A stretch of DNA of 64,000 nucleotides, from the NCBI GenBank assembly GCA_934167495.1, contig CAKPKP010000001.1, positions 133,407 to 197,406 on the forward strand, written 5' to 3'. The number at the start of each line of letters is the position of its first letter. Positions within the stretch are counted from its first letter, which is position 1. The position numbers and the translations under genes are program-made. The notes under the pieces were generated by a model. That model was given only the letters and a program-made list of their open reading frames with translations, had not been told where the DNA came from and did not search any database. This stretch comes from an uncultured Clostridia bacterium. GTDB lineage: Bacteria; Bacillota; Clostridia; TANB77; CAG-508. Below are positions 1 through 64,000 of this stretch, piece by piece.

Positions 1-100
1 ATTTATAACAATTTATGAAATATATTCATATGTAAAATTGTATATATTTTCTCCTAAAAAGACATAATAAATTTATAATGTAAAAACAGGAGGTAAGATA

Positions 101-241
101 TGAAATTTATAAAAGGAATAATGTTAGGTTCAGCAATAACAGCAGGTGCAATGATGTTATATTCTGATGGAATAAATACAAATAAAAAGAAAATGATTAA
201 AAAAAGCAAACAATTTGCTAAAAAAATAGGAATGATGTAAT
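101..241 (+). CDS. small hypothetical protein (46 aa) with one hydrophobic segment
   Basis: AGGAGG RBS 8 nt upstream of ATG; MKFIKGIMLGSAITAGAMMLY...; followed by hairpin terminator. Confidence 0.3.
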
Positions 242-256
242 GAAAATGTTCTAAAG

Positions 257-312
257 AGGACTGAAATTTTTGAAAGTTAGTAAAAATAGCTTTGAAAGAT
301 TTCAGTCCTTTA
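257..312 (+). terminator. rho-independent terminator
   Basis: aggactgaaat...atttcagtcct inverted repeat followed by T-rich tract. Confidence 0.55.
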
Positions 313-394
313 TTGGTATATTAAAAAAATTAAATAAATTGCAACAAAATAAATTAAATTATCGTCTTATATTATATGAAAGGAGTAATCTTGG

Positions 395-706
395 ATGATA
401 AAAATATTAATAAATAAGTGCAATGATTTGTATAGAAAAAAAGAAAAATTAAACGATGTTTCGTATGATATTTTTGAAAATGAGGATTACTTAAACAAAA
501 CAATTCAGGATGATTCTAATTTGGAATTTAATAGTTTAATGAATTTGCTAGATTATGATGAGAGAATTATAGTAATTTTATATTACATAGAAGGGTATAA
601 AAGTAGAGAGATAGCTGAAATTTTAAAAATAAAACACAATACTGTAAGAAGTAAGTTGCATAGAGCAAAACTTAAATTAAGAGAATATGTGAAGGAGGAA
701 AAATAA
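395..706 (+). CDS. sigma-70 family protein retaining only region 4 (N-terminally truncated ECF-type sigma)
   Basis: C-terminus ERIIVILYYIEGYKSREIAEILKIKHNTVRSKLHRAKLKL is a classic sigma region 4 HTH; no region 2 anywhere upstream (terminator at 257-312). Confidence 0.5.
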   Translation: MIKILINKCNDLYRKKEKLNDVSYDIFENEDYLNKTIQDDSNLEFNSLMNLLDYDERIIVILYYIEGYKSREIAEILKIKHNTVRSKLHRAKLKLREYVKEEK

Positions 707-1848
707 TGAATAAAGTAGATAAAAAAATAAAATTGATTTTATCAAAAGAATTAGAAGTACCTAACAAATTTAGAGAAACCGTAAATTCGTGCATAGATAA
801 TTTGCCTGAACATAGAAGCAGAAAAGAGAAAAAATTTAATATTATAAAACTTATACAAATTGTTACAATTGGGATATTATCTATAGGTGTTACAGCATTT
901 GCACATAGTGAAATACAGAAAATTGAAAAAAGTAAAATTAATCAAAATGTTTCAGAAGTAAATGATGAAATAAAAGTAGACACTTATTATGACAGCAATG
1001 GAATAGAAATGCATCAATATAATTTTAAGTATCCTCTTGATACGAATGATTGGGAAAGCTCAAATTTATATGAGTATTTAAAGATAACTACAATGAAAGA
1101 ATATAATGAGTACAAGGAAAAATATGCTGATGTATTTGAACTTGAAAAAATGACAGAAGAAGATTTTGAAAATAATTACTTACTTGTTCTTATAATGGTG
1201 GAGAATTCTTATATATATGATGTAAGTAGTGATAATAATATTTTACATATAAATATTATAAGAAACTTTGAAAATGCAACAGAAGATATGGATAAAATAA
1301 TTGTAGTATCATTAAAAATATCACGAGAATTAGATATGGAAAAAATAGAAATGAATGAATTTCCAGAAGAAAATGAATATAAAGCAAAGCCTTATATCAA
1401 AGATTTAGTAAAAAATGATTATTCAAAAGAAAGTGCGATTAAAGATGGAGCTATTGTAACAGATTTTAATAAAACAGATTACAAAAGTTATATAATTTCA
1501 AACAATAAAGAAAAATTAGATGAATTTATAGAAAAAACTAAGAATGGGATTGAATCACAAATTAGGCTAATAGAATACCAAACAGGTTTCACAAGATTTT
1601 GTGATTTAAAATATGAAAATGGAATGTATAAAGCATATATTTATATAAAACCATTAGAAAATGAGAATTTTAAAACTTCTGTTAAAGCTAGTTATGAATT
1701 TATAAGAGGAAAAGAAATAAAAATTAATTATTCAGATGAGATAAAATCATACACATATTTTATTATAGAAAATACAAATTTACATTATGGAGATATAGAA
1801 TTGCCAATGACTGAAAATAGAATTATTTTTGAGTATAATATTGAATAA
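706..1848 (+). CDS. putative anti-sigma factor, single-pass membrane protein with large extracytoplasmic domain
   Basis: ATGA start/stop overlap with sigma gene; short cytoplasmic N-terminus, one TM (IIKLIQIVTIGILSIGVTAFA), ~300 aa outside. Confidence 0.45.
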   Translation: MNKVDKKIKLILSKELEVPNKFRETVNSCIDNLPEHRSRKEKKFNIIKLIQIVTIGILSIGVTAFAHSEIQKIEKSKINQNVSEVNDEIKVDTYYDSNGIEMHQYNFKYPLDTNDWESSNLYEYLKITTMKEYNEYKEKYADVFELEKMTEEDFENNYLLVLIMVENSYIYDVSSDNNILHINIIRNFENATEDMDKIIVVSLKISRELDMEKIEMNEFPEENEYKAKPYIKDLVKNDYSKESAIKDGAIVTDFNKTDYKSYIISNNKEKLDEFIEKTKNGIESQIRLIEYQTGFTRFCDLKYENGMYKAYIYIKPLENENFKTSVKASYEFIRGKEIKINYSDEIKSYTYFIIENTNLHYGDIELPMTENRIIFEYNIE

Positions 1849-1886
1849 AATCCTTATAGTTATTGGAAATTTTTATATAACATATA

Positions 1887-1916
1887 AAATGAGTCACATT
1901 AAAGTGACTCATTTTG
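1887..1916. terminator. bidirectional hairpin terminator between convergent genes
   Basis: aaatgagtcac-attaaa-gtgactcatttt. Confidence 0.5.
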
Positions 1917-1929
1917 ACTTTTAAATAAG

Positions 1930-2364
1930 TTACATATCGCAAGTATCTTCTTCAGAACGTGTTTCTCCACATGGTGGCTCGAAACAGTGTCCTAAATCAA
2001 TACCTTTTAAACATTTTCCTTCATGTTTACATTTTGTACATATTTTAACATGCTTTACGTCGTCTACCCAAACTTGAACTTCATATTTTTTATCAGGGCA
2101 AAGAGGTCCAAATACGAATTGACCATCTTTATCTGTAAAAGTATGAGAGACAGGCTTTCTTTCTTCTTTTCCAAATTCTCTACAAACTTCAATTAGTTTA
2201 ACTACAGCATCTTTTACAGGCTCTTTATAACAATTTCTTATAACTCCGTATATAACGTTACGGTTATCTTCTGGTAAAGTTATATCTAAGTCAAATTGCT
2301 TTCCACTAGCTATAACTCCATCAACATCAATCATATCTTTCTTTTCAAAATCCATTAAAATCAT
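1930..2364 (-). CDS. carboxypeptidase-regulatory-like (prealbumin fold) domain protein with Cys-rich C-terminal tail
   Basis: GVIRN..KEPVKDAVVKL...TFTDKDGQFVF..L.PDKKYEVQV pattern; C-terminal CTKCKHEGKC...HCFEPPCGE; only minus-strand gene in first 36 kb. Confidence 0.4.
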   Translation of the reverse strand: MILMDFEKKDMIDVDGVIASGKQFDLDITLPEDNRNVIYGVIRNCYKEPVKDAVVKLIEVCREFGKEERKPVSHTFTDKDGQFVFGPLCPDKKYEVQVWVDDVKHVKICTKCKHEGKCLKGIDLGHCFEPPCGETRSEEDTCDM

Positions 2365-2455
2365 TCCTTTTTTTATTTCAGCAATTGCTTTAATATATAG
2401 TATGAAAAAATAAAAAAATAGTGAGAAAATTTAATAAAAATGTAATATTAAGTTG

Positions 2456-2485
2456 TTGACTTTTAAAATATAAGAATGATATACT
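2456..2485 (+). promoter_or_regulatory. sigma-A type promoter candidate (TTGACT-18-TATACT)
   Basis: -35 ttgact at 2456, -10 tatact at 2480, upstream of 2566 gene. Confidence 0.35.
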
Positions 2486-2565
2486 AATTGTGTAATTTAT
2501 TAGAAAATTATCTAGAAAAACTTACAAAAAAGTAATATTAAAGAACAAAAGAAAGGCGGGATAAA

Positions 2566-4263
2566 ATGAAAAGCAAAGTAATGTTAAATAAAAAAATAGT
2601 TATATATATAATTATTTTTGTATCGACATTATTTATATTAGGATGTGGAAATACAGCCAATGCTGCGCATGTTAGTGAAAACATAGATGAAATTGATGAA
2701 ACAAAATATCCAGGGTATAAAGAAACAATAAATTCATTGAAATCACAACATCCAACATGGAATTTTAAGTTTTATTATACAGACTTAGATTGGGAAGAAG
2801 TTATTACTAACGAATATCAAGGTCATGGTAGATCACCAAAAAACTTATCACCAGCTAACAATATTTATTATGAAGGCGAATGGATATGTCCATATTGTAA
2901 AGATACAACATATGATAGTGGAAATTGGTATTGTGCTTCAGAAGCTGCAATAAAATATATGATGGATCCAAGAGGTTCAATAAATAGTTCAGATATATTT
3001 CAATTTCAAGATTTATCTTCTCCAAATGTAGTAAGAGAAAATGTTGCAAAAATGGTAGAAGGTACTTTTTTAGATGAAAAAAATTGTATAGATGCAATAG
3101 TAACTGTAAGTAAACAATATAATATAAATGGTTATTATCTTGTAGCAAGAATGTTGCAAGAACAAGGTAGAAACGGTTCGGTTTTAAGCCTAGGAAATGG
3201 ATATAATGGAAATTATGTTGGAGTATATAATTTATTTAATATTGGAGCATATGGAAGCGGAACAAGTAATGTTATAATGAATGGTTTAGAATATGCCGAT
3301 AAGCGTGGTTGGTATTCTAAAGCTGATTCAATAATTGGTGGAGCTGAAATTGTTGCAAAAGAATACATAGCGATAGGACAAAATACATTATATTTTCAAA
3401 AATTTAATGTTGTAACAAGTAACCTTTATAATCACCAATATATGCAAAATATATTAGCTGCTCAAAGAGAGGGTTCTACTTTGAGAACAACATATGAAGA
3501 AATAGATCCTGAACTTTCAAGCACATATACTTTTTTAATACCAATTTATGAAAATATGCCTGAGCAAGTTTCATTAAGACCTTCAACAGTTACAAATCTA
3601 ACAGAAGATGTTGAAGAAGCTATTGTTAATGCAATAGGCGGATTAAAAATAAAGGAGGCTCCAGGAGTTGCTTCAAGACAAATTTCAGCAGTTGAAGAAG
3701 GAGCAACGGTAAAAATTATATTAAGAGCTCAAGAAAAAGTAGATGGATATTATTGGGATAAGATATTAACTAAATCAGGTTATTATGGATATGCTGCAAG
3801 AGGAGCTGCAGATGGAAGTAAATTATATCTAGTTGTTGAAAAAGACAACAACAACAATAATGATAATAATAATGACAATAATAATGATGATGGCAAAACA
3901 GAGAAACCTGTGGAAAAAATTGAGCTAACAACTACAGAAATAAAATGTTCACCAGATGTATCACTAGATGCTATAAAAAATCAATATAAAAATGTAGAAT
4001 ATACGGCAGAAAAAATTGCTACAGGAGAAATTATAAAAATTGATGGTAAAGAGTATACAGTTGTAAAAAAAGGCGATTCAAATGGAGATGGAGAAGTAGA
4101 TATTTTAGATGTTGTAGTAGTTTTAAATTATTTAAAAGGAAAAACAAGTTTTGAAAAAGATTGTTTTATAGAAGCTAGTAAAGTAGCATCACAAGATGAA
4201 GAAATATCAATATTAGATGTTGTAAAATTATTAAATTATTTAAAAGGAAAAACTGAAATATAA
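2566..4263 (+). CDS. secreted GH73 mannosyl-glycoprotein endo-beta-N-acetylglucosaminidase with SH3b-like domain, Asn/Asp-rich linker and C-terminal type-I dockerin
   Basis: signal peptide; YYLVARMLQEQG...NTLYFQKFNV glucosaminidase signature; GDSNGDGEVDILDVVVVLNYLKGKT plus degenerate second repeat ISILDVVKLLNYLKGKT. Confidence 0.7.
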   Translation: MKSKVMLNKKIVIYIIIFVSTLFILGCGNTANAAHVSENIDEIDETKYPGYKETINSLKSQHPTWNFKFYYTDLDWEEVITNEYQGHGRSPKNLSPANNIYYEGEWICPYCKDTTYDSGNWYCASEAAIKYMMDPRGSINSSDIFQFQDLSSPNVVRENVAKMVEGTFLDEKNCIDAIVTVSKQYNINGYYLVARMLQEQGRNGSVLSLGNGYNGNYVGVYNLFNIGAYGSGTSNVIMNGLEYADKRGWYSKADSIIGGAEIVAKEYIAIGQNTLYFQKFNVVTSNLYNHQYMQNILAAQREGSTLRTTYEEIDPELSSTYTFLIPIYENMPEQVSLRPSTVTNLTEDVEEAIVNAIGGLKIKEAPGVASRQISAVEEGATVKIILRAQEKVDGYYWDKILTKSGYYGYAARGAADGSKLYLVVEKDNNNNNDNNNDNNNDDGKTEKPVEKIELTTTEIKCSPDVSLDAIKNQYKNVEYTAEKIATGEIIKIDGKEYTVVKKGDSNGDGEVDILDVVVVLNYLKGKTSFEKDCFIEASKVASQDEEISILDVVKLLNYLKGKTEI

Positions 4264-4285
4264 TTAGTTGAAAGGAATAAAAAAG

Positions 4286-5260
4286 ATGAAAAGTAAAATA
4301 CTAAAAGCAAGTGTAATATTAACATTAATTATTACATTATGTGTTAATTTTAATTTCGTATTAGCAGTAGATGATAACACTACAGGTGATGGAAGTTCAT
4401 CAACAACTCCAGTAAGTACACCAGATAGTACACCTGTAAGCACACCAAAACCAACTGTAGAAAGTACGCCAGTTCCAACGGCAGAACCAACACCAACGCC
4501 AACGTCAAAGCCTACAGTTGAGCCAACGGCAGAACCAACAGAAGAACCAACTCCTACAGAAGAAGAGCCAACTGAAACTGATGCACCAACACCAACAGCA
4601 ACAGCAACTTCAAAACCTACTCAAACTCCAAAGCCAACATCAACAGCTACACCAACAGCTAAACCAGTAGAAGACACTCCAGAGCCAACTGCTACAGAAA
4701 ACCCTAACAAAACTACTAGTACAGGTAATGTTGTTTTAAATACTGTTGTTAAAAGTGTTACAACAAAAGAGGATTTTACAGGAAAAGGAGTATCATCAAT
4801 AAGTGTAAAAAGTATAAATTCTCAAGACGAAAAGAAAGATATTGAATTAACTCCCAAATTTGATGTTAATACATATAACTATAAATGTAGAGTAGATTTA
4901 GATGTTGAAAAAATAGAAATAGACATAGAACTTATTGATGAAAGCTGGTCTTCAGAAATTATTGGGAATGGAAAAATAGTTGAAGGTGAAAATATAATAA
5001 CTATAATATCAAGTAATGATGATAAAACAGAAAATGTTATATATCAAATAAACGTTACTAAAGCTAATGAGGTTACAAATAATGCTATTACTACTAAGGA
5101 AAATGAAAATGGAGAATCTAAAAGAAGTGCTAACAAAGATATTATTTTAATAGTATGTATAATAGTAATTATAGTATCAATATTAATCATAATTATTACA
5201 AAATATTTAAGTTATAAAAAAGAAAATAAATTTAGGAGGGAAGATAAAGATGAAATGTAA
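4286..5260 (+). CDS. surface protein: signal peptide, Pro/Thr-rich linker, cadherin-like beta-sandwich domain, C-terminal TM anchor
   Basis: PT repeats TPVSTPKPTVESTPVPTAEPTPTPT; NYKCRVDLDVEKIEIDIELID...GENIITIISSNDDKTENVIYQINV; C-terminal ILIVCIIVIIVSILIIIITKY + basic tail. ATG 4286 preferred over TTG 4268. Confidence 0.5.
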   Translation: MKSKILKASVILTLIITLCVNFNFVLAVDDNTTGDGSSSTTPVSTPDSTPVSTPKPTVESTPVPTAEPTPTPTSKPTVEPTAEPTEEPTPTEEEPTETDAPTPTATATSKPTQTPKPTSTATPTAKPVEDTPEPTATENPNKTTSTGNVVLNTVVKSVTTKEDFTGKGVSSISVKSINSQDEKKDIELTPKFDVNTYNYKCRVDLDVEKIEIDIELIDESWSSEIIGNGKIVEGENIITIISSNDDKTENVIYQINVTKANEVTNNAITTKENENGESKRSANKDIILIVCIIVIIVSILIIIITKYLSYKKENKFRREDKDEM

Positions 5261-6431
5261 AAAATGTGGAGAAGAAATAACAGAAGGAACATTATGCGAA
5301 AAATGTAAAAAATCAAAAAATACAAAAATTATAGAAATCTCTGTAATAGTTGTATTATTGCTTGCTGTGTTAGGAATTGTTGGATGGAAAGTATTAAGAG
5401 ATAGAAATACAGAACATAGTAACACAGGTGCAAACTTATATAATTATGGATACGCAGTAGAAGATAATAATTATATATTTTATGCAATACCAGATAAAAA
5501 CGCAGAATATATGGATATATATAGAATGAAAAAAGATGGTACTAACAATGAATTAATCTGTGACAAAGACTGGAATGTAGCTTCATTAAATTTAGTTGGA
5601 GATTGGTTATATTTCATAGGATATGAAAAAGAGAGCGATGAATCAACAAGTAGTGAAACTACAGTAGCTAAAATATACAAAATGAGAACTAACGGAAAAG
5701 ATATAAAAGAATTAACAAGTGATGTTACAACACAATCTTATCAAATTACAGTAATTAAAAATGAAATATATTATATTAATGATGAATATCAAATTTGTAA
5801 AATAAGCACAAATGGTGGAGAAAGCTCATTAGTTTCAGAAGATAAAAATGGATTTGTAACAATAGATAATGGCTGGATTTATTATGCAGATTATGATACA
5901 GATAATTATGTAATGAAAAAAATGAAATTAGATGGCTCAGAAAAAACAGAAATAACTGGAGAAGTAATGTATGATATAAATATAGTAAAAAATGATATAT
6001 ATTATGCTAACTCAGAAGGATTATTCTGTAAGGTTTCAGTAAACGGTGGAGAGGTTACTAAATTATCTGAAAATGCTGTATATAATTTAAATGTAAGCGA
6101 TAATTATGCTTATTATATGAGATATGAAAATCCAGATTCAGAAGATTATGTTGTAGGATTATATAGAGTTAAACTTGATGGAACAGGAGAAGAGAAAATA
6201 AAAACATTTAAAAATTATTCTTCTTTCTTAAATGTTGTGGGAGATTGGATTATGTATTCAGATAACGATGAGCAATATGGATATATGGCTATGGTAAAAA
6301 AAGACGGCTCAGAAGACAAAAATATATATACATTTGATTTTGGAACTATAGAAGATGATTCAACAACAACTGAACCAACTGAGACTCAAGAACCAACAGA
6401 AACACCAGTACCAGAAGAAGTAAATGAATAA
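5250..6431 (+). CDS. zinc-ribbon / TM / DUF5050-type beta-propeller repeat protein with acidic PT-rich tail
   Basis: MKCKKCGEEITEGTLCEKCKK, TM helix, then repeated IYY.N...C(K)(I/V)S.NGGE...L motifs; 11-nt overlap with upstream gene. Confidence 0.5.
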   Translation: MKCKKCGEEITEGTLCEKCKKSKNTKIIEISVIVVLLLAVLGIVGWKVLRDRNTEHSNTGANLYNYGYAVEDNNYIFYAIPDKNAEYMDIYRMKKDGTNNELICDKDWNVASLNLVGDWLYFIGYEKESDESTSSETTVAKIYKMRTNGKDIKELTSDVTTQSYQITVIKNEIYYINDEYQICKISTNGGESSLVSEDKNGFVTIDNGWIYYADYDTDNYVMKKMKLDGSEKTEITGEVMYDINIVKNDIYYANSEGLFCKVSVNGGEVTKLSENAVYNLNVSDNYAYYMRYENPDSEDYVVGLYRVKLDGTGEEKIKTFKNYSSFLNVVGDWIMYSDNDEQYGYMAMVKKDGSEDKNIYTFDFGTIEDDSTTTEPTETQEPTETPVPEEVNE

Positions 6432-6444
6432 AATAGATATAAGA

Positions 6445-6473
6445 AAACCGCTAAAATATTTAGCGGTTTTTTT
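6445..6473 (+). terminator. rho-independent terminator
   Basis: aaaaccgctaaaatatttagcggttttttt. Confidence 0.6.
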
Positions 6474-6481
6474 GTGTATAT

Positions 6482-6557
6482 TGGTGCTCCCAGGCAGAAT
6501 CGAACTGCCGACCTACAGGTTACGAATCTGTTGCTCTACCAACTGAGCTATAGAAGC
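6482..6557 (-). tRNA. tRNA-Thr (anticodon CGT), CCA encoded
   Basis: reverse complement gives GCTTCTATAGCTCAGTTGGTAGAGCAACAGATTCGTAACCTGTAGGTCGGCAGTTCGATTCTGCCTGGGAGCACCA; cloverleaf parsed by hand, anticodon loop TTCGTAA. Confidence 0.8.
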
Positions 6558-6710
6558 AAATTCATATGTATTATATAGTGTTAATAAAAAAAATTCAATA
6601 GATATTATTAAAATATTGATTTTTACAAATTATAATGATATAAATAAATTATTGTAAAATAAAGTGTATAATGTAATACAATATAAAAATAATATTAAAT
6701 TGGAGGAATT

Positions 6711-7616
6711 ATGGGATTTTTCGATAAATTAAAACAAGGACTTGGTAAAACTAAGAGTTCAATAAATGAAAAAATTAACAACGTGTTTAGTGTGTTTAGA
6801 AAGGTAGATGAAGAACTTTTAGATGAATTAGAAGAAGTCCTTATAATGTCAGACATAGGAGTAGAAACATCTGTGAAAATAATAGACAATTTAAGAGAAA
6901 GAATAAAAAAAGAAAAAATAGAAGATGAAGAAAACGTAAAAAAAGCATTAAGAGATGAAATGAAAAAAATATTAGATTCACAAGACATATCATTAAATTT
7001 AAATACAAAACCTTCTGTAATACTAGTAGTTGGTGTTAATGGAGTGGGAAAAACAACATCAATAGGAAAAATTGCAAATAGATTAAAAAAAGACGGAAAA
7101 AAAGTAGTTTTAGCAGCAGCAGATACATTTAGAGCAGCAGCTGTTGAACAATTAGAAATATGGGCAAATAGATCAGGATGTACTATTGTAAAAAAAGGTG
7201 AAAATGCCGATCCTGCTTCTGTAGTTTTTGATGCAATAAAGAAAACAAAAGAAGAAAATGCTGATGTTTTAATATGTGATACAGCTGGAAGATTACACAA
7301 TAAAAAATATTTAATGGATGAACTTGAAAAAATAAAGAAAGTTATAGAAAGAGAACTTCCAGATGCTGATAAAGAAGTTCTATTAGTAATAGATGGAACT
7401 ACTGGACAAAATGCAATTTCTCAAGTAAAAGCTTTCAAAGAAACAACAGACTTAACTGGATTAGTTCTTACTAAACTAGATGGTACTGCAAAAGGTGGAG
7501 TAGTTATTGGAATAGTAGATGAAAACAAAATACCAGTTAAATTTATTGGTGTTGGAGAACAAATAGATGATATGGAAGTATTTAATTCAGATGAATTTCT
7601 ACAATCAATAATATAA
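6711..7616 (+). CDS. ftsY: signal recognition particle receptor FtsY (short Gram-positive form)
   Basis: NG domain with GVNGVGKTTSIGK, DTAGR, GQ motifs. Confidence 0.9.
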   Translation: MGFFDKLKQGLGKTKSSINEKINNVFSVFRKVDEELLDELEEVLIMSDIGVETSVKIIDNLRERIKKEKIEDEENVKKALRDEMKKILDSQDISLNLNTKPSVILVVGVNGVGKTTSIGKIANRLKKDGKKVVLAAADTFRAAAVEQLEIWANRSGCTIVKKGENADPASVVFDAIKKTKEENADVLICDTAGRLHNKKYLMDELEKIKKVIERELPDADKEVLLVIDGTTGQNAISQVKAFKETTDLTGLVLTKLDGTAKGGVVIGIVDENKIPVKFIGVGEQIDDMEVFNSDEFLQSII

Positions 7617-7686
7617 ATATTGTATTATTTGAAAAAGTAGTGTAAAATGAATAAGATATGAACATAATAAATATTGGAGGAAACTA

Positions 7687-8742
7687 ATGAGATTATTAGA
7701 GGATAAAGATAAAGAAGAGTATACAGAATTTTTAACAAATCATGATAGATGTAATTTTCAACAATCATTGGAATGGGCTAAAGTAAAAGATAATTGGAAA
7801 AGTGAAGTTATACTTTCAGAAAATGCAGATGGAAAAATTAATGGTGCTTTACAAGTATTAATTAGAAAAATACCTATATTTGGAAATTTGATGTATTCTG
7901 CTAGAGGTCCAATTTGTGATATTCACAATGGTGATGTTTTAAAACAATTAACAGAGGGAGCAAAATTACTTGCAAAAAAATATAATAGTTTTGTACTTAT
8001 GGTAGAACCAGATATTAAAACTGATGATATGGAATTTAGAGATATAATTGTTAAAAATGGATTTGAAATAAAAGATGATGCAAAAGATTTCAAAGACGAA
8101 ATTCAACCAAGATTTGTATTTAGATTAGATATTAAAGGTAAAACTGAAGAAGAAGTATTTAATAACTTCCATTCAAAAACAAGATATAATATACGTTTAG
8201 CAAGTAAAAAAGGTGTAGTTGTAAAAGAAGGTACTAGAGAAGATTTAAAAGATTTCCATAATATAATGGTTGAAACAGGTAAAAGAGATGATTTTATTAT
8301 AAGACCATTAGAGTATTTTGAAAAAATGTATGATGAGCTAGCACCTAAACATATGAAGGTATTAATGGCGTATCATGATGGTAAACCAATAGCGGGAATT
8401 ATACCAATTATGTATGGAAAGAAAGTATGGTATTTGTATGGCGCAAGTAGCAACAAAGATAGAAATTTAATGCCTAATTATTTATTACAATGGACAATGA
8501 TACAAGAGGCAATAAAAAATAATTGTGATATGTATGATTTTAGAGGAGTATCTGGAGTGGTAGATGAAAATCATCCACAATACGGATTATATAGATTCAA
8601 AAAAGGATTTGGAGCTGATTTTACAGAATTTATAGGAGAAGTTTATTTACCATTTAAACCACTTACATATAAATTGTATAAAATATCAGAAAAAATATTT
8701 AAAACATTGAGAGATATTAGAATGAAAAAATTTACAAAATAA
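7687..8742 (+). CDS. FemAB-family peptidoglycan interpeptide-bridge aminoacyltransferase
   Basis: FemAB-like length and layout; NFQQSLEWAKVK...; YGASS motif region. Confidence 0.75.
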   Translation: MRLLEDKDKEEYTEFLTNHDRCNFQQSLEWAKVKDNWKSEVILSENADGKINGALQVLIRKIPIFGNLMYSARGPICDIHNGDVLKQLTEGAKLLAKKYNSFVLMVEPDIKTDDMEFRDIIVKNGFEIKDDAKDFKDEIQPRFVFRLDIKGKTEEEVFNNFHSKTRYNIRLASKKGVVVKEGTREDLKDFHNIMVETGKRDDFIIRPLEYFEKMYDELAPKHMKVLMAYHDGKPIAGIIPIMYGKKVWYLYGASSNKDRNLMPNYLLQWTMIQEAIKNNCDMYDFRGVSGVVDENHPQYGLYRFKKGFGADFTEFIGEVYLPFKPLTYKLYKISEKIFKTLRDIRMKKFTK

Positions 8743-8746
8743 TTAG

Positions 8747-9868
8747 GTGGTAGTTTTGAAAAATTTAGAAATAAATAAAGAAGATTTAAAAAGTAATATT
8801 CAAATAATAAAAGAAATAAATAATAAAACTGTAGATGATAATGGAAATCCACCAGCTATTATAGCTGTTGTTAAAGGTAATGGCATGGGATTAGGATTAG
8901 TTGAATTTACTCAATTTTTAATAGAGAATGGAATTGATTATTTTGCTGTTGCAACAATAGAAGAAGCATTAGAATTACGTAATGCTAAAATTGAAAATAA
9001 AATTTTAATGTTATCATCTACCTCAATAACTGAAGAAATAGAAAAACTTGTAGAAAATGATATTATTTTAACAATAGGTTCCAAAGAATCTGCTGAAAAA
9101 ATAAATGAAATAGCCGAAAAGTTAAATAAAAAAGTAAATGTACATTTAAAAATAGATACAGGCTTTGGAAGATATGGTTTTATATATACAAAACCATATG
9201 AAATCATAGAAACTTTAAAAAAACTAGAATATATACAAATAGAGGGAACATTCACACATTTTTCAAAAAGTTATGACGAAAAATGGACAAACATACAATT
9301 TAACAGATTTTTAGATGTTGTAGCAGAATTAAAGAAAAATGAAATAAATCCAGGAATATTGCATGTTTGTAATTCAACAGCTTTCTTAAATTATGAAAAT
9401 ATGCATTTGAATGCAGTAAGACTTGGTTCAGTTTTTCAAGGTAGAGTATTATCAAAAGAAAAATTTGGACTTAAAAAAATTGGAATATTTAAATCAAATG
9501 TTGTTGAAATTAAAGATTTACCAGCAGGGTTTAATATAAGCTACTCAAATATGTATAAAACAAAAAAAGAAACAAAAATAGCTGTAATACCAGTTGGAAA
9601 TATGGACGGATATAATGTAATAAGAGCACAAGATAGTTTTTCTTTCAAAGATAAAATAATATCTATACTTGTAGAATGTAAAAATCTATTTAGAGATAAA
9701 AGATTATATGTTTATATAAATAATAAAAAGTATTATGTATTGGGAAAAGTAGGAATGTACCATATAACAGTAGATATAACTAATAGTGATGTAAAAATAG
9801 GCGATGAGGTAACTTTAGAAATTCCACCAATTCTTACTAGTGCAAAAGTTAGAAGGGAGTATATATAA
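8747..9868 (+). CDS. alanine racemase family (fold-type III PLP) protein
   Basis: AVVKGNGMGLG PLP-lysine motif near N-terminus; GTG start at 8747 (TTG 8756 alternative); 4 nt after FemAB gene. Confidence 0.65.
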   Translation: MVVLKNLEINKEDLKSNIQIIKEINNKTVDDNGNPPAIIAVVKGNGMGLGLVEFTQFLIENGIDYFAVATIEEALELRNAKIENKILMLSSTSITEEIEKLVENDIILTIGSKESAEKINEIAEKLNKKVNVHLKIDTGFGRYGFIYTKPYEIIETLKKLEYIQIEGTFTHFSKSYDEKWTNIQFNRFLDVVAELKKNEINPGILHVCNSTAFLNYENMHLNAVRLGSVFQGRVLSKEKFGLKKIGIFKSNVVEIKDLPAGFNISYSNMYKTKKETKIAVIPVGNMDGYNVIRAQDSFSFKDKIISILVECKNLFRDKRLYVYINNKKYYVLGKVGMYHITVDITNSDVKIGDEVTLEIPPILTSAKVRREYI

Positions 9869-10894
9869 ATGGAAAGTAAAAAAATAAATTTCTTTTCAAG
9901 AATAAAAAAAGCTGTAATTAAATTTGATGATTATGAATTTTTTATTAATGAAAAAGCAAAAGAAGCTATTTTTTATGTATTAAAATTGGTTCTAATAATA
10001 TCAATAATTGTTAGCATAGCAGTTACTTATAAAGTTGTAAATCAAATAGAAAGTATATACAATAATATTTTAAATAATATTCCAGATTTTGAGTTTTCAG
10101 AAGCTAGTTTAACTTCAACTCAAACACTTGAAAAAGTAAATAATGATGAAGACTTTTATTTCCTTATAGATACAAATGAAATAAGTGAAGAAGCAAAAAC
10201 AGAATATAAAAATAAATTAGATGAACATATAATGGGAATTGTATTACTTAAAGATAAAGTAATATATAAAATAAATGGAATTTCAGATATGCCATATGAA
10301 GATGCTATCAAATCATATGGGTTTGATAAATCTAATGTAAGTTTTAATAAAGAGCAAGCAGAAAAATATATAAATGAAAATGTTAAAGGATTTAATTTAT
10401 ATTCAGGAATATTTACTGTTATGTTTACATCTTTCTTTTTAGTAACAATAATATCAGTAATATCAGATGTAATTTTACTTACAATATTAGCAATGATTAC
10501 ATCAAGAATTGCTAAATTAAAATTAAGTTTCACATCTTCAATGATTGTTGGAATATATTCTATAACACTTCCATTAATATTACTTGGTTTATACGATATA
10601 GCATCAACACTTACAACATTTAATATAGAATTCTTTGATATTATTTACAGAGCAATAGGATATATATATGTAATTGCTGCAATATTAATAATGAAATCAA
10701 ATTTAATCAAACAAAACGTTGAAATCAGTAAAATTGTTGAAGTACAAGAAGAAGTAAGAAAAGAGATTGAGGAAAATAAAGATAATAATTCAGATGATGA
10801 AGAAAAGAACGATAAAAAAGATAATGAAAAAGATGGTAATGAAGACACAGGAATAGATATAAACGATAATGAACCAGACGGTTCTGAAATATAA
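9869..10894 (+). CDS. polytopic membrane protein with acidic low-complexity C-terminus
   Basis: several TM segments; C-terminal NKDNNSDDEEKNDKKDNEKDGNEDTGIDINDNEPDGSEI. Confidence 0.4.
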   Translation: MESKKINFFSRIKKAVIKFDDYEFFINEKAKEAIFYVLKLVLIISIIVSIAVTYKVVNQIESIYNNILNNIPDFEFSEASLTSTQTLEKVNNDEDFYFLIDTNEISEEAKTEYKNKLDEHIMGIVLLKDKVIYKINGISDMPYEDAIKSYGFDKSNVSFNKEQAEKYINENVKGFNLYSGIFTVMFTSFFLVTIISVISDVILLTILAMITSRIAKLKLSFTSSMIVGIYSITLPLILLGLYDIASTLTTFNIEFFDIIYRAIGYIYVIAAILIMKSNLIKQNVEISKIVEVQEEVRKEIEENKDNNSDDEEKNDKKDNEKDGNEDTGIDINDNEPDGSEI

Positions 10895-10927
10895 ACATTC
10901 TTGCAAAATGAAATAGAGGAGGTAAAT

Positions 10928-12724
10928 ATGAAAAAGAACGACAAGAAAAAAAATAAGGAATTATTATTCTTAGGAATTGCATTACTTGTATTAGTGGTTA
11001 TAGCAGGAGGAATATTTGCATACTTTATGCTAAATAATAACAATGAAGAAAAAGAATTAGCATATACAGACTTAATAACATATATAAATGAAGGAAAAGT
11101 AGAAAAAATTGAAATGACTGTTGGTAGTACTTCTATGAAGGTAAAACTAAAAGATGAGGAAAAAGAGAAAACTACTATTGTTCCAAGTACACAAGCTTTT
11201 ATGGAACTTATAAATGAAAAAACACAATCAGGAAATGAAATAAAATTGATTCAAAATAAAGAAAATATATTTATAACAATAGGTTCAACATTATTTTCAA
11301 TATTTCCAACATTAATTCTAGTTGTTTTAATGTTTATGATAATACAAATGCAAGGACTTGGAGATAAAGGAAAAGTTTATGGAACTGAAGAAGGACAAAA
11401 AACAGATGTTAGATTTGAAGATGTAGCAGGTCTAGATGAAGAAAAAGGAGAATTAATAGAAATAGTAGATTTCTTAAAGAAACCAGATAAATTTATCGAA
11501 ATGGGAGCAAGAATTCCAAAAGGTATTTTATTATATGGAAAGCCAGGAACAGGAAAAACTTTAATTGCTAAAGCAATAGCAGGAGAAGCAGGAGTTCCAT
11601 TTATATCAATGAGTGGTTCTGAATTTATAGAGATGTTTGCTGGACTTGGAGCTTCAAGAGTAAGAAAACTATTTGAAAAAGCCAAAAAAATTGCACCATG
11701 TATTGTATTTATTGATGAAATTGATGCAATAGGTTCAAGAAGAACAAGTAATAGTGGAGCAGAAACAGAAAATAATCAAACATTAAATCAATTATTAGTT
11801 GAAATGGATGGATTTGAGAGTAATGAAACAATTATAGTTCTTGCTGCAACAAATAGACCAGAGATGTTAGATAAAGCTTTATTAAGACCAGGAAGATTTG
11901 ATAGACAAATAACAATTCCAGCTCCAGATTTTAACGGAAGAGTAGAAATATTAAAATTACATTCAAAAGATAAAAAATTCTCAGATAATGTAAATTTAAA
12001 AGATATAGCAGGAGATACAGCAGGATTTACAGGTGCAGAACTTGCAAATGTTTTAAATGAATCTGCAATAATTGCAACAAGAAATAATCATGATGCAATA
12101 GAAAAATCAGATATAGAATATGCAATAAAGAAAATAACAGTAGGATTAGAAAAACATAACAGAGTAGTTTCTCAAAAAGACAAAAAATTAACAGCTTATC
12201 ATGAAGCAGGACATGCAGTTGTTAGTAAATTCTTAGAAACACAAAAAGATGTTAAAGAAATATCAATTATTCCAAGAGGTCTTGCTGGCGGATATACAAT
12301 GTATAAAACAACAGAAGATAAGTTTTATGTATCTAAAACAGAACTAGAAGAAAAAATGATTGCATTAATGGGAGGAAGAGCTGCTGAAAAATTAGCATTA
12401 GATGATATTTCAACTGGAGCAAGTAATGATTTAGAAGTGGCAACAGGAATTGCAAGAGATATGATAACAACATATGGAATGAGTGAAACATTAGGACCAA
12501 TTTCTTTAAAAGTTGATAGCCCAGAAGAATTACAATTATTTGGTGAAAATGTTATAGATGAAGTTGGAGTTCAAGTAAAATCTTTAATAGATACAGCATA
12601 TGTTTCAGCACAAAAAATATTATTAGCACATATGGATATTTTAAAAATAGTAGCAGAAACATTATTAGAAAAAGAAATTATTTCAGGAGAAGAATTCGAT
12701 AGAATAATAGAAGAACAAAAATAA
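10928..12724 (+). CDS. ftsH: ATP-dependent zinc metalloprotease FtsH
   Basis: GKPGTGKTL Walker A, AAA SRH, HEAGHAV zinc motif; GAGGAGG RBS favours ATG 10928 over 10901. Confidence 0.92.
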   Translation: MKKNDKKKNKELLFLGIALLVLVVIAGGIFAYFMLNNNNEEKELAYTDLITYINEGKVEKIEMTVGSTSMKVKLKDEEKEKTTIVPSTQAFMELINEKTQSGNEIKLIQNKENIFITIGSTLFSIFPTLILVVLMFMIIQMQGLGDKGKVYGTEEGQKTDVRFEDVAGLDEEKGELIEIVDFLKKPDKFIEMGARIPKGILLYGKPGTGKTLIAKAIAGEAGVPFISMSGSEFIEMFAGLGASRVRKLFEKAKKIAPCIVFIDEIDAIGSRRTSNSGAETENNQTLNQLLVEMDGFESNETIIVLAATNRPEMLDKALLRPGRFDRQITIPAPDFNGRVEILKLHSKDKKFSDNVNLKDIAGDTAGFTGAELANVLNESAIIATRNNHDAIEKSDIEYAIKKITVGLEKHNRVVSQKDKKLTAYHEAGHAVVSKFLETQKDVKEISIIPRGLAGGYTMYKTTEDKFYVSKTELEEKMIALMGGRAAEKLALDDISTGASNDLEVATGIARDMITTYGMSETLGPISLKVDSPEELQLFGENVIDEVGVQVKSLIDTAYVSAQKILLAHMDILKIVAETLLEKEIISGEEFDRIIEEQK

Positions 12725-12788
12725 TAGTCATAAAATAAAAAAAGATGAATATAAATTTTTATAAGGAATATTTTGGAGGAGATTAATT

Positions 12789-13955
12789 TTGAAAAAAAAT
12801 GTACTTATAATATTTATATCATTTTTTTTATGCTCATGTATTATTCAAAATACAGTATTTGCAATAGATAGTGATGCAACAAATACTATATTGGAATCAC
12901 AAAAGGATTCTTTGGGAATATCTGATTTTATAAATGAAGCAGAGGTTTATACAAATGATTCATTCTATAATATAAGTTTAAGTAATGTTTTAAATGAAGC
13001 TCTAACGGGAAAGATAGAAAAAAAAGGAATTATAAGCAGTATAAATAGAATGCTAGGAACTGAAATAAGAGATTGTTTGAATTCATTTGCTACAATATTA
13101 GTTATAGTTATAATTCATAGTGTATTTAAAAGTATATGCGAAAATTTAGGAAATAATTCTACTGGAAAAATAGCATATTATATTCAGTACATATTAATTC
13201 TTACAATAATAATAAACAATTTTTCTGAAATAGTAGTTGATACTAAATCTGCAATAGATAATTTAGTTGGAATGATGAACTCATTAGTTCCGTTATTTAT
13301 AACTCTTATGCTAACAACAGGAAGTATAGTCTCTGCAAATATTGTACAACCTACATTGTTGTTTGCAATAGCATTTGTCGGAAATTTTATATCAACATTT
13401 ATAATTCCTCTTTTATTAATAGGGACAAGCTTATCTGTTGTTTCAAATTTATCTGATGAAATAAAGATAGATAAATTATCTAAATATTTTAAATCAAGTA
13501 TTATTTGGATTTTAGGAATATTACTTACTATTTTTGTTTGCTTGCTATCGATCGAAGGTACTTTGAGTAGTGGAGTAGATGGATTGACAGCTAAAACAGC
13601 TAAAGCTGCGGTATCTAGCTTTATACCTGTTGTAGGAAAAGTATTAGGAGATGCTGTAGATACAGTTATAGGGTGTGCTTCCATACTTAAAAATGCAGTA
13701 GGAGTATTAGGAATAATTATAATAATAGGAATTGTTGCTAAGCCAATTATAAAGTTATCTTTGTTGTGTATTATATATTATTTAGCATCTGCACTTTGTG
13801 AAATTATAGCAGATAAGAAAATAGTGAAATTATTAGAGCAAATTGGAGATACATTTAAAATATTATTAGCAATACTTTTTTCCGTTTCTCTATTATTTAT
13901 AGTTGGTATAACTTTGGTAATAAAAATAACTAATAGTGGTTTAATGTATAGATAA
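12789..13955 (+). CDS. signal-peptide-bearing polytopic membrane protein, architecture reminiscent of stage III sporulation protein AE (outside a spoIIIA operon)
   Basis: TTG start with GGAGGA RBS; signal peptide, ~75 aa extracytoplasmic segment, then ~7 TM. Confidence 0.3.
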   Translation: MKKNVLIIFISFFLCSCIIQNTVFAIDSDATNTILESQKDSLGISDFINEAEVYTNDSFYNISLSNVLNEALTGKIEKKGIISSINRMLGTEIRDCLNSFATILVIVIIHSVFKSICENLGNNSTGKIAYYIQYILILTIIINNFSEIVVDTKSAIDNLVGMMNSLVPLFITLMLTTGSIVSANIVQPTLLFAIAFVGNFISTFIIPLLLIGTSLSVVSNLSDEIKIDKLSKYFKSSIIWILGILLTIFVCLLSIEGTLSSGVDGLTAKTAKAAVSSFIPVVGKVLGDAVDTVIGCASILKNAVGVLGIIIIIGIVAKPIIKLSLLCIIYYLASALCEIIADKKIVKLLEQIGDTFKILLAILFSVSLLFIVGITLVIKITNSGLMYR

Positions 13956-14076
13956 ATATAATTTAGCCTCCAGTTTATATAAAAAAAGTATTGAAATTTA
14001 TACAATTTTGATATAATATATGAAATAAAGTAAAAAAGCAGTATGTATGTAGAAATATATTAAGGAGGATTTTTGT

Positions 14077-14979
14077 ATGAAAAATGTACTAAGTTGTGAT
14101 CAATATACAAGAGAAAGTTTGGAGAAAGTTTTAGTGTTAGCAGAAAAAATAAAAAATAACCCAAAAGCTTTTTCTAAAGTATTAGATGGAAAAATAGTAG
14201 CAGTTATGTTTTTTGAACCAAGTACAAGAACTAGAATGTCATTTGAATCTGCTATTCAAAGATTGGGAGCTAAAATGATTGTTACAGAGAATGCAATGTC
14301 TAACTCTTCAACAACAAAAGGCGAAACTTTAGAAGATACTATTAGAGTAATAGAAGGTTATGCAGATGCAATTGTTATGAGACATAAAGAAAATGATGCA
14401 GCAGAAAGAGCTGCTAAAGTTTCTAAACTTCCAATATTAAATGCTGGAAGTGGTTCAGGAGAACATCCAACACAAGCTATGCTTGATATGTTCACAATAA
14501 AAGAAAAACATGGAAAAATAGATGGAATAAAAGTTGCAGTATTAGGAGATTTAAAATATGGTAGAACAATCCATTCTTTGATTAAACTTTTATCATTATA
14601 TAAAGATGTTACAATATATGGTTTAAGTAAGAAAGAATTTGCATTACCAGAAGAATATGTAGAATTTTTAAAAGAAAAAGGTACAAAATATGTAGTATGC
14701 AATAGCTTTGATGAAATACCATCAGAAGTACAAGTTTTATATCATACAAGAATACAATCAGAAAGATTTGAAGGAGATTTTGGAAAAGAAGAATTTATAG
14801 TAAACAAAGAAGTTTTAAATAAATTTAGTAAAGACACAATATTATTACATCCATTACCAAGAGTAAATGAAATAAGTACAGATGTTGATGATGATGATAG
14901 AGCAATGTTCTTTAAACAAGCACATAATGGAGTTTGGACAAGAATGGCTTTATTAATACAAGCTTTTGGAATTGAATAA
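14077..14979 (+). CDS. pyrB: aspartate carbamoyltransferase catalytic subunit
   Basis: STRTR and HPLPR motifs. Confidence 0.9.
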   Translation: MKNVLSCDQYTRESLEKVLVLAEKIKNNPKAFSKVLDGKIVAVMFFEPSTRTRMSFESAIQRLGAKMIVTENAMSNSSTTKGETLEDTIRVIEGYADAIVMRHKENDAAERAAKVSKLPILNAGSGSGEHPTQAMLDMFTIKEKHGKIDGIKVAVLGDLKYGRTIHSLIKLLSLYKDVTIYGLSKKEFALPEEYVEFLKEKGTKYVVCNSFDEIPSEVQVLYHTRIQSERFEGDFGKEEFIVNKEVLNKFSKDTILLHPLPRVNEISTDVDDDDRAMFFKQAHNGVWTRMALLIQAFGIE

Positions 14980-15000
14980 TAAAAAATATAGGGGGAAGAC

Positions 15001-16002
15001 ATGAATTTTATAGAAACTGTAAAAAGTAGAGCAAAGCAAAGTATAAAAACTATAGTATTGCCAGAAACAAACGATATACGTACTTTAACAGCCGCAAGTA
15101 TAGTAGTAAAAGAAAAATTTGCAAATGTTATTTTAATAGGAAATGTAGATAATATTCAAAATTTAGCAAAAGAAAACAATTTAGATATAACAGGAGTTAA
15201 AATTATAGATCCACAAACTTCAGATAAAAAAGAAGAATATTCAAATGCATTATATGAATTAAGAAAAAATAAAGGAATGACAATTGAGGATGCAAAGAAT
15301 AAAATATTAGATAACGTTTATTTTGGAATGATGATGGTTAAACTTGGAGAAGCTGATGGATTAGTTTCAGGAGCAGCACATTCAACAGCAGATACTTTAA
15401 GACCTGCTTTGCAAATATTAAAAACAGCACCAGATACAAAACTTGTTTCTGCATTCTTTGTTATGGTTGTTCCAAATTCAGAATATGGTGAAGATGGAGT
15501 ATTTGTTTTTGGAGATTGTGGTTTAAATCCTAATCCAAATGCAGATGAATTATCTGAAATAGCAATATCATCAGCAGAAAGTTTTAGAACTTTAGTTCAA
15601 AAAGAACCAAAAATTGGAATGCTTTCATATTCTACTTTTGGAAGTGCAAAATCTGAGCTTGTAGACAAAGTAGTTGAAGCAACAAAATTACTTAAAGAAA
15701 AAAGACCAGATATATTATCTGAAGGAGAATTACAACTAGATGCAGCAATAGTTCCAAGTATAGCAAAAAGCAAAGCACCAAATAGTGATGTAGCAGGAAA
15801 TTGCAATACATTAATATTCCCAGATTTAAATGCAGGAAATATAGGTTACAAATTAGTTCAAAGATTAGCAAAAGCAGAAGCATATGGACCATTATGCCAA
15901 GGAATTGCTAAGCCAGTTAACGATTTATCAAGAGGTTGTACAAGTGAAGATATAGTAGGAGTAATTGCTATAACAGCAGTACAAGCACAAAATAATAAAT
16001 AA
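15001..16002 (+). CDS. pta: phosphate acetyltransferase
   Basis: Pta family, ~330 aa, directly upstream of ackA. Confidence 0.9.
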   Translation: MNFIETVKSRAKQSIKTIVLPETNDIRTLTAASIVVKEKFANVILIGNVDNIQNLAKENNLDITGVKIIDPQTSDKKEEYSNALYELRKNKGMTIEDAKNKILDNVYFGMMMVKLGEADGLVSGAAHSTADTLRPALQILKTAPDTKLVSAFFVMVVPNSEYGEDGVFVFGDCGLNPNPNADELSEIAISSAESFRTLVQKEPKIGMLSYSTFGSAKSELVDKVVEATKLLKEKRPDILSEGELQLDAAIVPSIAKSKAPNSDVAGNCNTLIFPDLNAGNIGYKLVQRLAKAEAYGPLCQGIAKPVNDLSRGCTSEDIVGVIAITAVQAQNNK

Positions 16003-16019
16003 ATTTTAGGAGGATAAAA

Positions 16020-17210
16020 ATGAAAATATTAGTTATAAATTGTGGAAGTTCATCTTTAAAATATCAATTAATAGATATGGAAAACGAAAATGTAATGGCA
16101 AAAGGTAATTTTGAAAGAATAGGAGAACAAGAATCTTTTTTAACACATAAAGTAAATGGGGAAAAATATGTAATAAAAGAACATGTAAAAAATCATGAAG
16201 AGGCTATAAAAATAGTATTAGAACAATTTGTAAATAGTGAATATGGAGTTATCAAATCATTAGAAGAAATTGATGCAATAGGTCATAGAATTGTACATGG
16301 TGGAGAGATATTTGATAAATCTGTTGCAATAACAGAAGATGTTATTAATAAAATAGATCAATGTTCAGCTTTAGCTCCATTACATAATCCGGCAGCAATA
16401 TTAGGAATAAGAGCATGTCAAAAAGCTATGCCTGGAGTTCCTATGGCAGCTGTATTTGATACAGCATTTCATCAAACAATGCCAAAAGAAAATTATATTT
16501 ATCCAATACCATATGAATATTATGAAAAATATAGAATAAGAAAATATGGTGCACATGGTACTTCACATCAATATGTTGCAAAAATAGCTGCAGAACTTGA
16601 AAACAAACCAATAGAAGAATTAAAAATAGTAACATGTCACTTAGGTCAAGGAGCTAGTATTACAGCTGTTGATGGTGGAAAATCTATAGATACTTCAATG
16701 GGATTATCTCCTTTAGGTGGTATACCAATGGTAACAAGATCAGGAGATTTAGATCCATCAGTTGTTACAGACATAATGGAAAAAGAAGGATTATCAGCAA
16801 AAGAAATGAATACTTTATTAAATAAAAAATCAGGTTTATATGGAATAACTGGTTTAAATCCAGACTTTAGAGAGATAGAGCTTGCTTCATATGATGAAAA
16901 TATGCCAAAAGCTAAAATAGCTATTGAATTATTTACTAAAACAATAGCTCAATTCATAGCAAAATATGCTGTTTCAATGAAAGGATTAGACGTTGTTGTA
17001 TTTACTGGTGGAATAGGTGAAAATCAAATTAACATCAGAAAGAAAATATGCGAAGATTTAGAATTTATGGGATTAAGAATAGATATAGAGAAAAATGATG
17101 TTAAAGGCGAAGAAAGATTAATAACAAAAGAAGATTCAAAAATTAGAGCATATATAATCCCTACAAATGAAGAGCTAGTTATTGCAAGAGATACCAAGAA
17201 TTTAATATAA
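16020..17210 (+). CDS. ackA: acetate kinase
   Basis: MKILVINCGSSSLKYQL N-terminus. Confidence 0.92.
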   Translation: MKILVINCGSSSLKYQLIDMENENVMAKGNFERIGEQESFLTHKVNGEKYVIKEHVKNHEEAIKIVLEQFVNSEYGVIKSLEEIDAIGHRIVHGGEIFDKSVAITEDVINKIDQCSALAPLHNPAAILGIRACQKAMPGVPMAAVFDTAFHQTMPKENYIYPIPYEYYEKYRIRKYGAHGTSHQYVAKIAAELENKPIEELKIVTCHLGQGASITAVDGGKSIDTSMGLSPLGGIPMVTRSGDLDPSVVTDIMEKEGLSAKEMNTLLNKKSGLYGITGLNPDFREIELASYDENMPKAKIAIELFTKTIAQFIAKYAVSMKGLDVVVFTGGIGENQINIRKKICEDLEFMGLRIDIEKNDVKGEERLITKEDSKIRAYIIPTNEELVIARDTKNLI

Positions 17211-17215
17211 AGCTA

Positions 17216-17244
17216 TTGACAAATAAAGAAAAAAAAGGTATACT
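17216..17244 (+). promoter_or_regulatory. sigma-A promoter candidate TTGACA-17-TATACT
   Basis: upstream of rpmF. Confidence 0.4.
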
Positions 17245-17312
17245 TTTATAGTAACTTTGATAAATAATAAAAAATCATATATTTATAAATACAAAACAAG
17301 GAGGGAATAAAA

Positions 17313-17492
17313 ATGGCACAACCAAAAAGAAGATGGTCAAAAGCTAGAACAGGCTTAAAAAGATCAACATGGAAATTAGAAAACCAAAATTTAGCTACTT
17401 GTTCACATTGTCATGAACCAGTATTACAACACAGAGTTTGTCCAAACTGCGGATACTATAATGGAAAAGAAGTAGTAAAAAAAGAAGCATAA
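17313..17492 (+). CDS. rpmF: 50S ribosomal protein L32
   Basis: MAQPKRRWSKARTGLKRS...CxxC...CPNCG; 59 aa, so below the ORF-track cutoff; GGAGGG RBS. Confidence 0.85.
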   Translation: MAQPKRRWSKARTGLKRSTWKLENQNLATCSHCHEPVLQHRVCPNCGYYNGKEVVKKEA

Positions 17493-17496
17493 AATA

Positions 17497-17518
17497 ACGT
17501 CCTCGGACGTTTTTTTTA
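17497..17518 (+). terminator. rho-independent terminator
   Basis: acgtcctcggacgt + T8. Confidence 0.6.
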
Positions 17519-17520
17519 TA

Positions 17521-17632
17521 TAATAGGAAAATCATACAATTTTCCTATTATATAAATACTTTGTACAGAAATTTGTTATATGCAAATTTCACACACGAAC
17601 AATTAAACGTGGGCTAAATTCTACAAATTTAA
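17521..17632 (+). repeat. dispersed structured intergenic repeat, copy 1 (H1 hairpin + H2 hairpin + CACACGAACAATTAAACGTGGGCT arm)
   Basis: taataggaaa..tttcctatta hairpin, then aatactttgtacagaaatttg..caaatttcacacacgaacaattaaacgtgggct; shared with 5 other loci. Confidence 0.6.
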
Positions 17633-17645
17633 ATATAGGTGAAAT

Positions 17646-19364
17646 ATGAAATTAGAAAAGAAAAGATATTCTTATATAATAATTGCGGTAATAAGTATTA
17701 TAATGTGTTTGGGATTTAAGGACTATGATATAACACTTGCAGATGATGGATTTGTTCATTATTTAAGAGTAATTGGAACTGTAGAGTCTTTAAATGAAGG
17801 AATAATTCCACCACTTATTAGTCAATATTTTGTAAATAATTTAGGATATGGTATAAATCTATTTTATAATCCAATTGTAACTTATATACCTACTTTTTTA
17901 AAGATGTTATTGCCATTTTCATATTCTTACATATTAAAATTCTTTACATGTTTAACAGTATTTTTATCTGGTATATTTATGTTTGAATTTTGCAGAAATA
18001 TTTTTAAAAATAATAATATAGCAATAATTTCAGCAGTTTTGTATATAACAGCACCATATAGATTAACAGATATTTATATAAGATTTGCAATGGGGGAATT
18101 TACAGCATTTGTTTTTATTCCAATTTTATTATTAGGACTATATAATTTATTTTACGAAAATACAGAAAAAAGTTATTATATAACAATAGGTGCAGTAGGA
18201 TTAATTCTTACACATACAATAACTTTATATTATATGTGTTTTTTTAGTATATTATTTGTAATATTAAATATAAAGAAATTAAAAAATATAAAAATAATAA
18301 AAAAAATACTAATAAACATAGCTTTTATTGTAACAATTAGTGCATTTTTCTTAGTTCCACTTTTAGAATGTAAAATGTTTGCTAATTATGCAATATTTGA
18401 TGAAAATATAATGCAAACTAATGCAGAATGGGTAAAAGGAAAAACTATTCCTTTATCAGAAATATTTTTAAACAATGCTAAAACAGACGAAGATTTAAAT
18501 GTGTTATTTAGAATAGGAACACCATGTTTAGTATTTATTTTAATAGGAGTACTAATTTTCAAAAAAATAGATAATAAATATAAAAAATATTATATAATAA
18601 ATATGGTATTTTCATTATTATGTATATTTATGGCAAGTGAATATTTTCCTTGGGACAAGCTTCCAAATATATTATGCAAAATACAGTATCCATGGAGAAT
18701 GATAGGTTTTTTAACAGTATTTTTATCTATAGTGTGTTCAATAAACTTTTGTACATTTTTAGATATTTGTACAGTTAATAAACCAAAGGCTAAAATGATA
18801 TTTTTATGTATAATGATATGTTTAATAACAGCAAGTGGCATTGTAGATATATTGCCATATTTACAAGGTATGAGTGATAAAGAAAACAATAACGATATAA
18901 AATATGAAGAGTATATATTAAGTAATTTATCTATAGAACCAATGCAAATAAATAGGGAATATCTTCCTACAAAAGCACTTATGAATTTAAACTACATATC
19001 AAATAGAGATGAAAATGTAAAAATCATGAATGGAAATGCTAATATTAAAAACACAAAAAAAGAAAATTTAAATTATAGTTTTGAATATTCAAATGCAGAG
19101 AAAGATACAATAGTTGAATTACCATATTTGTATTATCCATATTATAATGTTAAAATAAATAATGAAAAAGTAGATATTATTGAATCAAGTAATGGATTAA
19201 TATCGTTAAAATTAAATGGTGAAGGAACTGTTACTTTAAAATATAGTTTAACTATATTTTCAAAAATAGCATATATAATTTCAATAATAAGTTTAATAAT
19301 ATTTATAATATATGTTATAAAGAAAAAAGAAAATATAAAGCTTATAGAAGAAAGAGAAAATTAA
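17646..19364 (+). CDS. GT-C fold membrane glycosyltransferase-like protein (YfhO-like)
   Basis: ~13 TM; DDGFVHYLRV motif in first extracytoplasmic loop. Confidence 0.45.
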   Translation: MKLEKKRYSYIIIAVISIIMCLGFKDYDITLADDGFVHYLRVIGTVESLNEGIIPPLISQYFVNNLGYGINLFYNPIVTYIPTFLKMLLPFSYSYILKFFTCLTVFLSGIFMFEFCRNIFKNNNIAIISAVLYITAPYRLTDIYIRFAMGEFTAFVFIPILLLGLYNLFYENTEKSYYITIGAVGLILTHTITLYYMCFFSILFVILNIKKLKNIKIIKKILINIAFIVTISAFFLVPLLECKMFANYAIFDENIMQTNAEWVKGKTIPLSEIFLNNAKTDEDLNVLFRIGTPCLVFILIGVLIFKKIDNKYKKYYIINMVFSLLCIFMASEYFPWDKLPNILCKIQYPWRMIGFLTVFLSIVCSINFCTFLDICTVNKPKAKMIFLCIMICLITASGIVDILPYLQGMSDKENNNDIKYEEYILSNLSIEPMQINREYLPTKALMNLNYISNRDENVKIMNGNANIKNTKKENLNYSFEYSNAEKDTIVELPYLYYPYYNVKINNEKVDIIESSNGLISLKLNGEGTVTLKYSLTIFSKIAYIISIISLIIFIIYVIKKKENIKLIEEREN

Positions 19365-19377
19365 AAGGAGGTAGAAA

Positions 19378-20700
19378 ATGCCAAAACCAGTTGTTGCAAT
19401 AATAGGAAAACCAAATGTAGGAAAATCTAGCTTTTTTAACTATATAGTTGGAAAAAGAATATCAATAGTAGAAGATACACCAGGGGTTACAAGAGATAGA
19501 GTATATGCAGATGCAGTATGGAGAGGAAGAACCTTTTCATTAGTAGATACAGGAGGTATAGAGCCTGAATCAGAAGATGTAATAATAGCGCAAATGAGAG
19601 AGCAAGCCAATATTGCTATTAATATAGCAGATGTTATTATATTTATAACAGACCTAAAACAAGGTGTTACTAGTAGTGATGAAGATATAGCAGTAATGCT
19701 TAGAAAATCTAAAAAGCCTGTTGTATTAGTATGTAACAAAGCAGACAATATAGGTGAGGTTCCACCAGAAGTATATGAGTTTTATAATTTAGGACTTGGA
19801 ACTCCATATCCAATCTCTGCAACTAATGCTCTTGGGTTAGGAGATGTTCTAGATGCAGTATATGAATATTTCCCTGAAAAGACAGAGGATGAAGATGATG
19901 GAAATATAATTAAAGTAGCAATAATAGGAAAACCAAATGTAGGAAAATCATCTTTAGTAAATAAAATTTTAGGAGAAAATAGAACTATAGTTAGTGATAT
20001 AGCGGGAACCACAAGAGATGCAATAGATTCTGAATTTGAAAATCAATATGGTAAATATGTTTTTATTGATACAGCAGGAATTAGAAGAAAGAGTAAAGTA
20101 ACAGAAAAATTAGAGAAATTTAGTATAATGAGAACTTTACTTGCTATAGAAAGAGCAGATGTATGTTTAATGATGATTGATGCTGAAGAAGGTGTCACTG
20201 ATCAAGATGCTAAAATATTAGGTGAAGCACATGAAGCTGGAAAAGGTATTATAATTGTTGTAAATAAATGGGATGCTGTTGAAAAAGAAACAGGAACACT
20301 AGAAAAATACAAAAAAGATATTTACAATAAGTTAAGTTATGCTCAGTATGCTCCAGTAATATTTATTTCAGCTAAAACAGGACAAAGGGTAGATAAACTA
20401 TTTGAAATGATAAATAATGTTGCAGATCAAAATGCTATGAGAGTATCTACATCAGTATTAAATGAAGTTATAAATGAAGCTGTTGCAGTAGTTCAACCAC
20501 CATCAGATAAAGGAAAAAGATTAAAAGTTCTATATGGTACACAAGCATCAACAAAGCCACCAACTTTTGTTATATTTGTAAATAACAAAGAACTATTCCA
20601 TTTTTCATATGAGAGATATCTTGTAAATTGTATAAGAAACAATTTTGGACTAGAAGGTACACCTGTTAGAATAATAGTAAGAGAAAAAAGTGAAAAATAG
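19378..20700 (+). CDS. der: ribosome biogenesis GTPase Der (EngA), tandem GTP-binding domains
   Basis: two G domains GKPNVGKSS..., DTGG/DTAG, NKAD/NKWD, C-terminal KH-like. Confidence 0.92.
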   Translation: MPKPVVAIIGKPNVGKSSFFNYIVGKRISIVEDTPGVTRDRVYADAVWRGRTFSLVDTGGIEPESEDVIIAQMREQANIAINIADVIIFITDLKQGVTSSDEDIAVMLRKSKKPVVLVCNKADNIGEVPPEVYEFYNLGLGTPYPISATNALGLGDVLDAVYEYFPEKTEDEDDGNIIKVAIIGKPNVGKSSLVNKILGENRTIVSDIAGTTRDAIDSEFENQYGKYVFIDTAGIRRKSKVTEKLEKFSIMRTLLAIERADVCLMMIDAEEGVTDQDAKILGEAHEAGKGIIIVVNKWDAVEKETGTLEKYKKDIYNKLSYAQYAPVIFISAKTGQRVDKLFEMINNVADQNAMRVSTSVLNEVINEAVAVVQPPSDKGKRLKVLYGTQASTKPPTFVIFVNNKELFHFSYERYLVNCIRNNFGLEGTPVRIIVREKSEK

Positions 20701-20722
20701 TATTGACAAAATAAAGAAAAAG

Positions 20723-20762
20723 TAATATTGTATTAGTACAAGTAATACAATATTACTTTTTT
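20723..20762 (+). terminator. rho-independent terminator
   Basis: agtaatattgtatt...aatacaatattact + T-run. Confidence 0.5.
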
Positions 20763-20800
20763 ATGTCCAATTGGAAATTTAAAAATTAGGAGGAAAAGCT

Positions 20801-21697
20801 ATGATTGAAATTAAAGACCTAAATAAAACTTTTGCTAATCATAAAGTTTTAGAAAACTTAAATTGTAATATAAAAACAAATTCAATTTACGGTTTAATAG
20901 GTGCAAATGGTGCTGGAAAATCTACACTTTTAAGAATAATTAATGATATCTTTAGAAAAGATAGTGGTACAGTTTTAATAGATGGACAGGAAATTATGAA
21001 TAATGAAGAATTGAAACAAAAACTAGTTTTTATACCAGATGATTTGTATTTTATGCCAAATTATACTTTAAAAGATATGGCAATATTTTATGAAGCTATG
21101 TACAAAAATTTTGATATGAACTATTTACAAGAACTAGCAAAGATATTGAAGCTAGATTTAAAAACTAAAATTCAATCTTTTTCAAAAGGTATGAAAAGAC
21201 AGTGTGCATTAATATGTGCATTAGCAACAAATGCTGATTATATGTTTTTTGATGAAACTTTTGATGGATTGGACCCAGTAGTAAGAAACTTAATGAAAAA
21301 AATAATAGCAAAACAAATGACTAAAAAAGATACAACAATAATAATGACTAGTCACAATCTAAGAGAGCTAGAAGACATATGTGATAATTTAGGATTATTA
21401 TATAAAGGTGGAATACTATTTGAAAGTGATGTAGATACATTAAAAACTAATATGTTTAAAATACAAATATCATTAAAAGATGACTTTGACAAAAATTCAT
21501 TTGAAAAATTAAACATCTTAAGCTTCAAGAAAACAGGTAGTGTAGCTACAATAATTGTAAAAGGAGAAAAAGAGGAATATGAAAAATATTTAAACTCAAT
21601 GAATCCAATTATTTTAGACTTTTTACCATTAACATTAGAAGAAATATTTATCTATGAAATGGAGGTATTAGGTTATGAATTTAATCAAGTTATTTAA
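20801..21697 (+). CDS. ABC transporter ATP-binding protein
   Basis: GANGAGKST Walker A, signature and Walker B present. Confidence 0.8.
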   Translation: MIEIKDLNKTFANHKVLENLNCNIKTNSIYGLIGANGAGKSTLLRIINDIFRKDSGTVLIDGQEIMNNEELKQKLVFIPDDLYFMPNYTLKDMAIFYEAMYKNFDMNYLQELAKILKLDLKTKIQSFSKGMKRQCALICALATNADYMFFDETFDGLDPVVRNLMKKIIAKQMTKKDTTIIMTSHNLRELEDICDNLGLLYKGGILFESDVDTLKTNMFKIQISLKDDFDKNSFEKLNILSFKKTGSVATIIVKGEKEEYEKYLNSMNPIILDFLPLTLEEIFIYEMEVLGYEFNQVI

Positions 21698-23603
21698 TGT
21701 AAAATATTTAATGCAAAACATAAAAAAATCAAAAAATATAATAATATTATGTTTAACAATAATGCCAATATTAAGCGCTATATTACTTACAGTAATAGGA
21801 ACATCTAAAACCTATAGCAGTGTAGTGTCTAGTAAATTAACTATATTAAATATAATAGGAATGTATATAATTCCTGTTGCAATTTCAATGTGTTTATTTG
21901 GATATGTATTTAGAAGAAATAGTGTAGATTTCATAAATTCTATGCCATTAAGCAGAAAAACGATATTTGTAACTAATACAGTGGGTGGAATAATACTAAT
22001 AGCATTAACACAATTATTAGCATTAATATTAACATGGATAGTAAGCTTATTTTTCACTCAAATAATTATTTTTAATGGTTATTTAATAGATATATTTTTT
22101 ATAATGTTAGTGTCTTATATATTTGTTTTTACATCAGCTAACTTAGCAATGACTATATCTGGAAATTATTTAACTCAAATAGCAGTTACTTTATTAATAT
22201 TATTTTTAATACCTTTTTCAATAGATGCATTTAATGGGTTCTCAAGTTATAAAAATATAAAGTTAGAAAATACATCATACGAATTTTCAGGTCAAGTATC
22301 ATCAAGTTATGAATATACAGAACCATATAAAATACTTTCAAGTTTGATTGTTTCTTCAAGAAATGAAATATTTAATTTTAAAACAATGTGCAATATGCTT
22401 ATATTAACTATAGTGTATATAGCATTAGGAATGATATTGTTTGAAAAAAGAAAAATGGAAAATACAGAGGAATCTTTTGCAAATGTATATGTGCATTTAT
22501 TCGTAAAAATGTTAACATTAATACCATTCGTAGTCTTGATAAATTTTATTGATTCAACAACTACAGTGTTTATTTTCGAAGTGGCTTTAATTGCAATATA
22601 TTATTTTGTATATGACTTAGTAACAAAAAGAAAAGTTAAATTCTTATTATCAGTAGTAAGTTTTGCGGTTTCATTAGTAATTTTGTTATCAATTTGCAAA
22701 ATAGTAGGAGAAAAAGAAAAAAATTATATATTTGAACTAAAAAACATAGAAAAAATTTCTATAAACTTATCAGATTCTAATGCTATATATATTTCAGATA
22801 AGGATATAATTAATTATGTTTATAAAAATATAGAGAACAAAGCAACTTACGATTATGGTTACAGATATTATTCAAATAATCCAGTTAGTTCAGTAAACAT
22901 ATATCCTATAGAATGTAGTTTTAAAATGAAGGATGGAAATGAAGTAAAATTTACATTAAGATTAGAGAAATCTGCAAAAGAAGAGTTAAATAATAAATTA
23001 CTAAATTCAGAGGAATATAAAAAAGAAAAGAAAAGTAAATTTGAATTTCCTGATAATGCAGTATACTATTTTAGAGAAAATAGACTCAATGAAGATGAAA
23101 TTAAAATATTAAAAAGAGAAATAGAAAAATCATTAGATAATGTTGATGAATTAACAACATACTATTATAGTCAATATAATTTCTCAATATATGCATACAA
23201 AAATCATAATGTAATAGAAATAAATTTACCAATAACATTAACAGAAGATACATTTAAAGTTATAACAAAAAATGCTAATATGAAAGCATATGAGAGTGTT
23301 AAAAATAATAAAGTTATAAGTTGTGGATTAGCTAATTTGGGTGAATATGCGGATGATGAACCTATGTATTATGATGCGATTAGATATTGCACGGACGATT
23401 TTACAAAATTTATAGAGCAAAATTATAATGATGTTTGTGACATGAATTCAAAATATTATGTAATATACCTTTATTCTGATATTGGAAAAGGAGAAAGTTT
23501 CTTTACAAACAAGATAGAAGAAATAAATAAAATACTAGAAAATGCCATTTTAAACAATAAAGATGAATTTCAGTATTATTATGATACAGTAGAAGTTTAT
23601 TAA
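21675..23603 (+). CDS. ABC-2-type permease-like membrane protein with large C-terminal soluble domain
   Basis: 6+ TM N-terminal half, ~350 aa hydrophilic C-terminal half; overlaps ATPase gene end. Confidence 0.45.
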   Translation: MNLIKLFNVKYLMQNIKKSKNIIILCLTIMPILSAILLTVIGTSKTYSSVVSSKLTILNIIGMYIIPVAISMCLFGYVFRRNSVDFINSMPLSRKTIFVTNTVGGIILIALTQLLALILTWIVSLFFTQIIIFNGYLIDIFFIMLVSYIFVFTSANLAMTISGNYLTQIAVTLLILFLIPFSIDAFNGFSSYKNIKLENTSYEFSGQVSSSYEYTEPYKILSSLIVSSRNEIFNFKTMCNMLILTIVYIALGMILFEKRKMENTEESFANVYVHLFVKMLTLIPFVVLINFIDSTTTVFIFEVALIAIYYFVYDLVTKRKVKFLLSVVSFAVSLVILLSICKIVGEKEKNYIFELKNIEKISINLSDSNAIYISDKDIINYVYKNIENKATYDYGYRYYSNNPVSSVNIYPIECSFKMKDGNEVKFTLRLEKSAKEELNNKLLNSEEYKKEKKSKFEFPDNAVYYFRENRLNEDEIKILKREIEKSLDNVDELTTYYYSQYNFSIYAYKNHNVIEINLPITLTEDTFKVITKNANMKAYESVKNNKVISCGLANLGEYADDEPMYYDAIRYCTDDFTKFIEQNYNDVCDMNSKYYVIYLYSDIGKGESFFTNKIEEINKILENAILNNKDEFQYYYDTVEVY

Positions 23604-23619
23604 AATAGGAGGGATATAA

Positions 23620-23973
23620 ATGCTAATAAATTTAAATTATCAAAGCAGAACTCCTATATATGAACAAATAGTTGATGAAATAGAAAGATATGTTGTATTA
23701 GGAGTTTTAAAACCAAATGAACAAATTTCAGCTATTAGAGAATTAGCTGTTGAACTAGGAGTAAATCCAAATACAGTAAAAAAAGCATATGATGAATTAG
23801 AAAGAAAAAAAGTTATTGTAACTTTATCTACTAAAGGAAGTTATATATCAGCCAATGTAGATAATATAATAAATGAAAAAATAAATGTAAAAATAGAAAA
23901 GATAAATGAAATTATAAAAGAACTAGAAATATTAGGATTATCTAAAGAGGATATAATTCAAAAATTAAAATAA
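23620..23973 (+). CDS. GntR-family (YtrA-like short) transcriptional regulator
   Basis: 117 aa winged HTH: ISAIRELAVELGVNPNTVKKAYDELE. Confidence 0.7.
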   Translation: MLINLNYQSRTPIYEQIVDEIERYVVLGVLKPNEQISAIRELAVELGVNPNTVKKAYDELERKKVIVTLSTKGSYISANVDNIINEKINVKIEKINEIIKELEILGLSKEDIIQKLK

Positions 23974-23984
23974 AAAATTCACAC

Positions 23985-24030
23985 AAAAACTATAATTATG
24001 TGTTATAATACATAATTATAGTTTTTTCTA
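23985..24030 (+). terminator. rho-independent terminator
   Basis: ctataattatg-tgttataataca-taattatag + T6. Confidence 0.5.
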
Positions 24031-24225
24031 TTATAGGAAAGTTCTCTGAACTTCCTATAATAGAAATATATTGCACAGAAATTTGCTTTGCAAATTTCGC
24101 ACACGAACAAAGACGCGGACTTCAAAATGTTTTAATAAGTGCAAAAGCTATTAATGTCCGCTTTTGTTCTCTAATAGGAAATTACTTTGAATTTCTTATC
24201 ATATAAATACTTTATGCAGGAGGAT
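24029..24225 (+). repeat. dispersed structured intergenic repeat, copy 2 (variant B with GAACAAAGACGCGGAC...GTCCGCTTTTGTTC long hairpin, plus second degenerate H1)
   Basis: near-identical to copy 5 over ~140 nt. Confidence 0.6.
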
Positions 24226-24231
24226 AAATAA

Positions 24232-24933
24232 ATGAGTTATATAGAATTTAAAAATGTATGTAAAGAATATATAATGGGAGAAATGAAAATAAAAGCACTA
24301 GATAATACTAATTTTTCAATAGAAAAAGGAGAATTAGTAGTTATAGTTGGACCTAGTGGGGCTGGAAAAACTACAACCTTAAATATACTTGGCGGAATGG
24401 ATACAGCAACATCAGGTAGCGTAATAGTAGATGAAAAAGATGTAACTAAATTAAAAAATAAAGAGTTAATAAAATATAGAAGAGAAGATATAGGGTTTGT
24501 ATTTCAATTTTATAATTTAGTTCAGAATTTAACAGCTTTGGAAAATGTAGAACTTGCAACTCAGATTTGTTCAGATGCATTAGATCCAAAAGAGGTATTA
24601 GAAAAGGTTGGATTAAAAGATAGATTAAAAAATTTCCCATCACAATTATCTGGAGGAGAACAACAAAGAGTTGCTATAGCAAGAGCTATAGCAAAAAATC
24701 CAAAGTTATTACTTTGTGATGAGCCAACAGGCGCTTTAGATTATAATACTGGAAAACAAATACTTAAATTATTACAAGACACATGTAGAAAAGAAAATAT
24801 GACTGTCGTAATAATAACTCATAATACAGCAATAGCTCCTATGGCAGATAAAGTTATACATTTTAAAAATGGAACAGCATCTAATATAGAAATAAATAAA
24901 GAACCAATATCAATCGAAAGGATAGAGTGGTAA
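24232..24933 (+). CDS. MacB/FtsE-type ABC transporter ATP-binding protein
   Basis: [23 protein letters not shown]. Confidence 0.85.
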
Positions 24934-27900
24934 TGAAAAGAGCATTAGTTAAAGATAGTGTAAAACAAATAAAAAATACTTTTAAAAGATATATATCAAT
25001 TTTACTAATGGCCTTACTTGGAGTTGGATTTTTTGCAGGAATAAAAGCAACTAGTCCAGATATGCAAAAAACATTGGATTCATATTTTGATAACCAAAAT
25101 GTATATGATATTCAAGTAGTATCTACATTAGGAATTACAAAAGATGATATAGAGGCAGTAAAAAATTTAGATAACATAGAAGAAGTTTTAGGCGTATACA
25201 GTAAAGATGAAATTGTAAAAATAGGTGATGAAGAAAAAATAATTAAAATAATTTCATACTCACAAGATACTAATGCATTAAATAAATTCGATTTAACGAA
25301 TGGTTCACTTCCAGAAAATAGTGATGAATGTATTGTAGAGCAATATTTTCTAGATTTTTTAAATAAATCAATAGGTGATTATATAGAGATAGAAGATGAG
25401 GATAACACTCTTAACAATAAAAAACTAAAAATAGTTGGCGTGGCTAATAGTCCTTTGTATATATCAAGAGATAGAGGAACAAGTAAGTTAGGCTCTGGAA
25501 AAATCAATTATTATTTGTATGTACCAGATACTAATATTAATTCTGATATATATACTGAATTATATGCAACCGTGAAGGGTGCAAAAGATGTTTTATGTTT
25601 TAGTGATGAATATGATAAATTAATTGAAGAAGCAAAAAGTGAAGTAGAAGGTATTAAAGGGCAAAGAGAAAAAGCTAGATATGATGAAATAATTGGTACT
25701 GCTACAAAAGAATTAAATGAAGCACAGGAAAAATTTGATAATGAAAAACAAGAGGCAGAAAGTCAAATAGAAGAAGCGGAAAATCAAATTGAAGAAAATA
25801 GGCAAAAATTAGAGGATGCAGAAAATGAAATTGCTTATAACAGAGTAAAAGCTAATAAGGAATTTGAAAATGCGGAAAGTCAAATAGAGGAAGCAGAAAA
25901 TCAATTAGTAATAGCAGAAGAAGAATTTAATTCAAAAAAAGATTTAATATTTTCAAAAAAGGAAGATGCTGAATCAACATTAGCTACATTAAATGAGAAT
26001 CTAGACAATCTAGAAAAAAATATAGAAGAAATGAAAAAAAGAGCAGATGAAACTGAAGATGAAAAATTAAAGGTAGTTATAGAAACACAAATATTGTTGC
26101 TTGAAACAAATAAAACAAATTTAGAAGTATCAATAAATGTTATACAAAATACTATAGATACATTAGAAAAACAGTTTAATGATGCTGAACAAAAAATAAT
26201 AGATGGAAAAAATGAAATTGAAGCAAAGAAAGCAGAATTAGAAGAGACAAAAGAAAGTACATATGCTGAACTTGCAAGTGCGACATGGAAGGTTAATAAT
26301 GGAAAACAAGAATTGCAAGATGCAGAAGAAACATTAGCAGAGAATAAGATAGAATTTGAAGAAAAAATAAAAGAAGCGGAAATAAAATTATTAGATGCAA
26401 AAGAAAAAATTAACGATATTGAAAATCCAAAATGGTATATTCTAGATAGAACCAGCAATGCTGGATATAAAGGATATTATGATGATACCCAAAGTATATT
26501 AAACATTGGAAAAGTATTTCCTCTTGTGTTTTTCGTTGTAGCTACATTAATAAGCTTAACATCTATGACAAGAATGGTTGAAGAGCAAAGAGTTCAAATT
26601 GGAACATTAAAAGCTTTAGGATACAATAAATTACAAATTGCAATGAAATATATAATATATTCAGGTAGTGCTACTTTAATAGGTGGATTTTTAGGAATGT
26701 GTATAGGTTTTCCAACTCTTCCAAGAATAGTATTTATAATGTATGCAATGATGTATACATTACCAGATATAATAATAGAATTCAATACTTATTATGCAAC
26801 GGTAGGATTATCTATAGCAAGTTTATGTATAGTAGGAGCAACTATATATTCATGTATAAGAGAATTAAACCAAGAACCTGCTGTACTTATGAGACCAAAA
26901 GCACCTAAAGCAGGAAAAAGAGTATTACTAGAAAAAATACCGTTTATCTGGAGTCATTTAAGCTTTAATGGAAAAGTAACAGTAAGGAATATATTTAGAT
27001 ATAAAAAGAGATTTTTAATGACAATAATAGGTATAGCAGGCTGTACAGCACTAATAGTAGCTGGATTTGGACTAAGAGATTCAATATCAAGCATATTACC
27101 AATTCAATTTGGTGAATTAAGTAATTATGAATTTATGGCTAATTTAAAAAGTTCAATTACATTGTCAGATGTAGAAAATCTTCAAACAGATTTATTAACA
27201 AATGAGAAAATAACAGATTTAACTAAGGCATATTTTCAATCTGGAAAAATTTATAATGATGAAAAAGACCAAGACGTACAAATAATAGTTCCAGAAGATA
27301 AGCAAAAATTTAAAGAATTTGTAAAAATGCGTTCAACTAACAGAAAAGAAGAATATAACATAGATAACAATACTATCATTTTAACACAAAAAGCGGCAAA
27401 ATTATTAAATATAAAAGAAGGAGATAAAATCACTTTAGAAAATAGTGATAATTCTCAAGTTGAAGTAAAAGTTGGAAAGATAATTGAAAATTATATATAT
27501 CATTATGTATACATGTCAGAAAACTTGTATAAACAATTATATGGTGAATTTGATTATAATGTTTTATATATTAAATCAATTGATTTAAACGAAGAAGATG
27601 AAAGTAATTTAGCAAAAGAAATTTTAAATGATTATAGAGTTTCAGCAATTACAACTACAAGCTCACTACTTAACTCAATGGACGAAACTATGGAATGTTT
27701 AAACTATGTAGTATGGATTTTAATTATATCTGCAGGACTATTAGCATTTGTTGTTTTATATAACTTATCAAATGTAAATATAAGTGAAAGAATAAGAGAA
27801 CTTGCTACAATAAAAGTATTAGGATTTTATGATAAAGAGGTTTATGATTATGTAATAAGAGAAACAATATTGCTTACAGCAATAGGAATAATAATAGGTT

Positions 27901-28100
27901 TATTATTTGGATATTTATTAAACTTTTACATATTACAGACATGTGAATTAAATTATGTTATGTTTTATAAATTTGTTAAACCAATAAGTTATGTATATGC
28001 AATTGCAATAACAATAATTTTTACTGAAATAGTTAATTTAGTTACATTCAAATTTTTGAAAAAAATAGATATGATAGAATCTTTAAAAAGTGTAGAGTAA
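24933..28100 (+). CDS. FtsX/MacB-family ABC permease (two FtsX 4-TM modules) with ~450 aa extracytoplasmic coiled-coil insert
   Basis: TAATG overlap with ATPase; long heptad region QIEEAENQIEENRQKLEDAENEI...; C-terminal FtsX domain. Confidence 0.7.
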   Translation: MKRALVKDSVKQIKNTFKRYISILLMALLGVGFFAGIKATSPDMQKTLDSYFDNQNVYDIQVVSTLGITKDDIEAVKNLDNIEEVLGVYSKDEIVKIGDEEKIIKIISYSQDTNALNKFDLTNGSLPENSDECIVEQYFLDFLNKSIGDYIEIEDEDNTLNNKKLKIVGVANSPLYISRDRGTSKLGSGKINYYLYVPDTNINSDIYTELYATVKGAKDVLCFSDEYDKLIEEAKSEVEGIKGQREKARYDEIIGTATKELNEAQEKFDNEKQEAESQIEEAENQIEENRQKLEDAENEIAYNRVKANKEFENAESQIEEAENQLVIAEEEFNSKKDLIFSKKEDAESTLATLNENLDNLEKNIEEMKKRADETEDEKLKVVIETQILLLETNKTNLEVSINVIQNTIDTLEKQFNDAEQKIIDGKNEIEAKKAELEETKESTYAELASATWKVNNGKQELQDAEETLAENKIEFEEKIKEAEIKLLDAKEKINDIENPKWYILDRTSNAGYKGYYDDTQSILNIGKVFPLVFFVVATLISLTSMTRMVEEQRVQIGTLKALGYNKLQIAMKYIIYSGSATLIGGFLGMCIGFPTLPRIVFIMYAMMYTLPDIIIEFNTYYATVGLSIASLCIVGATIYSCIRELNQEPAVLMRPKAPKAGKRVLLEKIPFIWSHLSFNGKVTVRNIFRYKKRFLMTIIGIAGCTALIVAGFGLRDSISSILPIQFGELSNYEFMANLKSSITLSDVENLQTDLLTNEKITDLTKAYFQSGKIYNDEKDQDVQIIVPEDKQKFKEFVKMRSTNRKEEYNIDNNTIILTQKAAKLLNIKEGDKITLENSDNSQVEVKVGKIIENYIYHYVYMSENLYKQLYGEFDYNVLYIKSIDLNEEDESNLAKEILNDYRVSAITTTSSLLNSMDETMECLNYVVWILIISAGLLAFVVLYNLSNVNISERIRELATIKVLGFYDKEVYDYVIRETILLTAIGIIIGLLFGYLLNFYILQTCELNYVMFYKFVKPISYVYAIAITIIFTEIVNLVTFKFLKKIDMIESLKSVE

Positions 28101-28231
28101 AAGCAGTGATATAAACACAGATTGATGAAAAAATAGTAATTTTTCTATTGAAACTGTAATATAATTGTGATACAATAATCATACTTGTAAAAAAGTATAT
28201 AAAAATAAATGTAGTTATATAGGAGGTACTT

Positions 28232-28924
28232 ATGATTTATTCAAAAGAATTAGAAGGAATGTGTACAGTAGCTAAAGGTGTAGACCATGGACCAGCACCA
28301 ATTCCAGAAGAAGGAAAATGGGTAAAAGCTAAAGAAATAAAAGATATTTCAGGATTAACACATGGTATTGGATGGTGTGCTCCACAACAAGGAGCTTGTA
28401 AATTAACTCTAAATGTAAAAGAGGGAATAATCCAAGAAGCTTTAGTAGAAACAGTAGGATGTTCAGGAATGACACATTCAGCAGCAATGGCTGGAGAAAT
28501 TTTAGTAGGAAAAACAATATTAGAAGCTCTTAATACAGACTTAGTTTGTGATGCTATTAATACAGCAATGAGAGAATTATTTTTACAAATAGTATATGGT
28601 AGAACTCAATCTGCATTTTCAGAAGGAGGACTTCCAGTAGGAGCAGGACTTGAAGACTTAGGAAAAGGACATAGAAGCCAAGTAGGAACAATATATTCAA
28701 GTAAATTAAAAGGACCTAGATACTTAGAACTTGCAGAAGGTTACATAGTAGAAATTGGTTTAGACAAAGATGATCAAATAATAGGATATAAATATGTTAA
28801 TTTAGGAAAAATGATGGAAAACATCAAAAAAGGAATAGAACCAACAGAAGCTATAGAAAAAGCTTCAGGAAAATATGGAAGATTTGATGAAGCTGTTAAG
28901 AAAATAGATCCTAGACAAGAATAA
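28232..28924 (+). CDS. NifU-N-like Cys-containing protein, partner of GGGtGRT protein
   Basis: GWCAPQQGACKL and VGCSGMTHSAAMAGE cysteine motifs; strong RBS; biased codon usage. Confidence 0.45.
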   Translation: MIYSKELEGMCTVAKGVDHGPAPIPEEGKWVKAKEIKDISGLTHGIGWCAPQQGACKLTLNVKEGIIQEALVETVGCSGMTHSAAMAGEILVGKTILEALNTDLVCDAINTAMRELFLQIVYGRTQSAFSEGGLPVGAGLEDLGKGHRSQVGTIYSSKLKGPRYLELAEGYIVEIGLDKDDQIIGYKYVNLGKMMENIKKGIEPTEAIEKASGKYGRFDEAVKKIDPRQE

Positions 28925-28965
28925 TGTAAAAATAGTTATAATATAAAAAATGAGGAGGAATAAAG

Positions 28966-29967
28966 ATGGCAGTAACATTTGAAAGTTATGAAAGAAGAAT
29001 AGAACAAATTAAGCCAGTAATGGAAAAATACGGAATAAAAGATTTTGAAGATGCTTTAGAAATATGTAAAAATAAAGGATTTAATCCATATGAAATAGTA
29101 AAAGGAGTACAACCAATATGCTTTGAAAATGCAGCTTGGGCATATACATTAGGAGCTGCAATAGCTATAAAAAAAGGATGTACAAAAGCTGCAGACGCAG
29201 CAAAAGCAATAGGTGAAGGATTACAAGCTTTTTGTATTCCAGGATCAGTTGCAGATGATAGAAAAGTTGGATTAGGACATGGAAACTTAGCATCAATGTT
29301 ATTATCAGAAGAAACAAAATGTTTTGCTTTCTTAGCAGGACATGAAAGCTTTGCAGCAGCTGAAGGTGCTATCGGAATAGCAAGATCAGCTAATAAAGTA
29401 AGAAAAGAACCATTAAGAGTTATATTAAATGGTTTAGGAAAAGATGCTGCACAAATAATATCAAGAATAAATGGATTTACATATGTAAAAACAGATTTTG
29501 ACTTTTTCACTGGAAAAGTAAAAGTAGTAGAAGAAATTGCTTATTCAGATGGAGAAAGAAGTAAAGTTAGATGTTATGGTGCTAATGATGTTAGAGAAGG
29601 TGTAGCTATAATGCATTTAGAAGGCGTAGATGTATCTATTACAGGAAATTCTACAAACCCAACAAGATTCCAACATCCAGTAGCAGGAACATACAAAAAA
29701 GAATGTATAGAACAAGGAAAGAAATATTTCTCAGTTGCATCAGGTGGTGGAACAGGAAGAACATTACATCCAGATAACATGGCAGCAGGACCTGCTTCAT
29801 ATGGTATGACAGATACAATGGGAAGAATGCATTCAGATGCACAATTTGCAGGATCATCATCAGTTCCAGCTCACGTTGAAATGATGGGATTAATAGGAAT
29901 GGGTAACAACCCAATGGTTGGAGCTACAGTTGCAGTTGCAGTTGCATGCGAAGAAGCAATGAAATAA
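28966..29967 (+). CDS. GGGtGRT family protein (uncharacterised)
   Basis: literal SGGGTGRTLHPDNM motif; GAGGAGG RBS. Confidence 0.6.
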   Translation: MAVTFESYERRIEQIKPVMEKYGIKDFEDALEICKNKGFNPYEIVKGVQPICFENAAWAYTLGAAIAIKKGCTKAADAAKAIGEGLQAFCIPGSVADDRKVGLGHGNLASMLLSEETKCFAFLAGHESFAAAEGAIGIARSANKVRKEPLRVILNGLGKDAAQIISRINGFTYVKTDFDFFTGKVKVVEEIAYSDGERSKVRCYGANDVREGVAIMHLEGVDVSITGNSTNPTRFQHPVAGTYKKECIEQGKKYFSVASGGGTGRTLHPDNMAAGPASYGMTDTMGRMHSDAQFAGSSSVPAHVEMMGLIGMGNNPMVGATVAVAVACEEAMK

Positions 29968-29993
29968 TTAATTGTAAAACAAAATAGAAGTAA

Positions 29994-30026
29994 AAACAGA
30001 TATTTTTATAAATATCTGTTTTTTTG
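29994..30026 (+). terminator. rho-independent terminator
   Basis: aaaacagatattt-ttat-aaatatctgttttttt. Confidence 0.6.
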
Positions 30027-30088
30027 TCTAATAGGAAATTTCTCTGAAATTCCTATTAGACAAATACTTTGTACAGAAATTTTGTCCT
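30026..30088 (+). repeat. dispersed intergenic repeat, copy 3 (truncated after H2 start)
   Basis: gtctaataggaaatttctctgaaattcctattagac + aaatactttgtacagaaattt. Confidence 0.5.
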
Positions 30089-30095
30089 AAAAGTA

Positions 30096-30124
30096 TTGAC
30101 ATTACTAGAAATAATACATATAAT
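30096..30124 (+). promoter_or_regulatory. consensus sigma-A promoter TTGACA-17-TATAAT for sigH
   Basis: exact consensus hexamers with 17-nt spacer. Confidence 0.55.
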
Positions 30125-30163
30125 AGCCCTAGAATACAACATAGGAGGTATCTTTAGGTTATT

Positions 30164-30808
30164 ATGTCAAATAGCAACATATATTCATTAAATGGAAAAT
30201 ATATTAATATAGAAGATGAGAAGCTAATAGAGATGATAAAAGCTGGAGATCAAAAGGCTTTAAATTTCCTATTAGACAAATATAACAATATGGTTAATAT
30301 GAAAGTTAACAAATATTTTATAATAGGAGCTGAAAGAGAAGACATAGTTCAAGAAGGATTAATTGGATTATATAAGGCAATAAAGAATTTTAATGGAGAA
30401 AAGCAAAATTCATTTAAAACCTTTGCTAACTTATGTATAGAAAGACAATTAATAACAGCTATAAAAAGTTCAAATAGGCAAAAGCATATGCCATTAAACT
30501 CATATTTATCCTTAAACAATTCGGCCTATGAAGAAAACGAAGATACAGAGTTGCTAGAAGTATTTGATACAGACATAATAGAAGACCCTCTAGATACAAT
30601 AATGAAAAAAGAATATTACAAATCAGTAGAAAATGAAATAGATAAAAACCTAAGTGACTTTGAAAAACAAGTTTTAAATAGATACACAAACGGAGAATCT
30701 TATATAGAAATAGCAACAAGATTAAATATGCCAGTAAAATCAATCGATAATGCAATACAAAGAATAAGAAAAAAAGCAACTAAAAATATAATATTAGATA
30801 AAGATTAA
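30164..30808 (+). CDS. sigH: RNA polymerase sigma factor SigH (Spo0H)
   Basis: near-colinear with B. subtilis SigH: YFIIGAEREDIVQEGLIGLYKAIKNF, RQKHMPLNSY, VKSIDNAIQRIRKK. Confidence 0.85.
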   Translation: MSNSNIYSLNGKYINIEDEKLIEMIKAGDQKALNFLLDKYNNMVNMKVNKYFIIGAEREDIVQEGLIGLYKAIKNFNGEKQNSFKTFANLCIERQLITAIKSSNRQKHMPLNSYLSLNNSAYEENEDTELLEVFDTDIIEDPLDTIMKKEYYKSVENEIDKNLSDFEKQVLNRYTNGESYIEIATRLNMPVKSIDNAIQRIRKKATKNIILDKD

Positions 30809-30857
30809 AAAACGTGGATAGTAAAAAAATAAATATTACTATCCACAAATAAATTAT

Positions 30858-30933
30858 GCTTTCATAGCTCAGTCGGTAGAGCACTACCTTGGTAAGGTAG
30901 AGGTCGCGGGTTCGATTCCCGCTGTAAGCTCCA
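30858..30933 (+). tRNA. tRNA-Thr (anticodon GGT), CCA encoded
   Basis: GCTTTCATAGCTCAGTCGGTAGAGCACTACCTTGGTAAGGTAGAGGTCGCGGGTTCGATTCCCGCTGTAAGCTCCA; one U-U mismatch in acceptor stem. Confidence 0.75.
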
Positions 30934-30937
30934 ATTC

Positions 30938-31004
30938 ATGTCAATGGGGACGGAGATTTTTGACACAAAAACAAACTGTCAAAAACCTCCGTCCCCATTG
31001 ACAT
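30938..31004. repeat. 67-bp GC-cored palindromic element, copy P1
   Basis: atgtcaatggggacggagatttttgaca-caaaaacaaac-tgtcaaaaacctccgtccccattgacat. Confidence 0.7.
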
Positions 31005-31023
31005 ATTATTTAACATTAAACAG

Positions 31024-31052
31024 TTTACATAAGCACGAATATGTGGTATAAT
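31024..31052 (+). promoter_or_regulatory. promoter candidate TTTACA-17-TATAAT with extended TG
   Basis: tttaca...tgGtataat upstream of flotillin gene. Confidence 0.45.
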
Positions 31053-31136
31053 GTGCAGGTAGAGTTTTATTCTGTACAACAAAAGAATAATGTAGTGGAA
31101 AATATTAGTAAAATTTAAAAGGAGATGCTTATTATT

Positions 31137-32864
31137 ATGTTGCAAACGATTTTATCTATTATTATTCCTGTGGTAATTGTAATTGTTATACTTGTTGCAA
31201 TTATTCTGCTCGCAAAGTCTATGTACCGCATTGCAGATGTTGACAAAGCGCTTATCATTACAGGTGGCAAGAAACCAAAGATTATTGTCTCTGGTGGTGC
31301 TTTTGTAATTCCGATTATTCGGAAAGCGGATTTTTTTGATCTCTGCATGCTTACAGTACCAGCCGATGAAGATGAAATTATGACAAAAACAGCAGTTCCA
31401 ATTATTGTTGACTGGACAGCTCAGATTCGTCCTGACAGGTCAGACGATACTCAGCTTGAAACTGCCATTATCTCATTCAAAGAAAGAGGTAAGGGTGGTA
31501 TTATCGACGATGTTCGACTTACTCTTATGGGTGCGGTTCGTGATGTTGTTGCGAGCATGACACCAGAGGAAGTTCTTGCTGATAAAGAAACTTTTAAGAA
31601 AAATGTTCAGGTGTCTGTCGAAGATGAAATGAAAAAGATGGGGCTGGAGCTTGTTTCACTTAACATCCAGGATATCACTGACCGCAATGGTTATTTTGAT
31701 AATATTGCGTTCATTGATAAGGCCGAGAAACAACAAGCTGCTAATATCAAGGCTGCTGAGACTGATCGTATCACTCGTGAACGTAAGGCTTCTGAAAGTC
31801 TTGCGGCAGAAAAAGCTGAAGCAGAAGCAAAACGTCAGGCTGAAATTGCTCGAATGGATGCAGAGCAGGCTGAAAAGGAAAAGCGCAAGGAAACTGATAT
31901 GAAAATTGCTCAGTTCCGTATTGAGACAGACACTGCCCAAGCTGATGCTGAAGTTGCAAAGGAATTACAAGCAACTGTAAGACAGAAAGAAGTTGAAGAA
32001 CAGCGCGGTGCTGTTGAGATTATGAAGCAGGAGCAAATGAATCTCGCAGCCCAGAAGGAAAGAGAGGTCAAGATTACTCGCGCGGAATCCGAAAAGGCTA
32101 CTATGCTCATTGAGGCAGAAACTGCTGCTAATGTTAAGTCTATTGAGGCCCAAAATGAAATTCAGGTAGCTGAGCGCAAGGCTGATGCTAAGCGCAAGGA
32201 GGCAGAAGGTATTGCAGACGTTCAAAAAACTCAGGCAGCAGCACGTGTTGCTGTTGCTGAAAAGGAGGCCGAAGCAGTAAAAATGGGAGCAGAAGCTGCT
32301 GCTTCCAAGACTCGTGCAGAGGGTATTGCAGCGGCAGATGTTGCTAAGGCTCAGAAGGTAGCCGAAGCAGAAGGACATAAGGCTCAGCTTCTTGCAGAAG
32401 CAGAAGGTATTAAAGCTCAGCAGTTAGCTGAAGCAGAAGGTATCAAAGCTAAAAAACTTGCAGAAGCAGAAGGTGAACGAGTACTTGCTGAAGCACGAGC
32501 TGCTAATGATAAGGTCAACTTCGAAATTGAGAAGTTGAAAATTCAGACTGATGCTCAGATTAAGATTGCTACCAGCACTGCAGAAATTATGGCAAATATT
32601 GGTCAGAATGCTGAATTCGTCAATATTGGCGGCGGAAATCTCTCTAACCTCAATGGTAACGGAGTAACTGGCAATGCTCTTATTGACACTATCATGTCCA
32701 TTCCTGGAATTATGAAAGTTCTCAATGTTGAAAATCAGGTTCTTAACGGGAAATCAATGACTGATGAAATTAAGGAAATCTCTGATGCAACTTTGAGTGG
32801 TCTCAGTGGTTTGCGAAAATCTTCAGGAGAAACTTCAGAACCTGAAAAAACTAAAACCGAATGA
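31137..32864 (+). CDS. flotillin (FloT/YuaG-like SPFH/band-7 protein), compositionally foreign (~42-45% GC)
   Basis: N-terminal TM, SPFH core colinear with B. subtilis FloT, long Ala/Glu/Lys-rich coiled coil; ATG 31137 preferred (GGAG abuts 31125). Confidence 0.8.
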   Translation: MLQTILSIIIPVVIVIVILVAIILLAKSMYRIADVDKALIITGGKKPKIIVSGGAFVIPIIRKADFFDLCMLTVPADEDEIMTKTAVPIIVDWTAQIRPDRSDDTQLETAIISFKERGKGGIIDDVRLTLMGAVRDVVASMTPEEVLADKETFKKNVQVSVEDEMKKMGLELVSLNIQDITDRNGYFDNIAFIDKAEKQQAANIKAAETDRITRERKASESLAAEKAEAEAKRQAEIARMDAEQAEKEKRKETDMKIAQFRIETDTAQADAEVAKELQATVRQKEVEEQRGAVEIMKQEQMNLAAQKEREVKITRAESEKATMLIEAETAANVKSIEAQNEIQVAERKADAKRKEAEGIADVQKTQAAARVAVAEKEAEAVKMGAEAAASKTRAEGIAAADVAKAQKVAEAEGHKAQLLAEAEGIKAQQLAEAEGIKAKKLAEAEGERVLAEARAANDKVNFEIEKLKIQTDAQIKIATSTAEIMANIGQNAEFVNIGGGNLSNLNGNGVTGNALIDTIMSIPGIMKVLNVENQVLNGKSMTDEIKEISDATLSGLSGLRKSSGETSEPEKTKTE

Positions 32865-32911
32865 AATCCACAGTATAAACTCTAAGTTAATTACTAATCT
32901 ACTACATTCTT

Positions 32912-32950
32912 TTGGGAGGGTACCATCAATATGGATACCCTCTTTTTATT
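32912..32950 (+). terminator. rho-independent terminator
   Basis: gagggta-ccatcaatatgga-taccctc + tttttatttt. Confidence 0.55.
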
Positions 32951-32963
32951 TTGTTCTCAACGG

Positions 32964-33030
32964 ATGTCAACGGGGACGGAGATTTTTGACACAAAAACTA
33001 ACTGTCAAAAACCTTCGTCCTTATTGATAC
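32964..33030. repeat. 67-bp palindromic element, copy P2 (degenerate right arm)
   Basis: atgtcaacggggacggagatttttgacacaaaaactaactgtcaaaaaccttcgtccttattgatac. Confidence 0.65.
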
Positions 33031-33178
33031 TTGCTGTCATATAATGCAATTCAATAAGTAAGTTGACATTTTATGTAAAGCAATATATAATATATAATAT
33101 ATTTTTTAGTTACCCAAAAAGGTTTAACAAATCTTGGAGGGTAAAACCTCCAAGAAATACAAGGAGGAATTATTTATT

Positions 33179-33568
33179 ATGACTGCATTAAAGCAATTTA
33201 ACAGAGCACTTGAAAAACTGCCAACTAGATTAAAAGAATTAAAAAAATTAATTACCCAACAAGATTGGAAGAAAGAAGAGATAAATCAAGCAATTTCAAT
33301 ACTTGAAAGTCTTGAAGAAGGAGATTGGTTTGATTCAATACCATATGCCAGTATACAATTTACCAGGGTGGCATTGTACTTTTCTCCGAGTGAATGTGGA
33401 GTGAATAATAAGTTTTTTAATTCTAAAAATATTCTAAAGGCATGCGAATACACCCGTGGGTTGTTGGAAAAGATAAATGAAATATCTAAGTACATACAAT
33501 TTACCTTAGACGGATGGGCACTTGAAGATGAGGAAATGTGTATATTTTATATCAGGTGGGAAATTTAA
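33179..33568 (+). CDS. hypothetical 129-aa protein inside the islet
   Basis: AAGGAGG RBS; preceded by perfect hairpin cttggagggtaaaacctccaag; no recognisable motif. Confidence 0.45.
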   Translation: MTALKQFNRALEKLPTRLKELKKLITQQDWKKEEINQAISILESLEEGDWFDSIPYASIQFTRVALYFSPSECGVNNKFFNSKNILKACEYTRGLLEKINEISKYIQFTLDGWALEDEEMCIFYIRWEI

Positions 33569-33626
33569 AAAATATAGTTGAAATAGATAGGTTTTATACA
33601 AATTAGTATGAGACCTATTTATTATT

Positions 33627-33780
33627 TAATAGGAAATTCCAATGAAAATCCTATTAGATAAAATTACATTGTACAGAAATTTGCTATATGCAAATTTCGT
33701 ACACGAACAATTAAACGTGGGCTGAACGTTACAATTTAAAATGTAGAAAAATTTAATCAGCCACTATTGTTCTTTGGGGT
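33627..33780 (+). repeat. dispersed structured intergenic repeat, copy 4 (full variant A with 3-prime closing arm)
   Basis: H1, H2, and cacgaacaattaaacgtgggctga...tcagccactattgttc. Confidence 0.6.
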
Positions 33781-33786
33781 TGCTAA

Positions 33787-33820
33787 ATGATGTCAAAAAT
33801 CTCCGTCCCCATTGACATAT
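33787..33820. repeat. palindromic element half-copy P3 (exact reverse complement of P1 left arm)
   Basis: atgatgtcaaaaatctccgtccccattgacatat. Confidence 0.65.
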
Positions 33821-33839
33821 AAAATTGTGATGATATAAT
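33812..33839 (+). promoter_or_regulatory. promoter TTGACA-16-TGaTATAAT for mscL; -35 lies inside palindrome half-copy
   Basis: ccattgacatataaaattgtgatgatataat. Confidence 0.5.
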
Positions 33840-33876
33840 ATTTTTTAGTAAAATATATTATTATAGGAGAAGTATT

Positions 33877-34344
33877 ATGGGAAAAAAAGAAGAAATAATG
33901 AAAAAATTAGACAAAGATGAATTAAAAGAAGTAAACAAGAGAATAAGCAAAGGTGCATCAGAATTTAAAAAATTTATAATGAAAGGTGATGTTGTTGACT
34001 TAGCTGTTGGTGTTATAATAGGTGGAGCTTTTGGAAAAATAGTAACTTCTTTAGTAAATGATATATTAATGCCAATAATTGGAGTATTAATTGGAGGGAT
34101 TGATTTTAGTAATTTAAGTATTGATTTTATAGATGCTAAAATTATGTATGGCTCTTTTATTCAACAGGTTTTGGATTTTCTTATAATTTCATTATGTATT
34201 TTTATCTTTGTTAAAGTTATAGCTAAAATTACAAATAAAAAAGAAATTGAGGAAGAGAGTGAAAAAGAGAGTAAAAAAACAGATGTGGTTATATTATTAG
34301 AAGAAATTAGAGATTTGCTAAAAGAAAAAAATAATATAAAATAA
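33877..34344 (+). CDS. mscL: large-conductance mechanosensitive channel
   Basis: [29 protein letters not shown]. Confidence 0.9.
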
Positions 34345-34457
34345 GAAATTTGTATTTTGATTTAAAATATGCTATAATTCAAAGCATTATCAGGTTTTAA
34401 CCTGGAATTTCTAATTATATTCAACAAAAATAATTTTTTATTGGAGGTTTTAAAACT

Positions 34458-34753
34458 ATGTTAGAAAAATTTTTAAAGTACATTTGAATTCCTACAAATT
34501 CGAGTCATGAAACAGAAAAAAAGCCGAGTACAGAATCCAAATGGAATTTAGCAAGAGTACTAGTCGAAGAACTAAAAAATTAAATCCTGATTAAAAAAAT
34601 CATGTAGGTAAAACTTTAATTACTACAGATTATTACCAAAAGAATATCCTAAAACAACTGAAAATGATGAAGGATATTATCATATCGGTTCAATTCGAGG
34701 CGATGTTTCAGAAACAAAAATGAGATTTTTGATTAGAGATTTTAAAATGGCAA
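34458..34753 (+). pseudogene. peptidase T (pepT) remnant: N-terminal and mid-gene fragments with stops and a large internal deletion
   Basis: MLEKFLKYI*IPTNSSHETEKKPSTESKWNLARVLVEELK matches PepT N-terminus (ERFTTYVKVDTQSDES..PSTPGQLTLGNMLVDELK); EGYYHIGSIRGDVSETKMRFLIRDF matches PepT [25 protein letters not shown]. Confidence 0.6.
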
Positions 34754-34767
34754 ATTTGCTTTTTAAT

Positions 34768-35040
34768 ATTATAGGAAAGTTCGCTGAACTTCCTATAATA
34801 TAAATATATTGCACAGAAATTTGCTTTGCAAATTTCACACACGAACAAAGACGCGGACTTCAAAATGTTTTAATAAGTACAAAAGTTATTAATGTCCGCT
34901 TTTGTTCTCTCTTTTTCTATATATTTTTGGATAGAAAATTTACTAAAATCAATTCTGCACAATAACAATTAAATGTGGACTAATTTCCACAATTTGAAAT
35001 ATAGAAAAATTTAATTAGTCCATTATTGTTATATTATTTA
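34768..35040 (+). repeat. dispersed structured intergenic repeat, copy 5 (variant B module followed by variant A 3-prime module)
   Basis: near-identical to copy 2 for ~140 nt, then acaataacaattaaatgtggactaa...ttagtccattattgtt. Confidence 0.6.
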
Positions 35041-35165
35041 GATTTTGCATCAATAAATAAAATTTATTCTAAAAGCATTGTAATATTTAAAATATTTGAT
35101 ATAATCTAGTATATTGATTTTAAAATAAAATTAAAAATATAATAAATATAAAAGGAGAAAACAAA

Positions 35166-36257
35166 ATGAAAATAGGAATAGTAGGACTTCCAAACGTAGG
35201 AAAGAGTACAATGTTTAATAGTATAACAAATGCAGGTGCAGAGTGTGCAAATTACCCATTTTGTACAATTGAGCCAAATGTTGGAGTAGTACCAGTACCA
35301 GACGAGAGATTAGATGTTTTATCTAAAATGTATAATACTCAAAAAACAACTCATGCAATTGTAGAATTTGTTGACATCGCAGGACTTGTAAAAGGAGCAA
35401 GTAAAGGAGAAGGATTAGGAAATAAATTTTTATCTCATATTCGTGAAGTGGATAGCATTGTTGAAGTAGTAAGATGTTTTGAGGATTCAAATATAGTTCA
35501 TGTTGATGGAAGTGTTAATCCTATTAGAGATATAGAAACTATAAATTTAGAATTAATATTTGCAGATATAGAAACAATAGATAAAAAAATAGATAAAGTA
35601 ACAAAAATGTTAAAGGCAGACAAAAAGTATCAAGTAGAGTTAGATTTATTAAAAAGAGTAAAAAGTGTATTAGAGTCAGGAAAATCTGCAAGAACAATAG
35701 AGTTTACTGATGAGGAAAAAGAATTATTAAAAGATACTTTTCTACTTACACAAAAACCGATATTATATATAGCTAATGTTTCAGAAGATCAGTTATCAGA
35801 TGTAAATAATTGTCAAAATGTAAAAGATGTAATTGAATATGCCAAAAAAGAAAATTCTCAGGTAATACCATTATGTGTTAAGATAGAAGAAGAGTTATCT
35901 TCATTAGATGATAATGATAAAAAAGAAATGTTAGATGCATTAGGTATGGAAGAATCTGGATTGGATAAAGTTATAAAAGCAAGTTACGATTTATTAGGAT
36001 TAATGTCTTTCTTAACTGCTGGTGAACCAGAAGTTAGAGCATGGACAATAAAAAAAGGAACTAAAGCACCAGCTGCTGCAGGAAAAATACATTCAGATAT
36101 AGAAAGAGGATTCATAAGAGCTGAAATTGTATCATATGATGATTTAGTAAGAGAAGGGTCAATGGTAGCTGCAAGAGAAAAAGGACTTGTAAGATCAGAA
36201 GGAAAAGAATACATCATGCAAGATGGAGATGTAGTGTTGTTTAGATTTAATGTTTAA
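35166..36257 (+). CDS. ychF: ribosome-binding ATPase YchF (Obg-family)
   Basis: MKIGIVGLPNVGKSTMFN, TGS domain C-terminus. Confidence 0.92.
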   Translation: MKIGIVGLPNVGKSTMFNSITNAGAECANYPFCTIEPNVGVVPVPDERLDVLSKMYNTQKTTHAIVEFVDIAGLVKGASKGEGLGNKFLSHIREVDSIVEVVRCFEDSNIVHVDGSVNPIRDIETINLELIFADIETIDKKIDKVTKMLKADKKYQVELDLLKRVKSVLESGKSARTIEFTDEEKELLKDTFLLTQKPILYIANVSEDQLSDVNNCQNVKDVIEYAKKENSQVIPLCVKIEEELSSLDDNDKKEMLDALGMEESGLDKVIKASYDLLGLMSFLTAGEPEVRAWTIKKGTKAPAAAGKIHSDIERGFIRAEIVSYDDLVREGSMVAAREKGLVRSEGKEYIMQDGDVVLFRFNV

Positions 36258-36293
36258 AATGTAAAAAAATTGTAAAAAAAATGTAAAAAAGGC

Positions 36294-36322
36294 TTGAAAA
36301 AATTTTTTTGTTATGTTATAAA
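36294..36322 (+). promoter_or_regulatory. promoter candidate TTGAAA-17-TATAAA
   Basis: upstream of 36380 gene. Confidence 0.35.
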
Positions 36323-36379
36323 CATAAAAGATGTATAAATAATACAAAAGTAAAAATAATAATTATAGGAGATAATATT

Positions 36380-36751
36380 ATGAAAAAAGAAAAATGTTTA
36401 TTAATTTTATTATTAAGTATAGTAATTTTAGCTATAATGAGTATAAATGCTTTAGCTGTTGAAACTATATCAGCTTCAAACACTAATTCTGGTGTTCAAA
36501 GTATAACAGCAACAAACACAGGAGCAACCAATATTACAACTAATACAAATACAGCAACAAATACAGTTCAAAATACATCAAGCACATATAATAGAACAAG
36601 CAATGGTACAGCAACAACTGCTGGAAATTCTACAAATGCTTTACCTTATGCAGGAACAAATTCAACAATAGTATTCGTAATAGTAATATTAGTAACTTCA
36701 TCATTATATGCTTATAAAAAAGTAAGTGATTATAATATAAATGTAAAATAA
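36380..36751 (+). CDS. small Thr/Asn-rich secreted protein with C-terminal sorting-signal-like tail (LPYAG + TM + KK)
   Basis: signal peptide, TNTNTATNT repeats, ALPYAGTNSTIVFVIVILVTSSLYAYKKV. Confidence 0.5.
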   Translation: MKKEKCLLILLLSIVILAIMSINALAVETISASNTNSGVQSITATNTGATNITTNTNTATNTVQNTSSTYNRTSNGTATTAGNSTNALPYAGTNSTIVFVIVILVTSSLYAYKKVSDYNINVK

Positions 36752-36783
36752 ATTAAATTAAATGGAAAAAATCCTATTATATA

Positions 36784-36820
36784 AAAAATGAAAGTGATTA
36801 TAGTTTTACTTTCATTTTTT
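36784..36820. terminator. bidirectional hairpin terminator
   Basis: aaaatgaaagtgattatagttttactttcatttttt. Confidence 0.5.
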
Positions 36821-36838
36821 ATATAAAAGAATTTTTGT

Positions 36839-37493
36839 TTAAGTTTTGGCTTTTACAATAATTCTTTTTTTATTATAATTGTTGCAAGTAACTAATGTTA
36901 ATTCTTTACAGTTAATATTTTCTTGGATTATACAAGAAATGTCAGTTGAATCAACTTCATATATTTTATATATATAATAAGTATAAGAATCACCGATTTA
37001 AATCAGTAACTATAATGGAATCGTTTTTACTTAAAGATGAGAGTTTACTAAAAAAACGGTTATCATTATAATTATGTCCAGCAATGCACAAATTATTTTC
37101 GATATTTCCGTAAAACCTGCATGGAGCAATTTTAAGAAAATTGTAATCTAAATTGTTAAATATTGGATAATCAATGTTAATTTTATCAATTTTTATATTA
37201 CCTAAATATAAATTTGTATCAGATTTAGCAACATTTGAGTCATAAATAGACAAAATAGATAAATTTTCGTATAATGTTTTAGAAAAATTTTCATATTTAT
37301 AATTTAAGTAAATTTTGTAAGTGTAATAAATTGATAAAATTAGTGCAAAACTAATAGAGAGTATTAGTTGTATTTTAAAAAATAAAATATATAATTTCCT
37401 TCGATTAGATGGTTTAATAAGCAATATTTGATTCATGTTTATATTATTTGTAAATAAGTAAATTATATACAAAACAAATGTAAAAAATTGCAA
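36839..37493 (-). pseudogene. sortase paralogue disrupted by frameshift near 36990
   Basis: N-terminal frame ends ...IAGHNYNDNRFFSKLSSLSKNDSIIVTDLNR*; catalytic region ELTLVTCNNYNKKRIIVKAKT* continues in another frame. Confidence 0.55.
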
Positions 37494-37564
37494 TTTAAGT
37501 ATTGACTTTTTATAAAGTATGAATTACAATATAACTATAAATTTTAGAAAAGAGGAGTAGTATT

Positions 37565-38095
37565 ATGAAAAAAACATTGAAAATTATGATAGTAGCAGTA
37601 CTATTAATGGTAATAGCAACAACAGTTAATGCTTACACAAACGATGAACTTATAACATATTTAACAAGTTCAAAAACAGTTGCTGGTAAAACAGTAACAT
37701 TAACAGCAGATGAAAAAGGAGCTGTTAAAAAATATTTAGAAGCAAATCCATTATCAGATGAAGATGCAGCAGCAGTAAAAGCTAAAGCAGAAGCAGCTAT
37801 AGCAGTTATGGATGAAGCAAATACAACAGACGTAACAAAATTAAGTGATGCAGACAAAGAAAAACTTTTAACATTAGTTAATTCAGCAGCTGATATAGCT
37901 GGAGTTACAGTTAAAGTTGATACAGCTAAAAAATCAGTAACAGTATCTGACAAAGCTGGAAAAGCTATATTTGCAGAAAAATATACAACAAGATCAACAT
38001 TAACATATACAGGTGCTAACTATGCTATGTATATAGTTCCTGTTGTAGCAATAATTGCCGTTGCTATGGTAGTTGTTATAAAAAGAAATAAATAA
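37565..38095 (+). CDS. secreted Ala/Lys-rich protein with C-terminal sorting-signal-like tail (LTYTG + TM + KRNK)
   Basis: signal peptide; TLTYTGANYAMYIVPVVAIIAVAMVVVIKRNK; TTGACT-16-TACAAT promoter at 37503-37530. Confidence 0.5.
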   Translation: MKKTLKIMIVAVLLMVIATTVNAYTNDELITYLTSSKTVAGKTVTLTADEKGAVKKYLEANPLSDEDAAAVKAKAEAAIAVMDEANTTDVTKLSDADKEKLLTLVNSAADIAGVTVKVDTAKKSVTVSDKAGKAIFAEKYTTRSTLTYTGANYAMYIVPVVAIIAVAMVVVIKRNK

Positions 38096-38097
38096 TA

Positions 38098-38706
38098 ATG
38101 AAAAATGTATTTAAAGCAGCTATTATGTCAATAATAGTTGCTTTTTTATTTATTGCTATTCTTTACACTATAATATATGTTTGCGTAGGCGATCAAATAA
38201 TTGAGGCAATATCGCTAATAAATAAAGTAGCAATGGATAATTCGATGGATAAAACAGGAATAACAGAGATAAAATTGAGTGATAACAATAAATTGGTAGA
38301 ATATCCTGAATTTGGAGCACAGTATGGAACCATGAAAATAGAATCAATAGGTGTAGACTTACCATTATATTATGGCAATACTCTAGATATATTAAAATAT
38401 GGAATTGGTCAATCTAGTGCAGGATATTTTCCAAGTCAAGGAGGAAGTATAATCTGTATGGGACATAATTTTTCCTCTATGCTTGCGAGTCTACCAAAAA
38501 CAGAACCTGGCGAGGAAATTGTTATAGAAACTACATATGGTACATTTACATATGTAATTTATGATAAAAAGATAATAGATGAAACTGATTTTGATGCATT
38601 ACCAGTACAAGAAGAAGAAGAAATTTTAATGTTATATACATGCTATCCTATAGGAAATATTGGTCATGCAGGACAAAGATATGTGGTATATGCAAAATTA
38701 AAATAA
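38098..38706 (+). CDS. sortase (cysteine transpeptidase), N-terminal TM anchor
   Basis: ICMGHNF His region, LMLYTCYP (TLxTC-like catalytic Cys), GQRYVVYAKL Arg. Confidence 0.7.
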   Translation: MKNVFKAAIMSIIVAFLFIAILYTIIYVCVGDQIIEAISLINKVAMDNSMDKTGITEIKLSDNNKLVEYPEFGAQYGTMKIESIGVDLPLYYGNTLDILKYGIGQSSAGYFPSQGGSIICMGHNFSSMLASLPKTEPGEEIVIETTYGTFTYVIYDKKIIDETDFDALPVQEEEEILMLYTCYPIGNIGHAGQRYVVYAKLK

Positions 38707-38724
38707 TTGATAGGAGAATTGAAT

Positions 38725-48890: not shown

Positions 48891-49030
48891 TAATAGGAAA
48901 TTTCTTTGAAATTCCTATTAAATAAATACTTTGTACAGAAATTTGATATATGCAAATTTCACACACAAACAATTAAACGTGGGTTGAACTCTATAATTTA
49001 AAATAATGTTATAAATGGTTTGTTTTTTGC
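48891..49030 (+). repeat. dispersed structured intergenic repeat, copy 6
   Basis: aataggaaatttctttgaaattcctatt + aaatactttgtacagaaatttgatatatgcaaatttcacacacaaacaattaaacgtgggttgaa. Confidence 0.6.
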
Positions 49031-49126
49031 ATATGAAGAAGTTCGCAAAAATAATTAAAATTAACTTGTCTAATAGAATAAATCGTTATATAATAACTAT
49101 ATTAAAATGAAATAGAGGTTAAACTA

Positions 49127-50146
49127 ATGAATTATGAAATGCTTGAAAAAAATATAAACAATGGAAAAATAGCAAGTATATATTTATTGTTTGGAAAAGA
49201 AAAATATTTATTAGAAAATAACGTAAGGAAAATAAAAAAACAATTTCCAGAATTAATATTAGGGATAAATTATGTAGTACTAGATGAAACAGGTGTAGAA
49301 GAAATAATTCCTAATATTCAAACTCCAGCTTTTGGATATGAAAAAAAATTAATAATTGTAAAAAATTCTGGATTATTTAAAAAAGAAGGAAAACGTAAAA
49401 GCACATCAAATTCTACAATTCAAGATAAAATTGCAAATTATATATCAGAGAATATTGATATGATAAACGAATCTGTAATAATTATATTTATAGAAGATGA
49501 AACTGAAAAAAATACTTTATATGATGTTATAGATAAATTAGGTATAGTTTGTAATTTTGAATATTTAAAACCAGTACAGTTAGAAGAAAATTTAAAAAGA
49601 ATATGTAGTATGTATAAAGTAAAAATAGATAGTGATACATTAAGATATTTTGTTCAAAATTGTGGCAATAATATGCAAGATTTAATAAATGAAATAAGAA
49701 AGCTTATAGAATATGCTGGAGAAGGTGGAACAATAGATAAGCAAATAATAGATAAACTATCTATTAAACAAATGGAAAGTATTATATTTGAGTTAACAGA
49801 TAAATTAGGAAATAAAAAGGTTTCAGATGCATTAGTCATATTAGATAACTTAATTTATTCAAGAGAGCCAATTCAAAAAATATTGGTAACTTTATATGGA
49901 CATTTTAAAAAATTATATTTATGCAAATTAGCAATAAATTTAAATAAAGATATAACATATTCATTAAATTTAAAACCAAATCAAACATTTTTAGTATCAA
50001 AATATAGAAATCAATCAAATTACTTTAAACTTTCAGAATTAAGAAAAATTTTACAAGAATTAATAGATTTAGACTATAATTATAAATCTGGAAAAATTGA
50101 TATAGATATAGGAATAAGGTCAATATTATGCAACTATTGTAGTTAA
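49127..50146 (+). CDS. holA: DNA polymerase III delta subunit
   Basis: IYLLFGKEKYLLENNVRKIKK N-terminus, ~340 aa. Confidence 0.7.
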   Translation: MNYEMLEKNINNGKIASIYLLFGKEKYLLENNVRKIKKQFPELILGINYVVLDETGVEEIIPNIQTPAFGYEKKLIIVKNSGLFKKEGKRKSTSNSTIQDKIANYISENIDMINESVIIIFIEDETEKNTLYDVIDKLGIVCNFEYLKPVQLEENLKRICSMYKVKIDSDTLRYFVQNCGNNMQDLINEIRKLIEYAGEGGTIDKQIIDKLSIKQMESIIFELTDKLGNKKVSDALVILDNLIYSREPIQKILVTLYGHFKKLYLCKLAINLNKDITYSLNLKPNQTFLVSKYRNQSNYFKLSELRKILQELIDLDYNYKSGKIDIDIGIRSILCNYCS

Positions 50147-50170
50147 AATTTAAGGAGGAATAAATACATT

Positions 50171-52342
50171 ATGAATATTACCAAAGACAATATAAAAGAC
50201 AAATTAAATTATTTAGGAATAAATCTAGAAGAAAACGAAGTTCCAGAGTTTTTAAAGAAATATGAACCTGTAAATTTCAATACTTCAAGATTAAATAATG
50301 ATAAAGAGCATAGAATTTTTAAATATGTTCCAATAAATAATATAGAAATATTACTTACTCCAAATCATAGAGGTGATGATATAAGAAAAAAATATTCTGA
50401 AGCATTACCTTTATCAGAATACCTAATACCAAAAGATGATGAAGAAAATGTAGAACTTTTTGGAACATTTATGAACATGATAAATACTGTAAAAATAGAA
50501 GAAATAGAGAATGTAGCTAAAGTTCAAAAAGAATTAGAAAAACAAATTCCATTTAAAGTAAGTTATGATAAATGTCATTTATGGCAGATATATTATTCTC
50601 AAAGCACGGATAAATATTTTATGCTTGTATCTACCAAGGAAAATACATTTGCAGAGTTTTTTTATTTGTTAAAAAAACAAATTGAATATTACAAAATTAA
50701 ACCTGCAAAAGTTCCAGAAATATATGTTCCAATAAATTATATTCATTATACAGAAGAATATTTAACAAGATCCGAAATTGCGGATATTGAAAATTATATG
50801 TGGCTTTTTACTAAGAACTGGTCACTTGTATATGAAGTATTTGATAAGAATGGAAAAATGTCTTCACAAATAGTTGGAGATACATATGTTTATGAAAAAG
50901 CAAAAAGTACTTTTAAAATAAAAATTGAAAACAAAGAAGAAGCAATTAAATTTTATAAACTATTAAAAGCTTTATTTATAATGCAAACAGAGATAATGGG
51001 AAAATATAGTTTTGAAACTAAGATAGATAATCAAAACAATTTAGAATTTTGGTTTCAAGATCAAAGAATAACATTTGATAATTTATCTGATTTTATAAGA
51101 GAGCAATACATAAAAACAGAAAAAGAAATAAAAAATCAAAATATAACGGTAGAAACATTATCAAATAAATTAAAATCTTTAAAAGAAGTATCAACTCAAA
51201 AAGAAAAAGAATATTTAGAAAAGCAAAAAGAAATATCAACATATTTGGAATACAGAAAAACTTTTTTAGGAAAGTTTAAATATTTCTTTAAGGCTGGAAA
51301 AGTAAAAAAAATAAAGTCAAAACAAGTAGAAGAACAGGAAGATATAGAGCAAGATAATAAAAAGATAGATGCTAAACCAATGCAAGTATATATGGATGAT
51401 AAAAAATTTCATACAATTGAAGATTTAATAACTATTCATTCTTTATTAGAAAAATCCATAAAATATTCAAAAAATTTGAATCAAGATATACATGCATTAG
51501 AACAAAAAAATGAAAATTTGAATAGAAAAATAGAAAACGCTACTTTATATATAACAGAAATAGATAAACATAAAAAAAGCATATTTGATTTTTGGAAGTT
51601 TGCAAACAAAGACGAACTAAAAGCACTAGAGATGGGAAATAAAGAAGAAAATTCTTCGAATACAAGTCGAAATATTAAGAAAATATTTGATATAGAAACA
51701 GATTTAGAAGAATTAGGTATAAATGTAGATAATCTTCAAAGAAAAAAATTATCTAAAGAAGAAGAAGACAGCATATTTGTTGCTAAAACTAATATGTTGT
51801 ATATTATAAATATGATAAGAAATGGAAATTTTGATAAAGATGCTTTAAGAGTAGCACTGGATACTTTAAAAGAAGAATTTGAAAGCCAAAAGATATTAAT
51901 TTCTTCAGAAGCTTTTGATATATTCGGAAACATTAATGAAGATAATACAAAAATAAAATATATAGGTAGCAAGAGTCATAGAGAAAATGAAAAAAATAAA
52001 TTTAAGATTTTAAATATAAACAAAAAAATTGATGTAATTGATTTTACAGAAAAAATTCAAGAAATAGTAAATTATCTAAATGAGTCATTACTTAAAATTA
52101 ATGCATTATATGATATGTCTATATATAAAATGTTGCCAATAAATGAACATTTAAGAGATAAGTCATTTGACGTTTATAATCTTAGCATAGAAAATGAATT
52201 AGAAGATGCAATGGCTCAAGAAGAAGGCGCGTATAATCTTATAAAAATTAATTTAAAAGAAGGAATGCCACTTGTATATTTTTCAAATATAATTTTATAC
52301 GATAATTACAACAAAACACTTCCTGTTCGGAATGGACATTAG
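50171..52342 (+). CDS. large (723 aa) hypothetical protein with central and C-terminal coiled-coil segments
   Basis: AAGGAGG RBS; 24 nt after holA; no recognisable catalytic motif. Confidence 0.45.
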   Translation: MNITKDNIKDKLNYLGINLEENEVPEFLKKYEPVNFNTSRLNNDKEHRIFKYVPINNIEILLTPNHRGDDIRKKYSEALPLSEYLIPKDDEENVELFGTFMNMINTVKIEEIENVAKVQKELEKQIPFKVSYDKCHLWQIYYSQSTDKYFMLVSTKENTFAEFFYLLKKQIEYYKIKPAKVPEIYVPINYIHYTEEYLTRSEIADIENYMWLFTKNWSLVYEVFDKNGKMSSQIVGDTYVYEKAKSTFKIKIENKEEAIKFYKLLKALFIMQTEIMGKYSFETKIDNQNNLEFWFQDQRITFDNLSDFIREQYIKTEKEIKNQNITVETLSNKLKSLKEVSTQKEKEYLEKQKEISTYLEYRKTFLGKFKYFFKAGKVKKIKSKQVEEQEDIEQDNKKIDAKPMQVYMDDKKFHTIEDLITIHSLLEKSIKYSKNLNQDIHALEQKNENLNRKIENATLYITEIDKHKKSIFDFWKFANKDELKALEMGNKEENSSNTSRNIKKIFDIETDLEELGINVDNLQRKKLSKEEEDSIFVAKTNMLYIINMIRNGNFDKDALRVALDTLKEEFESQKILISSEAFDIFGNINEDNTKIKYIGSKSHRENEKNKFKILNINKKIDVIDFTEKIQEIVNYLNESLLKINALYDMSIYKMLPINEHLRDKSFDVYNLSIENELEDAMAQEEGAYNLIKINLKEGMPLVYFSNIILYDNYNKTLPVRNGH

Positions 52343-52512
52343 TACAAATGTATTAATAGATTGTAATAAGTTTGACTATGAATTAATAAAAAAGACTAGG
52401 TTTAAAACTAACCAATATTATAAAGGAAAAACAATGATACCAAAAACAAAAGATATATTTGTTTATGAATATAATGTAAAATATAAAGAACAAAAAAATG
52501 AAGGAGAAAATA

Positions 52513-53583
52513 ATGATAAAAAGGAATGAAACTAGAAAAATTTTAGTGGGTAATGTACAAATAGGTGGAAAAGATGATGTTATTATACAATCAATGTGTA
52601 ATACTAAAACAAAGGATGTAGAATCAACAGTTAAACAAATATTGAACTTAGAAAGTGCTGGTTGTCAAATTGTTAGAGTTGCATGTTTAGATTTAGAAGA
52701 TGCAAAAGCAATTAAATTAATTAAAGAAAGAATAAATATTCCAATAGTTGCAGATATACATTTCGATTATAAAATAGCATTAGAAGCTATAAATAGCGGA
52801 GCCAATAAAATAAGAATAAACCCAGGAAATATAGGAAGTAAAGAAAAGGTTGAGGCTGTAGTTAAAGCTTGCAAAGAAAAAAATATTCCTATAAGAATAG
52901 GAGTAAATGCAGGTTCTTTAGAAAAAGATTTACTTGAAAAATATGGAGGAAGACCTACAGCAGAAGCAATGGTTGAAAGTGCTAAAAGACATATACAAAT
53001 ATTAGAAGATTTAGAGTTTTTTGATATTTGTTTGTCACTTAAAGCATCTAACTTAGATATGTGTATAAAAGCATATGAACAAGCTTCAAATGAATTTAAA
53101 TATCCGTTACATTTAGGTATAACTGAATCTGGAACAGCCTTTAGTGGAACAATAAAATCTAGCATAGGACTAAGTGCTTTATTAAGACAAGGAATTGGAG
53201 ATACAATGAGAGTTTCTTTGTCTGATGACCCAGTAGAAGAAATAAAGGTAGCAAAAGAGATTTTAAAAGATTGTAATTTATATAAAAATCTTCCTAAATT
53301 AGTTTCATGTCCTACTTGTGGAAGAACACAAATAGATTTGATTCCAATAGCAAAAGAAGTAGAAGAATTTCTTCAAACAATAAAAACTGATATTACAGTT
53401 GCTGTTATGGGATGTGCAGTAAATGGACCAGGAGAAGCCAGAGAAGCAGATATTGGAATTGCAGGAGGCATAAAAGAAGGTTTATTATTCAAAAAAGGTG
53501 AGATTATTAAAAAAGTGCCACAAGATGAAATAATAAGTGTGTTAAAAGAAGAGATAATAAAAATGACATCAGAAGATAAATAA
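52513..53583 (+). CDS. ispG: 4-hydroxy-3-methylbut-2-enyl diphosphate synthase IspG (GcpE)
   Basis: [12 protein letters not shown]-barrel and C-terminal CxxC..C cluster domain; AAGGAG RBS favours ATG 52513. Confidence 0.9.
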
Positions 53584-53617
53584 TAACTAAAATTTTGCTA
53601 AAATAATATTAAAATAC

Positions 53618-53646
53618 TTGACAGTTTACAATAATAAATATACAAT
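53618..53646 (+). promoter_or_regulatory. promoter candidate TTGACA-17-TACAAT
   Basis: upstream of rny. Confidence 0.4.
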
Positions 53647-53820
53647 ATAAACGTAAGATTAAATATTATTATAGAGTTAATATACAATAACATTTTATAG
53701 AAAAAAATAAAAATTTTTTCATGAACCTAAAACTAATGGCATTTTTGTCAAAAGTTTAAGTTTATTCTATATATGTATTTATTTGAACATTGAAAATTAA
53801 ATAGAAAGAGGTAAATAATT

Positions 53821-55371
53821 ATGGAAATGCAAAATTTAGTAATAATTATCGTAACTCTTTTAATCTCAGCAGCAATTTTTATACCAGTAGGTGTATTTAT
53901 AAGAAAAAAAATTGCTGAATCTAAAATTCAAAGCGCAGAAGCTGAAGCCAAAAGGCTTTTAGAAAATGTAAAAATAGAAGCAGAAAATGCTAGAAAAGAA
54001 GAAATTTTTAAGGCAAAAGAAGAAATGCTAAAAATTAGAAATGAGTTAGATCAAGAGATTAAAGAAAGAAGAGGCGAAGTACAAACACAAGAAAAGAGAA
54101 TTATACAAAAAGAAGAAAATCTAGAAAAAAGAGAAGAAAACTTTGAAAAGAAAGAAAGAGAACTAGAAAGAAAATTTGCAGATGTAGAAACAAAAAATAA
54201 ACAAATTGAAGAACTTTACCAAAAAGAGATAGAAGAGTTACAAAGAATATCTAATTTAACAGTAGATGAGGCAAAAGAAAAATTATTATCAGACTTAGAA
54301 AAAGATATTGTTAATGAAAAGGCAGTAATTATTAGAGATTTAGAAGCAAAGGCAAAAGAAGAAGCAGACAAAAATGCAAGAGAAATTATAGGATTTGCAA
54401 TTCAAAAATGTGCAGCAGATCATACATCTGAAACAACAATGTCTGTAGTAGAACTTCCAAACGATGATATGAAAGGTAGAATAATAGGTAGAGAAGGAAG
54501 AAACATAAAAACACTAGAAACTTTAACAGGAATCGATTTAATCATAGACGATACACCAGAAGCCGTTATTATATCAGGATTTGACCCATTAAGAAGAGAA
54601 GTCGCAAAAATTGCATTAGAGAAATTAATAAATGATGGAAGAATACATCCAGCCAAAATAGAAGAAATGGTTGAAAAAGCTAAAGAAGAAGTTGAAGCAT
54701 CTATAAAAGCAGAAGGAGAAAGAGCTGTATTAGAAACAGGTGTTAACAACTTACATCCAGATTTAATTAAATTGATAGGTAAATTGAAATACAGAACAAG
54801 TTATGGTCAAAATGTATTAAATCATTCTATTGAAGTTTCAAATCTAGCAAGAATAATGGCTGATGAATTAGGATTAAATTCTAAACTTGCAAGAAGAGCT
54901 GGATTATTACATGATATAGGAAAAGCACTAGACCACGATATGGAAGGTACACATGTTGAAATAGGTGTAGAAATATTAAAGAAATACAAAGAAAACAATT
55001 TAGTAATAAATGCAGTTGAAGCACATCATGGTGATGTAGAACACATGAGCATAGAATCTGTTTTAGTACAAGCAGCAGATGCAATATCAGCATCAAGACC
55101 AGGTGCCAGAAGAGAAACATTAGAAACATATATCAAGAGACTTGAAAAACTAGAAGAAATAGCAGATTCATTTGAAGGCGTAGAAAAATCTTTTGCTATA
55201 CAAGCTGGTAGAGAAGTAAGATTAATAGTAAAACCAGAAAAAGTTTCAGATAGTGAAATGGTAATAATGGCAAGAGATGTAGCTAAAAGAGTTGAAAGCG
55301 AAATGGAATATCCAGGTCAAATAAAAGTTAATGTTATAAGAGAAACAAGAGCAATAGAATATGCAAAATAA
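53821..55371 (+). CDS. rny: ribonuclease Y
   Basis: N-terminal TM, coiled coil, KH domain, HD domain (HDIGK). Confidence 0.92.
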
Positions 55372-55469
55372 TATTTTAGAAGATATATTAATTTAATATA
55401 TCTTCTTTTTTTGTATTGAAATAAAAATATTTATATAATATAATAGCCAAAAAAGGAGGAAATTAAAAT

Positions 55470-56777
55470 ATGTCAGATGTTAAATTAAATTTTGAAAATT
55501 CTACTATTACAGAGAAAATGATAATGGAGTATAAATCAGAAGTAGCAAAAATTCATAAGCAAATGGATAAATTAGCTAATAACGAAAAGGAATTCTTAGG
55601 ATGGCTTGAATTACCCACTAACTATGATAAAAAAGAATTTGCAAGAATAAAAAAAGCAGCTAAAAAAATTAAAAATGATACAGATGTATTAATTGTAATT
55701 GGAATAGGTGGTTCTTATTTAGGTGCAAGAGCAGTAATAGAAAGTTTAACAAATACATTTTATAATATGATGTCAGATGAAAAAAGAAAAACTCCTAGAA
55801 TAATGTACGCTGGAAATAATTTAAGTCCAAATTATTTAAATGATTTGCTTGAATTTATAGAGGATAAAGATATATCAATAAATGTAATATCAAAATCTGG
55901 AACAACAACAGAACCTGCAATTGCTTTTAGAATATTTAGAGAAGTATTAGAAACAAAATATGGAGTAGAAGAAGCAAGAAAGAGAATATATGTTACAACA
56001 GATAAGAAAAAAGGAGCTTTAAAAGGTCTTGCAGATGAAGAAGAATATGAAACATTTGTAATACCAGACAATGTAGGAGGAAGATTTTCTGTACTTACAG
56101 CAGTTGGATTATTACCAATAGCAGCTGCAGGAATAAATATAGATAAATTAATGCAAGGTGCAAAAGAAGCTCAAGATAAATATTCAGATGGAAATTTAAA
56201 ATATAACAGTTGCTATAAATATGCAGTAATTAGAAATATTTTATATAATTCAAAGAAAACTACAGAAATTTTAGTAAATTATGAACCAAAATTACAATAT
56301 TTCACAGAATGGTGGAAACAACTATATGGCGAGAGTGAAGGAAAAGATGGCAAAGGTATATTCCCAGCAGGAGTTAACTTTACTACTGATTTACATTCAA
56401 TGGGACAATATATTCAAGAAGGAAGAAGAAACTTGTTTGAAACAGTAATAAATATTGAAAAACCAGCATCAAATATAAAGATTAACATGGATAACGACAA
56501 TGTAGATGGTTTAAACTATTTAGCAGGAAAAACATTAGACTATGTAAATAAAAAAGCAATGGAAGGAACTGTATTAGCACATGTAACAGGTAATGTGCCA
56601 AATATAATGCTTAGTATGGAAAAATTATCTCCAGAAAATATAGGACATTTAATATATTTCTTTGAGAAAGCATGTGCGATGTCTGGATATATTTTAGGAG
56701 TAAATCCATTTAACCAACCCGGTGTAGAAGAATATAAGAAAAATATGTTTAGATTATTGGAGAAACCAGGATATTAA
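55470..56777 (+). CDS. pgi: glucose-6-phosphate isomerase
   Basis: Firmicutes ~435 aa type; [12 protein letters not shown] motif. Confidence 0.9.
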
Positions 56778-56778
56778 T

Positions 56779-58317
56779 ATGAATAAAGTAAAAAAATTTA
56801 TAATAAATAATAAAGCAAAGCTAATATTTTGTATAATATTAGCTATTGCTATATTTACACGATTATATAAAATAGATACTATTCCTCACGGAATAAATGT
56901 AGATGAAGCTGGAATGGCATATGATGCATATTGTTTAGCTAATTATGGTACAGATAGATATTTAAACCATAATCCTGTGTATTTAATAAATTTTGGTGGT
57001 GGGCAAAGTGCTATGTATGCGTATATAGCAAGTTCTTTTATAAAAATATTTGGATTTAGTATAATTACTATACGTTTTCCAGCGTTCTTTTTAGGAATCA
57101 TAGCAATTGTACTAAGTTATTTTATGGTAAAAGATAAATTAGGAGAGAAGTTTGCACTAGGATTTATGCTATTAATTACAATATGTCCATGGCATATAAT
57201 GTCATCAAGATGGGGACTAGACTGCAATCTTTTGGCTCCAATGAGCATAATTTCAATGTTTTTCTTATTAAAAGCAAAAAATACCAAAGGTTATATTATT
57301 GCAGGTATATTTATAGGATTAACTTTATACACATATGCTTTATCATATATAATAATACCTATATTTTTGTTCTTAACATTAATATACATGTTATATACAA
57401 GAGAAATTACATTAAAAAATGTAATAATAATGGGAATACCAATCTTTATATTAGCAATTCCACTAATGTTAATGCTATTAGTAAATAACGGGTATATAAA
57501 TGAAATTAAAGGAATAATCACAATACCCAAATTATGGATATATAGAGGAAATGAAATAAAACTTGAAACAATTTTAGAAAATTTAACTTTTTTTAAAACA
57601 ATGTTTACAAATGATGCTTTGGTTTATAATTCTTTACCTGAATTTGGAACATTATATATTTTTGCATCATTTTTATCTATATTTGGTTTTTTTGTAGAAA
57701 TGAATAATTTAATAAAAAATATAAAAGATAGAAAATTTGAAATAAATTCTATATTTGTGTTTTTATTTATAGCCGTAACAATATGTATGTTGATTATAGA
57801 AGGTCCAAATATTAATAAAGCTAATGCTTGTTTTATTCCTTTATTGTTTTTTGCATGTACAACTATAAAAAATATATATAAAAATTATAAATATGCATTT
57901 TATATAATAGTTATATTATATATTATTAATTTTGTTGCATTTGAAGATTTTTATTTTAATAAATACAGTATAAAATACGAATATCAACCATTTTTTGAAC
58001 AAGACTTAATAGAATCATTAAATTACATAGATAATGATTTGAATTTTAAGGATAAAGATGTGTATATTTATACTTTATCAGCACAGCCATACATATATAC
58101 ACTAATAAACAATAGAATTTCACCATATGAATTTAATCAGAAAATACATGAGAATTCAGGGTATGAATTTTCATATGGAAGATATTATTTTTATAATGAA
58201 AATATAGATGATAATTCTGTATATATAGTTAAAGATAATGATAGTTTAATAAGTAACTTAAAAATCAATGGATTTTATTTAGAAAAATTAAAAAGTTATA
58301 TAATAGCATATAAATAA
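56779..58317 (+). CDS. GT-C fold glycosyltransferase family 39/ArnT-PMT-like membrane protein
   Basis: ~12 TM; DEAGMAYDAY loop motif near N-terminus. Confidence 0.55.
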   Translation: MNKVKKFIINNKAKLIFCIILAIAIFTRLYKIDTIPHGINVDEAGMAYDAYCLANYGTDRYLNHNPVYLINFGGGQSAMYAYIASSFIKIFGFSIITIRFPAFFLGIIAIVLSYFMVKDKLGEKFALGFMLLITICPWHIMSSRWGLDCNLLAPMSIISMFFLLKAKNTKGYIIAGIFIGLTLYTYALSYIIIPIFLFLTLIYMLYTREITLKNVIIMGIPIFILAIPLMLMLLVNNGYINEIKGIITIPKLWIYRGNEIKLETILENLTFFKTMFTNDALVYNSLPEFGTLYIFASFLSIFGFFVEMNNLIKNIKDRKFEINSIFVFLFIAVTICMLIIEGPNINKANACFIPLLFFACTTIKNIYKNYKYAFYIIVILYIINFVAFEDFYFNKYSIKYEYQPFFEQDLIESLNYIDNDLNFKDKDVYIYTLSAQPYIYTLINNRISPYEFNQKIHENSGYEFSYGRYYFYNENIDDNSVYIVKDNDSLISNLKINGFYLEKLKSYIIAYK

Positions 58318-58366
58318 TATTGACATATAAAAACAAATGTTTTATAATAATACTGGTGAATATATA

Positions 58367-59586
58367 TATGGAAAGAACAATAATGCATATAGATGTAAAT
58401 AATGCATTTCTGTCTTGGACTGCAATAGAAATGCTGAAAAATGGAGAAAAGCTAGATATAAGAACTATTCCTGCAATAATAGGTGGAGATGAAGCTAAAA
58501 GATCAGGAATAGTTTTAGCAAAAAGTACAATAGCCAAACAGCTAGGAATAGTAACAGGAGAAACAATATATCAAGCTAAAAAGAAATGCAATAATTTAAA
58601 AATATACAAATCAGATTTTAAAACATATAGAAAATACTCAAATCAATTGTATAATATTCTATTAGAATATACAGAAATAATAGAAAGATATAGTATAGAT
58701 GAATGTTTTTTAGATATGACACATTACTTAAAAAACAGACCAATATTAGAAATTGCAACAGAAATTAGCAGAAGAATAAAAAAAGAATTAGGTTTTACTG
58801 TAAATATAGGCATATCAGAAAATAAGTTACTAGCAAAAATGGCGTCAGATTTTGAAAAACCAGATAAAATACATACTTTATATAAAAATGAAATCAAAAA
58901 TAAAATGTGGAATTTACCAGTAAAAGAATTATTTATGTTAGGCAGAAAAACAGTTCCAAAACTTTATACTTTAAATATAAAAACAATAGGAGAATTAGCA
59001 CAAAGTGATATAAATTTAATGATAAAAAAGTTTGGAAAACACGGAAAAATGATGTGGGAGTATGCAAATGGTATAGATAATTCAGAAGTTAATAATAAAA
59101 AAGAATTGCCAAAAGGAATTGGAAATTCTACTACATTGTCAGTAGATATATGCAAAATAGATGAAATAAAAAAAATATTACTTGCATTGGCAGAACAAGT
59201 AACATATAGGCTAAGAAAATATGATTTATTAGCCAATACTGTTAACATTCAATTAAGAACAAAAGATTTTGTAGATTATTCACATCAAGGAAAATTAAGT
59301 ATAGCAACATCAAATACTAAAGAAATATACAATAAATCTGTAGAATTATTAGAAGAAATGTATAAACGGAGAGTTTATAAGATTAGTTGGACTTAGAGTA
59401 GAAAATCTTGTAAATAAAGATGAAGTACAATTATCGTTTTTTAACAATGAAAAAAATGAGAAATTAAAGAAAGTAGATAAGACTTTAGATGATATAAAAA
59501 ATAAATATGGTTACAATTCAATAACTAGAGCAGGCAATCTAGATACGAATGGTAAACTTAAATATATTATTGGTAAGGAAGAATAA
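58367..59586 (+). pseudogene. dinB: Y-family DNA polymerase (DinB/Pol IV-like) with +1 frameshift near 59355-59370
   Basis: MHIDVNNAFLSWT start; frame ends ...EEMYKRRVYKISWT*; little-finger domain GEFIRLVGLRVENLVNKDEVQLSFF...[10 protein letters not shown] continues in the next frame. Confidence 0.6.
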
Positions 59587-59641
59587 AATAGTCACATCAA
59601 AGTTTTCTTTTTCATATTATTACTTAAGAAAGGAGTTTTAT

Positions 59642-60928
59642 ATGAAAAGGAAAATTTTTTTTTGCTATGTAAAAAAGAAAAACAATAAAACTTGTAGAGA
59701 AGTAAAAAAAGCAAATTTAAAAAAACATCAAATAACATTTTTATTATTTCTAAGTATATTGTTTATGACATCGACTTCGTTAGCTTTTGGACCATCTAGT
59801 ACTCCTCTTTATAATGGAATTGATGTAAGTCAGTGGCAAGGAAGTATTGATTATTCACAACTAAGTTCAGATGGAATACAAATTGTATACATAAGAGCAG
59901 GAGAAGGATTTGATTATGTTGATCCATATTATATGAGAAATTATAATGGAGCAAAACAAAATGGCATAAAAGTAGGTTTTTATCATTATGTTACTGCAAA
60001 AAACGAAGAAGAGGCAATAGAACAGGCTGATTTTTTTGCATCTTTAGTAGGGGGATTGGATGTAGATTGTAGATTAGCAATGGATTTTGAAAGCTTTGGT
60101 GGATTAGGCGTAGATGAAATAAACAATATATCAATAGCATATTTGCAAAGATTAGAAGAAAAGACAGGAAAAGAATTAGTTATATATAGTGATGCTTCAA
60201 ATGCAATAGATGTTTTTGGGGATTATTTAGCTCAAAATTATCCAATATGGGTTGCGGATTATTTTGTAACAGAACCTGAGAGCAATGGAAAATGGGACAC
60301 ATGGATAGGGTTTCAATATAGTGATTTAGGAGATGTTAGTGGTATAAATGCTAATGTGGATTTAGATTATTACACAAATCAAATACTTTTATCAGATTCT
60401 ACTACTATTCCAGCTCAAGATACGAAACCTAATAATCCAGATGATACAAAAACAATAATAGTACAAAGAGGAGACACATTAAGTTATCTTGCAATAGAAT
60501 ATGGAACAACTGTAGAAAGATTAGTAGAATTAAATGATATAAGTAATCCAAATTTAATCTATGTAGGTGAGACGTTAAATGTTCCAGTTAGTGGAGCACA
60601 ATCTACAACAACTACTATATATTATAGAGTAGAGAGAGGAGATACTTTGAGTCAGATTGCATTAGAGTATGGAACAACTGTAGATAGATTAGTAGAATTA
60701 AATAATATAAGTAATCCAAATCTGATTTATGTAAATGAAATAATAGAAATCCAGTCAAGAAGAACTGTATTAGGAGATACAAATCACTCATTATATACAG
60801 TAAGAAGCGGAGATACATTAAGCCAGATTGCATTAGAATATGGAACAACAGTAGAGCGATTAGCAGAGTTAAATGATATAAGTAATCCAAATCTAATATA
60901 TGTAGGCGAAGTTTTAAGAATAATATAA
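59642..60928 (+). CDS. secreted GH25 muramidase with three C-terminal LysM domains
   Basis: [11 protein letters not shown]25 signature; 3x [29 protein letters not shown]. Confidence 0.8.
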
Positions 60929-60942
60929 AAAGGAGATGATTT

Positions 60943-64000: not shown

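What the first reader, a model, noticed from the sequence alone, without database searches (positions are those of the whole stretch)
2566..4263. Peptidoglycan glucosaminidase (GH73) carrying a type-I dockerin
The C-terminus has a canonical calcium-binding dockerin repeat (GDSNGDGEVDILDVVVVLNYLKGKT) plus a degenerate second repeat (ISILDVVKLLNYLKGKT). The rest of the protein is a cell-wall hydrolase (GH73 plus SH3b-like) rather than a carbohydrate-active enzyme of a cellulosome. This implies a cohesin-bearing partner, a non-cellulosomal cohesin-dockerin anchoring system for an autolysin. No cohesin is obvious in this window.
Basis: partly seen in the sequence, partly recalled or inferred. Interest (0 to 1): 0.55.

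Follow-up and report, generated by a model that had tools for sequence, protein, structure and literature searches.

The report
Cell-wall hydrolase carrying a weak dockerin
A secreted cell-wall-cutting enzyme of an uncultured human-gut Clostridium really does end in a dockerin, the small plug that normally clips enzymes onto a cohesin socket on the cell surface. This combination is common in gut Clostridia and has been noted before, this copy is partly degenerate, and no socket gene lies in this stretch of DNA.

Summary
ORF 2566-4263 encodes a 565-aa secreted protein made of a GH73 N-acetylglucosaminidase (catalytic Glu199), an SH3b domain, an N/D-rich linker, a small beta domain and a C-terminal type I dockerin. 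Repeat 1 of the dockerin is canonical. Repeat 2 keeps its helix but has lost the Ca ligands at loop positions 1 and 3. The window's copy scores just below Pfam thresholds (Dockerin_1 20.1 vs 22.9 bits), but 65 of 66 aligned homologs hit Dockerin_1 and the AlphaFold model superposes on solved dockerins (rmsd 1.6-1.7 A).

The protein belongs to a family of more than 1,700 clusters in uncultured gut Clostridia. In relatives (L006, L007, L014, L084), GH73-dockerin genes sit beside a sortase gene and a ~350-aa cohesin protein ending in LPKTG, so a non-cellulosomal cohesin-dockerin tether for autolysins is real at family level.

In this organism no cohesin was found in the 64-kb window or 7.4 kb upstream, and the rest of the genome could not be reached. 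The conserved downstream partner is instead a membrane-anchored cadherin-like protein on a Pro/Thr stalk.

Dockerin-bearing cell-wall hydrolases are already in the literature, including a GH73 in Ruminococcus bicirculans, so this is a new member of a known kind.

The parts
2456..2485 (+). Promoter-like site (TTGACT, 18-nt spacer, TG-extended TATACT) about 80 nt upstream of the start codon.
   Evidence: This is a consensus match only; the number of promoter-like sites in the region is not above the shuffled expectation.
2566..4263 (+). Whole gene: secreted GH73-SH3b-dockerin protein, 565 aa.
2566..2664 (+). Signal peptide (residues 1-33). The likely signal peptidase I site is ANA|A. A weak lipobox-like ILGC at Cys27 is not conserved as a lipobox in homologs.
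   Evidence: The AF2 model has a helix at residues 2-26. The cleavage site was read by eye from the sequence and is an inference.
2698..3570 (+). GH73 N-acetylglucosaminidase domain with the N-terminal extension typical of Atl/SagB-type enzymes (about residues 45-335).
3160..3162 (+). Codon of the catalytic Glu199 (motif MLQEQG).
   Evidence: It aligns with AtlE Glu138, the single position that differs between 4pi7 and 4pi8. It is invariant in 66 homologs.
3607..3837 (+). SH3b-type cell-wall-binding domain (about residues 348-424).
   Evidence: Pfam SH3_3 gives 21.9 bits, below the cutoff. 42 of 66 homologs hit SH3_3. Foldseek matches lysostaphin, ALE-1 and endolysin SH3b domains.
3841..3912 (+). 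Disordered Asn/Asp-rich linker (residues 426-449).
   Evidence: pLDDT is below 50.
3913..4068 (+). Small alpha/beta module directly before the dockerin (residues 450-501), conserved in type A family members. Its function is unknown.
   Evidence: pLDDT is about 87-92. It is conserved in the family consensus.
4069..4263 (+). Type I dockerin (residues 502-565).
4075..4146 (+). Dockerin repeat 1: canonical Ca loop DSNGDGEVDILD plus helix VVVVLNYLKGKT (residues 504-527).
   Evidence: D504, D508 and D515 are invariant in the family.
4183..4254 (+). Dockerin repeat 2: degenerate loop VASQDEEISILD (ligand positions 1 and 3 lost) plus helix VVKLLNYLKGKT (residues 540-563). The ILD-plus-helix stretch matches repeat 1 at 13 of 15 residues.
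   Evidence: D551 (loop position 12) is invariant in the family.
4286..5260 (+). Conserved downstream gene (324 aa from the ATG at 4286; the ORF opens at TTG 4268). It encodes a signal peptide, a Pro/Thr-rich stalk of about 130 aa, one cadherin-like beta-sandwich domain and a C-terminal transmembrane anchor. It has no cohesin.
   Evidence: Pfam Cadherin-like gives 17.8 bits, below the cutoff. Local jackhmmer links it to downstream genes in 16 further fetched loci. Homologs score up to 78.6 bits on PF12733.
5250..6431 (+). Third gene of the probable operon, overlapping the end of the previous gene: zinc-ribbon, TM segment and DUF5050 beta-propeller protein (393 aa).
   Evidence: Pfam DUF5050, E 4.5e-45. 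It is present in all strains looked up and follows the GH73-dockerin gene in L024.
6444..6470 (.). Palindromic terminator-like hairpin after the DUF5050 gene. No + strand terminator-like site lies between the three genes.

Best explanation
The gene encodes a secreted peptidoglycan endo-beta-N-acetylglucosaminidase (GH73, Atl/SagB type, general acid Glu199) of an uncultured low-GC Clostridium from the human gut. Two targeting modules follow the catalytic domain. The SH3b domain binds the cell wall. The C-terminal type I dockerin most likely plugs, with Ca2+, into a cohesin displayed on the producer's own surface, holding the autolysin at the wall rather than letting it diffuse away.

The partner is seen directly in related genomes. 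It is a ~350-aa protein with one cohesin domain and an LPKTG sorting signal, encoded next to its sortase and next to GH73-dockerin genes. A second, probable cohesin sits on a membrane-anchored stalk of cadherin-like domains.

In this lineage the dockerin keeps one intact Ca loop and two nearly identical helices (the putative binding faces) but has lost the second Ca site. The cohesin gene, if it exists, lies elsewhere in the genome.

The hydrolase is probably co-transcribed with a membrane-anchored cadherin-like protein on a Pro/Thr stalk and a DUF5050 propeller protein. The stalk protein accompanies the GH73 gene whether or not a dockerin is present.

Shown here: the domain identities, the catalytic residue, the family-wide dockerin, and the cohesin/sortase linkage in relatives. 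Inferred: cohesin binding in this organism, self-directed (autolytic) function, and the operon structure.
For: GH73 identity and Glu199. Dockerin: 65 of 66 homologs hit PF00404; AF2 gives three helices with block-mean pLDDT of about 79-94; the model superposes on 4uyp_B and 5nrm_B at 1.6-1.7 A.

Within each protein the two dockerin helices are near-identical, while they differ strongly between proteins. This is the pattern expected of a dual-face binding module that co-evolves with a partner. In the window the ILD-plus-helix stretch matches at 13 of 15 residues between the two repeats.

Cohesin partner in relatives: L014 encodes GH73-Doc, then an SH3/cadherin-like/TM protein, then a cohesin protein (PF00963, 28.8 bits, above the 24.1 cutoff) ending in LPKTG, then a sortase (87 bits), then a second GH73-Doc. 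The same layout occurs in L006 and L007. L084 has cohesin, sortase, GH73-SH3-Big2-Doc and a cadherin-like protein in that order. The cohesin family has 649 hits; 36 of 40 members pass Pfam Cohesin at E<=1e-3, and 115 of the 120 listed members carry LPKTG or LPQTG.

Housekeeping context: the gene lies in conserved synteny with femAB, alr, DUF1189 and ftsH, even in relatives whose GH73 carries ricin-type lectin repeats and SH3 domains instead of a dockerin. This points to a resident autolysin whose targeting modules have been swapped. No phage record matches beyond the catalytic domain.
Against: No cohesin was found in the 64-kb window or in the 7.4 kb upstream. The window's dockerin is below Pfam's gathering score, and its second Ca loop lacks the ligands at positions 1 and 3.

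Its closest full-length relative, P0003, shows the same degeneration, and it too has no cohesin within 10 kb.

Of the type A loci with flanking sequence, only L006, L007 and L014 have a cohesin nearby; L081, L082 and L083 do not. Pfam's cohesin model is only marginally sensitive to this cohesin family (L084's cohesin scores 21.2 bits), so divergent cohesins could be missed. No binding or activity data exist.
Confidence: 0.55

Rival explanations
1. Orphan or repurposed dockerin. This lineage has no cognate cohesin. The one-calcium dockerin either survives as a structural or Ca-binding tail, or it binds a non-cohesin partner. The most obvious candidate is the co-encoded membrane-anchored cadherin-like stalk protein, which would tether the glucosaminidase near the membrane, loosely as SpdC partners SagB.
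For: No cohesin was found in about 71 kb. The second Ca loop is degenerate both here and in P0003. In exactly these two lineages the downstream protein has lost the N-terminal globular domain that other type A partners have. The cadherin-like/TM gene directly follows the GH73 gene in 17 loci. The gap to the next start codon is only 4-22 nt, and no terminator-like site separates the genes.
Against: The cadherin-like/TM gene also follows GH73 genes that have no dockerin at all (L026-L030, L034-L036, L054), so the pairing does not depend on the dockerin. The two dockerin helices remain nearly identical, which suggests that a symmetric binding surface is still maintained. About 30% of family members (37 of 121) have only one strict Ca loop, so loop loss is a common and tolerated state rather than a sign of decay. 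No interaction test was possible.
Confidence: 0.25
2. Surface-mounted weapon ('lyticome'). The cohesin-docked glucosaminidase attacks the walls of competing bacteria in the gut rather than remodelling the producer's own wall, as proposed for dockerin-bearing lysozymes of ruminococcal cellulosomes.
For: There is literature precedent: lysozyme activity of the R. champanellensis cellulosome and dockerin-linked lysozyme modules in rumen metagenomes, interpreted as competition tools (PMC6403190; PMC6487960). Dockerin sequences diversify quickly between species.
Against: The gene has a conserved position among core cell-envelope genes (femAB, alr, ftsH) across genera. Its closest solved relatives are housekeeping autolysins (Atl, SagB, AtlE, Acp). 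No immunity or toxin-type neighbours were seen. This rival shares the docking mechanism with the best explanation and differs only in the target.
Confidence: 0.15
3. Prophage endolysin or other mobile-element lysin that happens to carry a Ca-binding repeat.
For: GH73 and SH3b are common endolysin modules. Seven unannotated records labelled 'Bacteriophage sp.' from human faeces match the catalytic domain at 31-39% identity.
Against: The protein has an N-terminal signal peptide. No phage genes lie in the flanking sequence. No phage record covers 80% or more of the protein, and none matches the dockerin part. The chromosomal synteny is stable across strains and genera.
Confidence: 0.03

Closest known systems
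Ruminococcus bicirculans GH73 enzyme associated with that genome's single dockerin and single cohesin (Wegmann et al. 2014, as cited by Ze et al. 2015, PMC4611034)
   Same: A non-cellulolytic gut Firmicute in which a GH73 peptidoglycan hydrolase is the protein linked to cohesin-dockerin modules.
   Different: I could not read the primary paper, so the exact architecture is unknown to me. It is a different family (Ruminococcaceae), and I found no report of biochemical characterisation. The present family has separate cohesin-LPKTG/sortase genes and two GH73-dockerin paralog types.
Dockerin-bearing lysozymes of ruminococcal cellulosomes (R. champanellensis GH25, Morais et al. 2016; rumen metagenome dockerin-lysozyme modules, PMC6487960) and the 'lyticome' proposal (PMC6403190)
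   Same: A cell-wall glycosidase fused to a type I dockerin that docks onto scaffoldin cohesins.
   Different: Those enzymes are GH25 muramidases that are guests in a plant-fibre-degrading cellulosome. Here the enzyme is a GH73 glucosaminidase with SH3b. In relatives the cohesin proteins are monovalent and seem dedicated to the hydrolases, and no cellulosomal enzymes were seen nearby.
ScaE-type anchoring scaffoldins of Ruminococcus (single cohesin, LPXTG, sortase-attached to peptidoglycan; PMC13463774)
   Same: The ~350-aa cohesin-LPKTG proteins next to a sortase in L006, L007, L014 and L084 have the same logic: one cohesin covalently fixed to the wall to receive a dockerin.
   Different: None was found in this window. 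In the relatives the proposed ligand is an autolysin rather than a scaffoldin. The sequences are divergent, sitting at or just around Pfam's cohesin threshold (21-33 bits).
Staphylococcal Atl, SagB and AtlE and Clostridium perfringens Acp GH73 autolysins
   Same: Same catalytic fold, the same catalytic Glu and conserved Tyr (HQY), and the same N-terminal extension. Acp also uses SH3b-type wall-binding repeats (own knowledge).
   Different: Those enzymes use GW, SH3 or LysM repeats or a TM anchor for targeting, never a dockerin. Sequence identity is about 21-24% in the structural alignments.
SagB-SpdC peptidoglycan-release complex of S. aureus (PDB 6u0o)
   Same: A GH73 glucosaminidase that works with a dedicated membrane protein. 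Here a membrane-anchored protein is encoded immediately downstream of the GH73 gene in many genomes.
   Different: SpdC is a polytopic CAAX-like membrane protein and SagB is itself membrane-anchored (own knowledge). The partner here is single-pass with an extracellular cadherin-like domain. No interaction has been shown.
Clostridium perfringens non-cellulosomal cohesin-dockerin pairs (NagJ cohesin, PDB 2jh2, 2ozn, 2o4e)
   Same: Cohesin-dockerin pairing used outside plant-fibre degradation by a low-GC Clostridium. The relatives' cohesin profile weakly hits the NagJ cohesin (E 0.026-0.035).
   Different: Those pairs link secreted glycoside-hydrolase toxins to one another (own knowledge). They do not link an autolysin to the cell wall.

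Membership tests
GH73 (Atl/SagB-type endo-beta-N-acetylglucosaminidase) | Significant sequence similarity to characterised GH73 catalytic domains | tested here: met
   NCBIfam SagB E 2.6e-23. PDB chains of SagB, Atl, AtlE and Acp at E 1e-15 to 1e-10.
GH73 (Atl/SagB-type endo-beta-N-acetylglucosaminidase) | Catalytic general-acid Glu conserved | tested here: met
   Glu199 aligns with AtlE Glu138, identified by the wild type versus E138A sequence difference. It is invariant in 66 homologs, and Tyr292 of the HQY motif is also invariant.
GH73 (Atl/SagB-type endo-beta-N-acetylglucosaminidase) | Lysozyme-like alpha/beta fold of GH73 | tested here: met
   Foldseek against 6fxo, 6u0o, 4pia, 8yxn and 5wqw gives E 2.5e-11 to 1.4e-8 and target TM-scores of 0.63-0.75.
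GH73 (Atl/SagB-type endo-beta-N-acetylglucosaminidase) | Pfam Glucosaminidase (PF01832) above the gathering score | tested here: not met
   No hit at E<=1. Only 1 of 66 family members hits at E<=1e-3. The Pfam model is insensitive to this subfamily; the other tests override it.
GH73 (Atl/SagB-type endo-beta-N-acetylglucosaminidase) | Hydrolysis of the GlcNAc-beta-1,4-MurNAc bond | not testable with these tools
   This needs a zymogram or muropeptide analysis.
Type I dockerin (Pfam PF00404) | Profile score above the curated threshold | tested here: not met
   20.1 bits against a cutoff of 22.9, E 7.7e-4. Homologs: 65 of 66 hit at E<=1e-3, best 3.8e-20.
Type I dockerin (Pfam PF00404) | Two tandem segments of about 22 residues, each an EF-hand-like Ca loop (ligands at positions 1, 3, 5, 9, 12) followed by a helix | tested here: inconclusive
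   Segment 1 is fully canonical (DSNGDGEVDILD). Segment 2 keeps positions 5, 9 and 12 and the helix but has Val at position 1 and Ser at position 3. Of 121 sequences, 80 have two strict loops, 37 have one and 4 have none.
Type I dockerin (Pfam PF00404) | Three-helix dockerin fold | tested here: met
   AF2 helices at 513-523, 532-538 and 549-559 with block-mean pLDDT of about 79-94. 4uyp_B: rmsd 1.6 A, target TM-score 0.74. 5nrm_B: rmsd 1.7 A, target TM-score 0.81. Both at 32% identity.
Type I dockerin (Pfam PF00404) | Ca-dependent binding to a cognate cohesin | not testable with these tools
   No complex prediction or binding assay was available.
Cohesin-dockerin surface-anchoring system (ScaE-like) | A cohesin-bearing protein encoded in the same genome | tested here: inconclusive
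   None in the 64-kb window (Pfam on 26 ORFs; cohesin-family HMM on all six-frame ORFs) or in the 7.4 kb upstream. The rest of the 201-kb contig and of the genome could not be reached.
Cohesin-dockerin surface-anchoring system (ScaE-like) | Cohesin protein with a cell-surface anchor (LPXTG plus sortase, or TM) genetically linked to the dockerin protein | tested here: not met
   Not met in the window. Met in relatives L006, L007, L014 and L084.
SH3b cell-wall-binding domain (PF08239) | Profile score above threshold, or SH3b fold | tested here: met
   The profile score is below the cutoff (21.9 vs 27 bits). The fold matches lysostaphin, ALE-1 and endolysin SH3b domains, and 42 of 66 homologs hit SH3_3.
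Phage endolysin | Located in a prophage or lysis cassette, with no signal peptide, and with homologous full-length phage proteins | tested here: not met
   The context is chromosomal housekeeping genes. A signal peptide is present. Phage matches cover only the catalytic domain.
SagB-SpdC-type hydrolase-membrane partner complex | Partner is a polytopic CAAX-protease-like membrane protein | tested here: not met
   The downstream protein is single-pass with an extracellular cadherin-like domain. This is an analogy only.

The most novel reading that the evidence does not exclude
Uncultured gut Clostridia possess a dedicated, widespread 'autolysin docking' system distinct from cellulosomes. A sortase-attached monovalent cohesin and a membrane-stalk cohesin position two paralogous GH73 glucosaminidases at defined depths of the cell envelope. 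In the lineage of this window the system has been rewired: the dockerin has become a one-calcium module that no longer uses a cohesin and instead works with the co-transcribed cadherin-like membrane protein on its Pro/Thr stalk.
Probability: 0.12. Interest if true: 0.6.

Novelty: new member of a known kind. Interest (0 to 1): 0.35.

Why it matters
Autolysins must be kept at the right place in the wall, and known targeting devices are wall-binding repeats (LysM, SH3b, GW, choline-binding) or membrane partners. A protein-protein plug and socket, with the socket covalently fixed to peptidoglycan, would be a further and programmable way to position a hydrolase.

The data here show that this arrangement is not a curiosity of one Ruminococcus. 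It is a large family (more than 1,700 GH73-dockerin clusters and about 650 cohesin-LPKTG clusters) in uncultured gut Clostridia of humans, rabbits and mice. It offers natural, small, orthogonal cohesin-dockerin pairs and a tractable test of what non-cellulosomal dockerins do.

For this particular window the value is modest. It holds a somewhat degenerate member, without its socket in view.

Tried and rejected
1. The adjacent downstream gene as the cohesin. The window's 324/330-aa protein has only a Pro/Thr linker, a cadherin-like domain and a TM segment. The longer type A versions have an N-terminal beta domain, which I tested three ways. No Pfam cohesin hit was recorded in any of the 120 listed homologs. 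hhalign against the cohesin profile aligned only 33 columns. AF2 plus Foldseek gave generic Ig-like matches (SbsB/SbsC S-layer, macroglobulin domains) and no cohesin in the top 50. Rejected.

2. A cohesin elsewhere in the window. Pfam on 26 ORFs and a family-specific cohesin HMM on all six-frame ORFs of at least 50 aa found nothing.

3. The window's sortases as remnants of the cohesin operon. The intact sortase (38098-38706) is unrelated to the cohesin-operon sortase. The frameshifted one (36850-37493, minus strand) is of the same class but only 26-32% identical, and it has no cohesin neighbour. Not informative.

4. Reaching the rest of the genome. The species is absent from the representative genomes scanned (best hit 47-50% identity). 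The source contig (L087, 201 kb) can be read only within +/-10 kb of window-encoded proteins.

5. Prophage endolysin. Rejected.

6. DNA-level identity of the two dockerin helices as evidence of recent gene conversion. In a genome of about 26% GC, codon choice is too restricted for this to be decisive.

7. An AFDB fold search for catalogued full-length architectures. The library was unavailable.

8. Source annotations. None of the looked-up family proteins carries a name, except for one 'SH3 domain-containing protein'.
Full report
**What is there**

The window is low-GC DNA (about 23-36% GC in 2-kb windows). It is 100% identical, over the 14.3 kb that overlaps it, to locus L087, taken from a 201-kb contig of a Hadza/Nepal human-gut metagenome. 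The exact protein is carried on at least 23 metagenome contigs. The best match among one-genome-per-species representatives is only 47-50% identical, and those top matches are uncultured Clostridia or Bacillota MAGs from gut samples.

ORF 2566-4263 (+) encodes 565 aa. An AlphaFold2 model built on 66 homologs is confident (mean pLDDT 83). It resolves the following parts:
- an N-terminal signal helix;
- a catalytic domain, residues ~45-335;
- a beta-rich SH3-type domain, ~348-424;
- a disordered Asn/Asp linker, 426-449;
- a small alpha/beta module, 450-501;
- a three-helix C-terminal module, 502-565.

**Catalytic domain**

The Pfam Glucosaminidase model does not hit. Other evidence is clear:
- NCBIfam's SagB model matches residues 116-316 (E 2.6e-23).
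- phmmer finds the solved GH73 enzymes SagB, Atl, AtlE and C. perfringens Acp (E 1e-15 to 1e-10).
- Foldseek of the model returns the same structures first (E 2.5e-11 to 1.4e-8, target TM-score 0.63-0.75).

The PDB holds AtlE both as wild type and as the catalytic mutant E138A. The one differing residue aligns with Glu199 of the window protein. Glu199 and Tyr292 (HQY motif) are invariant in the family alignment. The SH3 domain is below Pfam's cutoff (21.9 vs 27 bits) but matches lysostaphin, ALE-1 and endolysin SH3b domains structurally.

**Dockerin**

On the window sequence alone the case is marginal. Dockerin_1 scores 20.1 bits against a gathering score of 22.9, and solved dockerins match at E 0.09-0.9. 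The family settles it:
- The protein has more than 1,700 homologs, mostly ~575 aa.
- 65 of 66 aligned members hit Dockerin_1, with a best E of 3.8e-20.
- Most show two textbook DxNxDGxxxxxD loops, each followed by a helix.
- The modelled module superposes on the A. cellulolyticus ScaB and Cel5 dockerins at 1.6-1.7 A with 32% identity.

Within a protein the two helices are nearly identical, while between proteins they vary widely. This is what is expected of a symmetric binding module that co-evolves with a partner.

The window's copy has a canonical first loop (DSNGDGEVDILD). Its second loop (VASQDEEISILD) has lost the ligands at positions 1 and 3, but the ILD-plus-helix stretch that follows matches repeat 1 at 13 of 15 residues. 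Loss of one strict loop is common: of 121 sequences, 80 have two strict loops, 37 have one and 4 have none. The closest full-length relative, P0003 (54% identity), shares the degeneration.

**Is there a cohesin?**

In relatives, yes. In rabbit-gut MAG locus L014 the homologous GH73-SH3-dockerin gene is followed, in order, by:
- a membrane-anchored SH3/cadherin-like protein;
- a 345-aa protein with a Pfam cohesin domain above threshold (28.8 bits) ending in LPKTG;
- a sortase;
- a second, longer GH73-SH3-Big_2-dockerin gene.

L006 and L007 have the same layout. In L084 the order is cohesin-LPKTG, sortase, GH73-SH3-Big2-dockerin, cadherin-like protein. The N-terminal domain of that last protein is itself cohesin-like (hhalign probability 91%, E 1e-6 over 93 columns).

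The cohesin-LPKTG protein is a family of 649 hits. Of 40 members, 36 pass Pfam Cohesin at E<=1e-3, and 115 of the 120 listed members carry LPKTG or LPQTG. In the cohesin region the family profile's only PDB matches are cohesins, all weak (E 0.03-0.5), including the non-cellulosomal NagJ cohesin of C. perfringens.

Two arrangements therefore recur:
- Type A: a ~575-aa GH73-SH3-dockerin gene plus a downstream cadherin-like/TM protein. The window's gene is of this type.
- Type B: cohesin-LPKTG, sortase, a ~750-aa GH73-SH3-Big2-dockerin gene, and a cohesin/cadherin-like/TM protein.

In this window, no cohesin was found. Pfam scans of 26 ORFs, covering every secreted, membrane or unknown protein, gave none. 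An HMM of the relatives' cohesin family found nothing in any six-frame ORF of at least 50 aa, even at E<=10. The 7.4 kb upstream of the window holds trigger factor, clpP, clpX, miaB and mutS only. Type A loci L081, L082 and L083 also lack a cohesin within 10 kb, so in many genomes the partner, if present, is unlinked.

**The neighbour that is conserved**

The gene 4-22 nt downstream (4268/4286-5260) encodes a signal peptide, a Pro/Thr stalk of about 130 aa, one cadherin-like beta-sandwich domain and a C-terminal TM anchor. A gene of this kind directly follows the GH73 gene in 17 loci. These include relatives whose GH73 carries ricin-type lectin repeats and two SH3 domains instead of a dockerin (L028-L030, L034, L036). 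The pairing is therefore linked to the hydrolase, not to the dockerin.

I tested whether the longer type A versions hide a cohesin at their N-terminus, and they do not. The domain folds confidently as a generic Ig-like sandwich with no cohesin among the top 50 structural matches. The window's version and its close relatives (P0361, P0365, P0380) lack that domain altogether.

A DUF5050 propeller gene overlaps the end of the stalk-protein gene. The only convincing terminator-like hairpin follows it (6444-6470), and a promoter-like site lies at 2456-2485, so a three-gene operon is likely.

Downstream synteny (ftsY, femAB, alr, DUF1189, ftsH, spoIIIAE) is stable between strains, and the femAB-to-ftsH block is also conserved across genera. 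No phage record matches beyond the catalytic domain. This points to a resident autolysin rather than a mobile lysin.

**Most likely mechanism**

The protein is a secreted glucosaminidase that is kept at the producer's surface by two devices. SH3b binds peptidoglycan. The dockerin binds a surface-anchored cohesin, either sortase-linked to the wall or on a membrane stalk, as encoded next to the gene in relatives.

The domain identities and the genetic linkage in relatives are shown. Cohesin binding in this organism, the self-directed role and the operon are inferred (confidence about 0.55). Three rivals remain:
- an orphan or rewired one-calcium dockerin, possibly working with the stalk protein (0.25);
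- a surface-mounted anti-competitor 'lyticome' enzyme (0.15);
- a phage lysin (0.03).

**Comparison with what is known**

The concept is not new. Ze et al. [quoted passage not shown] Dockerin-linked lysozyme modules were reported from rumen metagenomes (PMC6487960). Lysozyme activity was reported for the R. champanellensis cellulosome, and on that basis a review proposed the term 'lyticome' (PMC6403190). Sortase-anchored single-cohesin ScaE scaffoldins are the standard ruminococcal anchor (PMC13463774).

I found no functional study of a GH73-dockerin. I also found no description of the cohesin-LPKTG, sortase and GH73-dockerin gene cluster, or of its breadth in uncultured gut Clostridia. That breadth is the most interesting by-product of this check. 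The window's own gene is a somewhat degenerate member of that family, seen without its partner.

**Verdict**

Novelty: a new member of a known kind. Interest: 0.35.

Noticed in passing
window 36850-37493 (-): A sortase gene split by a 1-nt frameshift near 36990. Frame 0 ends ...IIVTDLNR*, and the +1 frame continues GDSYTYYIYKIYEV...LTLVTCNNYNKKRIIVKAKT, which contains the catalytic TLVTC motif. It is either a pseudogene or an assembly error. It belongs to the same class as the sortase of the relatives' cohesin operon, at 26-32% identity.
   Followed up: partly
window 36308-36751 (+), 37565-38095 (+), 38098-38706 (+): An intact sortase (202 aa, Pfam 77 bits) is preceded by a 176-aa secreted helical protein ending in LTYTG, a TM segment and KRNK. 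Nearby is a 147-aa Thr/Asn-rich secreted protein ending in LPYAG and a TM segment. These are small putative sortase substrates with atypical sorting motifs, and neither is a cohesin.
   Followed up: partly
window 59549-60928 (+): A second secreted cell-wall hydrolase: a GH25 muramidase (E 1e-44) with three LysM repeats. This organism therefore also uses conventional wall-binding repeats for another autolysin.
   Followed up: no
window 395-1848 (+); L086, L087, L088 upstream regions: The sigma-factor ORF upstream (103 aa) holds only region 4, whereas other strains have a 173-aa ECF-type sigma factor at this position. The sigma/anti-sigma-like block between mutS and the hydrolase gene differs in content between strains that carry the identical hydrolase, so it is a strain-variable spot.
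   Followed up: no
window 1930-2364 (-): A Cys-rich 144-aa protein with weak transthyretin/CarboxypepD_reg-like beta-sandwich hits and no signal peptide. It is divergently transcribed from the hydrolase gene and is present in every strain looked up.
   Followed up: no
P0362-P0364, P0367, P0375, P0376, P0382, P0396 and others (representative library); L019 1838-8866: Giant proteins of 2,000-7,000 aa built from up to 35 cadherin-like repeats end in a dockerin that matches the HMM of this family's dockerin (E 1e-15 to 1e-8). Dockerins in these gut Clostridia therefore also decorate very large surface proteins, not only hydrolases.
   Followed up: partly
L090 (P0002): The closest catalytic-domain relative (67% identity over GH73 + SH3) carries a different tail: a Big_2 domain plus a canonical two-loop dockerin. 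It has different neighbours and no cadherin-like gene within the about 0.9 kb of contig that follows it. This shows rapid shuffling of the C-terminal targeting modules.
   Followed up: partly
window 28000-34000: GC content rises to 0.32-0.36 against a background of about 0.25. The stretch contains a tRNA-Thr(GGT) gene at 30858-30933. A second tRNA-Thr (CGT) lies at 6482-6557 on the minus strand, just after the hydrolase operon's terminator-like hairpin.
   Followed up: no
window 50171-52342 (+), 17646-19364 (+), 21675-23603 (+): Three sizeable ORFs (723, 572 and 642 aa) with no Pfam family at E<=0.01 (first ORF) or E<=1e-3 (the other two). The last two have N-terminal sequences that look membrane-spanning.
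   Followed up: no

What the first reader, a model, noticed from the sequence alone, without database searches (positions are those of the whole stretch)
30934..33830. Compositionally foreign islet inserted next to tRNA-Thr(GGT): flotillin gene plus unknown gene bracketed by palindromic repeats
Immediately 3-prime of tRNA-Thr(GGT) (ends 30933) lies a 67-bp palindrome (P1). It is followed by a promoter and a flotillin/SPFH gene at about 42-45% GC, against about 27% for the flanking genome (counted on 60-nt lines). A terminator follows, then a second palindrome copy (P2), a 129-aa ORF of unknown function, a dispersed-repeat copy, and a half-palindrome (P3). P3 is the exact reverse complement of the P1 left arm, so CCGTCCCCATTGACATAT occurs as a direct repeat at both ends, about 31000 and about 33805. 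A tRNA 3-prime end plus flanking direct repeats plus atypical GC is the signature of a horizontally acquired islet. No integrase is present, which suggests an old or decayed insertion or mobilisation in trans. Flotillins normally pair with an NfeD gene, which is absent here, so the 129-aa protein is a candidate novel partner.
Basis: partly seen in the sequence, partly recalled or inferred. Interest (0 to 1): 0.8.

Follow-up and report, generated by a model that had tools for sequence, protein, structure and literature searches.

The report
Repeat-punctuated variable gene region beside tRNA-Thr
The palindromes around this foreign-looking flotillin gene are copies of a genome-wide mobile repeat (REP/REPIN), not integration scars, and strains of this uncultured gut bacterium gain, lose and swap genes at these repeats.

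Summary
The coordinates, the 67-bp palindrome, the half copy, the GC jump and the 129-aa ORF are all there.

P1, P2 and P3 belong to a dispersed, extragenic REP/REPIN family. I found at least 187 arms in 110 loci of low-GC gut Clostridia MAGs. In four MAGs the arms flank, in inverted orientation, a 226-aa Y1/HUH transposase. Its best solved relative is E. coli TnpA-REP (RAYT). Copies often sit 5-15 nt after tRNA or tmRNA genes, so a tRNA plus direct repeats is not an integrase signature here.

The flotillin gene is a self-contained transcription unit with foreign codon usage (GC3 0.31 against 0.12). It lies in nine different genomic contexts and is laterally spread. ORF129 is a separate unit from a small unknown family and does not co-occur with flotillin.

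Strains with an identical SigH carry at least eight arrangements of this locus. Most differences begin or end at REP copies. The window's P2 is a chimera of two REPINs that bracket 2 kb in other strains, which shows recombination between REPINs.

This is a new member of a known kind and is moderately interesting.

The parts
30858..30933 (+). tRNA-Thr(GGT). It forms the left border of the variable interval. In haplotype L147/L149, homology to the window stops exactly at its 3' end.
   Evidence: ARAGORN, Rfam 72.3 bits, blastn of L147/L149.
30938..31005 (.). P1, a complete REPIN made of two inverted 28-nt REP arms (30938-30965 and 30977-31004) with an 11-nt spacer. It starts 5 nt after the tRNA.
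   Evidence: hairpin -28.9 kcal/mol, z -11.4. Family membership. An identical copy lies in a different context in L147.
31024..31052 (+). Flotillin promoter (TTTACA, 17 nt, TG-TATAAT). It marks the start of the block conserved across contexts.
   Evidence: Consensus scan 11/12. DNA homology to L117/L118/L119 starts at 31008-31018 and to L137 at 31003.
31059..31136 (+). Flotillin 5' UTR. Two segments (31060-31075 and 31084-31098) are complementary to two segments of the 3' UTR.
   Evidence: Compensatory changes were read by eye from the printed sequences of L117, L122, L132 and L134. Duplex z-scores are modest (-1.4 to -3.8).
31137..32864 (+). Flotillin-like SPFH protein of 575 aa, with foreign codon usage. 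An alternative start at 31125 gives 579 aa.
   Evidence: Pfam Band_7 E 3e-19. NCBIfam FloT 143 bits against a cutoff of 700. GC3 0.309 against 0.125. Codon table.
32870..32949 (+). Flotillin 3' UTR (complementary segments 32870-32884 and 32899-32910) and intrinsic terminator (about 32914-32949). It marks the end of the block conserved across contexts.
   Evidence: Sequence. Homology ends at 32950-32955.
32964..33029 (.). P2, a REPIN in direct orientation to P1 with a degenerate right arm. It is a chimera: left flank and left arm match REPIN-a, and loop, right arm and right flank match REPIN-b, of strains L137/L148.
   Evidence: Alignment A1. Maps of L137 and L148.
33063..33178 (+). ORF129 promoter (TTGACA-17-TATAAT, 33063-33091) and a conserved leader with two hairpins (about 33105-33163).
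   Evidence: 12/12. The leader core is nearly invariant in L139 (about 3 mismatches and one 1-nt gap over some 55 nt) while the proteins are 37% identical. No Rfam match.
33179..33568 (+). ORF129, a member of a small uncharacterised family of about 130-aa proteins. It is a separate unit with GC3 0.279.
   Evidence: AlphaFold2 pLDDT 92.4. No fold or Pfam match. GC3.
33612..33790 (+). Copy of a host AT-rich dispersed repeat (MITE-like), unrelated to the REPs.
   Evidence: Further copies at 17506-17655, 24022-24210, 30014-30082, 34754-35030 and 48881-49004. One is polymorphically inserted after the flotillin terminator in L140/L141/L144/L146.
33791..33818 (-). P3, a REP singleton. Its outer TTGACA (33812-33817) serves as the -35 box of the mscL promoter.
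   Evidence: Perfect 12/12 promoter with TG-extended -10 at 33834-33839. In L144 the -35 also comes from a REP outer-end copy.
33877..34344 (+). mscL. It lies inside the variable interval between tRNA-Thr and ychF and is absent from that interval in relatives L125-L127.
   Evidence: Pfam MscL E 7e-41..
34460..34760 (+). Remnants of a peptidase T-like (M20) gene. The gene is intact (398 aa) in L137, L142 and L144-L146.
   Evidence: Reading of the sequence. Blastn to L137 shows internal deletions. Pfam on the L137 protein.

Best explanation
The finding covers the left half of a hypervariable interval between tRNA-Thr(GGT) and ychF in an uncultured low-GC gut Clostridia species. REP/REPIN elements punctuate this interval.

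P1 and P2 are REPINs, that is, head-to-head doublets of a 27-28-nt REP, TGTCAATGGGGACGGAGATTTTTGACA. P3 is a REP singleton. These are non-autonomous repeats. Their cognate enzyme is a RAYT-type Y1/HUH tyrosine transposase of 226 aa with a C-terminal helix-turn-helix. It is encoded elsewhere in such genomes and is itself flanked by inverted REPs.

Between the repeats lie independent gene units:
- a flotillin transcription unit (promoter to terminator, 1.95 kb) acquired laterally and spreading among low-GC Clostridia;
- ORF129, a second self-contained unit of unknown function;
- in other strains, HAD+379aa, 404aa+148aa, or an IS-bearing segment.

The units are gained, lost and reshuffled mainly by recombination between REPIN copies. 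Direct REPINs of about 65 nt act as portable homology.

What is shown: the repeat family and its transposase; the foreign codon usage; the multiple contexts; the population polymorphism; and one REPIN x REPIN recombination product (P2).

What is inferred: that the recombination is RecA-type rather than RAYT-catalysed; that flotillin itself arrived or moved through REPINs; and that P3 drives mscL transcription.
For: Repeat family:
Nearly all are low-GC gut Clostridia MAGs. It hits none in viral contigs.
- There are 187 arms in 110 loci: 51 head-to-head pairs with spacers of 2-60 nt, and 85 singletons.
- The arms are extragenic. Only 11% lie inside ORFs, against 75.5% of bases.

Transposase:
- A 226-aa protein is flanked on both sides by inverted arms in L010, L030, L067 and L096.
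- It matches Pfam Y1_Tnp at E 4e-12 and NCBIfam REP_Tyr_transpos at 76-79 bits, against a cutoff of 80.
- A profile of the family has PDB 4ER8 TnpArep as best hit, with the HUH and YIYxNPVK motifs aligned.

tRNA proximity: REPs lie 5-15 nt after tRNA or tmRNA 3' ends in L013, L029, L044, L048 and L096.

Flotillin:
- GC3 is 0.31 against 0.125. CAG is 72% against 8%. CGN Arg codons are 85% against 4%. The likely highly expressed pta, ackA and bipA do not share this pattern.
- The gene lies in nine contexts.
- Between the window and L117, flotillin is 88% identical, syntenic housekeeping genes are 50-68% identical, and BipA is 86% identical. The excess of identical codons over the codon-usage expectation is 0.45 for flotillin against 0.05-0.22 for those genes.
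- REP-like sequences lie at the unit edges in the window, L119, L129 and L132.

Population data:
- There are at least eight haplotypes with identical SigH.
- P2 is a chimera of REPIN-a and REPIN-b, which bracket HAD+379aa in L137 and L148.
- Relatives have sigH-tRNA-Thr-ychF adjacent.
Against: - No RAYT gene lies in the 64-kb window, and I could not check the rest of this genome.
- The NCBIfam RAYT score is just under its cutoff.
- The REP hairpin within a single arm is weak (6 bp, -2.1 kcal/mol). It lacks an obvious GTAG tag, unlike classical REPs.
- Across the family, genes next to REPs are not enriched for atypical GC3 (6/118 against 19/391, Fisher p = 1). REPs are therefore not generally linked to foreign genes.
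- Five of nine flotillin contexts show no REP at one or both edges. The REP-like matches in L119, L129 and L132 are degenerate (6-9 mismatches or indels).
- The conserved flotillin block equals the transcription unit. Selection alone could preserve it, so the block does not define a mobile segment.
- The direction of the P2 event (deletion or insertion) is not determined.
- The flotillin donor lineage was not identified.
Confidence: 0.72

Rival explanations
1. First reader's model. This is a classical tRNA-targeted genomic islet, integrated by a site-specific (tyrosine) recombinase at the 3' end of tRNA-Thr. P1 and P3 are attL and attR. The integrase has since been lost, or acted in trans.
For: The position is immediately 3' of a tRNA. 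An 18-nt direct repeat lies at both ends. The composition is atypical. Relatives lack the insert. In L147/L149 another 2.6-kb insertion starts exactly at the tRNA 3' end, and GCTCCAATTCA (the tRNA end plus spacer) recurs before two REPINs. In L134 flotillin is also near a tRNA.
Against: The 'att' sequences are ordinary members of a family with more than 180 sampled copies, found at unrelated intergenic sites and flanking a Y1 transposase. A third full copy (P2) lies inside the islet. L137 carries the same flot...ychF block next to ispD, with no tRNA and no P1. Flotillin and ORF129 vary independently between strains. There is no integrase in the window. The repeated sequence does not overlap the tRNA itself.
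Confidence: 0.07
2. RAYT-catalysed transposition. Two REPINs flanking a gene act like the left and right hairpin ends of an IS200/IS605 element. The RAYT then excises and reinserts REPIN-gene-REPIN composites as single-stranded DNA. This would explain the flotillin unit's many locations.
For: P1 and P2 are direct REPIN copies bracketing exactly the flotillin unit. REP-like remnants lie at both edges in L119 and at one edge in L129 and L132. Several haplotype breakpoints coincide with the outer edge of a REPIN rather than its interior: window 31003 against L137, and P1 in L147. The cognate enzyme is an HUH/Y1 protein.
Against: According to the literature, RAYTs are single-copy and REPIN movement is rare (PMC3337134). 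The one junction that could be resolved (P2) is a homologous-recombination chimera with the crossover inside identical arm sequence. L117/118, L120, L122 and L134 have no REP at either edge, and L137 has none on the left. There is no genome-wide link between REPs and atypical genes.
Confidence: 0.13
3. Nothing is mobile. Flotillin is an old vertically inherited gene whose GC is high because of its Ala/Glu-rich sequence and high expression. The REPs landed nearby by chance, and the differing contexts reflect ordinary genome rearrangement.
For: About 40% of the GC excess is explained by amino-acid composition. The L134 homologue has a host-like GC3 of 0.15. The conserved block equals the transcription unit. 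REPs are not generally linked with atypical genes. No close homologue lies on known plasmids or phages.
Against: Likely highly expressed host genes do not share flotillin's codon usage. GC3 ranges from 0.15 to 0.42 among hosts of similar GC. Flotillin and its non-coding flanks (84-89% nt identity) are far more similar between the window and L117/L119 than the syntenic cmk and w284 genes, whose identical-codon excess is near zero. The locus shows presence/absence and pseudogene polymorphism within one species. All five arms in 64 kb cluster in 2.9 kb.
Confidence: 0.08

Closest known systems
REP/REPIN-RAYT systems (Pseudomonas fluorescens SBW25 REPINs; E. coli REP/BIME with TnpA-REP, PDB 4ER8)
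   Same: Both have short, abundant, extragenic repeats that occur as inverted doublets forming long hairpins, plus singletons. Spacers vary. The cognate HUH/Y1 protein is flanked by inverted repeat copies. The best structural-sequence relative is E. coli TnpA-REP (definitions from PMC3337134).
   Different: The host is low-GC Clostridia. The 2013 REP survey I read (PMC3733652) has no occurrence of 'Firmicutes' or 'Clostridi'. RAYT group 1 is noted in Clostridia, but with few associated repeats (PMC5581495). The transposase is longer (226 aa, with a C-terminal helix-turn-helix). The single-arm stem is only 6 bp, with a 15-nt conserved loop and no evident GTAG tag. The same 27-nt core is shared by MAGs whose RAYTs are only 64-75% identical. 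The arm ends carry TTGACA hexamers.
REP-mediated chromosomal rearrangements (tandem duplications and deletions with REP join-points in Salmonella and E. coli; from my own knowledge, not checked here)
   Same: Dispersed REP copies serve as short homologies for recombination. The chimeric P2 is such a join-point.
   Different: Here the events cluster in one tRNA-proximal interval. They generate a set of alternative gene contents in a natural population.
tRNA-associated genomic islands and integrative elements
   Same: Both are tRNA-proximal, compositionally atypical, variable between strains, and bounded by direct repeats.
   Different: There is no integrase. The repeats are not tRNA-derived att sites but members of a dispersed family. 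The content is a mosaic of independently varying single units.
Integron gene cassettes (attC hairpins)
   Same: Gene units are separated by imperfect palindromes that fold as single-stranded hairpins, and content varies at one locus.
   Different: There is no IntI integrase, no attI and no GTTRRRY cores. Every unit has its own promoter and terminator. The palindromes are dispersed genome-wide. No enrichment of atypical genes next to them was found.
Bacterial flotillins (B. subtilis FloT/YuaG with NfeD partner YuaF)
   Same: Both have an N-terminal membrane segment, an SPFH/Band_7 domain and a long Ala/Glu-rich coiled-coil region. FloT is the best NCBIfam model.
   Different: The score is far below the FloT equivalog cutoff (143 against 700 bits). 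No Pfam NfeD hit is listed for any called gene in the contexts fetched. The gene is carried as a stand-alone unit with conserved complementarity between its 5' and 3' UTRs.

Membership tests
REP/REPIN repeats | Short repeat that is itself an imperfect palindrome | tested here: met
   Each 27-nt arm is TGTCAA-N15-TTGACA. The 6-bp stem is weak (-2.1 kcal/mol, z -2.1).
REP/REPIN repeats | Occurs as inverted doublets (REPINs) that form a hairpin, with variable spacers, plus singletons | tested here: met
   There are 51 head-to-head pairs with spacers of 2-60 nt and 85 unpaired arms. P1 folds at -28.9 kcal/mol, z -11.4.
REP/REPIN repeats | Many copies per genome, in extragenic space | tested here: met
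   At least 12 loci fall in one MAG, and the scan was truncated. Only 11% of arms lie inside ORFs, against 75.5% of bases. The copy number in the window's own genome is unknown beyond the five arms in 64 kb.
REP/REPIN repeats | Conserved unpaired tetranucleotide tag (GTAG or CGTC) at one end of the hairpin | tested here: inconclusive
   No GTAG lies beside the stem. A CGTC occurs inside the conserved loop (CTCCGTCCCC), not at the end described in PMC3733652.
RAYT (REP-associated tyrosine transposase) | IS200-like Y1 fold with HUH motif and catalytic Tyr | tested here: met
   Pfam Y1_Tnp scores above its cutoff. The H-A-H and YIYxNPVKAG motifs are invariant in 18 sequences. They align to 4ER8 TnpArep at E 8e-4.
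RAYT (REP-associated tyrosine transposase) | Passes the curated family threshold (NCBIfam NF047646) | tested here: not met
   The scores are 79.1 and 75.9 bits against a cutoff of 80. This is a near miss, and the protein carries an extra C-terminal domain.
RAYT (REP-associated tyrosine transposase) | Gene flanked by its cognate REPs in inverted orientation | tested here: met
   Seen in L010, L030, L067 and L096.
RAYT (REP-associated tyrosine transposase) | Single copy per genome, vertically inherited | not tested
   Only MAG fragments were held. The uniform length of 225-226 aa among the 120 best of 1557 hits fits this feature but does not prove it.
RAYT (REP-associated tyrosine transposase) | Cleaves and joins REP DNA | not testable with these tools
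   This needs biochemistry.
tRNA-integrated genomic island | Site-specific recombinase gene in or next to the element | tested here: not met
   I saw no integrase among the ORFs listed for 28-37 kb or the Pfam-scanned proteins, and no RAYT in the window.
tRNA-integrated genomic island | Direct repeats derived from the tRNA 3' end (att core) | tested here: not met
   The repeated sequence begins 5 nt after the tRNA and belongs to a dispersed family. Only an 11-nt stretch, GCTCCAATTCA, recurs in L147.
Integron cassette array | IntI integrase, attI, attC sites with conserved cores, mostly promoterless cassettes | tested here: not met
   None of these features is present. The units have their own consensus promoters.
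Flotillin (FloT/FloA) | SPFH/Band_7 domain with an N-terminal membrane anchor and a C-terminal flotillin coiled-coil repeat region | tested here: met
   Band_7 covers residues 38-210. A hydrophobic N-terminus and Ala/Glu-rich 11-residue repeats are visible.
Flotillin (FloT/FloA) | Equivalog-level match to FloT; adjacent NfeD partner | tested here: not met
   The score is 143 bits against a cutoff of 700. No Pfam NfeD hit is listed for any called gene in the contexts fetched.

The most novel reading that the evidence does not exclude
REPINs in these Clostridia may act as portable attachment or recombination sites. They would let self-contained single-gene units (flotillin, the ORF129 family and others, each with its own promoter, leader and terminator) be captured, exchanged and passed between species at hot spots such as the tRNA-Thr/ychF interval. 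That would be a RAYT/REPIN-based functional analogue of an integron. The near-identical 27-nt core across species would supply the shared homology or recognition site.
Probability: 0.15. Interest if true: 0.8.

Novelty: new member of a known kind. Interest (0 to 1): 0.5.

Why it matters
REP/REPIN-RAYT systems have been studied almost only in Proteobacteria. This is a well-populated family in abundant, uncultured low-GC gut Clostridia. Its core is conserved across hosts (rabbit, chicken, deer, sheep, mouse, human) and its transposase has an extra DNA-binding domain.

The locus gives a natural series of at least eight haplotypes. In them, gene gain and loss can be read at repeat boundaries, including one resolved REPIN x REPIN recombinant. 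That makes the role of REPINs in genome plasticity directly testable.

It also warns annotators. 'tRNA + direct repeats + odd GC' can be produced without any integrase.

Finally, the stand-alone flotillin unit and the ORF129 family are candidates for follow-up. ORF129 has a confident fold with no known match, and its leader is far better conserved than its protein.

Tried and rejected
- Rfam found nothing but tRNAs at gathering thresholds. Sub-threshold hits to the palindromes were generic miRNA-hairpin models.
- The arm has no match in viral contigs. No paper containing the core 10-mer concerns bacterial repeats.
- The two small ORFs downstream of flotillin in L117 and L118 are unrelated to ORF129.
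- PADLOC gave no hit for flotillin, ORF129, HAD or the 379-aa protein. PHROGs gave only weak hits.
- Flotillin has no close homologue on plasmids or phages (31.5% identity at most).
- High expression was rejected as the cause of flotillin's codon usage.
- I tested whether REP-adjacent genes are generally GC3-atypical. The result was negative.
- Simple identical-codon fractions were misleading because of extreme host codon bias, so I replaced them with an observed-versus-expected measure.
- The flotillin 5'/3' UTR duplex energies are only modestly better than shuffles.
- I could not find the flotillin donor lineage. I could not show a RAYT in the window's own genome. I could not recover an exact empty site (tRNA-REPIN-mscL) in the population sample, because only 24 of 154 index blocks were read.

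Full report
**1. Observation**

- tRNA-Thr(GGT) ends at 30933.
- Five bases later begins a 67-bp palindrome, P1. Its arms are 30938-30965 and 30977-31004, with an 11-nt loop. As single-stranded DNA it folds at -28.9 kcal/mol, z -11.4.
- A second copy, P2 (32964-33029), is 92% identical to P1 over 64 nt and has a decayed right arm.
- A half copy, P3 (33791-33818), is 100% complementary to the P1 left arm.
- A search for the arm with up to 3 mismatches gives 4 matches against 0 in shuffles. With the degenerate P2 right arm there are five arms in 64 kb, all in this 2.9-kb stretch.

Between P1 and P2 lies an SPFH/Band_7 flotillin-like gene at 31137-32864, with its own promoter and terminator. Between P2 and P3 lie a 129-aa ORF and a copy of an unrelated AT-rich host repeat.

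GC rises to 0.41-0.49 across the flotillin gene, against about 0.25-0.28 around it.

**2. How foreign is flotillin?**

Its GC is 0.425. The same protein written in host codons would give 0.336, and host genes average 0.268. So roughly 40% of the excess reflects the Ala/Glu-rich protein.

The remainder is real codon-usage deviation:
- GC3 is 0.309 against a host mean of 0.125. Apart from one minus-strand ORF at 46333-46923 (see section 7), no other ORF of at least 150 aa in the window exceeds 0.19.
- CAG is 72% against 8%.
- AAG is 55% against 11%.
- CGN arginine codons are 85% against 4%.
- CTT, CTC and CTG together make 79% of leucine codons in flotillin. CTT plus CTC are 72% against 12% in the host.

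Likely highly expressed host genes (pta, ackA, bipA, GGGtGRT) show none of this, so expression level is not the cause. ORF129 is also atypical, with GC3 0.279.

**3. What the palindromes are**

Nearly all are low-GC MAGs labelled Clostridia, from rabbit, chicken, deer, sheep, mouse and human guts, often with many loci per MAG. It matches nothing in viral contigs.

In those 110 loci I count 187 arms with at most 4 mismatches. They comprise 51 head-to-head doublets with spacers of 2-60 nt (mode 17) and 85 unpaired arms. Partial tandem duplications of the outer end are frequent. The arms are extragenic: 11% lie inside ORFs of at least 120 aa, although such ORFs cover 75.5% of the DNA.

In four MAGs (L010, L030, L067, L096) a 226-aa protein is flanked on both sides by arms in inverted orientation.
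- It matches Pfam Y1_Tnp above its cutoff.
- It matches NCBIfam 'REP-associated tyrosine transposase' at 76-79 bits, against a cutoff of 80.
- A profile of 18 family members finds E. coli TnpA-REP (PDB 4ER8) as the best solved relative. The HUH motif and the YIYxNPVK tyrosine region are aligned and invariant.
- The family is large (1557 hits). The best 120 hits are all 224-233 aa, almost all 225-226.

These are the defining features of REP/REPIN-RAYT systems as summarised in PMC3337134.

Several differences from the classical systems stand out:
- The host phylum differs. The REP survey PMC3733652 has no occurrence of 'Firmicutes' or 'Clostridi'. PMC5581495 notes group 1 RAYTs in Clostridia.
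- The transposase has an extra C-terminal helix-turn-helix.
- The single-arm stem is short, with a conserved 15-nt loop.
- There is no evident GTAG tag.

**4. Why the tRNA signature is misleading**

Family members sit 5-7 nt after tRNA 3' ends (L013, L029, L044). They sit about 6-15 nt after tmRNA genes (L048, L096). A REPIN beside tRNA-Thr, plus further copies downstream, therefore mimics attL/attR without any integrase. I found no integrase in the window.

**5. Comparative evidence on the region**

Relatives with 69% SigH identity and 80% YchF identity have sigH-tRNA-Thr followed directly by ychF, only 330-470 nt later. The whole 4.2-kb stretch from 30934 to 35165, including mscL and the peptidase remnants, is therefore variable DNA. 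The insert is not just 30934-33830.

Flotillin homologues form a continuous series from 99% to 65% identity. They lie in nine different contexts:
- the window;
- L137, next to ispD;
- L117/118;
- L119;
- L120;
- L122;
- L129;
- L132;
- L134, about 100 nt after tRNA-Gln.

In every context GC is 0.37-0.48 in hosts of 0.22-0.30. GC3 spreads from 0.15 to 0.42.

DNA similarity between the window and L117/118/119 runs from 31008-31018 to 32950-32955. That is exactly the transcription unit lying between P1 and P2.

L117's genome is syntenic with window 41.5-45.6 kb (cmk, acyltransferase, bipA). Those proteins are 50-68% identical between the two genomes, BipA is 86%, and flotillin is 88%. The excess of identical codons over the codon-usage expectation is 0.45 for flotillin. 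It is 0.05-0.11 for cmk and w284, and 0.22 for bipA. The non-coding promoter and UTRs are also still 84-89% identical. This points to lateral spread after the hosts diverged.

REP-like sequences abut the unit in the window (both sides), L119 (both sides, degenerate), L129 (upstream) and L132 (downstream, a variant). The other contexts have none.

**6. Population structure of the locus**

Contigs encoding an identical SigH, plus L137 (about 97.5% nt identity), show at least eight arrangements:

| Haplotype | Loci | Arrangement |
|---|---|---|
| H1 | window | tRNA-P1-flot-P2-ORF129-MITE-P3-mscL-decayed pepT-ychF |
| H2 | L142, L145 | as H1, with pepT intact |
| H3 | L148 | two REPINs (a, b) bracket HAD+379aa between flot and ORF129 |
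| H4 | L137 | same middle as H3, but ispF-ispD on the left and no P1; homology starts at window 31003, the outer edge of P1 |
| H5 | L144, L146 | flot-MITE-REPIN-mscL, without ORF129 |
| H6 | L141 | as H5, with pepT missing or decayed |
| H7 | L140 | as H5, with flotillin split into 95+441 aa by substitution |
| H8 | L147, L149 | homology ends exactly at the tRNA 3' end; then 2.6 kb with an rve-type IS, then a P1 copy, then 404aa+148aa, then a truncated REPIN; flot absent from the 4.9 kb held downstream of the tRNA |

Alignment A1 resolves one event. The window's P2 has the left flank and left arm of REPIN-a, and the loop, right arm and right flank of REPIN-b. The crossover lies within about 33 identical bases. 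This is a homologous-recombination product between two direct REPINs. It either deleted or inserted the 1.95-kb HAD+379aa segment.

P1 and P2 are direct repeats arranged in the same way around flotillin.

**7. ORF129 and other items**

ORF129 looked like an orphan in the word-indexed search. An exhaustive HMMER search then found about 25 clusters of 114-139-aa proteins at 27-41% identity.
- With that alignment AlphaFold2 gives pLDDT 92.4 and pTM 0.84.
- A homologue (L139) lies upstream of ftsY with no flotillin in the 486 nt held upstream. Its GC3 is again atypical (0.30 against 0.13).
- Its 5' leader core is nearly invariant compared with the window's (about 3 mismatches and one 1-nt gap over some 55 nt), although the proteins are only 37% identical.

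ORF129 is therefore an independent unit with a strongly constrained leader. It is not a flotillin partner.

P3's outer TTGACA, followed by 16 nt and TG-TATAAT, forms a perfect promoter for mscL. In H5 the -35 also comes from a REP outer-end copy.

The flotillin 5' UTR carries two segments complementary to two 3'-UTR segments. Compensatory changes are visible by eye in diverged homologues. The energy z-scores are modest.

One other ORF has flotillin-like composition. The minus-strand ORF at 46333-46923 has GC3 0.345 and no Pfam match. It appears to be the only minus-strand gene in the window. I did not follow it up.

**8. Limits**

- No RAYT lies in the 64-kb window, and I could not see the rest of this genome.
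- REP adjacency is not generally associated with atypical genes in the family (6/118 against 19/391, p = 1). This argues against a general 'cassette system'.
- The REP-like matches at flotillin edges in other genomes are degenerate.
- The flotillin donor is unknown.
- Whether recombination is RecA-type or RAYT-assisted is inferred, not shown.

**9. Verdict**

The region is a REPIN-punctuated, recombination-prone variable interval. It carries a laterally acquired flotillin unit and an independent small gene of unknown function. It is not an integrase-type tRNA islet.

This is a new member of a known kind, REP/REPIN-RAYT. It comes with an unusually informative natural haplotype series and is moderately interesting.

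Noticed in passing
window 33105-33163; L139 417-470: The 5' leader of ORF129 (TTTTAGTTACCCAAAAAGGTTTAACAAATCTTGGAGGGTAAAACCTCCAAG) forms two hairpins. The second pairs a GGAGG with a CCUCC just upstream of the real Shine-Dalgarno. The leader core is nearly invariant (about 3 mismatches and one 1-nt gap) in a homologue whose protein is only 37% identical. There is no Rfam match. It is a candidate cis-regulatory RNA.
   Followed up: partly
window 31060-31098 and 32870-32910; same positions in L117, L119, L120, L122, L129, L132, L134: Two segments of the flotillin 5' UTR are complementary to two segments of its 3' UTR. Compensatory changes are visible by eye, for example AGAG/CTCT in the window against ATAG/CTAT in L117, and entirely different but still complementary sequences in L122. 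Duplex z-scores are only -1.4 to -3.8. The order of the segments would require a pseudoknot or alternative pairings.
   Followed up: partly
window 17506-17655, 24022-24210, 30014-30082, 33612-33790, 34754-35030, 48881-49004: This is a second, AT-rich dispersed repeat of about 130-190 nt with several hairpins. All copies appear to lie in gaps between the plus-strand ORFs, by coordinates only. It is unrelated to the REPs and gives no Rfam hit at gathering thresholds. An extra copy is inserted right after the flotillin terminator in L140/L141/L144/L146.
   Followed up: partly
window 34460-34760: These are decayed remnants of a peptidase T-like M20 gene with internal deletions. The gene is intact (398 aa) in L137, L142, L144, L145 and L146.
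   Followed up: yes
window 46333-46923 (minus strand): This appears to be the only minus-strand gene in an otherwise plus-strand window. It encodes 196 aa with GC 0.386 and GC3 0.345, so it is another compositionally atypical single gene. It has no Pfam match and no REP arm nearby.
   Followed up: no
L147 6771-9403 and 9404-11600; L149: In some strains a 2.6-kb segment carrying an rve-family IS begins exactly at the 3' end of tRNA-Thr. The 11-mer GCTCCAATTCA (tRNA end plus spacer in the window) recurs immediately before two REPINs that bracket a 404-aa + 148-aa gene pair. This may be a Campbell-type duplication of flank plus REPIN.
   Followed up: partly
L010 4097-4777, L067 5573-6253, L096 2164-2841; alignment A2: The RAYT-like proteins carry a conserved C-terminal helix-turn-helix (ISLRKIAKE..L.RE.IR.LY) with weak sigma-70 region-4-like hits. 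The REP arms begin and end with TGTCAA/TTGACA, the -35 consensus. A link between the two is speculation.
   Followed up: no
L009, L027, L035, L037, L041, L046, L144 8996-9015 and others: REP outer ends are often followed by short tandem partial copies (CCCATTGACA or CTCCGTCCCCATTGACA). In several loci these appear symmetrically on both sides of a REPIN. That suggests hairpin-templated copying or arm-to-arm conversion.
   Followed up: no
L140 6974-8689: In one strain flotillin is split into 95-aa and 441-aa ORFs. It differs from L144 by 5 substitutions and no indel, so the split is presumably a nonsense mutation. The gene is therefore dispensable in the gut.
   Followed up: partly
L010 5028-6560: A 510-aa phage-integrase-family protein lies next to the RAYT locus of one rabbit MAG. 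It follows a truncated thrS fragment whose reading frame runs into a REP arm.
   Followed up: no

What the first reader, a model, noticed from the sequence alone, without database searches (positions are those of the whole stretch)
30938..33839. GC-cored 67-bp palindrome in 2.5 copies; half-copy donates the -35 box of the mscL promoter
P1 (30938-31004) and P2 (32964-33030) are long imperfect palindromes, ATGTCAATGGGGACGGAGATTTTTGACA...TGTCAAAAACCTCCGTCCCCATTGACAT. Such a sequence could act as a strong bidirectional terminator or as a cruciform. P3 (33787-33820) is a half site. Its terminal CCATTGACAT provides the TTGACA of a TTGACA-16-TGaTATAAT promoter directly upstream of mscL. That is an example of a repeat element creating or carrying an outward promoter. 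These palindromes are unrelated in sequence to the dispersed repeat family above.
Basis: seen in the sequence. Interest (0 to 1): 0.55.

Follow-up and report, generated by a model that had tools for sequence, protein, structure and literature searches.

The report
Transposase-linked palindromic repeats beside mscL
The palindromes are ordinary copies of a small hairpin-forming repeat family scattered through the genomes of uncultured gut Clostridia and tied to a single tyrosine (HUH) transposase gene; one half-copy happens to supply the -35 box of a plausible mscL promoter, which looks like a local accident and not a property of the family.

Summary
P1 (30938-31004) and P2 (32964-33030) are 67-nt palindromes, and P3 (33791-33818) is one arm, 28/28 complementary to P1's left arm. 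They are not unique to this locus. The 27-nt unit TGTCAATGGGGACGGAGATTTTTGACA occurs as 224 arms in at least 42 uncultured low-GC gut Clostridia MAGs and 3 phage contigs, as hairpin doublets, singlets and nested groups. The arms are strongly intergenic.

In 12 loci the same arms bracket a ~225-aa gene. It has a Pfam Y1_Tnp domain, its best NCBIfam hit is REP-associated tyrosine transposase, HUH and Y---NP motifs are invariant, it carries a C-terminal HTH, and its best PDB fold match is 4ER8. Long-loop doublets are internal deletions of this gene unit. Doublets have no target-site duplications, and arm changes are compensated.

The repeats are therefore a TIR/REPIN-like family of a TIRYT (RAYT group 1, TnpA_Y1 subclass 2.1). 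This is a new member of a known kind, not reported for Clostridia in the papers I searched.

The TTGACA-16-TGaTATAAT promoter is present and is conserved in a sister lineage. Outward promoters are not a family trait (5 of 152 arms, equal to background). No transposase gene lies in the window, and no transcription data exist.

The parts
30858..30933 (+). tRNA-Thr(GGT) gene; P1 begins 4 nt after its 3' end
   Evidence: ARAGORN and Rfam tRNA at 72 bits. Across the fetched loci, 8 of 24 tRNA genes have an arm 1-46 nt downstream of the 3' end.
30938..30965 (+). P1 left arm, family consensus with 0 mismatches; the outer end faces the tRNA
30966..30976 (.). P1 loop, 11 nt (CAAAAACAAAC)
   Evidence: An 11-nt loop is one of the common loop lengths in the family.
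30977..31004 (-). P1 right arm, 1 mismatch
   Evidence: The P1 hairpin folds at -43.0 kcal/mol as RNA and -28.5 as DNA. P1 is identical in sister-lineage loci L123-L126.
31008..32955 (+). Self-contained flotillin (SPFH/Band_7) transcription unit: promoter TTTACA-17-TGgTATAAT at 31024-31052, CDS 31125-32864, and a hairpin followed by a T-run just before P2. Not part of the repeat, but bracketed by P1 and P2.
   Evidence: Pfam Band_7; promoter scan; fourfold GC3 0.20. The same block is found at 84% identity in unrelated contexts without arms in L142/L143.
32957..32963 (+). Terminal stub TCAACGG, a tandem partial copy of the P2 outer terminus
   Evidence: Thirty of 198 arms carry such a stub, against 2 of 198 in a control window.
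32964..32991 (+). P2 left arm, 1 mismatch
33003..33030 (-). P2 right arm, decayed, 6 mismatches
   Evidence: The P2 hairpin folds at -28.6 kcal/mol as RNA.
33179..33568 (+). ORF129, no family match, with its own TTGACA-17-TATAAT promoter at 33063-33091. It lies between P2 and P3 and is absent in the sister lineage.
   Evidence: fourfold GC3 0.29.
33791..33818 (-). P3, a singlet arm with 0 mismatches, 28/28 complementary to the P1 left arm
   Evidence: (I2)
33812..33839 (+). Predicted sigma-70 promoter of mscL. The -35 TTGACA (33812-33817) lies inside P3, followed by a 16-nt spacer and TGaTATAAT (-10 at 33834-33839).
   Evidence: 12/12 matches, TG extension. The leader is conserved in L123-L126. 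No transcription data.
33877..34344 (+). mscL (large-conductance mechanosensitive channel), with native-like codon usage
   Evidence: Pfam MscL E 6.6e-41; fourfold GC3 0.08

Best explanation
P1 and P2 are hairpin doublets and P3 is a singlet of a dispersed, MITE-like inverted-repeat family with the unit TGTCAATGGGGACGGAGATTTTTGACA. The family belongs to a single-gene HUH/Y1 tyrosine-transposase element, of the kind called TIRtron/TIRYT, RAYT group 1 or TnpA_Y1 subclass 2.1, found in a clade of uncultured low-GC gut Clostridia.

Shown: the family exists and is intergenic. The same arms bracket the Y1 gene. Long-loop doublets are internal deletions of that gene unit. Arm changes are compensated across the hairpin, and there are no target-site duplications.

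Inferred: the Y1 enzyme, encoded elsewhere in this genome, recognises the arms in single-stranded DNA, most likely as the long hairpin, and cuts and rejoins them. That spreads and maintains doublets in trans, as proposed for REPIN-RAYT systems. Singlets such as P3 would be decayed or recombined doublets.

The mscL promoter is a by-product. The outer end of every arm reads TTGACA, and at this one site it lies 16 nt from a TGnTATAAT box.
For: The family is dispersed. There are 224 arms with up to 6 mismatches in those loci, from 42 MAGs, with up to 20 or more per MAG as a lower bound. Three phage contigs also carry arms.

The arms are intergenic: 17% of arm bases lie in ORFs of at least 120 aa, against 72% of all bases.

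A ~225-aa gene is bracketed by a '+' arm 60-170 nt (mostly 100-140) upstream and a '-' arm 0-35 nt downstream. This holds in 9 loci found through the DNA pattern. It also holds in 3 loci fetched independently through the protein, and the most divergent protein has diverged arms, GGGGACGTAG.

Protein identity: Pfam Y1_Tnp at 43-49 bits (cutoff 23). NCBIfam REP-associated tyrosine transposase at 71-79 bits (cutoff 80), against about 20 bits for IS200. H60/H62 and Y120...N124-P125 are invariant, and there is a conserved C-terminal HTH. The AlphaFold model has pLDDT 80.6, and its best PDB match is 4ER8, RAYT bound to a REP hairpin, at E 2e-6.

Doublets L009, L076 and L081 equal the 5' arm plus a 55-nt leader of the gene unit, fused to its 3' arm.

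In 43 distinct doublets, 92% of cells are Watson-Crick pairs and there are 32 compensated double changes. There is no TSD for k = 1-8. Neighbouring singlets are mostly in ends-out orientation: 16 '+-' against 3 '-+' and 6 direct.

Literature: TIRYT genes flanked by TIRs that form single, dimer and grouped families, many with the motif GGGGWSAS (PMC3733652). Subclass 2.1 has a C-terminal HTH and corresponds to TIRYT and RAYT group 1, and class 2 has the Y---NP signature (PMC6006769). [quoted passage not shown]
Against: No Y1 gene or remnant lies in the 64-kb window, and the window's own genome was not among the fetched loci. The link for this genome is therefore by family membership only. All evidence for mobilisation is comparative, with no excision or insertion event and no biochemistry. 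P1 is identical at the orthologous site in the sister lineage, so these copies are stable, not recently moved. The NCBIfam score is just below the equivalog cutoff, and phmmer finds no PDB relative by sequence. The single arm is not itself a convincing hairpin: -2.6 kcal/mol, with the 6-bp TGTCAA/TTGACA stem not supported by covariation. This differs from classical REPs and leaves the recognised DNA structure uncertain. Compensated changes could come from copying or gene conversion between arms instead of selection for pairing.
Confidence: 0.8

Rival explanations
1. This is a promoter-carrying repeat. The family would be kept or spread because its outer TTGACA acts as a portable -35 box that drives neighbouring genes, as described for Correia elements in Neisseria.
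For: Every arm ends in TTGACA: 152 of the arms scored. At mscL it sits 16 nt from TGaTATAAT, a 12/12 match. This leader is conserved in the sister lineage even though the rest of the arm is lost there. Three other arms (L015, L026, L054) show the same 16-nt geometry.
Against: Only 5 of 152 arms have a good -10 at 16-18 nt, against about 6.5 expected from the rate at spacings 8-39. P1 and P2 do not use their TTGACA; the flotillin and ORF129 promoters lie further downstream. The transposase's own promoter is internal, not the arm's inner TTGACA. A relative's mscL has an unrelated TTGACA-17-TATAAT promoter (L130-L132).
Confidence: 0.1
2. The palindromes are host-selected RNA or DNA structural elements, such as bidirectional terminators, RNA-stability hairpins or cruciforms, and their sequence similarity reflects that function and not mobility.
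For: The hairpins are very stable (P1 RNA -43 kcal/mol, z -11.9). Arm changes are compensated. The copies are intergenic. Several lie directly after tRNA genes. Classical REPs are reported to affect termination and mRNA stability (PMC6006769 background).
Against: No U-tract follows P1 or P2, and the scan calls no terminator there. Flotillin already has a canonical terminator before P2. Many copies, 110 of the arms with up to 5 mismatches, are singlets that cannot form the hairpin. A 27-nt sequence conserved across 42 MAGs, together with flanking of a transposase gene and deletion derivatives of it, is not expected for plain terminators.
Confidence: 0.06
3. The palindromes are site-specific recombination sites that bound gene cassettes (integron attC-like or dif-like), explaining P1 | flotillin | P2 | ORF129 | P3 next to a tRNA gene.
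For: The palindromes separate two self-contained, compositionally atypical genes in an interval that is variable between lineages. ORF129 is present or absent, with arm sequence at both junctions. Other inverted pairs enclose accessory genes.
Against: No integrase or recombinase lies in the locus. The arms lack attC R-box cores (RYYYAAC/GTTRRRY; read from the sequence). Most copies elsewhere are isolated doublets with no cassette. The flotillin unit is found in three other contexts without arms. The sister-lineage junction is not a clean recombinant of P2 and P3.
Confidence: 0.03
4. The palindromes are a conventional MITE mobilised by a DDE transposase. The ends read 5'-TG...CA-3', and some copies have tandem subterminal units 22-30 nt apart, as in Tn7, Mu or IS21 ends.
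For: The TGTCA...TGACA termini, and the nested or tandem units in L007, L067 and L083.
Against: There are no target-site duplications at any length. No DDE transposase recurs near arms; the only recurrent arm-flanked gene is the Y1 gene.
Confidence: 0.01

Closest known systems
TIRtrons, TIRYTs and their TIR repeat families (Di Nocera et al. 2013, PMC3733652), equal to TnpA_Y1 subclass 2.1 (Quentin et al. 2018, PMC6006769) and RAYT group 1 (Bertels et al. 2017, PMC5581495)
   Same: A Y1/HUH gene with the Y---NP signature and a C-terminal HTH. It is flanked by long inverted repeats, not by GTAG-tagged REPs. The same repeats are dispersed in moderate numbers as singles, dimers and groups. The G-rich core GGGGACGG matches 7 of 8 positions of the published GGGGWSAS motif.
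   Different: The host is uncultured gut Clostridia. The TIRYT paper has no Firmicutes or Clostridia text hits, and PMC6006769 reports no REP-like repeats near subclass 2.1 genes. The C-terminal HTH hits HTH_11, DeoR and HTH_38 weakly, not Bac_DnaA_C, HTH_23 or HTH_28. The deletion-derivative relationship between doublets and the gene unit is explicit here. The family also occurs in phage contigs.
REPIN-RAYT systems of Pseudomonas and Enterobacteria (Bertels & Rainey 2011, PMC3116915; structure 4ER8)
   Same: Inverted doublets form long hairpins, with singlets as leftovers. The copies are extragenic, and the repeats flank a single-copy-type Y1 transposase gene. The best fold match is the E. 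coli RAYT. Copies persist at orthologous sites.
   Different: The unit is not itself a GC-rich imperfect palindrome and has no 5' GTAG/GTGG foot. Observed copy numbers are tens, not hundreds. The transposase is longer and has an HTH tail.
IS200/IS605 family elements and their palindrome-associated derivatives
   Same: HUH/Y1 chemistry, no target-site duplication, and dependence on DNA secondary structure. These are inferred here from homology and from the absent TSD.
   Different: IS200/IS605 ends are asymmetric subterminal hairpins, not 27-nt terminal inverted repeats. The IS200 model scores only about 20 bits. The gene is not seen multiplied within the fetched loci of any one MAG.
Correia elements (CREE/NEMIS) of Neisseria, MITEs whose ends can create promoters (from my own knowledge; NEMIS is listed as a MITE in PMC3733652)
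   Same: A small palindromic intergenic element whose terminal sequence can supply a promoter hexamer to the adjacent gene, as P3 appears to do for mscL.
   Different: Correia elements have TA duplications and no known dedicated transposase. Here promoter creation is not enriched across the family.

Membership tests
TIRtron / TIRYT (TnpA_Y1 subclass 2.1, RAYT group 1) | Y1 transposase core with an HUH motif and the class-2 Y---NP motif | tested here: met
   Pfam Y1_Tnp at 43-49 bits. H60, H62, Y120, N124 and P125 are invariant in 30-39 homologs. The top fold match is 4ER8.
TIRtron / TIRYT (TnpA_Y1 subclass 2.1, RAYT group 1) | C-terminal helix-turn-helix extension | tested here: met
   Weak HTH_11, HTH_DeoR and HTH_38 hits at residues ~190-225. 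That region is conserved and forms predicted helices at 165-224. The Pfam HTH types differ from those named in PMC6006769.
TIRtron / TIRYT (TnpA_Y1 subclass 2.1, RAYT group 1) | Gene flanked by long terminal inverted repeats | tested here: met
   In 10 of 12 loci the ungapped search found both arms within 170 nt upstream and 35 nt downstream. L104 has an upstream arm with a 1-nt deletion, seen only by eye. L054 lacks the close downstream arm..
TIRtron / TIRYT (TnpA_Y1 subclass 2.1, RAYT group 1) | TIR copies dispersed in the genome as singles, dimers and groups | tested here: met
   224 arms, including 43 distinct doublets, singlets, and nested groups such as L007, L067 and L083.
TIRtron / TIRYT (TnpA_Y1 subclass 2.1, RAYT group 1) | GGGGWSAS motif in the TIR (present in many, not all, published TIRs) | tested here: inconclusive
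   The arm has GGGGACGG, matching 7 of 8 positions with G instead of A at position 7.
TIRtron / TIRYT (TnpA_Y1 subclass 2.1, RAYT group 1) | A cognate transposase gene in the same genome as the window's copies | not testable with these tools
   There is none in the 64-kb window, and the window's genome was not among the fetched loci. Nine of 42 MAGs showed the gene within the 8-kb pieces fetched.
Classical REP / REPIN-RAYT | Each REP unit is an imperfect palindrome with a 5' GT[AG]G foot | tested here: not met
   The arm has no GTAG/GTGG. Its only self-pairing is a 6-bp TGTCAA/TTGACA stem with a 15-nt loop, -2.6 kcal/mol, and this stem is not kept by covariation.
Classical REP / REPIN-RAYT | Inverted doublets forming hairpins, with the repeats flanking the RAYT gene | tested here: met
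DDE-type MITE | Target-site duplication flanking the element | tested here: not met
   In 52 doublets, k = 1-8 observed equals the shuffled expectation, with 0 cases at k of 4 or more.
Intrinsic (rho-independent) terminator | GC-rich stem-loop immediately followed by a U-tract | tested here: not met
   P1 is followed by ATTATTTAAC and P2 by TTGCTGTCAT. The terminator scan calls neither.
Integron attC / cassette array | R''/R' core sites (RYYYAAC / GTTRRRY) and an integrase nearby | tested here: not met
   The arm termini are TGTCAAT/ATTGACA. There is no integrase among the neighbouring genes.
Sigma-70 promoter (mscL) | -35 and -10 hexamers with 16-18 nt spacing | tested here: met
   TTGACA-16-TATAAT with a TG extension, 12/12.
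Sigma-70 promoter (mscL) | Mapped transcription start | not testable with these tools
   No transcriptome data exist for this uncultured organism.
Any curated RNA family (Rfam 15) | Match at the gathering score | tested here: not met
   Only sub-threshold generic hairpin matches to miRNA models, 25-37 bits against cutoffs of 60-94.

The most novel reading that the evidence does not exclude
The arms may not be passive passengers. They, or the Y1 enzyme acting on them, might target the 3' side of tRNA genes and mark junctions where self-contained accessory transcription units are captured, exchanged or lost. That would make this family a driver of small-cassette turnover next to tRNA genes in these reduced gut Clostridia and their phages. 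Candidate cassettes are flotillin and ORF129 here, and ATPase, HD, GNAT and HEPN-like genes elsewhere. The supporting hints are these. Six of 24 tRNAs have an arm within 1-7 nt of the 3' end. The two arm-bracketed genes here are the compositionally foreign ones. ORF129 is present or absent with arm sequence at both junctions. A phage carries two doublets around a small ORF directly after a tRNA-Gly.
Probability: 0.12. Interest if true: 0.6.

Novelty: new member of a known kind. Interest (0 to 1): 0.35.

Why it matters
The finding gives a concrete, sequence-defined repeat family and its probable enzyme for a clade of uncultured gut Clostridia. TnpA_Y1 subclass 2.1 (RAYT group 1) is the largest RAYT group, yet it is the one for which associated repeats were reported as absent or of low abundance. 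Here the association is clean: the arms flank the gene, doublets are deletion derivatives of the gene unit, and there are no duplications. That makes the family a usable model for asking what subclass 2.1 enzymes recognise.

Practically, the family explains assembly breaks and hairpins in these MAGs and flags variable junctions. The mscL promoter is a small example of a repeat end recruited as a -35 box, but it does not change how we understand the family.

Tried and rejected
1. I looked for a Y1 gene or remnant in the window by tblastn and found none.

2. I tested a family-wide outward promoter and rejected it.

3. I tested the idea that inverted arms carry flotillin as a transposable unit and rejected it. 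Flotillin homologs at 87, 73 and 68% identity lie in unrelated contexts with no arms, and homology to the window covers only promoter to terminator.

4. I looked for an empty site. Same-species contigs all carry the insert. MscL relatives at 76-78% have different synteny. The outgroup found through the sigma factor lacks flotillin, mscL and arms altogether, so no clean pre-insertion site could be reconstructed.

5. I rejected the idea that the single arm is a REP-like hairpin. Its self-fold is weak and is not supported by covariation.

6. I rejected an attC or recombination-site reading from the sequence and gene content.

7. Rfam gave only sub-threshold generic hairpin hits. phmmer against PDB sequences gave nothing; the fold search was needed.

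8. Four high-GC loci from the pattern scan (L060, L089, L098, L100) have no full arm within 6 mismatches, and the 19-mer match there may be chance. A Coriobacteriales MAG (L062, L119) has partial arms of unclear meaning.

9. ORF129 has no Pfam or PHROG match.


Full report
**Observation.** P1 (30938-31004) and P2 (32964-33030) are 67-nt palindromes with 28-nt arms and 11-nt loops. P3 (33791-33818) is a single right-hand arm, 28/28 complementary to the left arm of P1. Four arms match the 28-mer within 3 mismatches, against 0.00 expected from shuffles. The fifth, the right arm of P2, is decayed with 6 mismatches. The core GGGGACGGAG occurs nowhere else in the 64-kb window. P1 folds at -43.0 kcal/mol as RNA and -28.5 as DNA (z about -12). 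P2 folds at -28.6 and -13.4. A single arm folds only weakly, at -2.6. The promoter geometry is exact: TTGACA (33812-33817, inside P3), a 16-nt spacer, then TGaTATAAT.

**Context.** The gene order is sigma-70-like gene, tRNA-Thr(GGT), P1 (4 nt after the tRNA), an SPFH/flotillin gene with its own promoter and terminator, P2, a 129-aa ORF with its own promoter, a copy of a different dispersed repeat, P3, mscL, ychF. GC content rises to 41-50% over the flotillin gene. At fourfold-degenerate sites, flotillin (0.20) and ORF129 (0.29) differ from the native genes (0.00-0.08; mscL 0.08). No known RNA family matches at threshold.

**The palindrome is a dispersed family.** Nearly all are uncultured low-GC gut Clostridia MAGs from human, rabbit, chicken, mouse and ruminant samples. 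Three phage contigs also matched. They encode a tape measure protein, tail proteins and an amidase. Allowing up to 6 mismatches, the fetched loci hold 224 arms from 42 MAGs, with up to 20 per MAG as a lower bound. The arms occur as hairpin doublets with loops of 2-72 nt, as singlets, and as nested or tandem groups. Position 1 of the 28-mer is not conserved, so the unit is 27 nt: TGTCAATGGGGACGGAGATTTTTGACA. The arms are strongly intergenic: 17% of arm bases lie in long ORFs, against 72% of all bases.

**The associated gene.** Clustering all ORFs near the arms gave one family with a fixed relation to them. A ~225-aa protein has a '+' arm 60-170 nt (mostly 100-140) upstream and a '-' arm 0-35 nt downstream, in 9 loci from 9 MAGs. 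It passes Pfam Y1_Tnp at 43-49 bits. Its best NCBIfam model is REP-associated tyrosine transposase, at 71-79 bits against a cutoff of 80, while IS200 scores about 20 bits. An alignment of homologs shows an invariant HUH motif (H60, H62), the class-2 signature Y120---N124-P125, and a conserved C-terminal helix-turn-helix. More than 1,200 clusters of homologs exist. An AlphaFold model (pLDDT 80.6) has the E. coli RAYT-REP hairpin complex 4ER8 as its best PDB match, ahead of the IS608, ISDra2 and IS200 transposases. Homologs fetched independently through the protein are flanked by the same arms (L140, L141). The most divergent one (L138) has diverged arms, GGGGACGTAG.

**Relationship between doublets and the gene unit.** The long-loop doublets L009, L076 and L081 align base for base with the 5' arm plus the first 55 nt of the transposase leader, fused directly to the 3' arm. 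They are internal deletions of the gene unit, which is the way MITEs derive from autonomous elements. Across 43 distinct doublets, 92% of positions are Watson-Crick paired, and the variable positions are mostly compensated: position 7 has AT 33, GC 5, CG 2, TA 1, and position 19 has AT 22, CG 7, TA 7. There are no target-site duplications at any length. That fits single-strand HUH/Y1 transposition and argues against a DDE-type MITE. Neighbouring singlets are mostly in ends-out orientation (16, against 3 and 6).

**Comparison with the literature.** Di Nocera et al. (PMC3733652) described RAYT-like genes flanked by long TIRs, which they called TIRtrons encoding TIRYTs. The TIRs form moderately abundant single, dimer and grouped families, and many share the motif GGGGWSAS; our arm has GGGGACGG. 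Quentin et al. (PMC6006769) equate TIRYTs with TnpA_Y1 subclass 2.1, which has a C-terminal HTH, and with RAYT group 1. They give Y---NP as the class-2 signature and report finding no REP-like repeats near subclass 2.1 genes. Bertels et al. (PMC5581495) note that group 1 is also found in Clostridia and has flanking 16-mers of low abundance. Only two works in the searchable library use the TIRYT term. The present family is therefore a new member of a known kind. It fails the classical REP definition because it has no GTAG foot and the unit is not itself a palindrome.

**The mscL promoter.** In a sister lineage (MscL 97% identical; L123-L126), P1 is identical. ORF129 and the full P3 arm are absent. 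Upstream of mscL there is one P2-like doublet followed by short tandem stubs, CATTGACAC ATTGATAA CCATTGACAT, and then the identical ATAAAATTGTGATGATATAAT leader. The -35 hexamer therefore lies in repeat-derived sequence in both lineages, and the promoter is conserved. A more distant mscL (L130-L132) uses an unrelated TTGACA-17-TATAAT promoter. Across the family, the outer TTGACA is followed by a good -10 at 16-18 nt in 5 of 152 arms, against about 6.5 expected from other spacings. The donation of the -35 is plausible for this site, though unverified without transcript mapping. It is not what the family is for.

**The island question.** An outgroup (sigma 69%, YchF 80% identical) has tRNA-Thr followed directly by ychF, with no flotillin, no mscL and no arms. 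So the tRNA-Thr to ychF interval is a variable hotspot. However, flotillin homologs at 87, 73 and 68% identity sit in unrelated contexts without any arms. Homology to the window covers only 31008-32955, from promoter to terminator. The flotillin unit therefore relocates without the arms. The arms occupy junctions between modules and are not the ends of a flotillin transposon.

**Additional anatomy.** Thirty of 198 arms have a tandem stub of their own outer terminus (GTCAATGG) just outside the arm, against 2 of 198 in a control window. P2 has one at 32957-32963. Eight of 24 tRNA genes in the loci have an arm 1-46 nt after their 3' end, six of them within 1-7 nt, as at P1. Both patterns are unexplained and may reflect target choice or end processing.

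**Verdict.** The elements are TIR/REPIN-like repeats of a Clostridial TIRYT-type Y1 transposase (confidence 0.8). The mscL -35 overlap is a local and probably functional accident. The main limits are that there is no transposase gene in the window, no complete genome of this species, and no experimental data.

Noticed in passing
window 30014-30082, 30258-30291, 33612-33790, 34754-35000; L123 4700-4843: A second, unrelated dispersed repeat (core TAATAGGAAATTyCnnTGAAnTTCCTATTAGAyAAATA...TGTACAGAAATTTGC...CGCTTTTGTTCT) of about 150-250 nt. Its position differs between the window, where it lies after ORF129, and the sister lineage, where it lies directly after the flotillin terminator. It therefore looks mobile too.
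   Followed up: partly
L121 12334-12441; L122 6538-6639; L044 2330-2447; L072 7581-7698; L015 6865-6973; window 30858-30965: Arms lie 1-7 nt after the 3' end of tRNA genes (Gly, Leu, Leu, Glu, Thr), in either orientation. Counting those up to 46 nt away, this applies to 8 of 24 tRNAs in the fetched loci. This may be a target preference for the 3' side of tRNA genes.
   Followed up: partly
window 32957-32963; many loci, e.g. L011 4981-4992, L042 1509-1520, L070 7042-7050: Short tandem stubs of the arm's outer terminus (TGTCAATGG / CCATTGACA) lie just outside 15% of arms, including both sides of transposase units. In the sister lineage the mscL -35 sits in such a stub. The mechanism is unknown.
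   Followed up: partly
L120 1398-2150; L121 12414-13166; L122 6612-7364: Phage contigs (tape measure protein, tail proteins, amidase) carry two 41-nt-loop doublets that bracket a 120-aa ORF of unknown function, just after a phage tRNA-Gly and downstream of the lysis genes.
   Followed up: partly
L135 and L136 5747-5800: In the outgroup, the sequence right after tRNA-Thr reads AAATGTCATTTGACAAAATCAATAAATGACGGTATAAT. It contains ATGTCA-T-TTGACA, which is the two arm termini without the 15-nt core, and this doubles as the -35 of a TTGACA-17-TATAAT promoter. This may be coincidence or a hint about the target or origin of the arms.
   Followed up: no
L125 and L126 5585-6781 versus L123 and L124: A peptidase M20 gene is present between mscL and ychF in some sister-lineage contigs and absent in others and in the window. 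This is another presence/absence polymorphism in the same hotspot, and it has no arms at its borders.
   Followed up: no
L015 4705-6504; L112 4574-5212; L093 1204-2299; L056 396-3538; L081 whole contig: Inverted arm pairs elsewhere enclose accessory genes: an AAA_23/SMC_N ATPase, an HD_4 protein, GNAT proteins and a relaxase-like protein. L081 is a 6.3-kb contig with doublets at both ends, carrying HEPN_Apea-like (weak hit), GNAT and DMP19-like genes.
   Followed up: partly
window 31008-32955; L142-L147: The flotillin transcription unit, from promoter through terminator, is conserved at 70-84% DNA identity. It sits in a different genomic neighbourhood in each lineage examined, and even differs upstream between two contigs (L142, L143) that encode the identical protein. 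It has elevated GC3 relative to host genes.
   Followed up: partly
L062 6422-6449; L119 84-111: A Coriobacteriales MAG at about 50% GC holds arm-like sequences (GTGCCAAAGGGGACGGAGGTTTTTGACA, 4 mismatches). This could be bin contamination, horizontal transfer or a related family.
   Followed up: no

What the first reader, a model, noticed from the sequence alone, without database searches (positions are those of the whole stretch)
33690..35040. Compensatory base changes between repeat copies support a conserved helix
Copy 4 has GTGGGCTGA...TCAGCCAC. The corresponding module in copy 5 has GTGGACTAA...TTAGTCCA. The changes G>A and C>T on one arm are matched by C>T and G>A on the other, so pairing is preserved while sequence differs. 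The variant B copies likewise keep GACGCGGAC/GTCCGC. Selection on secondary structure implies either a structured RNA or a DNA cruciform/protein recognition site, not neutral drift.
Basis: seen in the sequence. Interest (0 to 1): 0.6.

Follow-up and report, generated by a model that had tools for sequence, protein, structure and literature searches.

The report
Hairpin-built mobile repeat that targets terminators
The paired base changes are real, but the helix is one of three hairpins in a small, previously undescribed mobile repeat of uncultured gut Clostridia that inserts just after transcription terminators, so it most likely serves the element's own spread and is not a host RNA gene.

Summary
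The sequences quoted are in the window. Copy 4 and copy 5 differ by two G:C-to-A:T double changes in one helix.

That helix is "module C" of a 141-148 nt intergenic repeat made of three hairpins (A, B, C). The window holds eight copies or fragments, all on the + strand. Over 100 more copies were found in about 30 uncultured low-GC gut Clostridia genomes and in metagenomes.

Two filled/empty site pairs show it is mobile. It has no terminal inverted repeats and no target duplication. It sits directly after a terminator hairpin plus a T-run ending in AT.

Helix C is paired in about 94-96% of cells. Fully compensated versions occur mainly between subfamilies. Thirteen of 28 distinct variant-A copies carry a mismatch or bulge. 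Covariation is significant for hairpin A, and only suggestive for helix C within one subfamily.

G:T wobbles outnumber A:C mismatches two to one, which points to folding of the + strand alone. The last two flank bases covary with two bases inside the element.

Best reading: a non-autonomous transposon resembling an IS200/IS605 derivative that moves through a single-stranded intermediate. No transposase was found. It is a new member of a known kind, of moderate interest.

The parts
33705..33773 (+). Module C of copy 4, the helix in the finding. Outer stem GAACAAT/ATTGTTC. Inner arms at 33717-33725 and 33757-33764, with one bulged G. A small middle helix lies in the loop.
34963..35031 (+). Module C of copy 5. 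Outer stem TAACAAT/ATTGTTA. Perfect 10-bp inner helix at 34976-34985 and 35013-35022.
34917..34962 (+). Degenerate remnant of modules A and B belonging to copy 5, an old copy. It is present both in strains with the neighbouring variant-B insertion and in strains without it.
   Evidence: direct reading
33626..33773 (+). Complete variant-A element (copy 4): hairpin A 33626-33657, hairpin B 33673-33698, hairpin C 33705-33773.
34768..34908 (+). Complete variant-B element: hairpin A 34768-34799, hairpin B from 34813 (34813-34842 includes its short 3' tail), hairpin C 34843-34908. The site is empty in strains L133, L135, L137-L141 and L149-L151.
34745..34767 (+). Target of that insertion: small hairpin GGCAAATTTGC followed by TTTTTAAT, from the former pepT terminator.
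24030..24219 (+). Complete variant-B element (24030-24170) followed head-to-tail by a lone hairpin A (24171-24219) that runs into the ribosome-binding site of the next gene.
17520..17639 (+). 3'-truncated variant-A copy: hairpins A and B and the 5' half of C, directly after a terminator.
30028..30084 (+). 3'-truncated copy: hairpin A and the start of B, directly after a terminator.
48890..49008 (+). 3'-truncated variant-A copy: hairpins A and B and the 5' half of C, directly after a terminator.
32938..32963 (+). Empty target site CCCTCTTTTTAT|TTTGTTCTCAACGG after the Band_7 gene terminator. The same site holds a variant-B element in L132-L136 and L147-L153.

Best explanation
The helix is the right-end hairpin (module C) of a 141-148 nt non-autonomous mobile element built from three successive hairpins, A, B and C.

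Shown:
- The element is dispersed in many copies across a clade of uncultured low-GC gut Clostridia.
- It is present or absent at otherwise identical sites.
- It has no terminal inverted repeats and makes no target duplication.
- It lies in a fixed orientation immediately after an intrinsic-terminator-like hairpin plus T-run (flank consensus TTTTTTAT).
- Its own right end (hairpin C plus TTTTGTTCT) mimics such a target, which explains head-to-tail arrays.

Inferred:
- It moves through a single-stranded intermediate, most likely top-strand DNA handled by an IS200/IS605-type HUH transposase supplied in trans.
- The hairpins are the recognised structures.
- The last bases of the flank are read by base pairing with a two-base guide just 3' of hairpin A.
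- Lineages whose hairpins stay paired keep propagating, so subfamilies differ by compensated pairs, while many resident copies pick up one-sided mismatches.
For: Family and spread:
- Eight copies or fragments in the window, all on the + strand.
- 74 copies in 92 genome loci and about 33 more in metagenome loci.

Mobility:
- Two filled/empty pairs with boundaries defined to 1 nt and no duplication.

Target:
- The 45 nt upstream fold at a median of -13.4 kcal/mol, against -3.15 for controls. 69% reach -10 or lower, against 2% of controls.
- In the flank, T is at 76-96% of positions -8 to -3, A at 78% of -2, and T at 91% of -1.

Right end:
- It is fixed as ...TTGTTCT, with background composition beyond it.

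Helices:
- 94.7% of cells paired in 53 variant-B elements.
- 13 pairs with double changes against 6.9 +/- 1.5 in shuffles (0 of 500 shuffles reach it). 11 of the 16 pairs of hairpin A covary.
- Subfamilies A and B carry three fixed compensated pairs in helix C. Pairing is 95.6% against 88.5 +/- 0.5% in shuffles.

Single-strand signature:
- 69 G:T cells against 33 A:C cells in stems. The corresponding transitions in unpaired columns number 71 against 80.

Flank-guide covariation:
- AT/AT in 44 copies, CT/AG in 3, AA/TT in 2, GT/AC in 1.
- All 9 elements with a non-AT guide have a non-AT flank. My Fisher estimate is about 1e-7.

Strand:
- The window's + strand has GC skew +0.25, so it is the leading-strand sequence. 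The element's top strand therefore lies on the lagging-strand template, as reported for IS608 (abstract of PMC6006769).

Precedent in IS200/IS605:
- Gene-less derivatives exist (palindrome-associated transposable elements, PATEs).
- A TTTAT motif next to the left end is known.
- Excision depends on a DNA guide inside the left end (PMC10055086; abstract of PMC3201880).
Against: - No autonomous copy (left end, ORF, right end) exists in the 1.1 Mb of related sequence held.
- No transposase or reverse transcriptase appears among 30 window ORFs scanned here or in the precomputed Pfam hits of the 23-44 kb stretch.
- The left-end and right-end hairpins are unlike each other, whereas IS200/IS605 ends usually carry similar palindromes.
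- The apparent guide lies 3' of hairpin A, not 5' of a hairpin foot as in IS608.
- Orientation agrees equally well with the adjacent gene (52/60) and with the local gene majority (50/59). The discordant cases split 4 to 3, so a replication-linked bias is not shown.
- One filled/empty pair differs by a CT dinucleotide from the boundary given by the other pair.
- The three stem differences between orthologous copies in near-identical strains are all exchanges between G:T and a Watson-Crick pair. That hints at constraint on resident copies, which a purely selfish model does not require.
Confidence: 0.55

Rival explanations
1. The element acts as RNA for the host. It would be transcribed by read-through behind the upstream gene, and its three hairpins would stabilise the 3' end, back up termination or insulate the next gene. 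Host selection would then keep helix C paired.
For: - 52 of 60 copies are co-oriented with the upstream gene and sit right after its terminator.
- G:U-compatible changes are favoured on the + strand.
- In orthologous copies of near-identical strains, all three stem differences keep pairing through G:T.
- Copy 5 keeps a perfect helix C although its modules A and B have decayed.
- In variant B, the paired columns of module C are 3.5 times less variable than the unpaired ones.
Against: - Strains with and without a copy at the same site are otherwise 97-99% identical, so a copy is dispensable.
- 13 of 28 distinct variant-A copies have a broken pair or bulge in the helix.
- Four of the eight window copies are 3'-truncated and lack helix C.
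- There is no Rfam match even at E = 10.
- In variant A, paired columns are not more conserved than unpaired ones.
- No transcript data were available.
Confidence: 0.2
2. The element is mobile through RNA: a small parasite of a retroelement that recognises terminator hairpins plus a short flank pairing, as class C group II introns do.
For: - Insertion is orientation-specific, right after intrinsic terminators.
- Short flank-element base pairing resembles IBS-EBS recognition in group II introns.
- There is no target duplication.
- The target logic of class C introns is from my own knowledge (Robart, Seo and Zimmerly 2007) and was not read here.
Against: - There is no group II intron or other ribozyme match in the window or in the element.
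- The element has none of the intron boundary or domain V features (direct reading).
- No reverse transcriptase was seen.
- Truncated copies are mostly 3'-truncated with intact 5' ends. Reverse transcription that starts at the 3' end would give the opposite pattern.
Confidence: 0.1
3. There is no selection on structure. Palindromic arms would be kept complementary by templated mutation within the hairpin (quasipalindrome correction) or by gene conversion among copies, and the compensated variants would be by-products.
For: - Both strands fold equally well.
- Hairpin A was precisely deleted at one orthologous site between short direct repeats, which shows that the palindromes misbehave as DNA (L005 against L055).
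- Copies within one genome are nearly identical.
Against: - Templated correction gives perfect Watson-Crick pairs and no strand asymmetry. Stems instead hold 69 G:T against 33 A:C cells, and G:T intermediates persist in orthologous copies.
- Many copies keep uncorrected mismatches.
- It would not explain the flank-guide covariation, because the flank is not part of the repeat.
Confidence: 0.08
4. The inverted repeats are double-stranded binding sites for a dimeric protein, or they extrude as cruciforms. The symmetry would be kept for that reason.
For: Hairpin B (GAAATTTGC-N3-6-GCAAATTTC) is conserved in sequence as well as in pairing across subfamilies. This holds even in the metagenome set, where its 5' half was not part of the search pattern.
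Against: - For hairpins A and C the sequence changes while pairing is kept. A sequence-reading protein would not tolerate that.
- A G:T against A:C asymmetry is not expected for duplex or cruciform DNA.
- Helix C has asymmetric internal loops and a 30-38 nt loop.
Confidence: 0.05

Closest known systems
Non-autonomous IS200/IS605 derivatives (palindrome-associated transposable elements, PATEs)
   Same: - No terminal inverted repeats and no target duplication.
- Hairpins near both ends.
- A conserved motif on the 5' flank, TTTTTTAT here, compared with the TTTAT motif of ISGst2.
- Base pairing between the flank and a guide inside the left end.
- The top strand lies on the leading-strand sequence.
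   Different: - No tnpA or tnpB partner was found.
- The left and right hairpins are unrelated in sequence.
- Hairpin A starts at the very first base, and the apparent guide lies 3' of it.
- There is a strong preference for terminator hairpins.
- There are three hairpins, with a sequence-conserved middle one.
REP/BIME sequences with RAYT (Y1 HUH) transposases
   Same: Abundant extragenic palindromes just downstream of genes. They are hairpins read as single-stranded DNA, and their stems are kept paired while the sequence drifts.
   Different: - REPs are single 20-40 nt G+C-rich hairpins with a GTAG head (my own knowledge), often in inverted pairs and mainly in Proteobacteria.
- This is a 141-148 nt AT-rich three-hairpin unit, always in direct orientation, in Clostridia. 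No RAYT gene was seen.
Pneumococcal BOX and SPRITE repeats (Croucher et al. 2011, PMC3049150)
   Same: Small interspersed repeats of a Firmicute. BOX is modular (boxA-boxB-boxC). They are strongly folded, enriched downstream of coding sequences, mirror the coding bias, and have no known dedicated enzyme.
   Different: - BOX ends pair with each other as terminal inverted repeats. Here each module folds on itself and the ends do not match.
- SPRITE itself looks like a terminator. This element inserts next to one.
- The search with the variant-B copy found no similar DNA in the plasmid or phage collections.
Class C bacterial group II introns
   Same: Insertion just after intrinsic terminators in the terminator's orientation, with a very short flank pairing. 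This reads as a safe-haven strategy.
   Different: The element has no ribozyme domains, no reverse transcriptase and no intron boundaries. It is about five times smaller than even ORF-less introns. There is no Rfam match.
Integron attC sites
   Same: Recombination sites whose folded single strand is conserved while the sequence is not.
   Different: The element lacks the RYYYAAC and GTTRRRY core sites (direct reading), is not in cassette arrays, and follows terminators of ordinary housekeeping genes.

Membership tests
Classical MITE (cut-down DDE transposon) | Terminal inverted repeats | tested here: not met
   The left end ATTATAGGAAAGTTC and the reverse complement of the right end, AGAACAAAAGCGGAC, do not match (direct reading).
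Classical MITE (cut-down DDE transposon) | Target site duplication | tested here: not met
   Two filled/empty pairs show no duplication beyond a 1-nt ambiguity.
IS200/IS605 non-autonomous derivative (PATE) | No inverted repeats and no duplication, with insertion 3' of a short conserved flank motif | tested here: met
   Flank consensus TTTTTTAT before the left end in 68 independent sites. Empty sites.
IS200/IS605 non-autonomous derivative (PATE) | Subterminal imperfect palindromes at both ends, similar to each other | tested here: inconclusive
   Hairpins are present at both ends, but hairpins A, B and C are not alike in sequence.
IS200/IS605 non-autonomous derivative (PATE) | Flank motif recognised by a guide sequence inside the left end | tested here: inconclusive
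   The last two flank bases covary with two bases 3' of hairpin A: all 9 non-AT guides have non-AT flanks, and 6 are Watson-Crick complementary. The numbers are small and the geometry is atypical.
IS200/IS605 non-autonomous derivative (PATE) | A cognate Y1 HUH TnpA in the same genomes, with full-length elements sharing the ends | not testable with these tools
   None was found in the 1.1 Mb held or in the window.
IS200/IS605 non-autonomous derivative (PATE) | Orientation tied to the replication direction | tested here: inconclusive
   All window copies lie on the G-rich strand. Across loci, gene orientation and replication direction are confounded.
REP/RAYT | Short G+C-rich hairpin with a conserved GTAG head, inverted pairs, and a flanked RAYT gene | tested here: not met
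   The unit is AT-rich, 141-148 nt, has three hairpins and occurs in direct orientation only. No GTAG head is present (direct reading).
Any Rfam RNA family, including group II introns and the IS605-orfB / HEARO RNAs I recall as Rfam members | Match to a curated covariance model | tested here: not met
   Only two tRNAs reach gathering score in the window. Nothing credible appears in 33550-35100 at E up to 10.
Integron attC | R''/R' core sites RYYYAAC...GTTRRRY and a cassette array next to intI | tested here: not met
   Helix C ends are GAACAA(A/T)...(T/A)TTGTTC. The neighbouring genes are housekeeping genes with their own terminators.

The most novel reading that the evidence does not exclude
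The element may belong to an undescribed class of guide-directed mobile DNA. This class would recognise the folded terminator (hairpin plus T-run) of any gene as a safe landing site. It would read the last flank bases by pairing with its own left end, and it would regenerate a target with its own right end. The enzyme driving it would not be a canonical IS200/IS605 TnpA. The identical 21-nt hairpin-B core inside an unrelated structured repeat of Paceibacterota genomes would then point to a shared, widely distributed protein partner.
Probability: 0.2. Interest if true: 0.7.

Novelty: new member of a known kind. Interest (0 to 1): 0.4.

Why it matters
- For annotation: this is a high-copy, strongly folded intergenic element, with about one copy per 8 kb in this window. 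Covariation-based screens would flag it again and again as a candidate structured RNA. Knowing that it is mobile prevents that misreading.
- For mobile-DNA biology: terminator-specific, orientation-specific insertion without duplication, together with flank-guide covariation, gives a compact and testable system for structure-guided target choice in a clade with no cultured members.
- For population genomics: the copies are polymorphic between 97-99% identical gut strains, so they can serve as strain markers. They also lie at sites of local rearrangement, such as the pepT deletion and the mscL upstream region.

Tried and rejected
- Rfam at gathering score and at E up to 10 gave nothing.
- Similarity searches in annotated plasmids and phages, run with the variant-B copy in distant mode, gave no match.
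- An IMG/VR scan found one decayed copy and no autonomous form.
- I looked for a left end and a right end separated by an ORF across all loci held and found none.
- Exact-protein look-up of the window's MscL returned only sequences identical to the window. Close MscL homologs were needed to find empty sites.
- A virtual-empty-site BLAST across all loci found only the same two polymorphic sites.
- A test separating replication-linked from transcription-linked orientation was uninformative, with discordant cases at 4 to 3.
- Classical MITE, REP, integron attC and group II intron readings failed their defining features (see the membership table).
- An outward promoter in the element was considered. 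The TATAAT in the right arm of hairpin A is not kept in subfamilies with TAGAAT, TAGTAT or TATTAT and has no -35 box, so I rejected it.
- Helix C acting as a terminator was considered. The U-rich stretch is part of the outer stem rather than a free tail, so I judged it unlikely.

Full report
**Observation.** The window is 27% G+C with almost all genes on the + strand. In copy 4, GTGGGCTGA lies at 33717-33725 and TCAGCCAC at 33757-33764. In copy 5, TGGACTAATT lies at 34976-34985 and AATTAGTCCA at 35013-35022. The two copies differ by two G:C-to-A:T double changes. Copy 4 also lacks one C of the family consensus TCAGCCCAC, which leaves a bulged G. In variant B only GCGGAC/GTCCGC pairs. A 7-bp outer stem (GAACAAT/ATTGTTC in A, GAACAAA/TTTGTTC in B) encloses the inner helix in every variant. 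Module C folds better than shuffles (z = -2.7 to -3.8), and whole elements much better (z = -6.6 and -7.3). Both strands fold about equally well.

**What the helix belongs to.** It is the third module of a 141-148 nt repeat made of three successive hairpins:
- Hairpin A: ATTATAGGAAAGTTC-loop-GAACTTCCTATAAT.
- Hairpin B: ACAGAAATTTGC-N3-6-GCAAATTTC.
- Hairpin C: the helix of the finding.

The window holds eight copies or fragments, all on the + strand:
- 17520-17639 is 3'-truncated.
- 24030-24170 is complete and carries an extra hairpin A at 24171-24219.
- 30028-30084 is 3'-truncated.
- 33626-33773 is copy 4.
- 34768-34908 is a complete variant-B copy.
- 34917-35031 is copy 5, old, with decayed modules A and B.
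- 48890-49008 is 3'-truncated.

Rfam has no match.

**Spread.** They hold 74 family copies, nearly all in uncultured low-GC gut Clostridia labelled Clostridium sp. CAG:440, 27_14, 28_12, UMGS1994 or Hadza MAGs. A metagenome scan anchored outside the inner helix added about 33 variant-A copies. Variant B is the commonest form.

**Mobility and anatomy.** Close MscL homologs led to strains 97-99% identical to the window. Two sites are polymorphic.
- Site 1. Strains with an intact pepT gene read ...GGCAAATTTGCTTTTTAAT|CTCTTTTTCT. The window reads ...TTTTTAAT[ATTATAGG...GTCCGCTTTTGTT]CTCTTTTTCT.
- Site 2. The window and L143 read CCCTCTTTTTAT|TTTGTTCTC after the Band_7 terminator. L132/L133 read CCCTCTTTTTAT[ATTATAGG...GTCCGCTTTTGTTC]TTTTGTTCTC.

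The boundaries are defined to 1 nt. There is no target duplication, and the ends are not inverted repeats. Across 80 distinct right flanks the element ends in ...TTGTTCT, and composition is background after that. Site 1 is short of this by one CT, possibly through slippage in a (CT)n run. This is unresolved.

**Target.**
- In 68 independent sites the 45 nt upstream fold at a median of -13.4 kcal/mol, against -3.15 for controls. 69% reach -10 or lower, against 2% of controls.
- The flank reads T at positions -8 to -3 (76-96%), A at -2 (78%) and T at -1 (91%).
- The element therefore lands at the end of the T-run of an intrinsic-terminator-like hairpin, in the terminator's orientation.
- Its own right end (hairpin C plus TTTTGTTCT) has the same geometry. 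This explains head-to-tail arrays in L012, L060, L063, L081 and window 24171.

**Covariation.** RNAalifold predicts hairpins A, B and C.
- 53 variant-B elements. 94.7% of cells are paired. 13 pairs show double changes, against 6.9 +/- 1.5 in shuffles (0 of 500 shuffles reach it). This is driven by hairpin A, where 11 of 16 pairs covary. Helix C is almost invariant.
- 28 distinct variant-A copies of module C. 93.7% of cells are paired, against 28-58% for slid controls. Pairs with double changes number 6 against 4.2 +/- 1.2 (61 of 500 shuffles reach it). Cells with double changes number 18 against 6.3 (0 of 500), a measure that relatedness inflates.
- Between subfamilies. Variants A and B align without gaps in both arms and differ by three fixed compensated pairs: outer pair 7 T:A/A:T, inner pair 2 T:A/C:G, and inner pair 5 G:C/A:T. 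Overall pairing is 95.6% against 88.5 +/- 0.5% in shuffles. L083 (GTGAGCTTAAC/GTTAAGCTCAC), copy 5, L088 and L091 add further double changes.
- Single copies decay. In the variant-A inner helix, 10 of 28 distinct sequences are all Watson-Crick, 5 add wobbles, and 13 have a non-pair or bulge. Orthologous copies with shared flanks carry one-sided changes.

So the helix is conserved at the level of propagating lineages.

**Which strand and which molecule.**
- Stems hold 69 G:T cells against 33 A:C cells. In unpaired columns the transitions that would create them number 71 against 80. The + strand therefore folds on its own. That fits RNA or top-strand single-stranded DNA, and not duplex DNA or a cruciform.
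- Orthologous copies in the L137 strains differ from the window at three stem positions. All three are exchanges between G:T and a Watson-Crick pair, and one shows the series G:C (family consensus), G:T (L137), A:T (window).

**Flank-guide covariation.** The two bases just 3' of hairpin A pair with the last two flank bases, which the empty sites show to be target DNA.
- AT/AT occurs 44 times, CT/AG 3, AA/TT 2, GT/AC 1, GT/AT 2, AC/AT 2, CT/AA 2 (both in tandem arrays) and AA/AG 1.
- All 9 non-AT guides have non-AT flanks.
- This is the logic reported for IS200/IS605. There, a motif beside the left end (TTTAT for ISGst2) is read by a DNA guide within the left end, and gene-less derivatives exist (PMC10055086; abstracts of PMC3201880 and PMC6006769).

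**Orientation.** 52 of 60 copies are co-oriented with the upstream gene and 50 of 59 with the local gene majority. Discordant cases split 4 to 3, so replication and transcription cannot be separated. The window's + strand has GC skew +0.25.

**What was not found.** There is no left end-ORF-right end arrangement in the 1.1 Mb held. No transposase or reverse transcriptase appears among the window's ORFs scanned here or in the precomputed Pfam hits of the 23-44 kb stretch. The variant-B copy has no match in the plasmid or phage collections. One decayed copy sits on a viral contig.

**Conclusion.** Its meaning is that a selfish, terminator-targeting, hairpin-built repeat needs its stems, most plausibly for single-strand transposition of the IS200/IS605 kind. 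An RNA role for resident copies remains a live rival. The family is undescribed, but it is of a known kind.

Noticed in passing
window 30938-31004, 32964-33030, 33791-33818: A second repeat family: a ~64-nt near-perfect palindrome (ATGTCAAYGGGGACGGAGATTTTTGACA ... TGTCAAAAAYCTCCGTCCCCATTGACAT). The first copy lies just after the tRNA at 30858-30930. At the third site (33791-33818) the right end supplies the TTGACA -35 box of a 12/12 promoter match before mscL (33812-33839). A second 12/12 match lies at 33063-33091, just downstream of the second copy.
   Followed up: partly
window 33030-33820, compared with L132/L133 2330-2440: Relative to sister strains, the window carries an extra block between a full palindrome and a duplicated right half of it. 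The block holds a 129-aa ORF with no Pfam hit (33180-33568) and the variant-A element. This looks like an insertion or rearrangement mediated by the palindrome.
   Followed up: partly
window 34440-34758: This is a remnant of a peptidase M20 (pepT-like) gene. The gene is intact at 398 aa in strains L133, L135 and L137-L141, and reduced here to fragments with internal deletions. The variant-B element sits at its former terminator.
   Followed up: yes
L001 4695-7920; also L007, L010, L015, L023, L073, L086: Paceibacterota (candidate phyla radiation) MAGs carry a different ~170-nt structured repeat. It contains the identical 21-nt core ACAGAAATTTGC-N-GCAAATTTC nested in a long hairpin (CCCCGTGGAGTAG...CTACTCCACAGGGT). 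In L001 it recurs six times at ~600-nt spacing, and the gene starts read downstream of several copies look like ribosomal-protein genes by eye.
   Followed up: no
L005 about 4180-4217 against L055 about 1363-1415: At an orthologous site, hairpin A is precisely deleted in one species between short TATAT direct repeats. This is the kind of slippage expected across a DNA palindrome.
   Followed up: no
window 17597-17650, 24171-24235, 30060-30165: Truncated copies run straight into the ribosome-binding site or promoter of the next gene. Examples are ...ATATAGGTGAAATATG at 17646, GCAGGAGGATAAATAAATG at 24232, and TTGACA-N17-TATAAT after 30084. Element remnants therefore now form part of 5' regulatory regions.
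   Followed up: no
window 60466-60904; 4086-4253; 4409-4657: Coding tandem repeats: a 168-nt unit repeated 2.6 times that looks LysM-like, a pair of dockerin-like 60-nt repeats, and Pro/Thr-rich linker repeats.
   Followed up: no
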